Origin: Hydrolagus colliei
Taxonomy: Eukaryota
DNA: 64,000 bases
Reading direction: 5' to 3'
NCBI GenBank assembly: GCA_035084275.1
Contig: CM068745.1
Location: 1,674,001-1,738,000, forward strand
How positions within the stretch are numbered: the first letter of the stretch is position 1; each line of letters begins with the position of its first letter. This document shows, piece by piece, positions 1-64,000 of the stretch. A program made the position numbers and the translations under genes. The notes under the pieces were generated by a model. That model ran no database searches and had not been told where the DNA came from. It saw nothing but the letters and a program-made list of their open reading frames with translations.

Positions 1-56
1 ACAATCCAATCTCCAGTGTCATTTCGACCCAATCACCTCTTATTAATGTTGTGGAT

Positions 57-155
57 CTCCTGTAGCTCAGTGGTTAGAGCGCTCGCCTTACAAGCGTGAG
101 ACCTGTGTTCAAATCCAGGCAAATCAGGGCGAAACCTTGGGCAAGTTTCCTTACT

Positions 156-188
<33 letters not shown>

Positions 189-255
189 CTAATAACAATC
201 CCACTAAACAAAAACACTATCATAAAAATTGGTCATTTCAATCCACGACTGGCTG
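57..255 (+). mobile_element. tRNA-headed Deu-type SINE, 5' part, with (CA)n expansion
   Basis: ctcctgtagctcagtggttagagcgctcg (A box)...gttcaaatcc (B box)...ttgggcaagtttccttactccacac. Confidence 0.85.
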
Positions 256-1239
256 ATCTGTAACTCGACTAATTTTGTGAGTCAATCGCAAAGAATGGAC
301 TCCCACCCTTGCTCCACCTTTATTTATACCCTTGCTGTTCACCCCCAGTGGCCAGTGGCTCCCACATGTGGCCACTTTGCAGTGCAGGCACTTCCACGCG
401 GTTGAACAAAGTTGTGTTTCGCATTTTGAATGTCGACTGTAAAACCCACTGGCTTTGTGTGATGTGACCCACATGTTCTCTGTGCATGTGATAGTGTAGC
501 TTTATGGTCATTATTATACACACGTCGCATCACTCTGTTTGGTCTTGATTGGTCGGATGCTATGAGACATAACAATGCCTTTCCCTTATGTGTTGGCAGT
601 CAGTCAATTCATTGAGAAATGTGCTGCGGCTTATTCGCAGTGCCAGAAAAGCATGTGTAGCTGTTTCGTCAATGAATCCTTCTATCGTGCTTGCAGTCCA
701 TTATAGTTTTTATTTTTTTTGTTTAAATGCTCTCATACCTCTGCTTTGCTTTGAGCATGTGGTGCTGTAATCTGGTCTTTGTCAGGAAACATGACAAAGT
801 GTTAAGGAACTCATTCTCAGATCGAAACATGTCTTCTATGAGTTGGTGTGGGTAACCAGAAACTATGTATATTTATATCCGGGTAAAATGCTATTATATG
901 ATTAGTTCTTCTGCCCAGCATTGGAATCAGGAGTTCAATAGTTTATCTGCAGTGTGTATAAACTATGGACTATTTAGCACCAGAACCCCAACAGTGGGAT
1001 GGCGAGAGGGACATTGAGGTCTATCTGATTCCGAGAAAGCACATTGCGCAAAGCAGTGCTGTACAAGCCAAATGGACAAGCTGTCACGACTGTGGTCACT
1101 GAGAGACAGAAATTGCCATTTCTTAATTTAAAAAAAGACTCGTTGTAGATACAATACACACAGAACATCGCACGTGTAGTGCCCTGATCACAGTGTTGAA
1201 CCATTATAAAATCCTCCACAGAAATCACTGTAAAGCAGA

Positions 1240-1420
1240 CTGTGGATTTGTCTTTCTCTTTGATCGTGCCTTCTGCCACCCTCCCAACTCTCTCTCTCCC
1301 CCCCCTCCCCTCCCCTCCCCTCTGCCTCCATCTTGCTCGGGTCCCAAACTGACTATTCAGCGCTTTAGGATGTCCTCCCGATGTGAGAGGAGCTGTGTAC
1401 ATGTCATTTTGTTGTTGATG
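1240..1420 (+). mobile_element. L2 LINE 3' end
   Basis: ctttgatcgtgccttctgccac...cagcgctttaggatgtcctcccgatgtga...ttgttgttg tail. Confidence 0.75.
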
Positions 1421-1488
1421 TGAGCAAAGCAGCCCACATTTACACACAGCAATTTCCTTCAAACATGAAGTGCTGAATGATTTGTGAT

Positions 1489-1840
1489 GGAGTCCTGTGG
1501 CTCAGTGGTTAGAGCATTCACCTTACAAGCGTGAGACCTGTGTTCAAATTCAGTCAGGGCATAAACCTTGGGCAAGTTTCCTTTACTCCGCACGCCTGAG
1601 AATAATCCCCCCCGCAAAAAACTATAAAAAAAACATTGTTCATTTCAATCCATGACTGTCTGTGGGACACTGCTGTGCGCAATTGGCTGCCGTGTTTCAC
1701 CCACAAATACATAACAACAAAACAAAATTACATTTATAGAGCGCCTTTCACATCGGGAATCAATTCACTTTACAGCGTATTCTGAGACGTCTAGAAGACA
1801 AGAAAAGCGCTAGATCAAGTGCAAGGATTATTATTATTAT
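1489..1840 (+). mobile_element. tRNA-headed Deu-type SINE, near full length
   Basis: tRNA head, central tgtgggacactgctgtgcgcaattggctgcc core, gcaaggattattattattat tail. Confidence 0.88.
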
Positions 1841-2874
1841 GATAGTTTTTTTTAAATGTGATTGTATCTTTGAAATTGTTCAAATACATTTTTAGGTAAA
1901 TATTAGCAGATATTGTGGCAACAACGCTTGCTGGATAATATACAACCGCACTCGATAACCCCCCAGAAGTGGCCCCATGAAGATGCTTCCACTAATTTTT
2001 CTGCAATATGACACTGCTCTGCTAAAGACAAGTTTCCAGCAGGGGTCATGCTCCAGAATTGTTGTGGTAATTGTTGCTCATTCGCGTTACCAGTAATACA
2101 GCACTCGCACCATGTGAATGATAATCACTACCAAAGGCTATCGAATTGTGAGTCAAGAACGCACTTTGAATAAGCAACCCATAGGGGATCACTCTGGGAT
2201 TGCATCATCGGTCTTTCGTTGGTGGAAGTATAACTCCTGCCTGTAATTGCTCAACAATCTGGCTCTTGCAAAAGATCGTCAGTCACAAATCCTTATCAGT
2301 GCCAACCGTATTTGCTGGTGTGTTTCCAGCAGGGGCCGGCTTCACAATACCGTGAAGCTTGTCTGCAGGCAGTACTCTGCGCTTGAGAAACTTGTATGAC
2401 AAGAGCAGTTTTAATCGGCGAGATTGCCAAAGGATGGCATCAAATGGTGACAACATACTATCCTACAGGGATGGATTAGGAAGATTAAAGGAATGAATGA
2501 ATCCACCTGCGCTTTCTTTATCTTATTAATTTCTGTCACGATGTTGCGCAGGTGCACAGCCGTAGGCCGTGGCTCTTTGGCCCGAGACGAGAAGGAGGAA
2601 AAAATGCAGAGTGCGATATTATCAAAATGTGACATAAAAGGAAAATATACGTGTTATATCCAGCAGAGGATAGTCAAAGTAATACACTTCATCTGCTTGA
2701 AGAAATAGGGCAACATTGCTTTATACTCCCTAAATAAGGTCAATTTGTTTAAACACAGCTTTCATTGTCTAGCAACATAATCTTTTCACTTGCTCATGTT
2801 CTTTCAAGTTTCCTCGGACTAAACTTTTTGATTAAAGCCAACCACATATTCTGGTGAAAAGAACAGTAGGCGTT

Positions 2875-3125
2875 CAACAACAACAACAACAAAATGACAT
2901 TTATAGAGAGCGTTTCACGTCGGGAGGACGTCCCAAGGCGCTGAACAGTCAGGTCAGGACCCGAGCGGGGGAGAGGGGGAGAGAGTTGGGAGGGGAGGGA
3001 GAGAGTTGGGAGGGGAGGGAGAGAGTTTGGAGGGGAAGGGAGAGAGTTGGGAAGGGAGGGAGAGAGTTGGGAGGGCAGCAGAAGGCACGGTCGAAGAGGA
3101 GGGTCTTGAGACCGGCCTTGAATAA
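2875..3125 (-). mobile_element. L2 LINE 3' end with an internal ~21-bp gggagagagttgggagggga expansion
   Basis: (caa)n tail; FKAGLKTLLFDRAF on the minus strand. Confidence 0.82.
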
Positions 3126-3339
3126 ATGAAGTACGACATGTTCATGTGTTGTATTCATGAAGTTGAAGGTGGAGAAGTCTGCAAAGAATAAAGCTCAGTT
3201 ATTGGACGTTCTCAGAAAATTCTTATGGTTATTAACCATTCATCATTCAATCATCAATATGATTCTGAATGACTTCAGTGAAGGTAGAACACAGAGCCCA
3301 GCGTGTTGACCGATATTCCACGGCAGTGCTAAAGGAACG

Positions 3340-3645
3340 CAGCGTTGTTGGAGGTGCCAATGATTTGGATGAGACATTAAAGCAACATCCTGTCTGTCTG
3401 TGTTCTGGGGGTGGCACTACTTGAAAAGAGAAGGGAGTATCTGCCAGTGCACTTGTCAACAACTCCCAGTAAAGTTGCTTACTCATTTCATGGCTGTTTG
3501 TGGGGCATTTCTGTGTGCAAATTGGCTGCAATGTTTGTGTAGAGAATACAGTCATTACACTTTAAGGTACATCCTGCGAAACGCAGTACTTTGAGATGTC
3601 CTCCCAACTTGAGGTGCTATATCAAATGTAAAGATTATTATTATT
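3340..3645 (+). mobile_element. Older SacSINE1/AmnSINE-like Deu-domain SINE (similar relics near 8870-9090, 9255-9397, 21810-21945, 49210-49430)
   Basis: ggatgagacattaaa...cactacttgaaaagagaagggag...gctgtttgtgggg...tgtgtgcaaattggctgc. Confidence 0.65.
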
Positions 3646-6062
3646 TGTTACAATATTGATGTATCTGCAGAGAACCCAGATTAAATGTACATTAGTTCAT
3701 CTGAAAAATGCCAATCTTTTGTCTTTTTGACAAATTGTCATTCCCCAAATTATCGCATTGGCCTGTTAGTTACTGCAGACTGTTGCCTTTTATGTGGTTG
3801 ATCAGATTGAAATAGATAATGTGGTTGGGTCCTTGTACTTCTGAAGAAATTACCAGAATTTAATCATTTTGGAGGGAAATCTGTTCAAACGCCTGTACAC
3901 ACGCTGTAAAATAAGGCGATTCAAAAATAAGGAGATTTGACGGCAGATTTAGCTTTGAAGAATAATTATATAATCCAGTGTCTAGTACCAATATGGGCAC
4001 ATTCTCTCTGAGAACGGTAAATGGTGGTGAGAAGCGTACGTTTATGAACTACTGCAGCAGAATTTACAAGAGTAAGCCAGAGAACCTGTCAAAAGGGAGA
4101 ACAAAAAAGGGATCAACGAGGAACTAAAATCATTCTTTTGCCGTAGGGGATAAACACAAACGGGATGGAAGTCATTTTAGAATTGAGAAGAAAATGTCAC
4201 AGTCTCCACAAGCCAGAATTTCTTGTAGAGATATGCAAGCCGCAAATATAGAAGAATGTATGAAAATGGACCCTGTGTGTAGCCAGGGGGGAATGAGTCT
4301 CTGGTGCAGAAACAGGGTGTAGTCTGTGCAAGAATATTTCAATTGCAGGTGGTGCAGAATAGTATCACCACAAAAGATTCTGGTATTCTTTAACCCAGAG
4401 CTAGGAAACAGCTAGGAAAATATGAAAATAGAGCTAACCACAGCAGTTTCTATTTTTCCTGAGACAGCATAGAGGCAACAGTTCTATCAAGTTTCCTCGG
4501 ACTAAACTATTTTGATCAAAGCCAACCACATTTTCTGGTGAAAAGAATATTAGGAGTAGATAAAAGTATGACAGTGGAGTGTGGCGAATAGACCTATAAT
4601 TGTCTAAGGAAAGGGAATAATACTTCTCTTGTGGGGCTGAAATGGCTGGAGAAGAACAGCCTGAACTGTGAGGAAATTACCATGGCAAAGACTGCAGATA
4701 CAGCAGAAAGGAGACAACATGATTTTTAAGGAAGGTTTTAAGTTTGCTTAAGAGATCAAGCCTATTTTGGTAGGGGAATAGGGAAGAATTTGAATCGAGG
4801 AATGAAAGAAGACACGTGATAGGAAGAAATAGATTTCTCCTTTATTCTTGTTGAGAAATAAAAAGTGTTTTTTTTGTCTCTATTGTTCGAATGAGTGTGT
4901 GTATAGGTGTGTGGAGGCAACGAGTGGGAAGGTGGTGGGGAAGCAGATCAGATATGTAGGGGGGGTGCAAAGGCATGAAGAGATTTGAAAATGAGTGGTC
5001 TTCCAAGTCGATTCATTTGGTAATTGGGAGCCAGTGGAATCTGACAAGAACTAGTGTGGTGAAGGTACGGAGTTTTGTGTGGGTGCGTAGCCGAGTGGAT
5101 AAATAATCCCACAAGGGAAATAAATCTGTGATATTCCTTATGTATTGTTGCAAACTTCATCTCACGGTATCTTATTAGGTAATATGGTCTTCACCACTGG
5201 TCCATCACTCTCTAAGAATATTTGCCGCTACTGCTAACTGCAGAATATAGACTTCAAAGTGCCTTTTGCACCTAGAAAAATGAATTTTGCTTATTTGTTT
5301 TAGTTCTACAGTGTGATTGATAATTCTCTAGGAGGAAATCATATACTGTTGGCTTGTAATGGACCAATGAACCTGTGGAGAGCCAAGCCTGATCCGGTTT
5401 GCTCTTTGATGCCCGTACTGTACATGCAACCAACAGTCAAGAGGTTAAACATAGTGTATCACAATGATTGCAAAAATATGAAATCAAACAGAGTGAAGAA
5501 GCCTTCTTCATCCAAACCTCTTTGTGATTCTTGTTGCTTCTCATCGGCCAAGTAAGAGGTCACCCAACAATGAACAATAGCCTGCTGATGAATGCATGAG
5601 GCATAAAAACTGCCGTGACCCAATAATGAGATCTCTGAGGGAATAAAGTCCAATTTTGAGGTTTAGATCATTCAGATGTAATTATTTCTTGGGAAATAGG
5701 AGACTGGGTAACTTAATATTAGAATACAGCCCTTTCGTTTCACCTTTGGAACAGAATCTTGAATCTGCTTTGTGTCTGCTGCTCATGTGAAGAGCTTTCA
5801 TATCCTCAGCGTAGACCGATATGATGAACCGGTTCACAGTTAGTCATAAATAGCCATCAATATGATTTTCTCAGTCACAATCCACATGGATGGGAAATAT
5901 AATGGCAGAATATACTGATAGTTCAGTAAGCAGTTGAAATGAGATGATGTTAGGATGAGTTTTACTCAGAGATTTATCCAGGATACACCTGACTTGAAAC
6001 GGTTTGTTGTTTGTGTTGGGTGAAAAATGCAAAAGACACAGTAAATACAGGTGCTGCATATA

Positions 6063-6362
6063 AAATAATCCTTGCATTTGATTTAGTGCTTTTCACATCT
6101 TCTAGACGTCTCAAAGCGCTTCACAGAATACACTGTAAAGTGAATTGATCGTATATTTGTGAGTGAAAAGTGACAGCCAATTGCGCACATCAGTGTCCCA
6201 CAAACAGTCGTGGGTTGAAATGATCAATTTATTATTGTTTTCTTTCTTGTGCGATTATTATGTGGAGTAAGGAAATGTGCCCAAGGTTTCGCGCTGCCTG
6301 GAATCAAACCCAGGTCTCTTGCTTGTAAGCCGAGTGCTCTAACAATTAAGCTACAGGACTTC
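6063..6362 (-). mobile_element. tRNA-headed Deu-type SINE, full length
   Basis: Reverse-complement head, core and tail. Confidence 0.9.
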
Positions 6363-9300
6363 ATATATATGCACGTATATATATATATATATATCTATAT
6401 ATATATATGCTGTATTGTGTATATATGGCAAACAGATCAATATACTTCTTGCATATGGCCATCTCTTCTCGTATTTCAATCAGTTAGAATACATATGATT
6501 AAAGCTACAGCCCAGTAGCATGTAAAAGGGAAAGCTATGGGTGTGTCGTATTCTGGTGGAAATCTGAATTCAATTGTAAGCACATTCAAGGCTGATACAT
6601 GTTTGTGTGTAGATTTTTACTGGTTACATGTCTCTGGCTTCGTCACAGCTTTATTTTTGATCAATCCCAGCACATTAGACATTTCTTTCCTCGTGAGTTA
6701 ATATAGTTTATGTGGCTCCCCCTCTCCCCATTGTAAATCAGATTGTATTTCACTGCAGAGTGAGCTAGTATTACAGTTGACCACAGCTGGTCTGCGCAGA
6801 CCAATGGCTTCATTCCAAGTGGTTTCCTCATCAGTCGGGTCATTTGATGGAGGTTGTTACATTACCTCATTGCTGCTTTCTGAGGCCTGTTGAATGCACA
6901 ATCTGGCACAGATACGGTGATGTACACTCTCTGTTCTCCTTCGACTACCATTGTAAAGGTTTGAGGAAAATAACAGCGTAAAGTAATAGAACCAAAATAT
7001 TTGTTACCTTAAAAAGCGGAAATCTAAGGGAGATTCAGCAATTTTAAGTGGGTGCAGTGTGTCTAATATTATTTATTACATTTATGCAAAGTGTATTTTA
7101 AATAAAAGGTTGGAAAACTATATTTAAAAAAAACTATTTCCAAAACTGATGTATGTGGTGGTTACACAGGTTTTCAAAATGTAAAATCCCTCTAAACCTT
7201 TACTGTACTGTTACAGCCAGTGTAATTACCAGCATTACAGAAACTGCCCAGGATGTAATGTGAAGTGTTCATGCTGCAAACTCAACTATTTTGAGCAGTC
7301 TGAGTCTGGTCTTGTTCCTTTTTTCCCCCTCTGATTATACAATAGACTGCATTACTAATATAACCCATTCCTTTCTTTACTTTGTCTTTTGTTACTGAGA
7401 TTCAAGATATATTATCTGGTTATAAAACCATCTAAATATAATTAAAATCTTGCAATTTTGCTCTTGGTCATCCAGGTTGGATTTATTTAATGAAAAAAGC
7501 TGTAGCTCTCAATTGCTGTTGACATAATCAGTGCAGACCGAGTTATTCTGGTTAGAAACTATTTTTGTCCATCACATTGTGATCCAATGTGTATTACGAA
7601 GTTGCATTGTCTAGCTTCAAGGTGCCTGATTCAGTATGTTTTTATATTGTTAATGTATCAAGACTAAAACATATACCAGATTTCACTAACGAGAGCTACT
7701 AAGTTAGATCTTGGGAGTACTGTACTGGGATTCCTAGGTTTTATACTGCAGCTAATAAGAGCCTTGTCCTGGTGTCCGTTGTATGAGAGGGACAGAGTTC
7801 AGCGGCACCATTAGCGAGCCTCACAAGGTCAATATAAGGAGCAATGCAGTTCTTCTTTTGAAAAATAAACTGCAGATGGGAAAGTTGTTTTTACATGGCA
7901 AGTTGGAATACTGCCATCTTGTGGGAGCACTGATGTTATATTTATTGGGTTGGGCTTTTTTCTGTATTTGATAATACACAACATTTTGCTGATTTTGCAT
8001 TCATTCCCCCTTCATTGGTTAATTTTTGGTTAACTGCCACAAGTTAAAACCATGTGTAAACAATGTGTAATTGTTCCCCAGTGGTTGGGATATTTAATAT
8101 TGCTTCACTTATTATTGTAGGATTTATAACCATTGTACATTTAACACCACAAAAAACTTTTATAGTGCCCTCCAACGCTGGGTAGCATCTCAGTGGTGTT
8201 GCCTGACCCTGAAGCCTGGAGGGATCTGGGGAAGGAGATGGTGGGGGGGTGAGGTGACCATAATCGAGGGAGAGTCTTCCACAGTCTGTGAGCTAAACTA
8301 CCAATGGTGGAGTGGAGCTTATTAGCAGGAGGCTAGGGTCAGTCGAGTAGCGGAGCCCAGGTGGTAGATTGAGGAGTGAGAGGGTCAGAGAGGTGAGAAG
8401 ATGCCAGACAGTGAAACAATACAACATTTAAGACACTGAATTACTCAGCATGTATTTCACAATAGCCTAGCCAGAACTGGATGGCCACCCAACTACTTCC
8501 TCAAGGCATCTTTTATCACCTCCAGCCATTTATCACTCATTACTTTAAAGTAAATTCCCATCAGCCCATACAAATGTTCATGTAAGCTGTTTATATTTCA
8601 CAATATTGTCTTTCGTGTCTGTAGCATAATGCTGAGATCAAAACTACTACAGCCTTGCTATTGTGGGCTATGATACTGAAGCACAGTTGGCTTGCAACAT
8701 TTTTCAGTGGAATTTTCTACTTTAGTCATCCTGATTTGATGGCAAAACACATAAGCCAGACAATGTTATGACACTCGTCCTTTATACAAATATGAAACCT
8801 GTCATATTGGCCATTCCATAGAATCATAAAAATAATAATCATGGCATTCAATACATCACCTTGTTCTTTGGGAAGGACATCTAAAAACACTTCACAGGAT
8901 TTTTATTGTGAAATGGAGTAAGAGTAATTATAGTTGAAAGCAGCAGCCCAATTACACAAAGCATTGTCTCTCAAACAGCCATGAGATGAATGACCAATTT
9001 TATTTTGAGAATTGTTGGCCAGGACACCATGAGAAACTCCCTCTCTTTTCAAGTAGTTCCAAAGGATCTTTAATGTCCATCTGAACAGACAGTAGAAAAA
9101 TATACCTCCACCCAATTGGTCTCATTTCCAGTTCCTGTTTAAAATAAACAAAGATAGGGGATGATGTTACCTAAAAGTGTTTTTTTTCCCCAAAAAAACT
9201 CATTATTTTACTCTTATCTGACAAGGAATTTTATGCCCTAAGTTATAATGAATAAAATTGGTCATTCACATTACTATGTGCAAATTGGTTGCCTACAAAT

Positions 9301-9515
9301 ACATAGACATTACACTTAAGAGTATATCCTGTGAAATACTTTGAGACATTCCCCCCCAACGTGAATGGTGCTATACTGAATGTAAGGATTATTATATTGC
9401 ACTTGGGTTGGCTTCGTTAGATATCAGATATCTGACTATAATTGGGTCCCTCCAGAGAATGGAATTCTCTATAGTTTTTTTAGATAACCAGCAATATGAT
9501 GGATTCTGCGAGTAT

Positions 9516-9730
9516 CAGATCATAGAATCATAGAATATTACAGCACAGATAGTGTCTATTTGGTCCATTGTCCCTGTGCCTGTGCCAGATCTTTATAAGA
9601 GCCACCCAATGAGTCCCATTACCCCGCTCTTTCCCTGCATCCTTGCAAGTTTTCCTTTTTAAGTACATTTTTAATTGCCTTTGGAAAGCTGTTATTGGAT
9701 CTGTTTCCAGCACCATTTCAGGCAGTTCCA
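9516..9730 (-). mobile_element. Degraded CR1 3' end
   Basis: catagaatcatagaat tail; translated LPEMVLETDPITAFQRQLKMYL. Confidence 0.75.
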
Positions 9731-11432
9731 CGGTTCTGAATTATCTTAACACTTAGGGCAAATTGGCCTTTCAGCCTATTGCGAGGAGAGACTTTGAGCT
9801 TCAGAATTTCCTGGTAATATATTGCAGTGATTTCATATTAATCTCATACGAATGCTGACACACACTTGCCTTTGATTTGAATATCTTCACAAATCAATGG
9901 TATGAAATGAATTTGGCAACTTCCCAACTTCACATTGCCAGACAATTGAAGCAACCAAAGAAGAACCAAAGCTGAACACAATAGTGTATGTTACACAAAT
10001 ATAACACACAGCCTAGTCTTTCATGTATTTTTATTCGGCAAGTTTGGGTAATACTTTCAATGTGACTCCACATATGGTAACCCTTCAATCATATCCAGGT
10101 CAGCATTGGAATTATTTCTGGATCTCCTGGTGGGAATTCTCCTTTGAAATAATTTCAGATATGTATTCTTCTATACATGAGATAGTGATTTTCTATATGA
10201 TAAATCTTTATTAAAAATGAGCCCAAGCCTACATCACAACCTGGATTTCGTGAGATCAGCCTAAATGGGCAGGAAAGAACATTGAAGAATGTTGAACGAA
10301 TGACTAGTTACTGTCAATTTTGTTCACCAGCGTTTGAAAAACACCACAGACTAGAAATGTAAGAAAACATATTTCAAACGAGCAAGCAATTCACCATCAG
10401 AGTGAATACCAGATACCCCTTAGGGATGCAGTCTTATAGTCCAGATAATGAAGAGCCAATAACATTCTCACTTGGTCGTTTCTCTAATCGCTTATATCAT
10501 TTCAAATCCCTCCTAATGGATAACACTGTGGTTCACTGAACGCTGCCAGTTGAAACAATGCAATTGTCAATGGGATTTGCTTCCTTTCCCACGAATATGT
10601 ATCTCAATGTTCAGAAAAGTGACATATTCCTTTGGCAGCAGTGACCTGGAATAACCCGCTCGGAGGTGTGAATTAACCACCAACAAAGCCACCGGTTTGG
10701 TTTCCCTTCCCTGTACGTCAGTGACATGCCCATCTGCACTCAATTTCCCAATACTGGCCATGGATGTGGTTGGAAATTTGCTGTACTGACTAATGTAGTG
10801 TCATTGCAGATATTATTATCCAAACTGCAAAATAAAAATACATGAAAAATATGATGTGAGCTAGATAGTTAATATGAAAATGGCCAGACCAGCACAATGC
10901 AAATACAATACAGCTGTTAACAGCAACAACTTGTAGTTACGTAGCTCTTCATATAAGATCAATGCCTTGAAGCTCTTCACAACAATGATAGGACCATTGA
11001 ATAGGGAGGAAAGGAAGGTGAGATATGTGTTCATAGAGTATTAAATGAGAGTTTGTCAGCCTGTATCAAAAACAATGTTCAAATACATTTTGTGTTGTTG
11101 ATGTGTTCTTCAATATGTATTTACAGTATTTACAAGGCTGTTCTTTTTAAGAAATGTGGAAAACTGCCTTCTGAGACTGAGTTTAAGAATCTTTCACAAT
11201 GCTGCAGGAATTTAACATACATATTAATTGTATAACATTTGTGTCAGTCCTTACTTCACCGCAGGGTCACAAACATAAACCAACCCTTACATAAGGCAAT
11301 ATTAAAATAGTATTCTAGGGCACCGCTGATGACAGTTCGTCGGTAGGATTTGGAGGGACAGACCAGCCACTGGGAACACAGATCCTTATGGTAGTTCATT
11401 ATTTTGTATGCAACACACAATTCTTCAGTCAT

Positions 11433-11708
11433 ATAATAATAATAATCCTTACATTTGATATAGCACTTTTCATATCTTCTAGACGTCTCAAAACGCTTCA
11501 CAGTATATACTGTAAACTGAATTGACTGTATATTTGTGGGCAAAAAACAGGGCAGCCAATTGCACACAGCAGTGTCACACAAATAGTCGTGGATTGAAAT
11601 GACCAATTTATTACAGTTTTTTTGAGGGATTATTATTAGGTGTGTGGAGTAAGGAAACTTGCCCAAGGTTTCCCCCTGACCTGGATTCGAATACAGGTCT
11701 CACTTTCG
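11433..11708 (-). mobile_element. Deu-type SINE
   Basis: (taa)n tail, core, partial head. Confidence 0.88.
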
Positions 11709-12132
11709 TAATCCTTATGGATTTGGGCTTCTAATGACTGGAAATCCTAATGGGTAGAGTGGTCCAAGCTGGGCAAGTTTGCCAGACAGTCTCTCAATGG
11801 CAAGATATGTGCTTTTGGTCGATTAGACTTCTGCAGTACGTCAACCACACTCTCTGGGATCCCAGAAGCTTATCTCTTCCGAGCTGCTGCTTAATACTCT
11901 CCAGAATTAAGTGAGCAAGGAGAGAGCATGAATTTCATTTCCAACATACTAGAATTTCCATGTGTAGGTGAGATGAATGGAACTCTCATTTGGGCTCAGC
12001 TACCCTTAACCATGGTGATGGCTTTGCGCACATGTATCAGATACCCAGCTTATCAAAAGAAAAATTATTTCACAGGCTAAGACCAAAGGGAAGTTCTAGA
12101 TATTATAACAATGTATACTTGAGCATATGTAC

Positions 12133-12163
<31 letters not shown>

Positions 12164-12879
12164 TGCAGGAGAAATGTGTTAATCTGCATCAATAACTTTG
12201 CACAAAATGTTTGCACAAAAAAGGAATGCCTGGAATTTTGCAAACCAGCTTCCCTGTTGTTGACTGTAATCATTCAATTAATAGATTCAGGCACATTGAA
12301 CAAAGACATTCCCCGGAAACTGACTTCAGATATTTCCTCAAACCTGCCATGGTAAATATCTGGGTTAATCATCTTCCAGGCTTGTGTTCTCCTCACACAG
12401 AGGTGTGGAATTTTTATGTGGGGGGATAGGTTAACTTTATGCTGCAAATACTTGTCCACTGTGTGTTTCTTACCCTGATCTGAAATCAGTGACCAGTGTC
12501 AATAACTAACAGGTTCAGACAATGTCAACTTGCCTCGCTCATTTTAACATTTTGAATCTTCATAGTTTCTACATCCCCAATATCCCTTAATAACCTTGTG
12601 AGCATGCGTTAATGGGCACCTCATCCCCTGAAGAAACAACAAAAATTCCCATGATGTGTGTCTCACCATTGCAAAATATAGTACTTTATCAAAAGACCAC
12701 ATCTAACTTAATCAGTCTTACATTTAAGTTTCCCGTGTGCATTCCGATACTCTGTGTGGGAGGGATTGTCTGAATAATATGATTCATTCAAGCGATGCTG
12801 TCTGTTTCCAACCTGACACTAAATTATATTAAGTTGTTGAAGGTTTTGCTGCTTGTTAACAGAGGCATCAACTTTTTTT

Positions 12880-14383
12880 CATAGAATTTTATAGATTCAT
12901 AGAATTTTACGGCACAAAAGGAGGCCATTCGGCCCATCTAGTCTGTGCCGGCTCTTTGAAAAGAGCGATTCAATCCCACTGCCCTGCCCGCTCCCCATAG
13001 CCTAATAGACCCGTTCTCCCTAAATAAAGATCTAATTCCCTTTTAAAAGTTGTTATCGAATCAGCCTCCACCACCTTTTCAGGCAATGCATTCCAGATTC
13101 GAACAACTCGCTGAGTGAAAAAAATTCTCCTCAGCTCCCCTCTACGTCGCCTTGAAACTATTTTAAATCTGTGACCACGAGTCACAGATTCACCCATGAG
13201 TGGAAATAGTTTTTCTCTATTTTCTCTATTTGCCCTGTCGAAACCCCTCATGATCTTATAAACCTCTATTAGGTCTCCCCTCAATCTTCTCTGCTCCAGA
13301 GAGAATAACCCTAGCCTATCTAGCCTCTCCTCATAGCTGAAGTCCCTCAATCCTGGCACCATCCTAGTAAATCTTCGCTGCACCCTTTCCAATGCTTTCA
13401 CATCCTTTCTGTAATGTGGTGACCAGAATTGAACACAGTATTCCAGCTGAGGCCTCACCAAAGTCCTATAGAGGTTAGTCAGCACTTCCTGACTTTTGTA
13501 CTCTATACCCCTATTTATAAAGCCTAGTATCCCATATGCCTTCTTATCAGCCTTGTCTACCTGTCCTGCCACCTTCAACGAGTCACTAACACAAATCCCC
13601 AGGTCTCTCTGTTCCTTCACACCATTTAAAATTGTACTATCTAGCCTATATTGCCTCCCTTCATTTCTTCTCCCAAAATGCATCACCTCACACTTCTCTG
13701 CATTAAACTTCATCTGCCATGTGTCTGCCCACTTTACCAATTTGTCTATATCCTCTTGCAGATGGCTACTATCCTCCTCACTGTTTACTATTCTCCCTAA
13801 CTTAGTGTCATCTGCAAACTTGGAAACTGTACTCCGTACACCCAAGTCCAGATCATTGATGTAGATTACAAACAGCAATGGTCCCAAAACTGATCCCTGT
13901 GGCACACCACTGCTCACTTCCCTCCAGTCTGAAAAACAGCCGCTCACTACAACTCTCTGCTTTCTGTCTCGCAGCCAGTTGTGGATCCACGCTGCCACTG
14001 TCCCTTTTACGCCATGGGCCTTTAATTTCATAATAAGTCTCTCATGTGGCACTTTGTCAACTGCCTTTTGAAAGTCCATGTAAACTACATCAACTGCGCT
14101 ACCATTATCCACCCATTCCGTTACCTCATCAAAAAATTCTATCAGATTTGTAAGGCAAGATTTGCCTTTAACAAATCCATGTTGACTGTCCTTTATTAGC
14201 CTATATCTTTCTAAGTGAAGATCTACCTTGTCCCTGATTATGGACTCTAGAAGTTTGCCCACTACCGACGTTAGACTGACTGGTCTGTAGTTACCAGGCT
14301 TGTCCTTCTGCCCCTTTTTATACAAGGGAGTAACATTAGCTATCCTCCAGTCCTCTGGCACGACCCCTGTGCCAGAGGACTGG
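12880..14383 (-). mobile_element. CR1-clade LINE, 5'-truncated, young copy with an uninterrupted RT/C-terminal frame (12970-14361, 463 aa)
   Basis: [29 protein letters not shown] and RGDLIEVYKIM motifs; 3' UTR ends in an (ATTCTATG)-like tail at ~12880-12908. Confidence 0.95.
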
Positions 14384-15814
14384 GGTCATCAAAAACTTGA
14401 TGATTTTTAAAATTCTGCATCAGTCATATGGTCAGTGGAATGTTATTTCGTACACAAAACACAATGTAGATTCATTCAGTCCTTTAATTCAAACTTTACA
14501 AATCAACCTCTTCCAAATCTCTCTTTCTAAATCGCTATTTCAAATCTGCAAGTCACTCTTCCCAGAATCCTTTTATATTTGCATCATCCATATTCCATTG
14601 CCACTTACTTCCTTAAAGAAACGCATCTTTCCCACACGCATCAACTGGAAATGCTAACATCTCCATTTAAGGACTATGTGTACTGCCTGTTCATCAATGC
14701 TTTGGGTGATGGGATTCAGGATACAAGGGAATTGGATCTACAACCTAAGGTCCTAGGGAGAACTTACTTTTATCTCTCTCAAGACAAATTTACTTTTATA
14801 CAGAGAATTGATTTAATCAGGCAGGGTGAATCCACCAGGACCTTCTAGCCCCAAGTCCTACACACGACCCACTAAACTATTAGCTAATTAAAATCTCTCA
14901 GCCATACCAACACTGACATACATACATTAAGATTCAACAAAGCAAGTCACCAATTTAGTGGGTAGCGGACACTACAGCAATCAACAAAACTAAAATGCAT
15001 CAGATCAGAAGGTTCCAGCACAAAGACTACAATAATAATAATCCTTGCATTTGACATAGTGCCTTGTCCTGTCATTGAGCTGTCTCAAAGTGCTCCAGAG
15101 TGGATTGACAGTGTGTTTTTGTCTTTAAAGAGGCCAGGACAGCCCAGACAGGCCAAATGACCATCTTCTGTGCTGTAAATTTCTGTGGTTCTAAGAATTG
15201 ATATCCAATCATTACAACAACAAGTTTGATGTATATGGCGCCCTCCATGCCGGACGGCGTCTCAGAGCGCTTCACAATAATGGATCCTGGGACCGAGCCA
15301 GGGGCAGGGGGAGGAAGGTGACCAAAGGCGCAGTCGAAGAGAAAGGTCTTTAGCTAACTACAATTAGCTAGGGTGTTGATAATGCAGTACAACTGGCTTG
15401 AGGCACCGTGGCTGTATATAAAGAAGAAAAATCACCTAGGATTTCTATTCCTGATTGTGATCTGTGCTGGAATGTACTCGTGTGTGGACTTTGGGTGAGA
15501 CTGTATTGATTGACCTCAGCTACAGTAGCCCTCAGTGGGTTGTGTACTGACACTCGCTGTCTAGCCTTATGTACAAGGACAGGAAAGTCAGCCTGAGCAC
15601 AGCTGCACTACAGTTTAAATTGGGAAACAAGAGAAGAAAATCAAACCAAGAACAAAAACAGGAAATGCCTTTTGAACAACCGTCTCATCTTCTGTACCCT
15701 CTCTACATGTCACTGTCTTCCTGTATTTTCTCAAGAAAGTTTTACTTGAAAGACTTCCAAGCCTATTTTTTGGTTTCCCAATAATAATTTGGATTTTGGT
15801 CCCCTGGTGTTCTG

Positions 15815-16375
15815 TCAAGCTGTCTGTCAGACATCAAGACCTGGATGTGCGCAAATTTCCTTCGGCTCAATGTTGACAAGCCGGAAGCCATACTCTTTGG
15901 CTCTCATCGACGTCTTCAATCCCATGGCTCTCACCCCCTCCAACTACTTGACCTGACCCTAAAACTCTCTGAACCCGTACGCAACTTAGGTGTCAGGATC
16001 GACCGCCAATTATCCTTCCTCCTCCAGATCGGGTCCCTCACCAGCACTGCGTTCTTCCATCTCCGACACACAACCCGTCTCCACCAATATCTCACCCCAA
16101 AAGCTGCCGAAACCCTGGTCCATGCATTTGTCACCTCTCGGCTGAACTATTCCAATGCCCTCCTCGCCGGTCTCCCCTCTGCCACCATTTTGCAAAATCC
16201 AGGTTATTCAAAATTCCACCACCCAGCATTCTCACCCAAACCAAACTTTGCTCCCTGATTACCTTGCCCGACTTCACTGGCTCCTTGTCTCAGAGCAGAT
16301 CGATTTCAAGATCCTCACTCTTGTTTTCAAATCCCTTCACTACTCTGCACCCCCCTACCTCTCTGACGTCCTCTC
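15815..16375 (+). mobile_element. L2-clade LINE RT C-terminal fragment
   Basis: WMCANFLRLNVDKPEAILFG, VRNLGV, LVHAFVTSRLNYSNALL, LHWL...FKIL motifs. Confidence 0.88.
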
Positions 16376-16377
16376 TG

Positions 16378-17330
16378 AGGAGGGAGTGGACAGGTTAGGG
16401 GTTAGGAAGTCACAGAGGTTGGGTGGGGCAAGGCCGTGGAGGGCTCACTATGAAACAACTTGAATTTCAACACAGCCCAACATTCAGTTAGATTTGGGTT
16501 TGCTCCTCGTTAATTTTTTTGCGTGTTTTGCCCACAAAATATGCAGCCAATTCACTTAATTCACTTATCTAAGCCCTGTAGCTCAGTGGTTAGAGCACTC
16601 GCCTTGCAACCGAGGGACCTGGGTTCAATTCCAGGCAGGGCAAAACCTTGGGCGTGTTTTCTTACTCAACATGCCTGATAATAATCACAAAACAAACAAT
16701 AACAATTTGTGGGACGCTGCTGTGTGCAATTGGCTGCAGCGTTTTGCCCACAAATATAGAGTCAATTCACTTTACAGTACAGTACTGTACTGTATATTCT
16801 GTAAAGCGCTTTGAGACATCTATAAGCTGTGAAAAACGCTATATCAAACTCAAGAATTATTATTATTTTAAAGGTAAGAACCAGGATCTTGAATTGAATC
16901 CTCTAAATAATGTTAAGCCAATGAAGTCAGAGAGAACGGGGGGAGATAGAGTCGCGGAGCTTGGTGCGGGAGAGGACACGGCTTCAGAGTTCTGGACAAT
17001 CTGCAGGCTATGGAGGAAGGATTTGGGAAGGACAAAATGCAGGGCGTTGGCCTAGTGAAGCCTGTACGTGATGAAGGCACGAATGAGAGTTTCAATGGCC
17101 TGAGGTGGCGGAGTCGCGCAATATTGCGGAGGTGAGGGAAGGCAGAGCTGGTCATGGCATGGATATGGGCGAGAAAAGATAGTTGAGCAACGTACAAGAC
17201 ACCTCGGTTCCTGCCTGGCTTGGTGAGGTGGAGTGTGCATCCATGGAGGTTGATGCTGCCAGTGCCTGAGGTGTAACCCAATCAGGAGGGCCTCTCAGTC
17301 TTGTTGACATTCAACTAGAAAGTTAGCTGA
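16378..17330 (-). mobile_element. L2 LINE fragment interrupted by a SINE, convergent with the 15.8-16.4 kb copy
   Basis: RNRGV, AFPHLRNIARLR and [19 protein letters not shown] split by an insert at ~16450-16867. Confidence 0.8.
16573..16867 (+). mobile_element. Deu-type SINE nested in an L2
   Basis: Head gccctgtagctcagtggttagagc, core, tail. Confidence 0.88.
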
Positions 17331-18235
17331 TTCCATTACTCTCCTATTGCTTTTCATTCTTACTCCTCAGTTTTGCTTTACTGCTCAATGGGTCATTTTC
17401 TCAGTGTTGCAAACATTTAGCACTCCAACTCCATGCCCTACAGTAAACTAGACTGAAATCTACAATGACCATATCTGTAACCACAATCGAATGACACATC
17501 ATCTCGGTTTGGGTTTGAAGGTATGGTTAGTAATGCAGTTACCCGCTCTGTCGAAAACTATTATTGTAAGGATTATTATTATTATTATTATTCTGTGAAC
17601 AACAACAACAAAATGATTACACTTGTATAGCGGAGGGGCTGGAAGTGCTTTGAGACATCTAGAAGACGTGAAAAGTACTACAGTATAACAAATGAAAGGA
17701 TTATTATTATTATTGTTGTTTACATAGAGGTTAAGAGAAGTTGCATTAGTTCAATAAACATAGTTACAATAAACAGCGAACAATATTGGCTGTTACGCTC
17801 CCTTATAGCAAAGCCAGTGTGCAAATGGCAATATCTAAACTCATAAGCAGTTTACATCAATCTCAAAATGACTGGCTTATCATTGTTTCTGTAACTGGAA
17901 CTAGCAAGAGTTGACTCTGGAATTAGCAAGCGTTAAATTCAGGAACCAAAAGTCCTTGTTTTCCAACCGTTGTGTTCAGCTGTATCCTGTATCATGGTTT
18001 TTCTTCTCTGTTACTTCCTTGTAATGTTGCTGCAATCACTAGAACAGTCGAGGTAGAGTGGCTTGAATCACAGAACGAGGGATGTGAAAAATACACTTAC
18101 TCTCACCACCTCAGCCCAGACATCATGATGACCAATTCTGACTGAACCAAAGTACAGTAAAGCTCATGTAAGTCATATCAGTTGGGTCCATCAGCTGTGA
18201 AGCCTCCAGCATGCTATCCCACATGAAGGGCGCTA

Positions 18236-19074
18236 TAATAATAATAATCCTTGCATTTGACTTAGCGCTTTTCACATCTTATCGACATCTCAAAGCGCTT
18301 CACAGAATATACTGTAAAGTGAATTGACTGTATATTTGTGGGAGAAACGCAGCAGCCAATTGCACACAGCAGCGTCCCCACAAAGTCATGGATTGAAAAT
18401 GACAAATTCTTATTGTGTTTTTTTTGTGGAGGAATTATTATTATGTGTGTGGAGTGAGGAAATTTGCATAAGGTTTCACCCTGATCTGCCTGGATTCGAA
18501 CACAGGTCTCAGGCTTGTAAGACGAGTGCTCTAATCACTGAGCTACAGGACTCCACTCCATATAAATGCAAGTTGTTATTGTTGTTGTTGTTGGTGACCA
18601 TAATATTTAAGGTGACATACACAAAGGCTGAGTTGCAGGCCAAATTATAAGAAAATAATAATAATAATCTTTGCATTTGATACAGCACTTTTCACGACTT
18701 CTAAATGTCTCAAAGCGCTTCACAGAATATACTGTACAGAAAATTGACTGTATATTTGTGGGCAAAATGCGGCAGCCAATTGCGCACAGCAGTGTCCCAC
18801 AACCAGACATGGATTGAAATTAGCAATTCTTTTTCTTGAGGGATTATTATAATAAATAATCCTTGCATTTTGAGATAGTGCTTTTCACATGTTATCGACG
18901 ACTCAAAGCGCTTCACAGAATACACTGTAAAGTAAATTGACTGTATATCTGTGGGCGAAACGGGCGTGTGGCGTGTGGAGTAAAGAAACTTGCCCAGGGT
19001 TTCACACTGCCTGGAATCAAACCAAGATATCTTGCTTGTGAGCCAAGTGCTCCAAACACTGAGCTGCAGACTCC
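18236..19074 (-). mobile_element. Cluster of three SINE copies (18236-18554 full; 18655-18847 and 18848-19074 partial)
   Basis: Repeated tail/core/head blocks on the minus strand. Confidence 0.88.
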
Positions 19075-19114
19075 AAAATACAATGCAATCAATAATCGAC
19101 AGTTGCATAACAAG

Positions 19115-19820
19115 TATTGGGACTCCTCAATTAACGTCGGGGATGTGTTCTTGAAAAGTGTGAATTTAATTGAAACGACATATAGCGAAACCTATACGAC
19201 CATAGACCCCAATGATATAAATAGGGGATTACGTTGCTTCGGTTCATTTCTGGTCTAAATTTTCTTAAACTGATATTAAATATAGACCAAAAACAACACT
19301 ACTGGCATTGAAAATTTAAATAAATGTTTATTAAATATATAAATAAGATACAAATGCAATTAAGAGAACACTGAGGTTGATGTGGTCAGTGGGCGGGGCG
19401 GAGTGGTGGGAGGGGGCGGGGTCATTCAGATGAAGGGGGGCGGGGTTACCAGAGAGGCCCCTCCCTCCCTCCCTGCGTCACCAAACAGCTGATCACGTAG
19501 GAAGAGCAAACACGTGACAGGGAGGGGCCTCGCTGTTAGACCCCGTCCCTTTATCTGAATGACTCCGCCCCCTCCCACCCACATTCCAGTCAATGTTCTC
19601 TTCATTATATTTATTATCTGATTTATATACAGTATTTACTAAATAACTAATATTAAATGTCATCAGCTATAACAGCCCTTCAGTTAATCACATTTTCTAA
19701 TTTTTTTCTAACTATTTATTAATCATAGTTTTTTATTAATCACAGAGACTATGATTTGTTAATCACAGAGACGACAGTTTCCGCTTAAAGTTGGTGTGCA
19801 GCGTTATGACTAAGGACATG
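19115..19820. mobile_element. MER6-like (TcMar-Tigger) non-autonomous element with a long internal palindrome
   Basis: Terminus gactcctcaattaacgtcgggg...gaaacgacatatagcgaaacc resembles MER6 ends; inverted arms 19407-19466/19519-19577. Confidence 0.6.
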
Positions 19821-19828
19821 ATTAATAA

Positions 19829-20025
19829 CAATAATAATCCTTGCATTTGATACAGCGTTTTTCACTTCTTATCGACGTCCCAAAGCGCTTCACAGAATAT
19901 ACTGTAAAGTGAAGTGACTGTATATTTGTGGGCGAATCGCGGCAGCCAATTGCACACAGCAGCGTCCCCCACAAACAGTCGTGGATTAAAATGACCAATT
20001 TTATTACTTTTTTTAGGTATTATTA
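19829..20025 (-). mobile_element. Deu-type SINE 3' half
   Basis: Tail and core. Confidence 0.85.
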
Positions 20026-20806
20026 GTGCAAGTAGGGCAGAGAAATCTAAGTGGTTTTGATAAGAAATTGAATGGGACTCATACGGGATGATTGGGATGA
20101 TACGATTTATTAAAGACACAGGTTTTACTGTACACATCTTTTATCGTTGTCTCATTTTAACACCAAGATGGATGGTCCATCCACATCTGCACATTATCAC
20201 AACTCCTTACCCACTTGATAGCTATTTATAGGCTGCTTCAAGGAAGTCTCTTAGGACACAGTAACCATGAGCTGATTTTGATTAAAACAGTGCAAGACTG
20301 TTAGATCAACACTTAGCGAGAGAGCTGCAGCTATATAAAAAAAATCTTACTTCTGAGCCAATTTAACTCTTCAAGGCTCACAGACTATAATTTGTCCCAA
20401 TAATAATTTATCTAAATGTATACCAACTACCCTATAACATACGTCAATGCTCAATACAATTCAGCTGATTTTGATTAACTGAAAGTGATCTACAAATCAT
20501 TTCAATGCGAACAAGCATAGGATAAACAACATCCAGTTGATCCAACAATCCATTTATAGTTCTATTAAATTATCATTCCGTAGATTAGCTAACAAACAAA
20601 TATTTCTAACTGAATCAATATAACATTAGCAATAATATATTTCCCATTCCAACATCACCAATAAAGCTTTGGCAGAATTTTTAGTTCCTTATTACAGTAC
20701 ATTGTGTTCACCAGCAAATACACGGAGACTACACTTTACAGGTAACTCTGGGAAGCCGCTTGAGACGTTTCAAAGTGGGACAGTTGACATCAGATTGCAA
20801 GGATTA

Positions 20807-21050
20807 CAGATGGCCACCGCTAACATCGCCCCGCTTCAAGTTCTTTCGTTATTACGTTGTTGATACATAGGGAACGTATGTTCATTTAACGTTGCAACGT
20901 TCACTATTACGTCGTTCACCTGCGGGTGGAAAGGGAGCACGACAGCGTTAGGACCTGGGAGTGAGACCAGCCAGGCCGGCAGTCAGTGAGTGAGCGGGGC
21001 AGGCAGTCAGGTCGGCACTGATTGGTCGGCCAGCAATGGAAGCCATTTAC
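20807..21050. mobile_element. MER6/Tigger-like fragment related to 43384-43715
   Basis: Shares ttcgttattacgttgttgatacatagg...cactattacgtcgtt with the 43.4 kb element. Confidence 0.55.
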
Positions 21051-22769
21051 ACCCAGTCACACAAACAAACAATCAATAATTTATGGCAGTATTTTTCTGG
21101 CCAGGATAGACTCCCTTCCATTGCGAACACTGCCATGGAATCTGTAATGTCCGTCTAAACTTTGTGATGTTCCCCCAATGCGACTGAAAGTGAAAATTGT
21201 TGTTGTAAGATTTTTTGGAGTTTCTATTATTGCAAAGATGCTTCAACTGAATCATGTTAAAAAAAAGTATGCTCCATCCTGTGGCAAACAAACCACAGTA
21301 CAAAGACTACAAATATACAGTCAACTCACTTTGCAGTATATTCTGGGAAAGCGCTTTGAGACGCCGATAAGATGTAGAAAAGCACTATATCAAATGCAAG
21401 GATTATTATTATATTATTATTTATTATTTATTATTTATTATTATTAATTGGCCCAGACTCAGAAAGCAGGTCTAGAACCTCAGAACCTGTGGAATTTTCA
21501 ACGCCCCCACTGGCCTGTCTGGAAAATCAATTTGTATTGCAAATGTTTTGAGTTTGATTCATGAAAACGTTTTTCCATCTTTGTATTCCAGCAATAGTCA
21601 TAAATTTCCAGACATTCAGCTACTGTGTGCTCCGTGACTTTCCTTTCCTACAAGATACAATCTATTGGAAATATCGAAACTTTTGACCTGAAATCAATGC
21701 CAACATAAAGGTGTGTTGGCGTCGATTTCTGCAAAACATCTCTCAAGCCAAAGGACCAAGCAGAATTTAAGCTCCAGTCCTGTTTTAGGATTTATTATAT
21801 TTTTAATATGGAAGGAAGTTTCTCCTGGTGTTCTGGCCACAAGAATCCCTTGTATAAAATTGGTTCATTCGTTTCTTGGTAGTTTATGGGACACTGTTGT
21901 GTGCAAATCAGCTGATGCAATCATCTACAAAATACACAGTCACTACTCGATTTTGGCTTGGAATCAAACGCCTTTGAAAATTGTGTCACCTCCCTGCAAA
22001 GATTGAATGTACAACTGGCGACCGTCTACAGGAGGCGTTTCTCCATCTCACACCTTCTCCAGCAATGACTGAACCAGTGAAAATCCACTCACTTTTCACT
22101 CAAAAAGTAGTTGCTTCAAAATGTTTGGGCAGCAGACCAGCATGAAAAACAACAATTTGCTTTTCTGTGGCCCTTTTAACACAGGGTAGAGTCTCAAAGC
22201 CTAAAAAAGGCCTTTCTTCACAGAGCCCTGCATGTGTTGTGCAGGCTCAGATCTCTTTCAACTCCACGGAGAGCAATTGATAGCTTGAAGTATAAATCCA
22301 GCCTGTCTCTCTGAATCATTCCACTAGTGAGCCAAACAGACAACAGCTAACTCATCAAAGAATTCCAGTAGACTAGTGAGGCATGACCCTGTAAATTCAT
22401 ATTGCCGACTCCTCCGTATCTGTGCTTTTAGGTGGAGAAATTATCTCCTTCACCGCCCCACCTTCTTGCGGTTATAGATTTAATCTATTTATGTAGCATT
22501 TTATAGCATCCAGAATTTGGCAAATTCTTAAATACATCTGTAATTTTTTTAAAGATAGATATTCGAAATACTTTTTATTGACAATGGCAGTGAAGAAATA
22601 AAATAACAACATCAACCAAAACCCATCAAATAAAAGAATTAGGACAAAATTGACTAAACTAATGACAACAACAAATTGCATTTACATTTCATGTCGGGAG
22701 ACAACGCAAACACTGAGAATAAATGTCTCAGCAACAGAGGGTAAAATAACTGGAGGATAAGGGGAAAAA

Positions 22770-23005
22770 AACGTTTACGCAATGAGTTGTTACTATCTGG
22801 AATACACTGATACCTGGCCTGAAAGGGGTGGGGAAAACAGATTCAATAACTTTCAGCAGAGAATTGGGAATATACTTGAAAATAAAAAAATGGGAAAAGG
22901 GTGAGTGTTTTGGACTAAATGGTTAGATTTTTAAAGAGCGGCAGCTGGCACAGGCAGAATGAGCTGAATGTCTCCTGCGCTGCAAGATTCCATGGTTTTA
23001 TGATT
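22770..23005 (+). mobile_element. Degraded CR1 3' end
   Basis: tttacgcaatgagttgt...tggaat...gattcaataactttc...ttccatggttttatg. Confidence 0.6.
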
Positions 23006-26000
23006 CAGTCGGTAACACTGATTTACAATATTGTGGTTTCAGACTCTGAGCTCGAGTCATTCACACCATTGCTATCTCCGGGACATTGGCTGCCGTATTC
23101 ACCTACAAATTACACAGTCATAACACATTACAATAAATCCTGCGAAGGTGCCTTGAGACTTCCTCCAGACGTGAAGGCTCTATTTCAAATGCAAGGTTTT
23201 TAAAATTTAGATGAACCGAACATTCATTTCCAATTTAATCTCACATTCCGCAGACCTCAAGTCCACCTCTGATAGACATGCGCTTCCTAAAACTATTAAC
23301 TAGAAAAGCCTAGCTATTTACTATTGCAAAGGAGTTTGTGTTTTAGTCAGCCGGGTGTCTGACGCACGCAGAAACCCATCGCCATACTTAATAACCACGC
23401 CAGTCTGAGAGTTCCACGTAGGAATGCGACCTACATCGGAATGCGCACTCTCTCCCTGGAGCGGCATCTAATCTCTGGGGAATTAGATGCAGATTGGCAA
23501 GGGCCAAGGCTTGGGACTCCAGACTGCTACATAAATGTAATGTTGTTGTTGTTGCTGAGGTATTGTTGTTGGAGATTCGCAAGCTGCAACCTCATAGCTT
23601 GCCTTTGAATCCATCTAGCAAGCTTCCCTAGAAACCATGTTCCCAGTATTTTCTCCTCCAAGTTCCAATGATGTGGTAGGTTCACCTATGCTGTCATTAG
23701 CCCAGCCCTGGAGCGCAGACCTACCTGGCTCAGGAGCCGGACTGCCACAAAGGGTTGGCTCAATTCCAATATTCCACTGGCAACCATTTCACTTTGGAGC
23801 CTTCTCAGCCGCAAAGAGACAAGCACCACCCCCCACCCCCACCTCTGAGGAGAATTTATTTGGATAAACAAAAAGGGGGCAAGATATCCTCAGACTTACA
23901 TTAATTAATTCTTAACAGTGTTCATTAAATACTTTTATTTCCCAGTGATGGACTAAGACTCGTGACACTGCAGATGACTACTGTATGTATGTTGATATTT
24001 TAGTGTAGATGTTATCACAGTGTGAAGCCCATTCTCCATGTGGATAAGGAAAATCTTGAATTGGGGCTGTGGAGAATAGGGATTTTTCACTTCCTTACCA
24101 GATGCTGGCCTGCAAGCAATTTTAAAAGGATAAAAAAATTATAAAAAAGGATAAAAAAAAGGATAAAAGCCACTCTCGAAGCTGGGAATCCAAAAAACAA
24201 AGATGAGCTCTATCTCAACAACAACAATTTTAATTTATATTTATATAGAGTCCTCCACGGCGTCTCAGAGCACTTCACAATAACACATCTCCATTCTGAA
24301 ACACCCAGAGTAAGAAATAATTCTCCTAAAATTTTAGGGATCTTTCGTCCCAAACTAGACGCTGACATGTTTCAAGAACATATATTAGCAACAGTTTCTG
24401 CATTATTCCTTAATTATGGCCAATGATAATTGAGGAAAGTAAGACCCTAGCCTCTGGAACCTTTGTCCTCAATCCCTCTGTCTCACCTCCTCTCCATCTG
24501 TCTTCAAATCGTGCCTCAAACTCTACCTCTTTAACTGCGCCATTGATCACCTCCTACTCCCTCTCCTCTTCCTCTCTGCTCAGGGTCCATCGCACCATTG
24601 CAAAGTGCTTCAAGACATTCTACTTGAAAAGTGCGTTATAAATGCAAATTGTTCTGGAAATACCAAGAATTTGCAGTTTCAGTTCTGAAGGACATCCTCC
24701 CGACGTTTAAAGGCACGATACAAATGTAATTGTGTTGTTGTTGTTGAAGTATCTTCTATTTAATAAACGAGACCTGTTGTGCTATATTACCTGGGGAAGA
24801 AGGGTTAAGTCCATGTTACACAACATTTATTTTGTATGCCTTCTCTAATTCATGAGTACGGGACACGTAACAGGTACAGAATTTACACACACAAATGCAC
24901 ATGTCCTTTGTGCAGCGTTTGAGTTGATTCTGCAGTGTTGACGTCTGTCGTTGCCTCACAGTGTGTGGGCTACACCCGACTGTTCATTGTTTGTATGTCT
25001 GGACTTCCTCTCAGTTTCTTCCTGAAACCTTTGGTTCCGGAGCACGGGTGACAGTACCTCCTGTCTCCTCACACAGAAGCAGGACACAACAATTTGCACA
25101 TGCAGGAAATCCAGAGATAGGACAGAGATTTTCCCTTGATCAGCTTGTAATGCTGCCCGCTGTAAAAAGCTTTCAAACATTGTTCTACCTACACAAAGGG
25201 CACAATTTGAATGCAAGTTGTTGAGAAACCCAGCACTGATAGTAGATGCCCAATGTTAATTTTCATCGGCAATTCTGGCAAAGCAGAACCATGGAATGCA
25301 GCTATCACAACCTCGTGTATAATGTGCCCCAAACTATACAGGAATGTCACTCACATGTTTCACCATGAGGTTTCCTTGTGGATCAGGAATGACAGATTAA
25401 TGGTCTCTGCCCTGTTCCTATGTTGGGCATTCTGCCCTGTGTCCGTGCTGTATCATTCTATGGAATTCAATACTATTCAATGTTCGGAGGAGAAGTACTG
25501 TACTGTAATGTGAATATAACTGCCCAGAGTTTCCAGGAGTTTCACAAAGGGTTTTTATGCTCATTGTAAATCACACATTCCTTGGACAACTTGATCCTAG
25601 CAAAGCCGTCCAAATAGGGTCTGTTTCATTGAACAGGTATATTTCCATATTACCATTTAAACCATGTACAATTCCATTGCTATCTATTCTACAAGTGCTA
25701 CATCACTCTGGAAATTAGACTCTCAGTACTAACACATGATCTCTAACGCCCACAAATGCACAATCAATTCACTACAGTATATTCTGTGAAGCGCTTTGAG
25801 ACGTCTAGAAGATGTGATAAGGTGCTATATCAAATGCAAGAATTATTATTATTATTATTCTGTATAATTCAGCCAGATATCAGAAACTCCAGTCCATATA
25901 TGCTCCATAACTAATTTAAATCCCCTTGTTCAAATCATGGATGGTTTCTCAGCACTGCCTTTCCCTTGCTATAAATGAACCTCTGACAGCCATAAATTTG

Positions 26001-26419
26001 AGTGCATGTGGTTTCTTGATGGTTAAATTTGGCCTGATGACCTCAAACAGCATCACCTCACTGATAAATCTTCCTGTTGCTGTTAGTCCTGAATCATTCT
26101 GAAGGGTAACAATAACGCCAAATATATTTTTGAACACCTTGTTTCAAATTCAGTCTTGAACCTGAAGTCGGTTTCCACAGTACAGTTCTTAAAAACAACC
26201 AGCTTCCAAATTCTAACTGGATTTAAGGATTGATAATAAACTAATAATACTAACAATAATAAACCTTGCATTCTGTACAGTATCTTTCACATTGGGAGGA
26301 TGTGTCAAAGTGCTTCACAGTTAAGCGTAATGACCGTGTATTTTATAGGGAAACACAGCAGCCAATTTTTACACGGGAACACTAAAGTCACATTTATATA
26401 AAAGTATTAATAATAATAT

Positions 26420-26610
26420 TAATAATTATAACTTTGTATTTGTTATGGAGCTTTCCACGTCTTCTAGACGTCTTAAAGCATTTCATAGAATATACTGTAA
26501 AGTAAATTTACTGTATATCTGTGGGCAAAACATGGCAGCCAATTGCGCACAGTAGTGTCCCACAAACAGACGTAGATTGAGTGACCAAATTATTATTGTG
26601 TTTGTTTTTT
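26420..26610 (-). mobile_element. Deu-type SINE 3' half
   Basis: cttctagacgtcttaaagc...ggcagccaattgcgcacag. Confidence 0.8.
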
Positions 26611-26629
26611 TTCACAAGATGTAGCTCCT

Positions 26630-27312
26630 TTCATAGAATCATAGCATCATAGAAACATAGAATCGTAGAATTTTACGGCACAAAAGGAGGCCATTCGGCC
26701 CATCTAGTCTGTGCCGGCTTTTTGAAAAGAGCAACTCAATCCCACTGCCCAGCTCTCTAACAGAACCTCATAGACCTGCTCTCCCTAAATAAAGATCTAA
26801 TTCTCTTTTAAAAGTTGTTATCGAATCTGCCTCCACCACCTTTTCAGGCAATGCATTCCTGATTCCAACAACCCGCTGAGTGAAAACATTTCTCCTCAGC
26901 TCCCCTCTGCTTCGTTTTGAAACTATTTTAAATCTGTGACCGCGAGTCACTGATTCGCCGACCAGTGAAAACATTTTTTCCCTATTCACCCTGTCAATTC
27001 CCCTCATGATTTTATAAACCTCTATTAGGTCTCCTCTCAACTCTCTCTGTTCCAAAGAGAATAACCCTAGCCTATCTAGCGTTTCCCCATAACTGAAGTC
27101 CCTCAATCCTGGCACCATCCTAGTAAATCTTCGTTGTACCCTTTCCAATGCCTTCACATCCTTTCTGTAGTGTGGTGACCAGAATTGAACACAGTATTCC
27201 AGCTGAGGCCTCACCAAAGTCCTATAGAGGTTAGTCAGCACTTCCTGACGTTTGTTCTCTATACCCCTATTTATAAAGCCTAGTATCCCATATGCCTTCT
27301 TAACAGCTTTCA
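26630..27312 (-). mobile_element. CR1 LINE 3' fragment, same family as the 12.9-14.4 kb copy
   Basis: ORF 26768-27370 LEYCVQFWSPH...RGDLIEVYKIM; near-identical 3' UTR and tail. Confidence 0.93.
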
Positions 27313-28434
27313 CGTAGGAGGCACCTCCCAAGGTGCTGCAGCAATGTCTGCAAGTGCTCTGAGATGCCATCCGGCGTGGTGTGCACTGTATAAATCAAAG
27401 TTGTTGTTGTTGTCCGACAGACAGCTCTAAAGTGAATGATCAATTGTATTTGGAGGATTATTGGCTAGAGTCCACTGAGGTACCAAGGTAATTTGCAGGA
27501 CTGGGAGACTGTGCGAGGTGTTGTAGGAACAACACCTTTGTCCCGTGAAACACTTGGATCGTTCTTTGAATTTTACATTCGAAGCCAAATAGCCTTACAG
27601 CTTAACACTAGGTAGGATTTCAGACCTCCTGTTCGCTAGCAAATCCTCCTACTTCTCCAAAGAAGACGGCATCATTCACCTGCAGTTTCTAACATTCTCA
27701 CCACCAGCCTCAAGAACATAGGCCACTCATGTCCATATTCTATCAACAACAACTAAATTACATTTGTACGGTGGCTTTCATGTCAGGCGGACGTCGCAAG
27801 GTGATATCGGTCACCAAACAAAAAACATTGAAAAGGCATTGGTGCAAATAATGTACTGATCCTTTTTCCTCACACAGCTCAAGCCCTCCACACACAGCTT
27901 CCGTCTGTGGCCCAGATGTTTATGAGTTCATGGTGGAAAATGACGTAAGTGCTAAAGTTGAACGCCAACTTTGCTCACAGTTATTAATAAGTTAGTAAAA
28001 TATCTGGGGGGAGCTTTCATCTTCACAGTGGAATCAGAGCATTATACTGTACATATAATAGGATGTTTAACTTAAGATAAGAATGATAGGGTCAGATACC
28101 TCACCAAGTGAGTCATAATCACACACAGTCATTTAAATGATGTTCTTGTTTATCCCCACCCTCCAGTTTTCTCCTCTCCTGTAGAAGGTTACTCTTGCTG
28201 GGCTTTTGATCCATTAAGGGGAAGCAACCATTTACATGGTCAAAAAGGAAAGTCTTCAAGTGAGACTGGACGTGGAAAGGGAATTGGGTCCAGTGTTGCT
28301 TCACATATAAAATAGGAAGAATGGCCGTTTAGATAAGATACCAAAGAGCTGCCCCCAATTGTGGAGCATATTTCAGTATAAATCAAATCTCTTTACACCA
28401 TTGCTTGTAGTATTGTAAATAAAATTGAAACACA

Positions 28435-28850
28435 AGGCTAGAGAGGCTAGGTTTACTCTCATTGGAGCAGAGAAGGTTGCGAGGAGACCTAGTTTTTAAG
28501 ATCATGAGGGGATTCGACAGAGTAGAGAGGGAAAAACTGTTTCCACTGGTGGGCGACTTGTGGTCACAGATATAAAATAGTTTCTAAAAGAAGCAGAGGG
28601 GAAATGAGGAGAAATGTTTTCAGTCAGCGGGTTGTTGGAATCTGGAATGCATTGCCTGAAAAGATGGTGGAGGCCGATTTGATAACAGCTTTTAAAAGAG
28701 AATTAGATCTTTATTTAGGGAGAACAGGTCTGTTAGGTTATGGGGAGAGAGCTGGGCAGTGGGATTGAGTTGCTCTTTTCAAAGAGCCGGCCTAGCCTAG
28801 ATGGGCCGAATGGCCTCCTTTTGTGCCGTAAAATTCTATGATTCTATGAA
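28435..28850 (+). mobile_element. CR1 LINE 3' fragment, inverted relative to the 26.6-27.3 kb copy
   Basis: ctaggtttactctcattggagcagagaagg...gggcagtgggattga...attctatgattctatg tail. Confidence 0.9.
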
Positions 28851-29124
28851 AAATGAAGCTGGAGTGGTATGATGTGGTAGCACTTAGAGAGAGTTGGCTG
28901 CATTCAGCAAGTTTGTGAGGTAAGCGTAGCAGGGCACTTTTAGAAGGGGTACATAGGAAAGGAGAGACAGAGACAGTGTTAATAAAAAGAGTAAAAGAGG
29001 GATCTGTGTTAATGCGGAATCAAAACAAGAACAGGGAAGGATGTGAGACATTGCTGAGGATGTATTATATACCTCCTGACTCCAAGATGCTATCCCATGT
29101 GAAGGGCAACAACAAGAAAACATA

Positions 29125-29440
29125 ATAAACTGCATTTATATAAGTGCCTTTCATGTCAGGACCACATCCCAAAGGACTGGATAGTTGAGGGTTTGAACCC
29201 GAGGTGGGAATTGGTTTTGAGAGGGGTGAGGCTGGAGAGGGGTGAGGCTGGGGGGGTGGGGAGCTGAGGTTGGAAAGGGGTGAGGCTGGGGTGGGGGTGA
29301 AGCTAGAGGAGTGGGAGGGGGAAGGATAGTTGATCAAAGGCACGATCAAAGAGGAAGGTTTTAAGACGGCCCTTGAACAAGGTAAGGGAAAGAGTGACGC
29401 AAAGGATGGAGTTCCAGAGAGTGGGGCCAGAAAGACCGAG
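29125..29440 (-). mobile_element. L2 LINE 3' end
   Basis: GPTLWNS...FKGRLKTFLFDRAF on the minus strand; tail near 29125. Confidence 0.8.
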
Positions 29441-29900
29441 GTCAAGATCCTCGTCCTCACTTTCAAGGCCATTCACGGCCTTGCCCCCCCCGCCCATCTC
29501 TCTGACCTACTGTCTCCCTACCAGCCTGTGCCCACACCCTCCGTTCAGCAGCCTCAGGCCTGCTCCGTGTCCACCGCCCTAACCCCCCAACCATCGGGGG
29601 CCGGGCTTTCAGCCTCTCTGCTCCCACACTGTGGGACTCCATCCCACAGCCCCTCGCCCTCGCTTCCTCCCTTTCCTCCTTCAAGGCCGGTCTCAAGACC
29701 TTCCTCTTCGACCGCGCCTTTGGCTTCCCCACTAACTCTTCCCCCTCTCCCACTCTCCTTCCCCTTACCCCTACCACGAGCCCCCCCCCCCCTCCCCACC
29801 ACCCACCAGCTTGGGTCCAGATCTGACTGTTCAGCGCTTTGGGACGTCCTCTAAACGTGAAAGGCGCTGTATAAATGTAATTTTGTTGTTGTTGTTGTTG
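29441..29900 (+). mobile_element. L2 LINE 3' end
   Basis: KILVLTFKAIHGLAP...; ttcaaggccggtctcaagaccttcctcttcgaccgcgcc; (ttg)n tail. Confidence 0.85.
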
Positions 29901-30429
29901 AACAGCTGCTGGTGGGGAGGTCATTATATCAATGCAAGTTGCTGTTGTACATGCAAAATGTGGTTATAATGTTGGATTTTTAACTTGAGGAGGAACAACA
30001 GCAATAAAATAGTAAATAAATTATGTTTTGCAGATGTGTTTAGTTTAGGTTTCTCTATAACACCACGCTTAAATAGGAACAAACCTGGAGTTAGTTATGA
30101 GTAAATAAAGCGGGTAATCTGCTTTTACTAATTTCTGCCCGGCTTGAAACAGTAATAATACAGTAATAATAATAATCCCTTGAATTCAATATAATGCCTC
30201 GAGTCGTCACATTGTTGAGATATCCCCAAAAGCATTTGACAGAATATATGGTAAAGTGGAAGAATGACTGTATATTTTATGGGAAATAATTTTTTTTCAG
30301 ACCCAGGTAGAATTCTTGCCCTAGTCACCCTTTATTGGGGGACAGTTTTAATGCATCTCTGAAGGTGTCTATCGGATGTTCTGATCCTCCTATGTGCAGA
30401 TGGCGCCAAGCAAAAATTATGAAAGTAGT

Positions 30430-30527
30430 TAATACTGTACTAGGCTGGCTTGGTCTGAGCTGGTTCGTTCTTGCTCAGGTTTTGAGCTGAGCTGCGAGCT
30501 GAGAGTTATCAGTGCTGCGGAGTGAGT
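30430..30527 (+). promoter_or_regulatory. Possible non-coding first exon/promoter region of KHK ending at donor GGA|gtgagt (30521/30522)
   Basis: The ATG exon needs an upstream exon. This unique, non-repeat segment carries a strong donor ~2.1 kb upstream. No transcript evidence. Confidence 0.3.
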
Positions 30528-30764
30528 CTCTTACTCTTGTAATGCTTTTTCTCCTCGTTTGGTGTTGTATTTATACAGTATGTGGTTGTGTTTTACTTTA
30601 AAGCCTTGTTGTCCTCCCTCCCTGTGCTGTCACCTACCCAAACACTGTTTCCCTTGACTACCCCCCACCCCTCCCAGACCTGTTTCTACCTGTTCTGATT
30701 ATTGCCAAACAATTGACTGTGTGATATGTACTGTCCTGATTTGATGTCGTTGTTGTGGTTGTGA

Positions 30765-30990
30765 AGCTCCTGTAGCTCGGTGGTTAGATTCACTCACTCG
30801 CCTTGCCAACGTGAGACCTGTGTTCCAATCCAGGCAGGTCAGGGTCAAACCTTGGGCAAGTTTCCTTGCTCCACACACACACACACACTCACACACACAC
30901 ACACACACACACTCACACTCACACACACACACACTCACACACACACACACACACATACATACACGCCTGATAATAATCCCTCAAAAAACA
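30765..30990 (+). mobile_element. SINE 5' part with ~90-bp (CA)n expansion
   Basis: Head ctcctgtagctcggtggttag; (CA)n 30873-30962. Confidence 0.85.
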
Positions 30991-31954
30991 ACGCTCTTTC
31001 ATGCTCTCACATTCTTAGCAGCTACAAGATGTTTTGCTAAGACCTTTAATTCCTCTCTGGATATCTTCCCCCCCTTAGCCGTTCTGTGTTCCATTTCCTT
31101 GACAACAAAACCGTTCTGATTGATTCCAAAACACCTTTGTTAAGAATCACTCTGCCAAGAATATCAGGGTTTCTCACTTGAGGGAGACGGTTTGGGGGTT
31201 AAATGTTGAAATGGATTTTTATCTCTTTCACTGTAGGAATTTTGCAATGTCTCCGTTTGTAAATATGCTGTTGGGGGTTAAGCCACTTTCCAGTGACAAT
31301 GTCAAACAACAATAATAACAACAACAAAATTACATTTTATATTTGCCTTTCAAGTCAGGAGGACGTCCCAAGTTACTGAGTGTACAAGCACCAATAAAGA
31401 TTTCTGTACAGTCAAAATTGTTAAATCAATATCATTAGCCAGAGCTTTTTCTCCTTTCACTTTGCACAGATGGACTGTTTATGCTGATCTTGAAGTCTAG
31501 GCCTTCGTGAATCATCGAGTTTCCTTACATGGTTATAATGTGGTTATTACGTGGTTAAAATGTGGTTATAATGTTGGATTTTTAACTTGAGGAACAACAG
31601 CAATAAAATAGTAAATAAATTATGTTTTGCAGATGTGTTTAGTTTAGGTTTCTCTATAACACCACGCTTAAATAGGAACAAACCTGGAGTTAGTTATGAG
31701 TAAATAAAGCGGGTGATCTGCTTTTACTAATTTCTGCACGGCTTGAAACAGTAATAATACAGTAATAATAATAATGCCTTGAATTCAATATAATGCCTCG
31801 AGTCGTCACATTGTTTAGATATCCCCAAAAGCTGATAATAATCCCTCCGAAAAAAACAATCATAAATAAATTGGTCATTTTAATCCACGACTGTTTGTGG
31901 GACCTTTGCCGTGCGCAATCGGCTGCCGCGTTTCCCGTTATGAATCCCAATGTG

Positions 31955-32266
31955 AAGTCCTGTGGCTCAGCTCAGAGCGCTCGCCTCGCAAGTGAGAGAT
32001 GTGGGTTCGATTCCCGGCAGCTCAGGGCGAAACTGTGGGCAAACTTCCGTACTCCAAATGACTGATAATAATCCCTCAAGAAGAAAAACAATAACAAATT
32101 GGTCACTTCAGTCCACAGCTGTTTATGGGACGCTGCTGTGTGCAATTGGCTGCCACATTTCTCCGACAAAATATATAGTCAATTCACTATTAAGTATATT
32201 CTGTGGAGAGCTTTGAGACGTCTAGAAGACGTGAACAGCGCTATATCAAACACAATGATGATTATT
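31955..32266 (+). mobile_element. Deu-type SINE, full length
   Basis: Head, core, tail. Confidence 0.88.
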
Positions 32267-32680
32267 AGTATTGATTATTCCATTTAACTGATTTTGTGTT
32301 TTTAGAGCTAGGATTGAAGTGCAACCAAGTCCCACAAATGCATTAGCTGCGTGATTAACCATCAAATCAATTCTGTTCCTTCTGATTCAGGGTGTAGACT
32401 AGCGCAGTAAAGTACTGCGATGGGTTCTAAGACATCTCGTTCACATGACAGAGTGCTACATCAAATGCAAGGATTATTATTATTATTACATCATCCTTTG
32501 ATTCAAACTGAAAGACATGCTTGATGTGAAGGCTGTATCTCAGCACTGTGTAATTTATATGATTAATATTGAGCCTCAGACACAGTGACCAGTGTGTATC
32601 CCTGTGTCAGCTCCTCGACTGTACTGATGTACTAATCCATAAAGCTGGTGATAGCATTGTCCAATTCATGTTGTTACAGG

Positions 32681-32778
32681 ATGGCAACAGAAGACAGGAA
32701 GATCCTCTGTGTTGGGCTGGTTTGTCTGGATATTATTAATGTAGTTGATTCCTTTCCAGTTGAAGACACAGACACAAG
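32681..32778 (+). CDS. KHK: KHK first coding exon ([33 protein letters not shown])
   Basis: Acceptor ttgttacag|G lies immediately before the ATG at 32681, implying an upstream non-coding exon. Donor AG|gtaaat. Matches the KHK N-terminus ILCVGLVxLD. Confidence 0.95.
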
Positions 32779-34406
32779 GTAAATAAATACTGTAATATTG
32801 ACTCTGATTCCCATCTCGAGCTCTTATCTTTCAGTGCCTTGCGATGATATCCTCCCGACGTGAAAGGCGCTGTACAAATGTAATTGTTGTTATTGATGTT
32901 GATGTCATCCACACTTTGGATTTGGGTCATTTGTTGGTTCACACTGTCCAGCCATTGGTTGCCAAGCCTCAAGCCAGTGTTCCTGCTCTGGAATTCTCTC
33001 TCAAAATCCTTTGCCTTGTGCCTTCTCCTCCTTACCTTCAAAACGCTTTGAAAAGCATATCTCTTTAATTCTCCTTTAGGGCAACCCCTTCAAACCTTCC
33101 TCCTTTCTTGCCTAATCTTTGATCCCCAGGATCTTTGTGAAGCGCTTCTCAATCCTATGTGAAGGATTTGAACATGTTGTTGGTGTCAGCAACCAGGATC
33201 TCTGTGTACTGTAGCTTGATTTGGGAACTACAGTAACATCTCAATAATCTGACATTCCGAAACCCGGCAACTCCCTAAATATACTACACACAGTATCAGA
33301 TTTTGAAGGAGGCCAGGGAGGGGGGTGGAGGGACTGCGGAGGGACTGCGGGCTGGAGTTGCAGAGGTTGGAGGCAGAGTGGCTGAAGCCTCATCCACCGA
33401 TGGCAAACTGAAATCCGGAAGGTGCATGGGCCCAACCGTGCCGGTCATCAAGGTTTTACTGTAAACCACACCAACCTCCATATATACAGTAACAGCCCAT
33501 TTATCCGACACCCTCAGGACCTGGCCAATGCCTGGATATTCGTCCGAAAACGCCCCCCTCCCCCCAAAAAGTAAATTAATACATTATTCCGGATAAATTC
33601 CGGTTAATCGAATGCGGATGTCTGACCATGGAACATAAAGCAAATATGGCCTGGTGTTTTAGAACAAGTTTGAACAAGCAGTCTTGTCACGTTTTAAAAT
33701 GTTAATTTATTGGGTTGGATTTTCGGCAACTTGCCGCTCGAATATCCAGCATATTTGATTAACCGGCACCGAGCAGGTCTCGAGGGTGCCGGGTAACAAA
33801 GGTTTTACTGTAATTTGCAAAATAGCCCAGTATCCTGTTTGCCATGTTTATTAGTGCATCACACTGTTTTGATATGTTGAGCAATAAGCCAAATACTGTA
33901 CCACACTTCAGTTTCTTTCATCACCCCGTAGGAAATAGGAACATTTCTTCACACAGACAATCTAATCAAGAAGGACTATGGAACATAAAGCAAATATGGC
34001 CTGGTGTTTTACAACAAGTTTAAACAATGTAATCTGCTGGGGACAAAACTTTGAACTTTAATCCTCATTGAGAGAGTGCTAACATATACAATTTCAAAAG
34101 AGTTCAAAACCAAAAAAAACTTTACTACTGTATAATAATATAATAATAATAATCCTTGCATTTGATATAACACCTCATCACATCAATGAGACATCTTAAA
34201 GCGCTTCATAAGATATTCTGTAAAATGGATTAACTATATTTTGTGGACGACACGTGGCAGCCAGTTGCAAGTCTCACCAACAGTATTGGAATGAGTGACC
34301 AATTTTATTTGAGGGATTGTATATGGAATGGCTTAAATACACCTATAGTGATTTGTTTTAATTAACCTAATACAAACAATGGTTCCGTAGCTTTGTTTTT
34401 TTTACA

Positions 34407-34466
<60 letters not shown>

Positions 34467-37400
34467 CAGTATACCAGATTTCCTCTGCCAAAATTAAAAG
34501 TTCACAACCATGCTTTTTTTTTTAAAGTCCCTAAAAATGTCTTCATTTGATTAGTTTTTTTCTCTTGTGTTAGATGTATATCCCAGAGGTGGCAGAGAGG
34601 TGGAAATGCCGCCAATTCCTGTACAGTGCTGGCATTGCTCGGCACTCCGTGTGCTTTCATGGGCTCACTGGCACCCGGACGAGTTGCAGAGTGAGTTTAA
34701 AGTATAATTGTTATTGCCATATCACATCCCCTCACCCTGCCCGTGGCCGTGTTGCTCAACACCTCTGGACGTGTTGCTCATGCCTGTGTCTGGGAATTTT
34801 GCTCGGTGACTGAAGTTTGTTGTTTTCGTTGGCTTGTTGAAAATGATATTTTATTGATAACTTCAATATCAAAGCTTGTGCGAGAGCCTAATATGTACAT
34901 AACATTAGGACACAATAGGGTGAGTATTGTGCCCGAAAAATGCTCCAAGAGATAAACAGAAGGTTTGATAATACATCCTGAGAAACTGAGTTCATTAGAT
35001 CAGAGATTGACCTACTAATAGTTGCACTTTTATTCTGACTGTCCTGATTTTACTGTTTTGCTGAGTTAAGGTTCCATTAGGATTGGTTTTCTGAGGCTCT
35101 TGAAGCCAAGCATCAATGTAGAAAGATTGAAACAAAAACAGAAGTTGCTGGGAAAACTCAGCAGGTCAGGCAGCATCCATGGAGAAAGGAAAGTGAGTCA
35201 ACGTTTCGGGTCCACGACCCTTCATCAGAACTCAACTTAATGTAGAAAGATTGACTTCTTCCCCCCATCCACAAATCCAATATTTCAATCCAGATCAGGC
35301 TTCTTAGAAGAGTTCCCCCTCCCACTAATTTCCATACCCTCCCTCAATCTCTCAACATAGAAAGAGTCTGGAAGGAACCAATGTTGATGGGAGTCCATCT
35401 GTAAAGCAGTTCATTCTTCAGCTGCATTATATTGAAAGATGAGAACTAGTGAAAAGGTTCCTTCCCATGTGTGCCAATGACTTACACTTCCATCTGTGCC
35501 ACTGGACCCCTGAAACCAGTGTTGTCCTCCCGGCCATTTCATCATCGTGTGCCGTGGTCATTGTTTTCAAATCTATTCACTCCTTGGCACCTCCCCATCT
35601 CTCTGACCTACTCACTTCCCAATCCACCACCCGACTCCTCCGCCTGACTGGCACCAGCCGTCTGCTTGTCCCTCACGCCCTCCTCTCCACCATTGGAGCT
35701 TGTGTATTCAGCCACTAGGCCCTAAACCTCTGGAACACTCACTCATTCAATCCCCCCCACCTCCACTGGCTCGGAGTCAAGCACTCTGAGACCCTGCGTG
35801 GAGGGCGCTATATATGAGCAAGTTGTATGGTGCCCTTTACTTAACACTTAACAAAATGGATTTATTAATTATCTAGTAAACAACCATTTCATTTTCATTG
35901 CTCGTTAATGATCTGATAGAGGGCATCCATCATTCCCTCTGTAAACATGGCTCTCATAATATGACTGTGTTTAAACATGTTTTACACTCAGCATATAAGA
36001 GGCCCATTGTCTCCAATCTTGGATATCTGAAATAAACCCAAACCTGAAATGCACATGGCAACTCACCCAAACAGGAGAAATACAGATCAATCAGGTTAAA
36101 CCATAGTCATCCATTTTAATACTTGTAATACTGGAGAAAAGGGCACTCAACAAAACAAATTCTATCTTCTCCTCCTAAGAGTAAAAGGTTTGGCATTAAG
36201 GAGTCTTGCATATATAAAATACTTACATTAACAAAGAATGTATGGATTACAGCACAGAAATAGGACTCTCAGCTCAACCAGTCTCTGCTGGTGTCAATGT
36301 TTTCAAACCAGCCTCCACCCATTCCTTACTCCCTACCTTTCTACTCCCCAAACCCTAATGGGAAGGTCTAGCTTCCTTGGAAACGCATTATTTTATATTT
36401 CAAAAGTAATGTGTGTACAAACAGTGAAATATTGCAAAAGTGTAGATTTCAATAAATAATAAAAATGATTCAATGATGCTTTGTTTCCAATGAAGGCATG
36501 TCACCTGGATGGGCTGAATGGCCTGCTTCTTCATCTTAATTTATTTTGCATGAAATATTGGCAAGTATATCTGTGGCTTCCTTTCCTAATTTTAGATTGA
36601 CTTCATTGTATTTATTATCTTGTTTGCTATCTTTTCATTACTTTTTGTTTGTTTCTTCCACCCTCTTTCTCTCTGTCTCTCTCAGATTTCATTCTTCATT
36701 CTCGTTTACTACCCCCTCACCCTCCTCTATGCATTCAGTTTGGGAACATTCTCTTCCAAAATAACAGTAGCTCAAGCAGATGTCCATAGTCTGTACAGCA
36801 AGAGAATTGAAGGATAATATTTTGGTTGGAGCAAAGAGTATGGTGACTAGACGCAGCCCAGTTGAAAGCCAAAGGGAAAGGAGATATAATGGAGATGAAA
36901 AACTGGGCTACTGAACTGAGGTAAACTCTGACAATGAGACAGACTTTCTCCAACATAATTGTGCAATGCACTATTTCTAATTTTTTAAACTTTCTATTGT
37001 GAACAGAGAGGTGGGCATTAACACCGACAAGAAAATTACACTCGTATAGCGCCTTTCACACACATAATAAATAGAACAAAGGCTATTGAACAGTGGTTAC
37101 TGTTCAGCAACAGCCAACAGTTACAGATGGCTCCTTAAGGGAACCTGGACATCTATATATACACGTATATGCACACACGCACACACGTAATTAAAATTTT
37201 CAGTCGTTGTTGGTGAGGATGGGAGAGTCACCAAGGTAAGGATGTCCTATTTTGGTTACATGAGACAAAGTAGTGGAGAGCTTGCTCACACCATACTGTC
37301 TGGAGACGAGGGGAGTGAATGAATGCACCTGGGAATTGCAGTTTCACAGCATCAATAAAATGGGCTAAGCCACAGGAATGATTTTGACCTAAAGATTTCA

Positions 37401-40400
37401 ACCCCTCAAACAAATAACTGGAGCAAATTGAGTGGGAATTGACCATTCTTGAATCCTTAATGGAGTTGGGTTAATGTATGAACGACTGCTCTTGTTGTTA
37501 CAGTTTGAAAATAGAAGACATTTCGGGGCAGAAAGATGGGTGGGGAGCAGTCTTCCAGTTACAGATATACCTAGCTAACCACATGTTTTCATATCCAAAC
37601 TCAGCTCCAAATATGCTTCCTACATGCTCTTCCCTGCACCCTCACCATGTTGAAGTGAAAACTCTTTGCAAACTCTTTCAACCCTATTCTATTCTCAAGA
37701 TTGGATCTCCTTACTTCCTTTGTCTTCTCTCCCTCCTACAATCTACCCATGTTTAAGTCTCAAGTCCTCGGTAGGAAGCAGCACACAGATACTTCTTGAT
37801 TTCTCTCATCCTCTCTCCTACTCTGCTGAACCTCGTGTTAACCTGTCCTGTAGCTCTTGTTATCTCCATTTACTAATTTGAAGAACGGATTAATTTACGC
37901 AGGTATCCACTTATGACATATAGAACCTAAGATTATTTTTACTGTTCAGTGAGCATTTTCAAAGATATTGGGTCACTTTGTGAAAAAAGATGAAGAATGT
38001 TGATGCTGGAAAAAGGAAACATTTTTCCATCTGCTCTGCTCGGTTGGGTGAAAAAAAAGTGGTATTCCCAGCCTGGATATACTCTTATTTCACCGCTTAA
38101 ATCTCAGATTGAAACTCTTCAGTCCTTTGCTCTTTAATTTTTACTTCCGATGTCAAGTTGATCCCCAGTATGACCAGTATTCACCCTGCACACTGAATGC
38201 GAACAGGGTTTTTCCGTACAGAGGATATTGCAGCCAAATATCACACCCTACATCAGGGACCTCCTAACCCCTTACCAACCTGCCTGCCCCCTCCCTCCGC
38301 TCAGCAGGCTCCATCCTGCTCCATGACCCCCGACCCACCCGCCCCACCATTGACGTGAGATCCTTCAGCCGCTCTGTCCCCAACCTCTGAAACTCCATCC
38401 CACAGTCCCTCTGCCTCGCCCCCTCCCTGGCCTCCTTCAAGTCCCGCCACAAGACCCTCCTCTTCGACGGTCCCATTGGCCACTCCAAATCCCTCCCTTT
38501 CCCTCCACTCTCCCCGTCCCCAGCTCGGGTGTGAAACATTGACTGTCCAGCGCCTTGGAACGTCCTCCTGACATGAAAGGCGCTATACAAGTGTCATTTT
38601 GTTGTTGTTGAATTGTATCCTTGATCCTGACATTAACAGAAGTATATTCCAATGGGATAAGGAGGGATGGCTGTCAAACAATGCAATGCTTCACTAACAA
38701 TAGGAACCATGTCAAACACCATGATATGATACTAGTGGTGCTGACAATATCAAAACAGGAGCAATTGAGGTTTCAGTTAAGCGGTCAAAAGATCAGTGAT
38801 TGATGTGAATACTTCTCATTTGGCCTGTACTGGTTCAGGATGATGTGTGTTTTAAAGTGGAGGAGGGGGTAAGGGGGGGAGTCCATGTTTGCTAATAAGC
38901 ACAGAAATAATTTGAATGCGCGTCAGGTGCAGAACTAACAATACCACATAAGGCTCAACTCAATTTGGTGCAGTACAAAGAGACAGAAGATCGATCAGGA
39001 GAGGGCAAAGAGGAGGGAACCATTCTGAAGTTCAAATGGCCCATTGCCAACCCCTTCTATAAACACTCACCACACCAGAGCTGCAACATGCTGATCAGAA
39101 ATTTAAAAAAGGCTATTAAAATATTGAGATTTTCTTGAGAACAAACCATTCCAGTCTGGGAACCAAGATCCACTGGGAGAAAGAAAATAATTCAAATTTG
39201 TCCCCCTCAAGCCCGGGACTGAAAGTTGGCCCCTTTGATATATTGTAAAGTTCCTGTGCGCAGGTTTGTGAAACAGATCAGGTCATCCCTTCCATTTAAA
39301 GAGACAAATGAACTGCGATCGTGGCACTTGATGAAAGACTAATTTTGGGGGAATGAATTTCCTGCTTGAAGCACTTCCTGCAGACCCTTACAGATGTGGC
39401 AAAAAAGCATTCGCTCTCTCCTTCTGGAAACCTTTCCTCAGGACAGAAGGAGCTCTCAACAACAACTTCCTGTTGTAAAAGTGAAATGCCAGACACAGAC
39501 ATTGCTTCATTGCTTATTCTGGCAAGTGGCCTTTGCAGCTCATTGATTTAAATTCAGTTTCCCATTTAATGAAAATCCTAACATTTTTACCTTATTTGTC
39601 TGGAAGTCCGTCCTCTTCCAGCTTTTATTGCATTTAAATCCACATTATTGTGGCTGCACTTCCTGTAGGTCTAGTCTGGGAATGTGGGATTCTCCACGTG
39701 TGTCATTCATGTTTAATCAATTACTTTTATTTATCCTTCCTCCAACACCCACCCAACCCGTTGTCACCTTCACCACCCAATCTTCCACTGAAGAGAACCG
39801 TCATAGTACCTCTCACACCATCTCCACTTCATCACCACTCACAGCTTCTCCTCTAGCCTCTGCACCATCACATGTGGTGTTCCTCAGGGCTCTGTCCTTG
39901 GTCCCGTCATCTTTTGTATCTACATGCTTTCTCTTGGTGACATCATCTGTAGACATGAGGTCAACTTCCACATTTATGCGAATGACACCCAACTCTATCT
40001 CTCTGCCTCCAACCTCGAACACTGCTGTCCCCCAGAGAATAAATTTCAAATTCCCCATCTTTGCCTTGAAGGCGCTCCATGGCCTGGCTCCTTGCTATTT
40101 CTGTGACATGCTGACCCCATACCCACCTGTCCACTACCTCCGCTCAGCAGGCTGTGGCCTGCTTCACATTCCCCACCCTGCCCATCAGTGGTTGGGTCTT
40201 CAGGCTGTCTGCCCCCTACCCTCTAGAACTCAATCCCACATTCCCATTGCCTCTCTCCCTCCATTGCCTCACGTCAAGGTGTGTCTCAAATCCCTCATCT
40301 TTGATTTTGTCTTCGGCCACCCTCCATCCTCCCCGATCCCGATCTTCAGCTCAAGTCCAAATCCCTGATTGTCTAGTGCCTTAAGATGTCCTTCCAATAT

Positions 40401-43400
40401 GAAAGGCCTACACAATTATAATTATATATTGTTCTGTATTGTAGGAGTGACATTTTCTCCAACCACTTATTGAACAACTGAGCAAAATCCCTTTAAAAGT
40501 TTCAAGCAGACAGAGATAGGACTTGAACCATTTTCTGATTCTGCGTCAACAACAACAAAATTACATATACTATTGTAGTACCTTTCACGTTGGAAGAATG
40601 TCCAGGCACAACAACAACAACAACAAAACTTACATTTATATAGCGCCTTTCACGTCGAGAGGACATCCCAAGCGCTGTACAGTCAGGTAGGACAAGAGCA
40701 GGGTGGGAAGGATCAGGGCAGGATAAAGCATAGTAGGAAAAGTAACTGTATTAGTGGGCGAAACGTGGCAGCCAAATTGCGCACAGCAGTGTCCCACAAT
40801 CAGTCACGGAAGTGGGACTAGGGGCAAAAGGGGGTAAAGAAGCAAAAGGGGAGGGGTCGAGGCAGGGGGAAGAAAGGCAGGAAAGTCGACTGTATACTTG
40901 TGGGCGAAACGCGGCAGCCAAATTGCGCACAGCAGTGTCCCACAAACAATCGCGAAAATGGGGCCAGGGGAGAAAGGGGGAAAAGAGGGTAAGGGGGGAG
41001 AGGGTGGGATGGGTTAGGGTTAGGGAGGAAGAGGGGGGAGAAAGGGGGGCAAGGAAGAGTGGGAGGGAAAGATGGGTGGGGGCAAGATCAGGAAGAGGGA
41101 AGAGGGAGGGAAGGGGAAAAGGGAGGAGAGAAAGTGGGGAAAGGGAGTGAGGGAAGATAACAGGTCTGGTCTCTGCGTTACCTCACAAGAGGTGGGAGCT
41201 GTAATCTCCGAGCTCATATCAGAATGCCACAGCCTCTATTCCCTGATGAGAAAGGAGATTCCATTTATTACCAAATGTAAAAATTATTAATTATTTAATT
41301 ATTAGCTTACCCGCCCCCACCGCCCATCATTCCTCAATTCCTGATACAATAGATAGTGACATAAGTGAAACAATAGTCACCATAATTAAATTCTTAAAAG
41401 TGCATTATGTTTGTTCATAATATACTCAAGTGTTGGATATTTACAACATGAAAGTTAATGATGACGTTGAGCAATCAGTGGGTTAAACGTCTTTTGTTTT
41501 AAAAAAAATTGAGAATCGCCCTACTCCGTGTTGAATCTTCCTCCCCTAAAGTTTTCCCCTCTATAAATATCTCGCAGTTTTGTTTATGACGACCTCCGAA
41601 GCCATGGGATTGATGTGAGTAATGTGATTGTTCATTCAGGATGTTTCTTCCCAGCCTCCATTGTCATCAGCAACATAACAAATGGCTCCCGAACCATCCT
41701 CCACAAGAACAGGTTTGTATACCACTGTAGGATTCCTTTCTAAATTGTTTCATTGGGATGCATTGCTGCAAGACTCCGGTATTCCTCGTGTATTGTCACT
41801 GGGATTATTTAGCATATTGGTGCCATTATAGTGCAGGAGAAATGATACCTAAATCAGTACTGTATGCTGTTTGTCAAATGCATTTCGTTTGTCATCTCCA
41901 AATTACTAAAAAAAACAAAATGCTTACAAAATGCTTCTCTCCAAACGCAGGTTTGGAAAGAGAAAAATCTAGAATTGTACCACGACTGGGTTTTTCACAA
42001 TTCAATCGTGAAGCATAGATTTTTTTAAAAAAAATTTAAAACTGCAACCATGTATGCTTCCGTAAAGACCAGGTAACAATACAACGGGAAACGGCTTCAG
42101 AAATCTCGGTGATGTTCATCGGACTGGATTCACACGTTTCATTCCTGTGAGACATTGAGGTCTTATTATTATACAATGGAAAGTCTGTGTGTTGAGAGGC
42201 TCAGAGTGGTATTCCCTGCACTAACAACGCTACTTATACTTTTGTCCCCTGCCTTCTTGTTGGAAGTCACTCAAACGATGGAGTTCTAGCCCAATCAAAC
42301 CGGTTCCCTTTCCTCTTTTTTCAAAAACAGCCGAATAAAATCCACTTTTCCCCTCACCTTTCTGTCCTTCCCGAAGCTTTATCACAGACGACTTTCAAAA
42401 GCGCGGCATTGACATCCGCGGCGTGGCCTGGCAGAGCGTGGGGACCACTCCCTGCGCTTGCTGCATCGTCAACTCCGCCAACGGCTCCCGAACTGTGGTT
42501 CTTTCTGACATGTAAGACTCGCCCTTCAAAACGTCACACGCTTAAAATGTGCCAATGCAGAAATGCTCTCTTCAGGGCCAGTTCACTGTGGTAAAGTCAC
42601 ATTGTGCATCCTGCAGCCAAGTCCATTGGAGTGTGTTGTCTGCACATTTTGCAGTTAAATTTGAGTTTTGCTGAGCAGCCAGAATGGCATTGGAGTCTAA
42701 CTGTGACAACAGCTGGGGCAAGTGGATTTGGGAGCAGAGCAATTTTACACACTTCAGATTTATCCTAGTCACTACCTGATATATATTACAGCTCTGCTTT
42801 GAGCAGACACAAATCCAGCGTTTAGGAACTGGACACCAGTACAGTAATGGGACACAAACGTACAACTTTCCCCTAAATCATCAGCTGGGATGGATCTGCA
42901 CAGAGGGTCAGGAGCTTCCTCAGTACAGTGGAGCCTAATTTCCTTGATTGGAATAGGCACAAAATTGGAATCTTGCCACCCCCGCCCACCTCCCCCAGTC
43001 CTGGTCTCTTAGAAAATGCAGGATCAGCGAGGAGCTTTTAATGAGATAATTTTATAAGCCAAGACCGGATGGTTTAAAAAATCTGGATTTTAATAGCCTT
43101 GATGCTTGCGGAGCAGGAAGTACAGTATTGACCAAAATTTCCATTGCATATTGCCTGCAGCTCGCAAATTCTGCAAGCTCCCTCGTTTGTTTCAGTCAGC
43201 CGGCTGTCAGGTGGCTGGGATGATCTAATGAGCAACTAAGTAAGGTAGGAGAGGATGTCCAGTATATGGAATTGTACTCCAATTGTGGGAGAAGATATTA
43301 TAATAAAATGTCAAACAACTACTGAAAATGAAGAGGGAAAATTAGCAAGAGTAAAGGAAAAAAATCATTGGCTTTTAGATGTACAGTTAGACCTCGATTA

Positions 43401-46400
43401 ACGTTGCTTCAGTTGATATTGTTCCGTTATTACGTTGTTGATACATAGGAGGGCATGTATTCACTCAACAATGCGACGTTCGCTATTACGTTGTTTGCGT
43501 GGGCAGGTAAACAAACTACTTTGGGTAAGTAGGCGTATATAGAGGGTAAGTAGGCATATATAGAGGGTAAGTAGGTGTACATAGAGGGTAAGTAGGCGTA
43601 TATAGAGGCTGAACGCCTGGTATTTTTTTTGCAGTCGTTTCGTTTAACGTCGTTCCACGTAAAATCGCGCTGTTCGCGAACACAGCTGCGACGTGTTAAA
43701 AGCGAGGACTAAGTGTATCCTTCTGCGTTTACAGGTGTAGCTGTTGATCGGTGCCTGGTGACTTCTCACTGATAGCAGGGCTTAAGTACTCAGAGTAAGG
43801 TGACAGAGTTGCCAGACTGGAGCAGAGTTGGAGTGAGGAAGGAAATTTCCAAATAAAAAGAAAGTTGTGATGTTGTAATTGGGAGTGGACAGATGGTTAG
43901 TATTGCTAGTAAGCTACTGTCAGGAATTGTGTCTCATGGTACAAACTGAGTTTTTTGCAGACACATGAAGGTAATCGGGCTCCTCTAATGGTTCACTGGT
44001 TAAATGTCCCACATGGTGTAGCATCACATGGGCTGAGGAGGTGCCATCTTTGGATTGGGCAAAGTTGGCTGTTCTTATGTGGAATGTGATGGCTTACGAG
44101 GTCCTCACACTGAGGTTCCCTGTCTAGTTTCAACCAGCGAAAAATACCACTTGGATTTAGTATTGTGGAGCTGCTGGTGTCTGGATATGTCAAGGGGTTG
44201 TGTGGGAGACAGAAGCTTTCTGCTGGCAGGACTGCTTACAACGCCAAATGCCTTTCCCGTGAATGCAATTGAAAACAAATTGGAATTTCTTCCACTTTAC
44301 ATCTTTCAGCAGCAGATCCCTGTCAGGATTATATAAGGGTGTCACATGTATTATTCAGCTTGTAAATAGCTCACAACAAAACATCATCCTTGCTCCAGTT
44401 CAGCTGTTGGTTTGAAGGCGTTATGTAAGACCACAAAAGTGGAAGGACAGAGCTGTTTTGGGGATAGTTTCTGGATCCTATGGAAAAGTCTTTCTGCTTT
44501 GGCACACCTCGGATGCTTACAACAGTGCATGACATTGAGATCAAATCATCCCCAATGAACAATTCAGAAATGACTTGAAATAAATGTTTATGAAAAGAAA
44601 TCTCTTAATTCGCACAAATTGCATTCTAAAAATGAAAATAAAGTTAAATTCTGTCATTTTTTTTCCCCAATCAAACATTTCTTCCTTTTGCCGTTTTCAA
44701 ACTCTGTCTGGCTCCAGCGTTTTACAAGGGGGACACGGCACTTCTGTGGTGTGTTAAATAAAACCATTTTAACCAAATTGTATAAACTAATACTGCAATG
44801 GGGAACTGTTCTCTTCGTGTAGTTTCCATTAAACTTTTGTCTGACTTCAGCTTTGAATGTCAGTCTGTAGTTGGGAGGAAGCATTTGGAGCCACTTCAAG
44901 CGTCTTCCTGTTGAGCGTTTTGTCGGCCGTCTTTTTCACAGTGAGCTGAGCAAATTCTTGACCTGGGAAGCCAGCTCCACTTCAAACATGAACAGCCAAG
45001 TGCATCCTCAGAGCCTTTCCACTGAGCTGTGAGCTTCAAATTCTGGCCCCAATTACAGCTGAATGTTGTACCCCAAATCCAGTCAAGTGTGCATTTGATC
45101 AGCGAGAGCATCCTCTCTTTCCCTCCACTGCCCCTTCTCTCCTTCTCTTTCATTCCTCCTCTCCTCTTTCCTTTCCTCCTCTCCCCCTCCTCTCCTTTCT
45201 TCCGTCAATCCTACTCTCCTGAAGCCGTATTTCTGACTTTTGGTGGGTTTTGGTCGGCAGCAGGCCTCCAAAATCTAAACCAGTGACCATCCTTTTTGTA
45301 CCAGGCCAAAACAGTGTGTATCAGGAGGCTCTTTGACAGCAGAGCCTGATCCTGTTTTCACCCAATGTCAACTCCCTAGGTGAGCTCGACTGCAGTAACC
45401 CAGCTGAGATCAATAATTCAGCAAAAAATAAAACCACCCAAATTGTGCTTTGCAATCTTATCTATATGGCTCAGAGGTGTACCCTCTACCCATGAGGGGA
45501 TTGGGGGAAAACTATCAGGAATCTGCTTGGCTGGTATCCAGCCTCCTGCCAACTGTTTCACATAGCAGCAGTAATGCTATGTGTGGAGCCAAAGCTCTAA
45601 CTCTCATCTGACATTTCGCTGGGTACAAGGCCAGAGGGGGGAGGGATTCAGAGGACTGTGGGAGCGGCAGCCTTAAAGAAAAGTCCAGACACATGAAAGA
45701 AAGTACTCGAATTCCTTCCATGGTATTTGATTTTAATTGTTTTTCTGTTAATAACTCCCATTGAATCATACAAACTTGTTCTGTTTGAGTACATGTGAAT
45801 CAAATGTATTTAAATGAATAACAGTAAATTTGCATGATCCTTATTTTGATTGGTGATGTAATTTTGTTGCTGGTATATTATCCCCAAACAAATATTTGGG
45901 GTCTAGTTTGCGTGGTGCAAAATTGATGGCTGTGTTAACCATGTGGAAACTCATCTGCACAGAGGGAAATACAGCCCTCCTCAATTTTTCACTGAACAAC
46001 CAATGAAAAGGGTTAATGGGATTTTCTGAATTGTTTACATAACAGAGGGCAACTGTATGCGTTTGCACATGGTTAACCCAAATGGTAAATTAGATTCCCC
46101 AATGCAATTTTAATTTGTATATAATTAATTCATTGCCACAGATGTTCTCACAAAGTATAACTTGCCCTGTTCGTAACACAGGGCTACGGTAAGTCAGGCA
46201 ATGTATTGAAGTATTAACCCACGGTTGTGCTTTAGGAATCTGCCCGATGTAACTATAGACGATTTTAAGAAAGTTGATCTCTCGAAATTCAAGTGGATTC
46301 ACTGGGAGGTGAGTAAACTACAGAGTTGTTGTTATTGTTTGTTGTTGTTGTAGCTATGGGGCAGGGCAGTTAAATGAAAGGAATGCACTGTAAACAGTCA

Positions 46401-49400
46401 GCACAGACACAATGGGCCAAATGGCCTCCTTTGGCAATGTGAATTTCTACGGTTCCTCAGTGAGCACAGTTGAAAGTCGCTGTTCGGGCCCCTCAGTAAT
46501 GAGTGCAGCTCAGTGCAGTTTGCAGACACATTTTCACCTGACTGATTTTGCTCCTTGAAAATGATGGTGACCAAAATCCTAATCTCCTGAACCAGAGTCA
46601 GCCATTAAACACAGCAAAACAATCCGCAAGTTCTAGAGTTGCCTCCCACCCTCCCTTGGCTCGACTACCAACACCCGAGTGGCTGTAGAGAAGCAGCACT
46701 CATAAACCTCCTAAAATTCCTAATTTTTGGATACAGTCCTTAGCAGTTAATAGGGCTGAGAATAGCCTTGGAATCAGCAAGGTGCCACTTCTGGGCTTCT
46801 AATAATAATAATAATCCTTGCATTTGATATAGCGCTTTTCACATCTTATCAACGTCTCAAAGCGCTTCACAGAATATACTGTAAAGTGAATTGACTGTAT
46901 ATTTGTGGGCGAATTACGGCAGCCAATTGCGCACAGCAGCGTCCCCCACACACACAGTCGTGGATTGAAAATGGCCCATTTTAAAAATTGTTATTGTGGT
47001 TTTTTGGGGAGGGATTATTATTAGGCATGTGGAGTAAGGAAACTTGCCTAGGTTTCGCTCTGACCTGCCTGGATTTGAACACAGGTCTCACACTTATAAG
47101 GCGAGCTCTAACCACTGAGCTACAGGAGCTCCACGAACTACTGCGATGATAAATGTAGGAAAACACTAGCTGGGAAAGCACTATTGACCACTAGAAGATG
47201 CTTCCCATAGCAGTGGAAACACATTGCCCACAAAGGCAAAATATATGTCTCCACCAGTTGTGGGATGCATCACAGTTTGAAAATATATCACCTTAGGTTG
47301 GTAAAATTCCAGTCACTCTTCCTAGACATGTACTAGCCTCATACAATCAACACAAAGCCTCACAGACAATATAAAAACAATACCCCCAGGTCTGAGCTAT
47401 ATATCGTTTGATCCAGATCAAGCCCCATTTGGTGGACTCCTCACCAATTATCACATTAAGATACTCGATGACCATAGTAACAAGAACTTTTTATGAGATC
47501 CAGAATCACACAGCATGTAAACAGTTTAATTGTTTAACTATTATTAGTTTGCCACTTTGTTTCCTTGGATTACCAAACCATTCGCCAGTGGAAATAGCTT
47601 TTTCTTGTTCATCCTACCGAATCCTATCGATAATTTCGGAAACTTCTATTAAGTCTCCTCTTAACCTTCTGGTAAATCTCTTTTGCAGCCTCTCCAATTC
47701 AGTACTCTAGCTGAAGCCTAAGCAGTGTTTCATAAAGGTTCATCATAATTTCCTGAAAAGGAATAGCTATTCTATGCCCCTATTTGTATTCTATGGCCCT
47801 ACATAATTTTGTATTCTTTGCCTCTATTTATAAAGCCTAGTATCCCATATGCTTTTTTAATAGCTGATTATTCGTCGAATGATGGATCATAATTCGACGA
47901 ATAACCAGCTATAATAATCCCTTGAAAAATATAAGGATTGCAAATGCAAGAATTATCATTATTGAAAGAGAGAAACAGCTTTGGGAAGTTTCATTCATGT
48001 GTAAAGATGTTTAATTTGCTTTAAAATCTATTTTGACAAATAAATCTTCACTAGACATCTCTGTTTATTAAAGTAGACTTGTGATCTCTCAGTACGCATC
48101 TTAGAAAAATGTGCCTTAATGGGGTTTATTCTTCCGCAGTAGGGATATTCATTAACCTAAGATGTAGAGTGTATTTAATGGCATTTATGTCCACTCTCTG
48201 CTGAAGGTCAATATATTTACCCGTGACAGGAGAATGGCTCCGATGTGTTTGACACAAGGAGTGAGTCACTGTACAGAAGACCACTGCTGGGAAAGACAGA
48301 TCTAAAACAAAGGAGTTATGTGATCATTAAAATCTCTGGCTTCAGGCAATCAACAAACTGACTTGGGTTGAACAAGGCTATTTTGTTTAATAGCTTATGT
48401 GAGAAATGGAAAATGTCACAGTGGGAGAGGGGGAGGGAGGCCCTTCTGAATTTGGGCCTGAAGAATGCTGTTTTGGAGTCAAGCAGAGGAAGTCTAGACC
48501 TAAGTGCATGATCCCTGACCTGGTACTGCTTGGTGCTGTAATGGAGTGTCTAGAATGGGAAATGGTTTCATTTCCCTCCATCCTTCATGAGCAACTCCTG
48601 TAGCTCAGTGGTTAGAGCGCTCGCCTTACAAGCGTGAGACCTGTGTTTTGAATCCAGACAGGTCAGGGCGAAACCTTGGGCAAGTTCCCCTACTCTCCAC
48701 ACACACACACACCTAATAATAATCCGTCCAAAAAACCCCACTACAATAAAAATTGCTGCTGTGCGCAATTAGCTGCCGCGATTCGCCCACAAATATACAG
48801 TCAATTAACTTTACAGTATATTCTGTGAAGCGCTTTGGGACGTTGATAAGATGTGGAAAGCGCTGTATCAAATGTAAGGATTATTATTATTATTATTATT
48901 GTATGCAGCATCTTTAGGGTACCTCCATGTGGTACTACTGAGCACACTTGATTTTTCTTTCTGCCATTTGACTGGATCCATTTGATTTATCACTGCAGTT
49001 CCTGAACTGACCAACAGAGGGTGATGTTGTTTGACTTGCCTTGAGTCTGACCATTGGGGAGTTCAGCTGGGCTTGTATCAGAACTCATTCTGTGATAAAA
49101 TAGCAGCTGTTGCCTTCCTCACTCATGTCACACAGAGTGTATTTCTCATCCTAAAGCAGGAGATTTGAGGGATGAAGTTTCAAAATATGTTTTGAAAAAT
49201 AACACTTCAGTTGGCAGAAAGCTGCCTTCAGATGAGACATTAAACGGAGGAGCCATCAGCAAAAAGGGAAGAGAGTTTGTCCTGTTATCCTGGCCAAGAA
49301 TCTCCCAGATCACTGCATAGTTGCTCACGGGAAACTGCTCTTTTAAAATTGTCTGTTGCCTCCGTCTACACATGTACAATCTACACTGGGCAGCAAGTTA

Positions 49401-52400
49401 CCCTTTGATGTGCTTCAAGGTGTTTTGATGTTCGCGTCAATTGCAAGGGTTGTTTTTTTATAAAACGTTATCATTTGATGTACAGGGCAGAAATGCATCG
49501 GAGCAGATTGGTATGATACAGAGGGTTGTGCAGTATAATGCAACTGTGCCAAAAGACAACCAAGTCACCATCTCTGTGGAGGTTGAGAAACCAAGAGAAG
49601 ATCTCTTACCACTCACTGGACACGGAGATGTGGTAAGTGAACATTTACCTGGTCAATCTTGTTGCAAGAGGAACAAGGTACTGTATATTGAAGGCTGTTG
49701 TCAACTTGGAAAGGAGAAGAGCTGCCAAAGCTTTGTAGTGCAATTTTTTTGTCATATGTGATCTTCCTTTGAGGTTAGGGGGAACGGGGTCATAGAATTA
49801 TACAGAACAGAAAGGGGGCCATTTGACCCACCGTGTCTGTGCCAGCTCTTTGAAAGAGCTGTCCAAATTAGTCCCACTCATTGGGAGAGCCAGGAGCTGA
49901 GCTGGTTCCAAGGTAACATGCTTGAAGCAACGCGGCAAAGTGATCAAGTCATCCTTCTGTGACGGTCTCAGTGATGGTCGGGTTTCTGAGCCAGGTAGGT
50001 CCATTTGTACTCCCAAGGCTCTGCTGGTGACAGTGCCAGCTTGGATCATTGGTAGGGTTTGGAAGGACGGACCAGTGGCAGAGATTATTCCCCTCAGCTT
50101 CTGCTAACCCAGTAAACCAAAGCCCTAACGCAGAAGGTAAGTCCTAGTTGGATAAGCAGAGGGTGGCTTGCCAGTTAGCATTTTGAGTGGCAAGGTGCAA
50201 AGTTTTGCCTGGTTAAACTCCAGCAATATGCTAACACATGCTTTGGCGTACCTTAGATAAGCAGATTGAATCCCTCCAGAGAGAGTGTGCATTCCATACC
50301 AGACACGGAGAAAGTTCCAGGTGTAGATGGTATACAGATGTGGAATCCTCAGCCTTCACTATGGTGTTGGATATCTGTCTGCTATCCAAGACTCATTGCC
50401 CTGGTGACATCATACACAAATACAGAGTGCTGAATCGCTCCTCCAATAAAATATAATAATAATAATCATGCATTTGTTATAGGGCCTTATCATGTCTTCC
50501 AGACGTCCCAAAGCGCTTCGCAGAATATACTGTAAAGTGAATTGACTGTGTATTTGTGGGTGAATCGCGGCAGCCAATTGCACATAGCAGTGTCCCCCAC
50601 AAACAGTCGTGGGTTGAGATGACCAATTTATTATTGTTTTTCTTTTCTTGAGGGATTATTATCAGGCGTGTGGAGTAAGGAAGAAAGTTTGGCCCTGACC
50701 TGCCTAGAGTTGAACCCAGGTCTTTCGCTTGTGAGGCGCGTGCTCTAACCACTGAGCCATACCTGGGCTTGCTAATGATAGAAATGCTGTTTAGAACCCA
50801 TCTGAGAGTAGTTAATGACTAGAGCAACTTACCAGGGACAGTGTTTGAAACCAGGACAATTTAAGAAGCAACTTGATGAGGTGATGAGAGGGAGGAAGGA
50901 TGAGATTAGATGGGTCAAGGGGCCTTCTTCATCCAAACTCATCTTGTGTTCAGAGAAACCTTTTTTGGATCATAAAGAGTTGTGGAGAATATCATTGTGT
51001 AACATACATATTTGGTGTTTCGGGGCCCATATTATCTACATTGACATGAACAGTTAACAAAAAATGCCATTAACAAAAAATTAACAAAAAAATGTTTTTT
51101 TAATTTTTTAAAACAAAAATTAACAAAAAATTCCATGTATTTCAAAATGATGTGTTTTTGTGTTACTGTAATCTTAGGTTTTTATCAGTAAAGATGTTGC
51201 GGTTTACTTAGGGTACAAATCAGGCCCTGAAGCAGTGAAAAACCTGTACAGCCTCATGAAGCCTGGGTGAGTACAGTGCTATTGGATTCTGAATTTTAAC
51301 TGCGTTAGCTGTCAACTTGCTTAGTGATGTTATCACATTATCACATTACACTGTTCAACTACCGGATCCAGGTCAGAGAATCTGGATATCACAACGTAAA
51401 CTTTGTTTTCTAACAATTCACCTGAACAGGCAGATGGGTAAAAAACAACAACCAAATGACATTTGTCGAGTGCCTTTCACATCGGGACAATGTCCCAAGG
51501 CACCCAACAGCACTCTGCCTTACACCCCAGAACTCCATTAGAGTGTCAACCTAGACTGTGGATTCAAAGTCCTGATGTGGGACTTGAAGCTACAATCTTC
51601 ACAATTATACAATCTTAAAATTGTATACTTTTACGCTGCCTTGCTTATCCTTGATAAAACAAGACAGCACTTAAGAGATAGATGGAGGATTAAAGTGAAA
51701 ATCTGATTGAAAGCTAAGGATGACATAGTTGTGAACTCTTGTGTTAAATGATTGTGTGGTCGATGGTTGGTTTCAGTGCCTACCTGATCTGTGCGTGGGC
51801 TGAAAAAGGAGCTGATGCCTGGGGCCCTGATGGATCTGTTCATTCTGATGCTTTTCCTCCTGAAAACCTTGTGGACACTCTGGGAGCAGGAGACACCTTC
51901 AATGCCGGTGTATTATTTTCACTGTCCGCTGGTAAGCGTCAGTGAGATGGTATTGATAGAATACTTTATATATTTTTTAGTTAGTCCTTTTTTGGAAAGT
52001 AAAAGACTTGATCGAAGTGTAGATTTTGTTCTTGCACGTTATTTGGGGTTTTGTATTGTTTTCTGGTAGCTTTTGAAGACCCTACACAGTGTTGTCCCAG
52101 TGTTTAAGTGGGATTATCTATGTCGCTCCAATTCGCAGGAATTCCCCCGATTTTGCAAACTGATTTAAGTGCAGAGTTTCCATTGCTTCCTGAGGGAAGT
52201 TCCGCACTTTCATTTCAGGATTAAAGAATCCTTTTAGTTGCCGCATTTTAGGCCCAATGATCCTGATGCCCTCAAACAGCTTTCTGACAAGATAACAAAA
52301 GAGGTGAATTTTTTAAATGAATGAATGCATTGATAAACATTGATTTGGTATCAGCCGTAACCATTTGTTTGTAGCGCTCTCGCTTCTGAGTGAGAAACTT

Positions 52401-52707
52401 GTGGGTTGAAACAATCCAGGATAAAGCATTGATCATTCGGGATGTGTCCGGGTTCAAATTAGCTGCCGTGTTTTGATGACAAACGTAGTTGCTAACTACA
52501 CATTACAGAAACATTTCTGTGAAGCACTTTGAGACGTTTTGATGGAATTAAATATTTTACATAATATGATGTGTCTCTCACGTTACTAATGAGTATTACA
52601 TGGGCTGTTGTTTGCTGACAGGTAAGTCCATCCAGGAGGCACTCAAGTTTGCCTGTCAAATTGCTGGGAAAAAATGTGGCATTCTAGGATATGATGGAAT
52701 CGTCTAA
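32681..52707 (+). CDS. KHK: Ketohexokinase (hepatic fructokinase, PfkB family), spliced gene: join(32681-32778,34574-34690,[41578-41712 OR 42377-42511],46236-46308,49486-49632,51178-51266,51777-51931,52622-52707), 299 aa
   Basis: Exons translate to [20 protein letters not shown]...[16 protein letters not shown]...FKWIHWEGRNASEQ...[13 protein letters not shown]...[14 protein letters not shown], recognisably KHK. All introns are GT-AG, phases are consistent, and exon lengths 98/117/135/73/147/89/155/86 sum to 900 nt. Confidence 0.97.
33231..33461. mobile_element. Tigger/pogo-type MITE
   Basis: TA|CAGTAAC...GGTTTTACTG|TA ends. Confidence 0.55.
33487..33810. mobile_element. Tigger/pogo-type MITE with imperfect ~35-bp TIRs
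   Basis: TA|cagtaacagcccatttatccgacaccctcaggacctg versus caggtctcgagggtgccgggtaacaaaggttttactg|TA. Confidence 0.7.
34130..34320 (-). mobile_element. Older SINE 3' half in KHK intron 1
   Basis: (taa)n tail, diverged core. Confidence 0.75.
34403..34468. repeat. (CA)n microsatellite upstream of KHK exon 2
   Basis: Direct reading. Confidence 0.9.
34574..34690 (+). CDS. KHK: KHK exon 2 ([39 protein letters not shown])
   Basis: Polypyrimidine tract + tag| acceptor, GA|gtgagt donor, 117 nt, PfkB GGN motif. Confidence 0.97.
35131..35238 (-). mobile_element. 108-bp Penelope-like/retrozyme-like mini-insertion with 16-bp target-site duplication
   Basis: AATGTAGAAAGATTGA is repeated exactly at 35115-35130 and 35239-35254. 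The insert resembles chondrichthyan Penelope-like termini (from memory) and contains a hammerhead core. Confidence 0.75.
35191..35238 (-). ncRNA. Minimal type I hammerhead ribozyme motif (PLE-type, palindromic stem III)
   Basis: Minus strand reads AAG-U-UGAGUU CUGAUGA A GGGUC-GUG-GACCC GAAAC GUU^ GACUCA-CUU. Core boxes are intact, stem I is 6+3 bp, stem II is 5 bp, and an AACGUU palindrome replaces stem III. Confidence 0.72.
35555..35825 (+). mobile_element. L2 LINE 3' fragment
   Basis: [17 protein letters not shown] translation; gagggcgctatata tail. Confidence 0.65.
38260..38610 (+). mobile_element. L2 LINE 3' end
   Basis: ccttcaagtcccgccacaagaccctcctcttcgacgg...gaaaggcgctatacaa...(ttg)n. 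Confidence 0.82.
39870..40410 (+). mobile_element. L2 LINE fragment with a large internal deletion
   Basis: ggtgttcctcagggctctgtccttggtccc ([10 protein letters not shown]) and YANDTQLY jump directly to RINFK...ALHGLAP. Confidence 0.8.
41578..41712 (+). CDS. KHK: KHK alternative exon 3A-like ([45 protein letters not shown])
   Basis: ctcgcag| acceptor, AG|gtttgt donor, 135 nt, phase 2-2. FVxDDLR...GSRTIL pattern resembles mammalian exon 3A; it is the upstream member of the pair. Confidence 0.92.
42377..42511 (+). CDS. KHK: KHK alternative exon 3C-like ([45 protein letters not shown])
   Basis: Long pyrimidine tract + gaag| acceptor, AT|gtaaga donor, 135 nt, phase 2-2. VAWQS..TP..CCI.N motif is characteristic of exon 3C. 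Confidence 0.93.
43384..43715. mobile_element. MER6/Tigger-like MITE containing a 21-bp x4 tandem repeat
   Basis: TA|cagttagacctcgattaacg ... cgtgttaaaagcgaggactaagtg|TA. Confidence 0.65.
43523..43608 (+). repeat. 21-bp tandem repeat gggtaagtaggcgtatataga x4
   Basis: GTAAGT at 43525, 43546, 43567, 43588. Confidence 0.9.
46236..46308 (+). CDS. KHK: KHK exon 4 ([24 protein letters not shown])
   Basis: tttag| acceptor, GAG|gtgagt donor, 73 nt. Confidence 0.96.
46800..47132 (-). mobile_element. Deu-type SINE, full length (KHK intron 4)
   Basis: Head, core, tail. Confidence 0.92.
47600..47865 (-). mobile_element. Degraded, internally deleted CR1 fragment
   Basis: tatttataaagcctagtatcccatatgc shared with the other CR1 copies. 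Confidence 0.6.
48594..48900 (+). mobile_element. Deu-type SINE (KHK intron 4)
   Basis: Head, partly deleted core, tail. Confidence 0.9.
49486..49632 (+). CDS. KHK: KHK exon 5 ([49 protein letters not shown])
   Basis: tacag| acceptor, GTG|gtaagt donor, 147 nt; inside ORF 49441-49761. Confidence 0.96.
50453..50759 (-). mobile_element. Deu-type SINE (KHK intron 5)
   Basis: Head, core, tail. Confidence 0.9.
51178..51266 (+). CDS. KHK: KHK exon 6 ([30 protein letters not shown])
   Basis: cttag| acceptor, GG|gtgagt donor, 89 nt. Confidence 0.95.
51777..51931 (+). CDS. KHK: KHK exon 7 ([52 protein letters not shown]), catalytic PfkB signature
   Basis: tttcag| acceptor, G|gtaagc donor, 155 nt; DTLGAGDTF anion-hole/catalytic Asp motif. 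Confidence 0.97.
52622..52707 (+). CDS. KHK: KHK last coding exon ([27 protein letters not shown])
   Basis: tgacag| acceptor, TAA at 52705-52707; C-terminus matches KHK AGKKCG..G.DGIV. Confidence 0.95.
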
Positions 52708-53273
52708 TGAAATAACAACTTCACTGAGGAACGTCTGTCCACACGGTGAGAGAAATAAGCAAATGTTGCAGATGAATCCAGAGTTGGGCTGATCGCGTGA
52801 GGAAGATGCAGTGAAGAATGCCCTTCAGCCCGTTTGATTTCATCCTTCCAGAAATCATACTTCCCATTCCCAAATCGACTGTTTCTTAAATTAAATCCAG
52901 TGACCCATCCACCACTCTCCCAGTTAACCTGTTCCACTTGTTAATTACCATTTGCCCTTCATACCAGGGAGCCTATGCTCTCTTCACCCTGCTGCCTCGG
53001 GGGCATCGGAAACTACTATTGTGAGTTTACATTGTTAATCCATTTAGTTTCATGTATCTCAATATACAGTTCTCTATGAAATCTCTCTTCAGGAATCATT
53101 CCTATCGTGCTCATTACTCTTCTCTGCATGTCCGCAGGCGGATTCTCTGAACTTATATCTAGTTGTTCTCTAAACTGTTGGTGATGGTAAATACGACTCG
53201 CATTTTATTCGCATCGGATCACTTCATCAAATGGTTTTCTGTCACTCGTTGCTACTTTAAATTTTCTGATTAA

Positions 53274-53709
53274 AATAAACTCGATTTGTTAAATTTTAGT
53301 AACATTGGTAAGAGACACTTGGGCACAATAAAATATCCACCCTAACCTGTTGATTTAAGTTTTTTTTAAATTGAAGAATTAAAATTTGACTATTTTCACC
53401 ATATCAGAAATGTAAGCAATTTAATGTCAGAATCTGACAAAATGTTATAATATATTAATGATCAATAAAAACATTTTAATTAGCCTTTTGTGTCACTTTT
53501 CATATTCTTTGCCATGAGTTGGGAAAACAGTGTTGTGGTATGTTACATGTACCAGCAATGACACACGCAGGGTTCAATCTAATTATCTCCAAAATAGTAA
53601 ATGCCTGATTAACTTTGGTTTGGTTCATGTATTGCAGCATTTCATTGTATTGTGTTTTGCAGGAGGAAAGTGAAATATATCACCTAAACCTTACATCACA
53701 TCAAATAAA
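53274..53709 (+). terminator. Candidate KHK polyadenylation signals (AATAAA at 53274, 53327, 53464, 53704)
   Basis: Hexamers 0.6-1.0 kb after the stop codon; the one at 53464 is followed by a U/GU-rich stretch. Confidence 0.5.
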
Positions 53710-54267
53710 ACCGCCAAATGCAGATTTCCATGAGAGTGTGTAAATTGTTTAACTCCCCAATCCTGCCCTTAACCAACACATAATAATTCTTACATTGTAT
53801 ATAAATATAATAAGGCAAAAAATGTTTGCATGCAATTTAATGTGTGTAGACTGTAATATCTAAATCTCTCTGTGCACTATCTGTAAAATCTACAGTCAAT
53901 ATTGCAATATCACCATCTGTTTGGTGATTCAAATGGACTGTGATTTCAAAGATGCATAGAGTCTTTCTGCCAGTCAACCTTTTATTTTTTCCTTTTTTTA
54001 ATTTCAAATGCACTCCCAAGATTCCAATTTGGCTTCTCGTGGTATTGTTGTCAGCGTGAATCGGTTAGTAGCATTTGCAGCTTAAAGGCTTTTTGATTTG
54101 GCTCTCTTATCTTCATTGAATTCTTACATTTCATTATTGTGTCTTTCACATCAGAAGCACATCTCCTGCCTCACGTGATTCACTGTAAAGCATAGTCACG
54201 ATTGAGTGCATTAGTTTCAAACACCAATCAACTCACAGAGACTGACTTAATTTAACAATTTATTATA

Positions 54268-54590
54268 TAATAATAATCCTGGCATTTTATATAGCACTTT
54301 TCACATCTTATCGACATCTCAAAGCACTTCACAATATACTGTAAAGTGAATTGACTGGATATTTGTGGGCGAATCACGGCAGCCAATTGCGCACAGCAGC
54401 GTCCCCCACAAACAGTCGTGGATTGAAATGATCAATTTTATTATTGTTTTTGTTGAGGGATTATTATTAGGCGTGTGTGTGTGTGTGTGTGTGTGGAGTA
54501 AGGAAACTTGCCCGAGGTTTGGCCCTGACCTGCCTGGATTCGAACACAGGTCTCACGCTTGTAAGGCGAGCGCTCTAACCTCTGAGCTCC
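54268..54590 (-). mobile_element. Deu-type SINE, full length, with (TG)n
   Basis: Head, core, tail. Confidence 0.9.
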
Positions 54591-55355
54591 ACACTCCACA
54601 CATTATCAGCACTGCAATGGTACAGAAAAGGCATTGTTAACTAATCCAGGGAACAGAGGCACAGTGCTTTATGGGTTTTCATCACAGTCAGCAACTATTC
54701 TGTGCTCCATTTATATCCAACTTGTTTACTACATTCATAACAGTGTTCCTGCAATCATAACCACAAGGCCTAGGTATCACACATAAATCCACGTCTGTTT
54801 GTGGGGGACGCTGCTGTGTGCAATTGGCTGCCGCGTTTTGCCCACAAATATACAGTCAATTCACTTCACAGTATAGTAAATTCACTTCACAGTAATGCAA
54901 GGATTATTATTACACTGTATTATAATATCTAGCAATTTACAAAAGTTAGAGTACTATCATCAACAAAATTTCACTGACAGGTACAGTAGTACAAATGGAC
55001 AGTAATTTTCCAATTTCGGCAAAATGCATAGTATCAACGTAATGATGACTTAACAAGTTTAAATTGGCAATACCCCAATTCACAAACAACAATGTCTCAT
55101 AAATAGCCATCAAGTGAATGACTGTTTTATTTGGGGAACGGTTGCCAGCCATGATACTGGGAGAATCTTCCTTCACAATTTTCTCTGAAGGAAACCTTCC
55201 TACTTCTCTGGATATCTTTGATGGGCAAGAGCGAAAAGGGATTTTCAGCTTTGCATCTTCCCGCTTCCCACATGGTTAGGAGCGTTAGTTAATCCTGTCA
55301 GAGGGCGCCAACCGGTGCTGAGACGCTTTCTCACACGAGGGGAAAGTGTATTATT

Positions 55356-55570
55356 ACACGCCTAATAATAATCCCTCAAAAAAAATTAATAAATTGGTCA
55401 TTTCAATCCACCGCTGTGTGTGTGGTTCACTGCTGTGCGCAATTGGCTGCCGCGATTCTTCCATGTATATATATAGTCAATTCAGTTTGAAGTATATTAT
55501 GTGAAGCGCTTTTTGAGACATCTAGAAATGAAATGTGCTACATCGAATGCAAGGATTTTTAATATTATTA
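55356..55570 (+). mobile_element. Deu-type SINE 3' part
   Basis: Core and tail. Confidence 0.8.
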
Positions 55571-55609
55571 TTTCATACACATTTCCCAATTAAACACGCG
55601 TCAAGGTGA

Positions 55610-55860
55610 ACAACACAAACAACAAAATGACACTTGTATCGCGCCTTTCACGTCAGGTGGACGTCTCAAGGCGCTGGATTGATTCAGACCTGAGCTGGGG
55701 TTGGGGATGGGGAAGGGGGGGGGATTTGGGGTGACCGATGGGACCGTCGAAGAGGAGGGTCTTGAGGCGCGAGTTGGAAGAGGCCTGAGGGAGGCGGGCG
55801 AGGCGGAGGGGATGGGGGGGGGGGGTAGAGTGGCTGAAGCCTCTCCCGCCAATGGGAGCT
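55610..55860 (-). mobile_element. L2 LINE 3' end
   Basis: [10 protein letters not shown] on the minus strand; caacaaaatgacacttgtatcgcgcctttcacgtc tail. Confidence 0.8.
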
Positions 55861-56091
55861 GACGTCACACAAACCCACAAGAATCATGTTTCACATCATT
55901 CCGCAGAAAGTAAGTTTCCCCCCGAAGGTGCAAATGCTTCAGGTGACTCCCCCCGGACTGAAGGGGGGATCGCCCGAAACTGGCCAAGTCAATTGGACAT
56001 CAATCTCATCACAATCTCATCAATTATAACCAGATTGAGCCGTGGGCCCCCCGCGCTCCCACTCCAGGGAGAGCCGGGGACACCTGTGACT

Positions 56092-56496
56092 CACTGACAC
56101 ACCATCGGGGGGACATTAACACTGACACACCATCGGGGGGACATTAACACTGACACACCATCGGGGGGACATTAACACTGACACACCATCGGGGGGACAT
56201 TAACACTGACACACCATCGGAGGGACATTAACACTGACACACCATCGGGGGGACATTAACACTGACACACCATCGGGGGGACATTAACACTGACACACCA
56301 TCGGAGGGACATTAACACTGACACACCATCGGGGGGACATTAACACTGACACACCATCGGGGGGACATTAACACTGACACACCATCGGAGGGACATTAAC
56401 ACTGACACACCATCGGGGGGACATTAACACTGACACACCATCGGGGGGACATTAACACTGACACACCATCGGGGGGACATTAACACTGACACCATC
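56092..56496. repeat. 28-bp minisatellite cactgacacaccatcggggggacattaa, ~14 copies
   Basis: Exact 28-bp periodicity. Confidence 0.95.
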
Positions 56497-56570
56497 AGAC
56501 ACAGAGGTCACAGGTCACTGTCACAACCTCTCAATCTGCTTTATCATCATCAGTGTCAAGTGTGGCAAAG

Positions 56571-58040
56571 GGGCTGGGGGCGGGGCTCAGGCTGGGGAGG
56601 GCGGGGCTCAGGCTGGGGGGTGGGGCTCAGAGGGGCGGGGCTCAGGCTGGGGGGCGGGGCTCAGGCTGGGGGTGTGGGGCTCAGCGGGGCGGGGCTCAGG
56701 CTGGGGGGGCCGGGGCTCAGGCTGGGGGGCGGGGCTCAGGCTGTGGGGGGCGGGGCTCAGGCTGGGGGCGGGGATCAGGCGGGGGGGGCGGGGCTCAGGC
56801 AGGGGGGTGGGGCTCAGAGGGGCGGGGCTCAGGCTGGGGGCGGGGCTCAGGCTGGGGGCGGGGCTCAGGCTGGGGGCGGGGCTCAGGATGGAGGGGGGAG
56901 GCTCAGGCTGGGGGCGGGGCTCAGGCTGGGGGCGGGGCTCAGGCTGGGAGCGGGGTTCAGGCTGGGGGCGGGGCTCTGGGGGGGGGGCTCAGGTGGGGGG
57001 GCGGGGCGCTGGGGGAAGGGGGGGGCTCAGGAGGGGGGCGGGGCGCTGGAGGAAGGGGGGTGATCAGGTGGGGGGGCGGGGCTCTGGGGGAAGGGGGGGC
57101 TCAGGCTGGGGGCGGGGCGCTGGGGGAAGGGGGGGGCTCAGGTGGGGGGCGGGGCTCTGGGGGAAGGGGGGCTCAGGCTGGGGGCGGGGCGCTGGGGGAA
57201 GGGGGGGGATCAGGTGGGGGGGCGGGGCGCTGGGGGAAGGGGGAGCTCAGGTGGGGGGGCGGGGCGCTGGGGAAGGGGGGGCTCAGGTGGGGGGGCGGGG
57301 CGCTGGGGAAGGGGGGGGATCAGGTGGGGGGCGGGGTGCTGGGGGAAGGGGGGGGCTCAGGTGGGGGGGCGGGGGCTCTGGGGGAAGGGGGGGGATCAGG
57401 TGGGGGGCGGGGTGCTGGGGGAAGGGGGGGGCTCAGGTGGGGGGGCGGGGTGCTGGGGGAAGGGGGGGGCTCAGGTGGGGGGGCGGGGCTCTGGGGGAAG
57501 GGGGGGGCTCAGGTGGGGGGGCGGGGTGCTGGGGGAAGGGGGGGGGCTCAGGTGGGGGGGCGGGGCTCTGGGGGAAGGGGGGGGCTCAGGTGGGGGGGCG
57601 GGGCTCTGGGGAAGGGGGGGGCTCAGGAGGGGGGGCGGGGCGCTGGGGGAAGGGGGGGCTCAGGTGGGGGGGCGGGGCTCTGGGGGAAGGGGGGGGCTCA
57701 GGAGGGGGGGCGGGGCGCTGGGGGAAGGGGGGGCTCAGGCTGGGGGCGGGGCTCAGGTGGGGGGGCGGGGCGCTGGGGGAAGGGGGGGGCTCAGGTGGGG
57801 GGGCGGGGCGCTGGGGGAAGGGGGGGGCTCAGGTGGGGGGGCGGGGCTCTGGGGGAAGGGGGGGGGCACAGGCTGGGGGCGGGGCTCAGTTGGGGGGGCG
57901 GGGCTCTGGGGGAAGGGGGGGGCTCAGGCTGGGGGCGGGGCTCAGTTGGGGGGGCGGGGCGCTGGGGGAAGGGGGGGGCTCAGGTGGGGGGGTGGGGCTC
58001 TGGGGGGGGGCTCAGGTGGGGGGGGCGGGACGCTGGGGGA
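56571..58040. repeat. G-rich minisatellite (18-bp ggggctcaggctgggggc grading into a ~40-bp unit with gggggaagggggg), G-quadruplex prone
   Basis: Direct reading; ends at the assembly gap. Confidence 0.95.
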
Positions 58041-58240
58041 NNNNNNNNNNNNNNNNNNNNNNNNNNNNNNNNNNNNNNNNNNNNNNNNNNNNNNNNNNNN
58101 NNNNNNNNNNNNNNNNNNNNNNNNNNNNNNNNNNNNNNNNNNNNNNNNNNNNNNNNNNNNNNNNNNNNNNNNNNNNNNNNNNNNNNNNNNNNNNNNNNNN
58201 NNNNNNNNNNNNNNNNNNNNNNNNNNNNNNNNNNNNNNNN
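58041..58240. other. Assembly gap (200 N)
   Basis: Run of exactly 200 N, typical of a fixed-size scaffolding gap. Confidence 0.99.
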
Positions 58241-58665
58241 TCCCCCACACACACACAGCCCCCCACACACACACAGCCCCCCCACACACACAGCCCCCCC
58301 CCCACACACACACAGCCCCCCCCCACACACACACACAGCCCCCCCCACACACACAGCCCCCCCAAACACACACAGCCCCCCCCCACACACACACACAGCC
58401 CCTCCCACACACAGCCCCCCCCCCCACACACACACACAGCCCCCTCCCACACACAGCCCCCCCCCCACACACAGCCCCCCCCCCACTCACACACACACAC
58501 CCCCCCCCCACACACAGTCCCCCCCCCACACACGGCCCCCCACACACACAGCCCCCCCCCCCCCACACACACACACAGCCCCCCCCCCACACACACAGCC
58601 CCCCCCCCCCCACACACACACACACACACCATCACACATATACACAGCCCCACTCACACACACAA
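58241..58665. repeat. C/CA-rich repeat (cacacacagccccccc)n
   Basis: Direct reading. Confidence 0.93.
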
Positions 58666-58804
58666 TGTCTCCAAGCACTTAACTCTGTTAACTGGGAGTA
58701 CAAACCGGGGCGGGGAGGGGGTGGGGGTGACATGAAGTTAACGGTCATAAAGAAGGAAAGCTCTCAGGAACAGCATTAGGTGTGCACAGGTGGTGGTAAC
58801 ATTT

Positions 58805-59545
58805 TATTTTGCGTGTACTGTACAGTGGTTTGCGGGTACTGTACAGTGTTTTGCGTGTACTGTACAGTGGTTTGCGTGTACTGTACAGTGGTTTGCGTGT
58901 ACTGTACAGTGGTTTGCGGGTACTGTACAGTGTTTTGCGTGTACTGTACAGTGGTTTGCGTGTACTGTACAGTGGTTTGCGTGTACTGTACAGTGGTTTG
59001 CGTGTACAGAACCGTGGTTTGCGTGTACCGTACAGTGTTTTGCGTGTAACGTACAGTGTTTTACGTGTACCGTACAGTGGTTTGCGTGTACCGTACAGTG
59101 TTTTGCGTGTACTGTACAGTGGTTTGCGTGTACTGTACAGTGTTTTGCGTGTACTGTACAGTGTTTGCGTGTACTGTACAGTGGTTTGCGTGTACTGTAC
59201 AGTGTTTTGCGTGTACTGTACAGTGTTTTGCGTGTACTGTACAGTGTTTGCGTGTACTGAACAGTGTTTTGCGTGTACTGTACAGTGGTTTGCGTGTACT
59301 GTACAGTGTTTTGCGTGTACTGTACAGTGTTTTGCGTGTACTGTACAGTGTTTTGCGTGTACTGTACAGTGTTTTGCATGTACTGTACAGTGGTTTGCGT
59401 GTACTGTACAGTGGTTTGCGTGTACTGTACATTGTTTTGCGTGTACTGTACAGTGTTTTGCGTGTACTGTACAGTGTTTTGCGTGTACTGTACAGTGTTT
59501 TGCGTGTACTGTACAGTGGTTTACGTGTACTGAACAGTGGTTTAG
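58805..59545. repeat. 21-bp minisatellite gtgtactgtacagtg(g/t)tttgc, ~35 copies
   Basis: Direct reading; each unit has the palindrome ACTGTACAGT. Confidence 0.95.
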
Positions 59546-59578
59546 AATTTTTCATGATTGTTTCCTGAATTAGACACA

Positions 59579-60142
59579 ATGGAAGCTGCCGTCACTACGT
59601 ACCAAACGAGGGCAAGAAAAGCGCAGTGTTTGCCTGAATCACGCATCGATCGAAGGCGGACAAAGATGGCTTCTCGCCAACTCGACACAGATGAGGATGA
59701 AAATACATCCGACGATGAGGAGAGTGACGGCGATGAAAGTGTACAGAGTAGTGACTCAAATGATGATCGCGAACAAGTGCAAAGTCCTGTCGCTGCGGCG
59801 CAGAGCTCAGACGAGGAGAACGTCAATCCAAGTACACGCCTCAGGACCTCGTCGAGTAACGTGTTTTCAGACAGTGACTCTAGCTCAGGCAGTGAGATTT
59901 GGAACAATCCGGTAAGAAAGATAAAAGGTAATTCTCGGCGTATCTTCGTACAGGACGGGGGAGAGGACAGCGGTGAGGAGGGAACGTCGGCCACAAATTT
60001 ATCAGTGGGGACTGAAGACTTGTCGCAAAGAGAGAAAAGAATATCAATTGCCCGGAAGAGGAAGAGGCATTTGGAAATGAAGAGATTGGCAAAGAAGACA
60101 CGGCCTCATCACTTGAACAGTGGAATCGGACATTCCTCTGAG
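59579..60142 (+). CDS. CCDC82: CCDC82 first coding exon (188 codons, MEAAVTTYQTRARK...GIGHSSE)
   Basis: Acceptor tag| at 59573, ATG 59579, donor GAG|gtttga; ORF 59558-60148. Confidence 0.87.
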
Positions 60143-63048
60143 GTTTGATTTATTTTATTGTCTTGCAGATAAAAACACCCAAGAGTAAACTCTATACTAT
60201 ACTTGAAGGGATCATCGTTCAAGGCTGTTTTGCGACTCACAGTTATTTGTGGAGTGTTCAATGACAATGTTTTGTCTAAATTTAGCCATCAAATTATTTG
60301 TTTGCACCAATATAATTATCTACACTTGACTATTATACTAAATAGTTCATTGTAAATATTTGTGCGTAACACAAACATCTAGGGCTCAATTACTCACTTA
60401 AGAGCAGTTCCATTGGTGACCCATAGTTATTCTGCATTATAAGTACACTATAGTATTTGGCCATAACAACAATTTAAATTCACGTCTTCGAGCGCTTTAA
60501 ATTAGAAATGAGGTGAATGCTGGCTCTCTGTGTAAGTAAATGAGGCAGCAGATTTGCTCTAACAAGGTACATCAAACAGCAATGAGATGGGTATCTGAAC
60601 CATTAGAATTTGGGGGGTAATTTGGGATTAAGTGGGAATATAAAACAGGATTGTTAGGAGAAAACCAACACATTTCTTTGAAATGGAGGGGCATACATAG
60701 GGTTTAATTTCCATCGGAATCACAAGACAGATGGACTAAAATGCATAACAGGTTCAAAGAAATGGTCTGGAAATAAATAATAAACTGGTATCTGATGTAG
60801 AATGTTGTAATGTTGGAAAACAATTAGGTAGTTAATGGGCACCAGATCATAAAACACTGAGTCTATTGAAGATTACATATGTTTGATGTGATATTAACTG
60901 TCCTATAATTTCATGCTTCGTCCCGAACAGGGGATTTACGTCAGCAACTCTGCAGTTCTCTGGCATGACGTTTGTCTCCAAAAACGTAAATAAAGTTTGG
61001 GTCAAATTCACCTCCTTTATAAAGTATGCTAGCTCAAACAGATTATTCATAGTATAACATTAACATGCCTCAAGAGATCACTATAACTCAAATGGACTTT
61101 TTCTATGCTGCAAAGTCCTATGGTTCTATTCCCATAGAGTATACATAGAACAGATGTACTTTGAAAGCAGTAAATGTGATATTAATTAACTCCTTTCAGA
61201 AAGGAGATGGATAAATACCTGGGTAATAATGGGATTGATAGTTTTAAGGGAAAATATAGAGAGAATGATCAAGAATACTCGGACTAGTGGGAGCATGAAA
61301 GTGTTCCCTGTGGAGACAAGTGCTCAAAATGGAACAACAACAAAATTACATTTCTGTAGCGCCTTTCACGTCAGGAGGAAGTCCCAAGGCGGTGAACAGT
61401 CAAAGGGTCAGGACCCGAGCATGGGGTGGGGGCAGGGTTGGGATGAGGGAGGGCAGAAAAATTGCTGACGTTGAGCTGTACAGAGTTGTCTCTCATCCAG
61501 GACTTGATGTCTGTCAGGAAACCAGTAGTCAAGGAATTGAGGCAGTGAGGTAGAGGCAGTGAGGTAGAGTTGGGTGTCGTCCGCATGCATGTGGAAATTT
61601 ACCCCATGTCTGCGGACAATGCAACCAATCATGTAGGGGTTGAATGATTTTGTAACATTAAACTCAGATCCAAGGGTTTGTCTATTTGGGGTCTTATGAA
61701 GCTATTTTGCATGTACTTAGTCAATCCCTGAAGTTTACAGCAACGACAACATTTTTAGAGCACCTTTCATGTTGCGAGGACGTCCCAAGGCACAGTGAAG
61801 GGTCAGGACCCAAGCATGTGGGGGGTTGGGATGAGGGAGAGTCTGGTGGGGTAGAGGACACGAGATGCAGAGTTTGGGAAGATCTGCAGCTTGTGAAGGG
61901 AAGAGTTTGGGAGGCCGACGTGGAGGCAGTTTCCTTAGTCAAGTTTAGTAGATTCTGCACATAACGTAGAAAAGTTATTTCATCCTGCGCCAGAGTGAAG
62001 AATAGAACCATGTAAATGTTTTCAATGTATTTTGACACTTCATCTCCCATCCACTGTATTTATCAGAAGTCAGACGAGGAATGTGGGGCACCTTCCCCTT
62101 ACGAATTGGGAAGCTCTGACTCCGAAAAAGACAGTTTAAAAGACTTCATTGTGGAAGATGATGATGAGGAGGAGGAGGAGAGTGGAGCGGAAACACAGTT
62201 TGGAGAAAACCACACAAGTACACTGAAGCACCCTCAACCATCAAAGTCCATACTGGCAAAATATCTACCAAACTGTAAGAAAGAAAGAATTGCTACAACC
62301 TTTACTGTTGGACAACAAAATACATTTCCTTGATTGAATATTTCTTGATTTACGCCTTAAATGTTTTTGTTTTTATGCGGGGAGGGGGTGCTTCTTGACA
62401 GCGATCCATTTCCAGCCTGTAGGAACCTTTCCATTGGCTTCCCATCCGCCAGAGGATAAAATTCAAGATCCTCATCCTCGATTTCAAGCCCATTCATGGC
62501 CCTGCCCTTTCCTACCTCCCCAACCTGCTGACTCTCAACTAACCTGCCCGCCCGCTCCGTTCAGTGGGCTCGGTTTGCTCCATGTTTCCAGTCCGACCCA
62601 CCCTACCATCAGTGGACAGGGTTTCAGCTCCTCTGCCCCCACACTGGAACCCCATCCCACAGTCCCTTTGCCTTGCTTCCTCGCTTGCCTCCTTCAAGGC
62701 CGGTCTCAAGACCCTCCTTTTCGACCGTACCTTCAGCTGCCCCCTCAGCTCTCTGCCACCTCTCGTCACTACCCTGCCCCTGCCCCCTGCCTCGGTCCCC
62801 ACCCCTGACTGTTCTCCCGATGTGAAAGGCCGTCTACAAATGTAATTTTGTTGTTGTCTGTCACAGTGTGGCTGCCACTGGCTCGATGGTACCAAACTGG
62901 AAAGCAAATGTGTCAACTTGTAATGGATTAAACCTTTTACTGTTTGTTTCTACAGTGTACAATAACAGTCCCTATAACCACTTCAAAAGGGTCGTTAAAG
63001 GTTTGCTGATTAATGCACTTGATGTCAATTTTCTGAAATCACTGTATG
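59579..63048 (+). CDS. CCDC82: Coiled-coil domain-containing protein 82, 5' part: join(59579-60142,62067-62274,62956-63048), continues beyond the window
   Basis: N-terminal SRIDRRRTK, acidic low-complexity region, DFIVEDDDEEE and HFKRVVKGLLINALDVNFLKSLY recall human CCDC82 (SRVDWRRTK...DDFVVQDEE...[23 protein letters not shown]). GT-AG introns with phases 0, 1, 1 are consistent. Confidence 0.9.
61333..61960 (-). mobile_element. Two tandem internally deleted L2 fragments in a CCDC82 intron
   Basis: Tails at ~61333 and ~61740; HADDTQLY...DIKSWM on the minus strand. Confidence 0.75.
62067..62274 (+). CDS. CCDC82: CCDC82 second coding exon (KSDEECGAP...DFIVEDDDEEEEES...AKYLPN)
   Basis: tatcag| acceptor (CAGAAG tandem), T|gtaaga donor, 208 nt; ORF 62016-62333. 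Confidence 0.87.
62420..62858 (+). mobile_element. L2 LINE 3' end in a CCDC82 intron
   Basis: HWLP..QRIKFKILILDFK; FKAGLKTLLFDRTF; (ttg)n tail. Confidence 0.85.
62956..63048 (+). CDS. CCDC82: CCDC82 third coding exon (YNNSPYNHFKRVVKGLLINALDVNFLKSLY)
   Basis: ttctacag| acceptor, G|gtaagt donor, 93 nt; conserved CCDC82 motif. Confidence 0.92.
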
Positions 63049-64000
63049 GTAAGTATCACTTTAGAAAGAAAGGTTGTTTAAAATAAACATTTTAAGCCTG
63101 ATACCCATGAGATGTCATGTTGAGTGATATATTTATTGCTTGACAAATAAAGTCCTAAAGCATGGAATTGTTTCTATATAACCAATGCTCTCTCTCAGCG
63201 AGCACGATACTGTAAGAAAATCAGTCTATAACATATGATTAGGCTGCAAGTGGATTTATATTTAATATTTAGCATATCCACCCCATTTTGGATCCTATTA
63301 TCTCCATTAGTCAGAAGTGTTTATATATCTAAATGAGAACGTCCTCCTGACGTGAAAGGCGCTATATAAGTGCAATTGTGTTATTTGTTTTTGTTGCATT
63401 CCACATCCTCAGGAAGGAAATATTTGGAAACCTTGTTATGTTTGATGCTCCTAGATGTTCTGGCTATAGTAGAGAAACAGCGGCAAGACAAACTGTTGGT
63501 GGTAGTGGTTTGATTTTTATGTTTTTTCGGGGATGTGGTGGGGTGGGTAGAGATTTAATTTTTAAAATGTCAGTAAAAAAATTTCACCAGTCTTCCCTTC
63601 TTCCTTCTGTCAGTCCCTCTCCCAATGTATGTCTCTAGAAGGGTGTGTGGTTTCCTCTATTGCTAATTTATTGCAGAATACCATACATCGGGTACAGCTA
63701 GTACTGCAATTTTTTTTAATAATAGCTCATCAACGATAATATGCCCATAAAACTCCTCCATGTAATATCGTTTCGTTGAGGCATAAATTATATCCCTACG
63801 TCAATCAGAATTGCGTTCTTGATGGACAGACACACAGACATTTTGTCTTTCAAAGGGTAGATTTATGTATCTTTTTGGAAAGTGTAACTTCTATAGCTGC
63901 TTCATTGTAGAATACCATGAATACTTTTTCGGGGCTTAATTAAAGCATTTTTTAAAAAAATTTAATACAGTTCATCAACAATAGGAGATCTCCTGTTCTT

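Follow-up and report, generated by a model that had tools for sequence, protein, structure and literature searches.

What is a hammerhead ribozyme motif doing in a ketohexokinase (KHK) gene, within an insert of 108 bp that is enclosed by an exact 16-bp direct repeat? Is this a mobile mini-element in its own right, made of the ribozyme plus a tail of ~60 nt, as a sequence-only reading of this DNA had proposed? Or, is it a fragment of something larger? The analysis of the window, by which is meant the whole 64-kb stretch of DNA, answers in favor of the fragment. With near certainty, the insert is a terminal piece of an endonuclease-positive Penelope-like retroelement (PLE), equipped with a reverse transcriptase (RT), a Neptune-type linker and a GIY-YIG domain; it is thus part of a longer autonomous element, the very outcome that the sequence-only reading had named as speaking against its proposal. 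As for how such a short piece was written, the reading preferred here, with a probability of about 0.62, is that the insert represents the tail-less segment +1 to +102 of the element, likely laid down by the element's own enzyme as a run-off copy of the 5′ end of its RNA.

The repeat around the insert had been taken for a target-site duplication, and this is borne out: both copies are exact and lie where they had been placed (Table 1). Among 80 family copies whose start coincides with the hammerhead edge, 45 have duplications of at least 9 bp, and the same holds for only 2 of 80 controls with shifted flanks (counts that exclude copies extending far upstream), so that chance does not explain the 16-bp repeat. 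Of the 108 enclosed bases, 102 belong to the Penelope-like terminal segment and the other 6 are filler at the junction. The last three bases of the left duplication match the element's own continuation, and this points to microhomology at the priming end. In the family numbering used throughout, the A at 35232 of the minus strand is +1, and the window copy covers +1 to +102.

The exon upstream of the insert matches human ketohexokinase with an E value of 3.7e-11, and its limits were taken from contigs of a second organism. Further KHK-like motifs occur on the plus strand at about 41690, 49573, 51181, 51796 and 51883, the one at ~41690 being the next after the exon. The motif in the insert is therefore intronic and antisense to KHK, as had been claimed; the label “intron 2” follows the human exon numbering. 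The surroundings hold other repeats as well. A CA microsatellite lies upstream of the KHK exon (34387-34451), a second, unrelated high-copy repeat fragment with high contig depth starts ~300 bp from the insert (35552-35700), and tandem arrays with periods of ~28 and ~21 bp occupy about 56090-56450 and 59230-59520. Many matches of 50-450 bp to the flank of one family locus, L036, were found at 38244-38607, 29442-29891, 62430-62719 and other places; this is another abundant dispersed repeat and not a Penelope ORF.

Table 1. The insert, its hammerhead motif and the host context (positions in the window)
Feature	Positions	Strand	Remarks
KHK exon 5′ of the insert (host context)	34572..34691	+	human ketohexokinase match; contigs of a second organism
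Left target-site duplication	35115..35130	.	16 bp; 35128-35130 also equal element +103 to +105
Family segment +1 to +102, tail-less form of the Penelope-like terminal repeat	35131..35232	-	+1 is the 5′ end hot spot
Remainder of the terminal segment, as far as the 3′ end without a tail	35131..35195	-	predicted tail partner of +54 to +63 absent here
Stem I, 3′ strand GACU	35196..35199	-	AACU in the older subfamily
GAAA core and loop-less palindromic stem III AACGUU	35200..35207	-	predicted cleavage between 35200 and 35199
Stem II, 5 bp, 3-nt loop	35208..35220	-	older subfamily: compensatory A-U at the stem base
Core CUGAUGA and extra unpaired A, typical of PLE minimal hammerheads	35221..35228	-	sequence; PMC4209133
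Stem I, 5′ strand AGUU	35229..35232	-	in upstream-extended copies, A lies within initiator-like CCAGTTC, with TTAAAAA at -29
Junction filler, 6 nt, non-family	35233..35238	-	at least 4 letters common to 0/80 copies
Right target-site duplication	35239..35254	.	exact, 16 bp

How solid is the ribozyme itself? The parts that had been reported are all in place on the minus strand: CUGAUGA at 35228-35222, the extra A at 35221, stem II at 35220-35208, GAAAC at 35207-35203, a GUU that ends at 35200 and the palindrome AACGUU at 35205-35200. The assignment to the Penelope type of minimal type I hammerhead, in which stem III is a palindrome, also stands, and the CUGANGA, GAAA and NUH elements and the extra nucleotide all fit the features given for these motifs (PMC4209133). 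A longer stem I had been drawn (AAG-U-UGAGUU/GACUCA-CUU), and this part has to be given up: its outer portion is the junction filler, and, since these first 6 nt are private to the window copy, the family stem I is of 4 bp (AGUU/GACU). In this one copy the filler lengthens the stem by chance, as an accident of the junction, and the predicted pair probability of stem I is 0.72-1.0 with it and 0.14-0.19 without. The insert had further been said to begin exactly at the outer edge of the fold; family copies do tend to start there, but the insert's own first 6 nt are filler.

Two general tests were negative. The Rfam hammerhead models, a check suggested by the sequence-only reading, gave no match at E up to 10 over 4.5 kb and 171 bp, likely because the motif has no helix III. 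Compared with shuffles, the folding energy was not significant either for the whole insert (z of 0.17) or for the motif (z of -1.37). The identification of the putative ribozyme rests on its core sequence and on covariation between subfamilies, not on folding energy.

This covariation, whose lack had been named as an argument against the ribozyme, is present among the genomic copies. In the older subfamily the G-C pair at the base of stem II becomes A-U, together with a different loop; the A-U occurs in 40 of 40 rows of this subfamily, and T is found at that place in 10 of 58 others, as counted by hand on 100 of the 201 rows with two odd rows left out. The wobble pair of stem I becomes U-A in all 6 older-subfamily loci checked. 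On 16 hand-picked rows, 91.7% of the cells were paired and the covariation score of 0.231 was reached by 1 of 500 shuffles. The signal for helices I and II is modest, as it reflects about one event, and the compensatory changes make it likely that the master elements kept the fold.

The inserted copies were inspected for the same property. At CpG sites, 43 of 171 cells changed in the core and 42 of 172 outside it, and a search for purifying selection on the non-CpG core positions gave no clear signal (15 changes in 386, compared with 42 in 719 outside). All 13 bases of core and palindrome are kept in only 6 of 42 sampled copies, and the core of the window copy is intact. Judged from these counts, the ribozyme decays in inserted copies, its catalytic positions at the CpG rate. 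For the monomer, the prediction is a misfold in which the core pairs into stem III (pair probability of 0.71-0.80), and the predicted two-molecule fold of the motif is a duplex that pairs the core rather than an active dimer, a result that is uninformative on cleavage.

A different structure is predicted further downstream. In L046, L072, L291, L301 and other loci (+54 to +120), +54 to +63 pairs with the tail in a helix of 8-10 bp, in which a G-U pair changes to A-U in older subfamilies, and the tail-less 3′ end sits in a U-rich loop inside it. This predicted helix is a candidate enzyme-binding structure and, given the absence of the tail, tail-less copies are unable to form it.

To which element does the insert belong? 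The search of the genome itself yielded 1,059 candidates, 40 of which were scored. Six of the 30 loci fetched continue 5′ into a common segment, and three (L005, L016 and L019) run on through a 3′ UTR to the end of a GIY-YIG-like ORF. The match of this ORF end to Pfam GIY-YIG (E of 0.0055) is below the cut-off, as are the Pfam scores of decayed copies, and its homolog P0019 passes GIY-YIG. The loci found with the 5′ extension as the query (L032-L042) carry DKG and RT motifs, with an E of 1e-4 for RVT_1. The CX2-5CxxC linker between RT and endonuclease, a feature of the Neptune clade, is present as CX4CxxC in L037 and L040; such a motif is described in Neptune, and Nematis is also given one (PMC8557442). 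The layout is best read in L041, where an inverted truncated copy is followed by the pLTR with the hammerhead, the tail, the 5′ UTR and the ORF, the tail continuing into the 5′ UTR. The nearest named proteins are those of bamboo shark, zebra shark and devil ray, pointing to a cartilaginous fish as the probable host. Linkage to GIY-YIG and RT Penelope ORFs, which the sequence-only reading had proposed to look for, is thus found, as copies continue into ORFs with these motifs. The ORF-bearing copies are all broken, and the active parent is inferred from these, as no intact ORF was found among them. One locus has a large internal deletion that joins the N-terminal ORF region to the endonuclease end (L019:210-1502).

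The family is abundant. The core-motif pattern has 2,092 matches in the genome, and a sample of 40 10-kb stretches, drawn from five large contigs, contained 20 pieces, at 73-93% identity to the reference copy; a rough extrapolation from these 400 kb leads to ~50,000 pieces per genome. In sequencing run X6, 24,203 contigs fell on a 1.2-kb stretch, with the depth concentrated on the element and the neighboring repeat. The insertion had been called recently mobilized, and this is correct for the copy and not for the family. The window copy has a single difference from the column majority in 102 nt, at a neutral CpG position, which makes it probably one of the younger copies. The family itself is old: it comprises several subfamilies, at 73-93% identity, and the element is also present, with identical ends, in a second organism. 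Among the joints listed for the contigs none corresponds to an empty site, and the contigs of the second organism do not reach the unique flanks of the insert in the intron. A few loci form pairs whose insertion and flank are identical or almost so (L061/L062, L053/L141, L246/L247), which suggests local duplication after insertion.

The ends of the copies carry most of the argument. In 70 loci anchored at +55 to +96, that is, downstream of the cleavage site, and including both arms of a few insertions, 40 of the 5′ ends lie at -2 to +6, 15 further upstream, 12 at +7 to +29, 2 at +30 to +37 and 1 at +53. The cleavage site itself shows no pile-up, the ends at +30 to +37 being only those 2 of 70. 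Among 145 distinct copies (of 160), starts were counted at -2 (6), -1 (17), +1 (19), +2 (17), +3 (6), +4 (8) and +5 (6), with none at -3 to -6. Anchored samples favor the least decayed subfamily; in the sample taken at fixed positions over 400 kb, the interval from -2 to +2 contains the starts of 8 of the 20 pieces. The contigs of run X6, possibly the assembly's own sample, have their top loose ends at +1, +2, +103 and +136.

At the other side, the 3′ ends are bimodal, near +102 and +136, and the difference is a tail of ~34 nt on one form. An inverted arm within 700 nt accompanies 63 of the 145 copies. There are 59 inverted pairs in total, and in 52 of the 55 that could be classified one arm is tailed and the other tail-less. 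Counted with comparable exact patterns and a gap of up to 60 nt, head-to-head sites number 74 and head-to-tail sites 1, a complex insertion; by this count, the tandem dimers expected of a retrozyme-like element are almost absent. At the 5′ junction of L015, L028, L080, L085, L097, L243 and others, the element's initial 10-25 nt recur two or three times, which suggests template jumps at the RNA end.

What lies at +1? Where upstream sequence is present, copies show TTAAAAA at -29 and, at +1, an initiator-like word; in terms of the Pol II promoter consensus, the former would be a TATA-like box with one mismatch and the latter the initiator. In L072 and other long copies, the segment from -45 to +2 also reads as a 3′ splice site, with a branch-like word, a pyrimidine run and CAG. 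An excess of G at -1 was not seen (14 of 80 copies), so that there is no cap signature.

Taken together, the ends suggest that +1 is probably the 5′ end of the RNA and that internal priming close to it probably gave rise to the short copies, as run-off products. The mechanism would be as follows. Transcription from a Pol II promoter in the upstream part of the pseudo-LTR would begin with the first base of hammerhead stem I. Nicks in the target, staggered by ~12-17 bp, would come from the GIY-YIG domain, and reverse transcription would begin internally, at +136 or at +102, here aided by the 3-nt microhomology. The enzyme would then run off the end of the RNA after ~100-135 nt. Use of both nicks would yield two arms joined head-to-head, one tailed and one tail-less; in the window copy, a single tail-less arm would have been fixed, joined through the 6-nt filler. 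The hammerhead of this copy would have come with the parent sequence, and the prediction is that it stays silent unless a partner or the protein of the element is available. The copy has neither the upstream promoter-like segment nor the tail, and it is therefore most likely a dead end.

Precedents exist for several of these steps. In an Anolis PLE, reverse transcription starts at two internal sites that flank the tail, on both strands and from uncleaved RNA, and priming requires downstream ORF sequence (PMC11167929). Transcription of Penelope starts within the upstream pLTR (PMC2377424). A more ambitious version of the mechanism, which we offer tentatively and hold a little short of probable, is that a complex of two enzymes would prime both nicks from the two tail boundaries, one per strand, and run off at the start of the RNA, that is, at the first base of the hammerhead. 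Strong-stop-like products would then have been left by the tens of thousands, mapping the start and both priming sites, and full-length or pseudo-LTR copies would need a template jump at that point.

Some observations sit uneasily with a run-off at +1. The 15 of 70 copies that pass +1, together with the few upstream bases carried by some head-to-head junctions, imply that many templates reach beyond this position. Of the 18 copies with the 5′ UTR, 2 run upstream and 11 break off before +1; the other 5 start at +1 to +5 (two of which look like one duplicated insertion) and speak for the run-off. The lack of a cap signature counts against it. The promoter reading, for its part, has to face the likeness of +1 to a splice acceptor and the mismatch in the TATA-like word.

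The main rival of the run-off is an ordinary 5′ truncation, which is unlikely but has to be taken seriously; on this view, too, the insert would be a dead Penelope fragment. Here the copy would be primed in the 3′ pLTR on a longer template, and the enzyme would stall or drop off at the 5′ edge of stem I because of structure or a bound protein. The copies that pass +1 are what such a process would leave, PLE insertions are generally 5′-truncated (PMC8557442; PMC8969392), and +1 is exactly the last pair of stem I. A structural stall, however, should be expected at the 3′ side of the helix, which the RT meets first, and stem I without the filler is weak. In addition, the upstream boundary is sharp, with the empty interval at -3 to -6, and the promoter-like words occur at the right spacing.

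A second alternative, improbable in our judgment, is the one put forward by the sequence-only reading: an independent non-autonomous retrozyme-like family, whose master would be the ribozyme plus ~65 nt, mobilized in trans and cleaving as dimers. It has some appeal, as the short copies far outnumber those with the 5′ UTR (327 and 344 exact, against 18 at one mismatch) and are flanked by duplications, retrozymes are thought to derive from pLTRs (bioRxiv 10.64898/2026.07.22.740005), and truncated copies that bear a promoter could give short RNAs that are then copied in trans. Against this, an independent family should have a lineage of its own, and 80 short and 33 long copies had no diagnostic position apart from +2, at the edge, where the difference is an edge or selection effect. 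The single head-to-tail site, the near-absence of ends at the cleavage site and a CpG decay as fast in the core as outside it all point the same way, and a unit of 102 or 136 nt is smaller than the tandem units of 150-450 bp described for retrozymes (PMC7229834). The assignment to non-LTR retrozymes was rejected on the orientation of the copies and on the lack of diagnostic positions between short and long ones.

Still less probable is that +1 was set by splicing, the upstream segment being an intron that ends at CAG, as in Drosophila Penelope. The branch-like word, the pyrimidine run and the CAG do precede the core, and in D. virilis the end of the Penelope intron maps to the 5′ end of helix I (PMC4209133). 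Most ends, however, retain the A or G of the AG, as the counts from -1 to +3 indicate; no common exon sequence was found upstream of +1 in 80 copies, where the commonest 6-mer occurs twice, and no spliced joint appears among the joints listed for the contigs.

Finally, co-option of the window copy as a self-cleaving element acting on antisense KHK transcripts can be dismissed: the intact core, rare among the sampled copies, and the filler that strengthens stem I would favor it, but a young copy should have its core intact in any case, misfolding is predicted for the monomer, single minimal hammerheads gave no cleavage (PMC4209133) and the Anolis hammerhead needed protein (PMC11167929). With no partner hammerhead or second family copy in the 64 kb and no upstream promoter-like segment, the action on antisense KHK RNA that had been suggested for the insert is unsupported.

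What do these data add? Solo and opposite-strand minimal hammerheads of truncated PLEs, inverted pLTRs and the one-sided tail are already published (PMC4209133, PMC3846280, PMC8557442), while an accumulation of 5′ ends at helix I was not found described in the main texts of the open-access literature. Taken by itself, the locus is unremarkable, an intronic member of a very large set of dead Penelope end pieces, with no sign of a host function. The family, instead, bears on an open question, namely the origin of the tandem and inverted repeats of PLEs and the role of the hammerhead. Copy ends that lie off the cleavage site argue that the ribozyme cut does not define the template, in agreement with the Anolis element in vitro, and they predict an RNA start and one priming site per strand. 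A word of caution follows for cartilaginous fish genomes, in which short hammerhead inserts flanked by duplications are not to be called retrozymes.

How does this family compare with known systems? LTR retroelements make a minus-strand strong-stop DNA, a short cDNA that extends from an internal start to the 5′ end of the RNA. The product proposed here would resemble it in this respect, and would differ in being target-primed and left in the genome, with no tRNA primer and no integrase. Non-LTR retrozymes share with this family a non-coding nature, a type I hammerhead, a relation to pLTRs and duplications longer than 4 bp, but are described as head-to-tail tandems with circular RNA and mostly canonical hammerheads, whereas the copies here are solo or head-to-head and carry the minimal motif (PMC7229834; bioRxiv 10.64898/2026.07.22.740005).

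The closest relatives are found among the PLEs. The minimal hammerheads of PLE pLTRs described by Cervera and de la Peña in 2014 (PMC4209133) have, like those here, a helix I of 4 bp, no helix III, an extra nucleotide before helix II and the palindrome at 15.2-16.2; they are reported in Neptune elements of fishes, and thousands of solo motifs per genome, with opposite-strand pairs, were read as truncated PLEs. The main text of that paper gives no map of copy ends, and in the present family it is the first base of helix I, rather than the cleavage site, at which 5′ ends accumulate. Insertions of EN+ PLEs comprise a pLTR, an adjacent inverted 5′-truncated copy and an optional tail of 30-40 bp (PMC3846280, PMC8557442), features matched here by the inverted arms, the duplications, the ~34-nt tail on one end and the CX2-5CxxC linker. 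Unlike the insertions described for them, those here mostly contain only the end module of 102-136 nt, and the one-tail rule has been counted (52 of 55).

The Poseidon element PAc of Anolis, studied in vitro by Frangieh et al. in 2024 (PMC11167929), belongs to a different clade; its ORF starts inside the hammerhead, while here a 5′ UTR follows the tail, and its priming needs no homology, while here a microhomology of 3 nt is present. Even so, PAc has what the reading preferred here would require: two internal RT starts flank the tail, both strands are extended, the RNA is uncleaved and no reads end at the cleavage site.

What the first reader, a model, noticed from the sequence alone, without database searches (positions are those of the whole stretch)
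41578..42511. Both mutually exclusive KHK exons (3A-like and 3C-like) are intact in a probable cartilaginous fish
Seen: two 135-nt phase 2-2 exons with open frames and canonical splice sites, separated by a 664-nt intron. Established: mammalian KHK-A and KHK-C arise from duplicated 135-nt exons, and KHK-C is the high-activity liver/kidney/gut fructokinase. Inference: the duplication and isoform switch predate the split of jawed vertebrates, i.e. exist in an animal with little dietary fructose, suggesting an endogenous (polyol-pathway) role. Both exons are multiples of 3, so double inclusion or skipping stays in frame and NMD cannot enforce exclusivity; the 664-nt spacer also argues against simple steric exclusion. 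The position equivalent to human KHK-A Ser80 (recalled as an AMPK site) is Gly here.
Basis: partly seen in the sequence, partly recalled or inferred. Interest (0 to 1): 0.7.

Follow-up and report, generated by a model that had tools for sequence, protein, structure and literature searches.

The report
Ancient either-or fructokinase exons in chimaera
This fish gene for fructokinase (KHK) carries intact counterparts of both alternative exons that make the two human enzyme versions, which is real but already on record; the less ordinary part is that its 'A' exon resembles the single exon of invertebrates and lacks the tyrosine blamed for human KHK-A's weak fructose binding, so it may work differently from the human one.

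Summary
Observation confirmed. Exons at 41578-41712 and 42377-42511 are 135 nt, phase 2-2, AG/GT, 664 nt apart, inside an intact KHK gene (32681-52707, +) of a probable chimaera. They are orthologues of mammalian 3A and 3C: trees put them in separate groups, and a chimaera- or cartilaginous-fish-specific duplication is rejected (AU p<0.001). Both are as conserved as the constitutive exons. The age inference is right but not new and too young: a sea lamprey model has both exons, and a 2021 supplement dates the human event to Chordata. The two in-frame 135-nt exons and a sizeable spacer (188 nt) are also the human arrangement. Ser80 is Gly here, confirmed; Gly is the common state outside mammals. 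Added here: exon A is the ancestral-like copy (11 of 11 invertebrate exons score closer to it). His112 stands in 128 of 129 distinct non-primate A exons; Tyr112, the proposed cause of human KHK-A's low affinity, was seen only in monkeys and apes. Splicing, tissue switch, kinetics and the polyol idea are untested: no RNA run was listed. A word search of the scan's notes found no earlier KHK finding.

The parts
32681..32778 (+). KHK coding exon 1 (from ATG)
   Evidence: tblastn with Callorhinchus KHK; GT donor, open model
34574..34690 (+). KHK exon 2 (Gly-Gly-Asn sugar-binding motif), ends in phase 2
41578..41712 (+). Exon 3A orthologue, 135 nt; Gly80, Arg108, His112, Asn114 (human numbering); ancestral-like copy
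41713..42376 (+). 664-nt GT-AG intron between the two alternative exons; branch-point-like CTCAC 24 nt before the 3C acceptor, nearest upstream AG at -48
42377..42511 (+). Exon 3C orthologue, 135 nt; Cys98-Cys99, Arg108, Leu112, Asp114; derived copy
46236..46308 (+). KHK exon 4
49486..49632 (+). KHK exon 5
51178..51266 (+). KHK exon 6
51777..51931 (+). KHK exon 7 (GAGD catalytic motif)
52622..52707 (+). KHK exon 8, coding part to the TAA stop

Best explanation
This is the single, intact ketohexokinase gene of a probable chimaera, holding the two orthologues of mammalian exons 3A and 3C, which are likely spliced mostly one-or-the-other to give two 299-aa fructokinase isoforms. Shown: gene anatomy, open frames, conserved catalytic residues, orthology, equal conservation of both exons. 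Inferred: one tandem duplication before the lamprey-jawed vertebrate split (in print: before tunicates or lancelets split off); the upstream copy kept the ancestral character (His112/Asn114) while the downstream copy changed fast early (Cys98-Cys99, Leu112, Asp114) and then froze, giving the likely high-affinity liver/kidney/gut form. Exon choice is likely set by splicing regulators, as A1CF and hnRNP H1/H2 do in mammals, not by frame-dependent decay or steric clash, and would therefore be leaky, with minor both-exon and no-exon transcripts. The swapped 44 residues form part of the lid and dimer clasp over the sugar site, so the swap would tune substrate affinity and stability rather than chemistry.
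For: Anatomy and open frames. D15, G41, N42, N45, R108, E139 and GAGD are present (roles from PMC2651755). Each exon is 40 of 45 residues identical to Callorhinchus against 223 of 254 for constitutive exons; 33 and 34 of 45 against Heterodontus with 193 of 254. Exon tree of 82 rows: all 31 downstream copies, lamprey included, form one group at 100/100 on a stem of 1.1 changes per site; all 40 upstream copies at 94/78. AU tests on 38 rows reject own (p 2e-7), holocephalan-only (3e-8), chondrichthyan-only (6e-4) and lamprey-only (0.015) duplications. Petromyzon marinus model XP_075930118.1 holds both exons. 11 of 11 named invertebrate single exons score closer to the upstream exon (mean identity 19.1 versus 12.7 of 44). 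Full-length A-only and C-only models are annotated in the same shark or skate species (Heptranchias, Leucoraja). Mouse tissues use 3C in liver and kidney, 3A in heart, lung and spleen, with the both-exon form much lower (PMC6464065, passages). Regulators: PMC7490524 review, passages.
Against: No transcript evidence for this species. Of 39 cartilaginous-fish models fetched, 19 carry both exons (some with a partial A exon), 17 A only, 3 C only (a set picked through A-type and both-exon queries, and models are not counts of transcripts), so strict exclusivity is not shown and may be weaker in these fish. Monophyly of the upstream copies is unstable: in the 38-row tree they need 2 changes and are one group in 2% of bootstrap trees. 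Trees rest on 44 columns, LG+G4 without mixture, with long lamprey branches. No tunicate or lancelet sequence was retrieved, so the published Chordata date was not checked. Regulator motifs near the exons were counted but are uninformative. No kinetic data for any fish isoform were found.
Confidence: 0.85

Rival explanations
1. The mammalian division of labour is fully ancestral: fish KHK-A is already the low-affinity peripheral form and KHK-C the high-affinity liver form, serving fructose made inside the body by the polyol pathway.
For: Leu112, Asp114, Cys98 and Cys99 are invariant in 41 of 41 distinct C exons. Both exons are equally conserved. Three sorbitol-dehydrogenase-like exon copies lie on contig C22. 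Mouse KHK-A also has His112 and is still the peripheral form.
Against: The fish A exon is only 17 of 44 identical to human A, no more than to a primate C exon (18 of 44), and is closer to invertebrate exons. It lacks Tyr112, proposed as the cause of the 7 mM versus 0.8 mM Km (PMC2651755), and Ser80. Gene presence says nothing on flux; aldose reductase was not searched.
Confidence: 0.4
2. In cartilaginous fish the two exons are often included together, and the 344-aa product is a real third isoform or a regulated way to lower activity.
For: Double inclusion is in frame. 19 of 39 chondrichthyan models and 34 of 215 proteins from two searches carry both exons, as does the lamprey model. Both splice donors match the U1 consensus equally (7 of 9).
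Against: Such models exist in mouse too, where the both-exon form was measured as much lower than A or C (PMC6464065). Annotation pipelines list the longest model first (general knowledge). A doubled helix-strand unit that includes a core strand is unlikely to fold into the active dimer (inference from PMC2651755).
Confidence: 0.12
3. One exon is a decaying relic, or the pair arose by a separate duplication in this lineage.
For: No direct transcript evidence in this species.
Against: Both exons are open with canonical sites, as conserved as constitutive exons, and lineage-specific duplications are rejected by AU tests.
Confidence: 0.02

Closest known systems
Human and mouse KHK exons 3A and 3C (KHK-A / KHK-C; Hayward and Bonthron 1998 as cited in PMC2651755)
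   Same: Same gene, same two adjacent 135-nt exons in the same order and phase, same 44-residue swapped region, Arg108 in both, Leu112/Asp114 in C; in-frame both-exon and skip forms are annotated in mouse as well.
   Different: Spacer 664 nt versus 188 nt in human. Fish A has Gly80, His112, Asn114 where human A has Ser80, Tyr112, Asp114; only 17 of 44 residues identical.
KHK of Callorhinchus milii, sharks, rays and sea lamprey (RefSeq models)
   Same: Both exons are already annotated in these species; 39 of 44 residues identical to Callorhinchus in each exon (89%).
   Different: A different species; nothing in the exon pair sets it apart from Callorhinchus beyond five residues per exon.
Tandem exon duplication-derived substitutions (Martinez Gomez 2021, PMC8373072; 2022, PMC9741552; Abascal 2015, PMC4465641)
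   Same: KHK is a listed event, last common ancestor given as Chordata; 84.3% of such human events are shared with sharks.
   Different: The passages and rows I saw give the age only; they do not say which copy is ancestral-like or trace His112/Tyr112 and Ser80.
Single-exon KHK of invertebrates (sea cucumbers, acorn worm, ribbon worms, insects, copepod, sponges)
   Same: His112 in 11 of 11, Gly80 in 9 of 11, Asn114 in 9 of 11, as in the fish A exon.
   Different: One copy of the segment in each of the 11 models; no C-type signature.

Membership tests
Ketohexokinase (PfkB family) | Full-length homology to KHK with sugar-binding and catalytic residues (D15, G41-N42, N45, R108, E139, GAGD) | tested here: met
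   residues from PMC2651755
Ketohexokinase (PfkB family) | Phosphorylates fructose to fructose-1-phosphate | not testable with these tools
   needs an enzyme assay
KHK exon 3A/3C pair | Two adjacent homologous 135-nt exons of the same phase between exons 2 and 4, A upstream of C | tested here: met
KHK exon 3A/3C pair | Each exon orthologous to its mammalian counterpart, not a separate duplication | tested here: met
   C group 100/100; lineage-specific duplications rejected; support for the A group is weaker (94/78, and split in the smaller tree)
Mutually exclusive exons | Transcripts carry one exon or the other, rarely both or none | tested here: inconclusive
   no RNA holder listed; A-only, C-only and both-exon models all annotated in other cartilaginous fish
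Mammalian-type KHK-A/KHK-C switch | C in liver, kidney, gut; A in other tissues | not testable with these tools
   no RNA data for this species
Human-type KHK-A | Tyr112 closing the fructose cleft and Ser80 AMPK site | tested here: not met
   His112 and Gly80 here; Tyr112 seen only in simian rows
KHK-C type exon | Cys98-Cys99, Leu112, Asp114 signature | tested here: met
   present here and in 41 of 41 distinct C exons; the signature was derived here, and rows were classed as C by the Cys pair, so only Leu112 and Asp114 are independent of the classing

The most novel reading that the evidence does not exclude
The textbook polarity is reversed: KHK-A is the ancestral animal fructokinase and KHK-C the early-chordate innovation, and the low-affinity, AMPK-regulated, protein-kinase-like KHK-A studied in human cells is a late product (Ser80 fixed in mammals, Tyr112 only in monkeys and apes). 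Fish and other His112 KHK-A enzymes would then be competent fructokinases or have another ketose as main substrate, and mouse KHK-A would be an imperfect model of the human isoform at the very residue proposed to set its affinity.
Probability: 0.35. Interest if true: 0.5.

Novelty: already known. Interest (0 to 1): 0.2.

Why it matters
The finding as stated adds one more species to a dated and annotated event. Its use is comparative: a slowly evolving fish A exon shows what KHK-A looked like before mammals changed it. That makes one open question, what KHK-A is for, cheaply testable: compare Km and substrate range of fish A, mouse A (His112) and human A (Tyr112), with swaps at residue 112. If His112 enzymes bind fructose well, the human isoform's weak binding is a primate novelty, which bears on reading mouse knockouts and on isoform-selective KHK inhibitors. 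If they bind poorly, the published Tyr112 explanation is incomplete.

Tried and rejected
RNA evidence: no RNA holder listed; the one run is DNA-like contigs and may be the source. dN/dS: no related genome is held, so only protein identity was used. Tunicate or lancelet KHK: none among the 120 listed hits of a sea-cucumber query or the 20 representatives I had named out of 150. Steric exclusion through a distant branch point: rejected, the AG-free zone before 3C is only 48 nt. Weak versus strong donors: both 7 of 9. Pairing-based exclusion: 59 inverted pairs in 34500-46400, the 25 longest shown; the longest look like dispersed repeats in intron 2, and I saw no convincing docking/selector pair, but without related intron DNA this cannot be tested. 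G-run and A/U motif counts around the exons were too few to read. A fold of the Heterodontus A isoform (pLDDT 83) added nothing; a fold of the both-exon form was not obtained, so its foldability is open. Mouse KHK-A kinetics: not found in searches; the 2023 mouse/human structure paper is not held. No paper on fish KHK isoforms appeared among the 20 listed of 795 in one search or the 8 of one search; searches returned none. Rows left out of trees: Narcine first copy (mis-modelled start), Hemitrygon and Mobula (one-residue deletion upset my fixed cut), Elysia (no motif match).

Full report
Observation. The window holds two 135-nt exons at 41578-41712 and 42377-42511 on the + strand, each open in one frame, with AG before and GT after, and a 664-nt intron between. 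tblastn with Callorhinchus milii KHK located seven more coding exons from 32681 to 52707. All introns are GT-AG. With either exon the gene gives an open 299-aa protein; with both, 344 aa; with neither, 254 aa. Sugar-binding and catalytic residues named in PMC2651755 (sections 4, 12 and the first part of 13 read) are all present. The exons share 64 of 135 nt and 16 of 44 residues, each is single-copy in the 1.0-Gb genome, and one public contig spans them without a difference (possibly the source). The whole protein pairs with Callorhinchus at 100/100 and 88% identity, so a chimaera is the likely host.

Identity and age. The upstream exon matches A-type KHK chains best and the downstream exon C-type chains. 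In a tree of 82 exon peptides all 31 downstream copies, from lamprey to monkey, form one group at 100/100, and all 40 upstream copies group at 94/78. On 38 rows, AU tests rejected a duplication private to this species (p 2e-7), to holocephalans (3e-8), to cartilaginous fish (6e-4) or to lamprey (0.015); all 30 vertebrate copies stood on one side of a branch at 94/91, but the upstream copies were not one group in that smaller tree. These trees have 44 columns and long lamprey branches; four rows were left out (see Tried and rejected). A Petromyzon marinus model carries both exons. Both exons are as conserved as the rest of the gene: 40 of 45 residues each against Callorhinchus, versus 223 of 254 in constitutive exons.

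What is in print. PMC8373072 (passages and three supplementary rows seen) lists the human KHK event with last common ancestor Chordata; its methods required an event to be seen in sharks, rays or lamprey before looking further back, and 84.3% of such events are shared with sharks. PMC9741552 (abstract, passages, one supplementary row) repeats the date. PMC4465641 (passages; 12 of 20 supplements searched) lists KHK and reports all 60 of its events in at least one distant aquatic vertebrate. PMC3424414 was seen in passages. Both exons are also in RefSeq models of Callorhinchus, sharks and rays. I could not check the Chordata date: no tunicate or lancelet protein came up.

How exclusion may work. 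A branch-point-like CTCAC lies 24 nt before the 3C acceptor and the AG-free zone is 48 nt, so the 3A donor and 3C branch point are about 640 nt apart, too far for steric clash (threshold from general knowledge). Both donors match the U1 consensus at 7 of 9. In mammals A1CF promotes 3C and hnRNP H1/H2 oppose it (review PMC7490524, passages; primary papers not read). In mouse, both-exon and skip models are annotated, and the both-exon form was much lower than A or C in heart, kidney and liver (PMC6464065, passages). Regulated, leaky choice is the likeliest mechanism here too; this is inference. Of 39 cartilaginous-fish models fetched, 19 have both exons, 17 A only and 3 C only; Heptranchias and Leucoraja each have a full-length A-only and C-only model. 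The set was drawn through A-type and both-exon queries, and models are not transcript counts. No RNA holder was listed for this DNA.

What the comparison adds. All 11 named invertebrate KHKs have one copy of the segment, and all 11 score closer to the upstream exon (mean identity 19.1 of 44, against 12.7 for the downstream exon and 14.8 for human A). The C group sits on a stem of 1.1 changes per site. So A is the ancestral-like copy and C the derived one. Among 215 proteins from two searches, 129 distinct A exons have His at position 112 in 128 cases (the other is Asn, Hymenochirus), and 41 distinct C exons have Leu112 and Asp114 in 41. Tyr112, which PMC2651755 proposes as the probable cause of the Km difference (7 mM for A, 0.8 mM for C), appeared only in human, gorilla, bonobo, gibbon, colobus and tamarin rows; lemurs and tarsiers were not sampled. 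Ser80 is the AMPK site of human KHK-A (PMC6482012, passages). It is Ser in 10 of 10 mammalian rows listed, and also in coelacanth and cod, but Gly in the correctly cut cartilaginous-fish rows, lamprey and 9 of 11 invertebrates. The fish A exon is 17 of 44 identical to human A and 18 of 44 to a primate C exon. Human KHK-A properties should therefore not be carried over to this exon. Against over-reading this: mouse A also has His112 and is the peripheral form, and I found no kinetics for it (PMC13685710 passages, PMC11332825 abstract, passages and section 7). I found no paper stating this polarity in searches, which cover only the held library.

Polyol idea. Sorbitol-dehydrogenase-like exons are in the genome, three copies on contig C22. 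That permits but does not show endogenous fructose. KHK is present even in sponges, so its presence in a carnivorous fish needs no special explanation. Aldose reductase was not searched.

Verdict. Real, correctly described, and already known in its main claim; interest 0.2. The residual lead is the His112/Tyr112 and ancestral-A point, testable with four recombinant enzymes. The scan's own notes held no earlier KHK finding.

Noticed in passing
G000 contig C22: L004 1501-1668 (+), L005 1501-1668 (+), L003 1504-1677 (-): Three sorbitol-dehydrogenase-like exon copies within about 110 kb; L004 and L005 lie 12 kb apart on one strand, and L005 is the most diverged. A downstream domain match was found only beside L003, so whether these are three genes, relics or duplicated exons is open.
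   Followed up: partly
window 42377-42511: Exon 3C holds 12 CpG (observed/expected 1.05) against 0.43 for the window and 0.37 for the other coding exons; Poisson p about 0.001-0.005 before correcting for 9 exons. Third-position GC is 73% versus 52% in 3A. Could reflect splicing signals or low germline methylation.
   Followed up: partly
P0408, P0412, P0413, P0426, P0428, P0172, P0400: Several shark and ray models begin the A segment in mid-exon, suggesting an internal acceptor in exon 3A; the window has an AG at 41638-41639 near that position.
   Followed up: no
window 37022-41150: Inverted copies of dispersed repeats in intron 2, upstream of exon 3A (pairs I1-I4).
   Followed up: no
window 12973-14385 (-) and 26771-27394 (-): Long stop-free stretches (471 and 208 codons) that read like LINE reverse-transcriptase fragments (resemblance recalled, not tested).
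   Followed up: no
window 59558-60145 and 62016-62330 (+): Acidic open frames downstream of KHK, likely exons of the neighbouring gene; not identified.
   Followed up: no
window 56400-59600: G-rich and short-period tandem repeats around a 200-N gap near 58.0-58.2 kb.
   Followed up: no
P0029: A Platysternon protein named 'interferon-induced guanylate-binding protein 1-like' is a KHK model with both exons: a database misnomer.
   Followed up: yes
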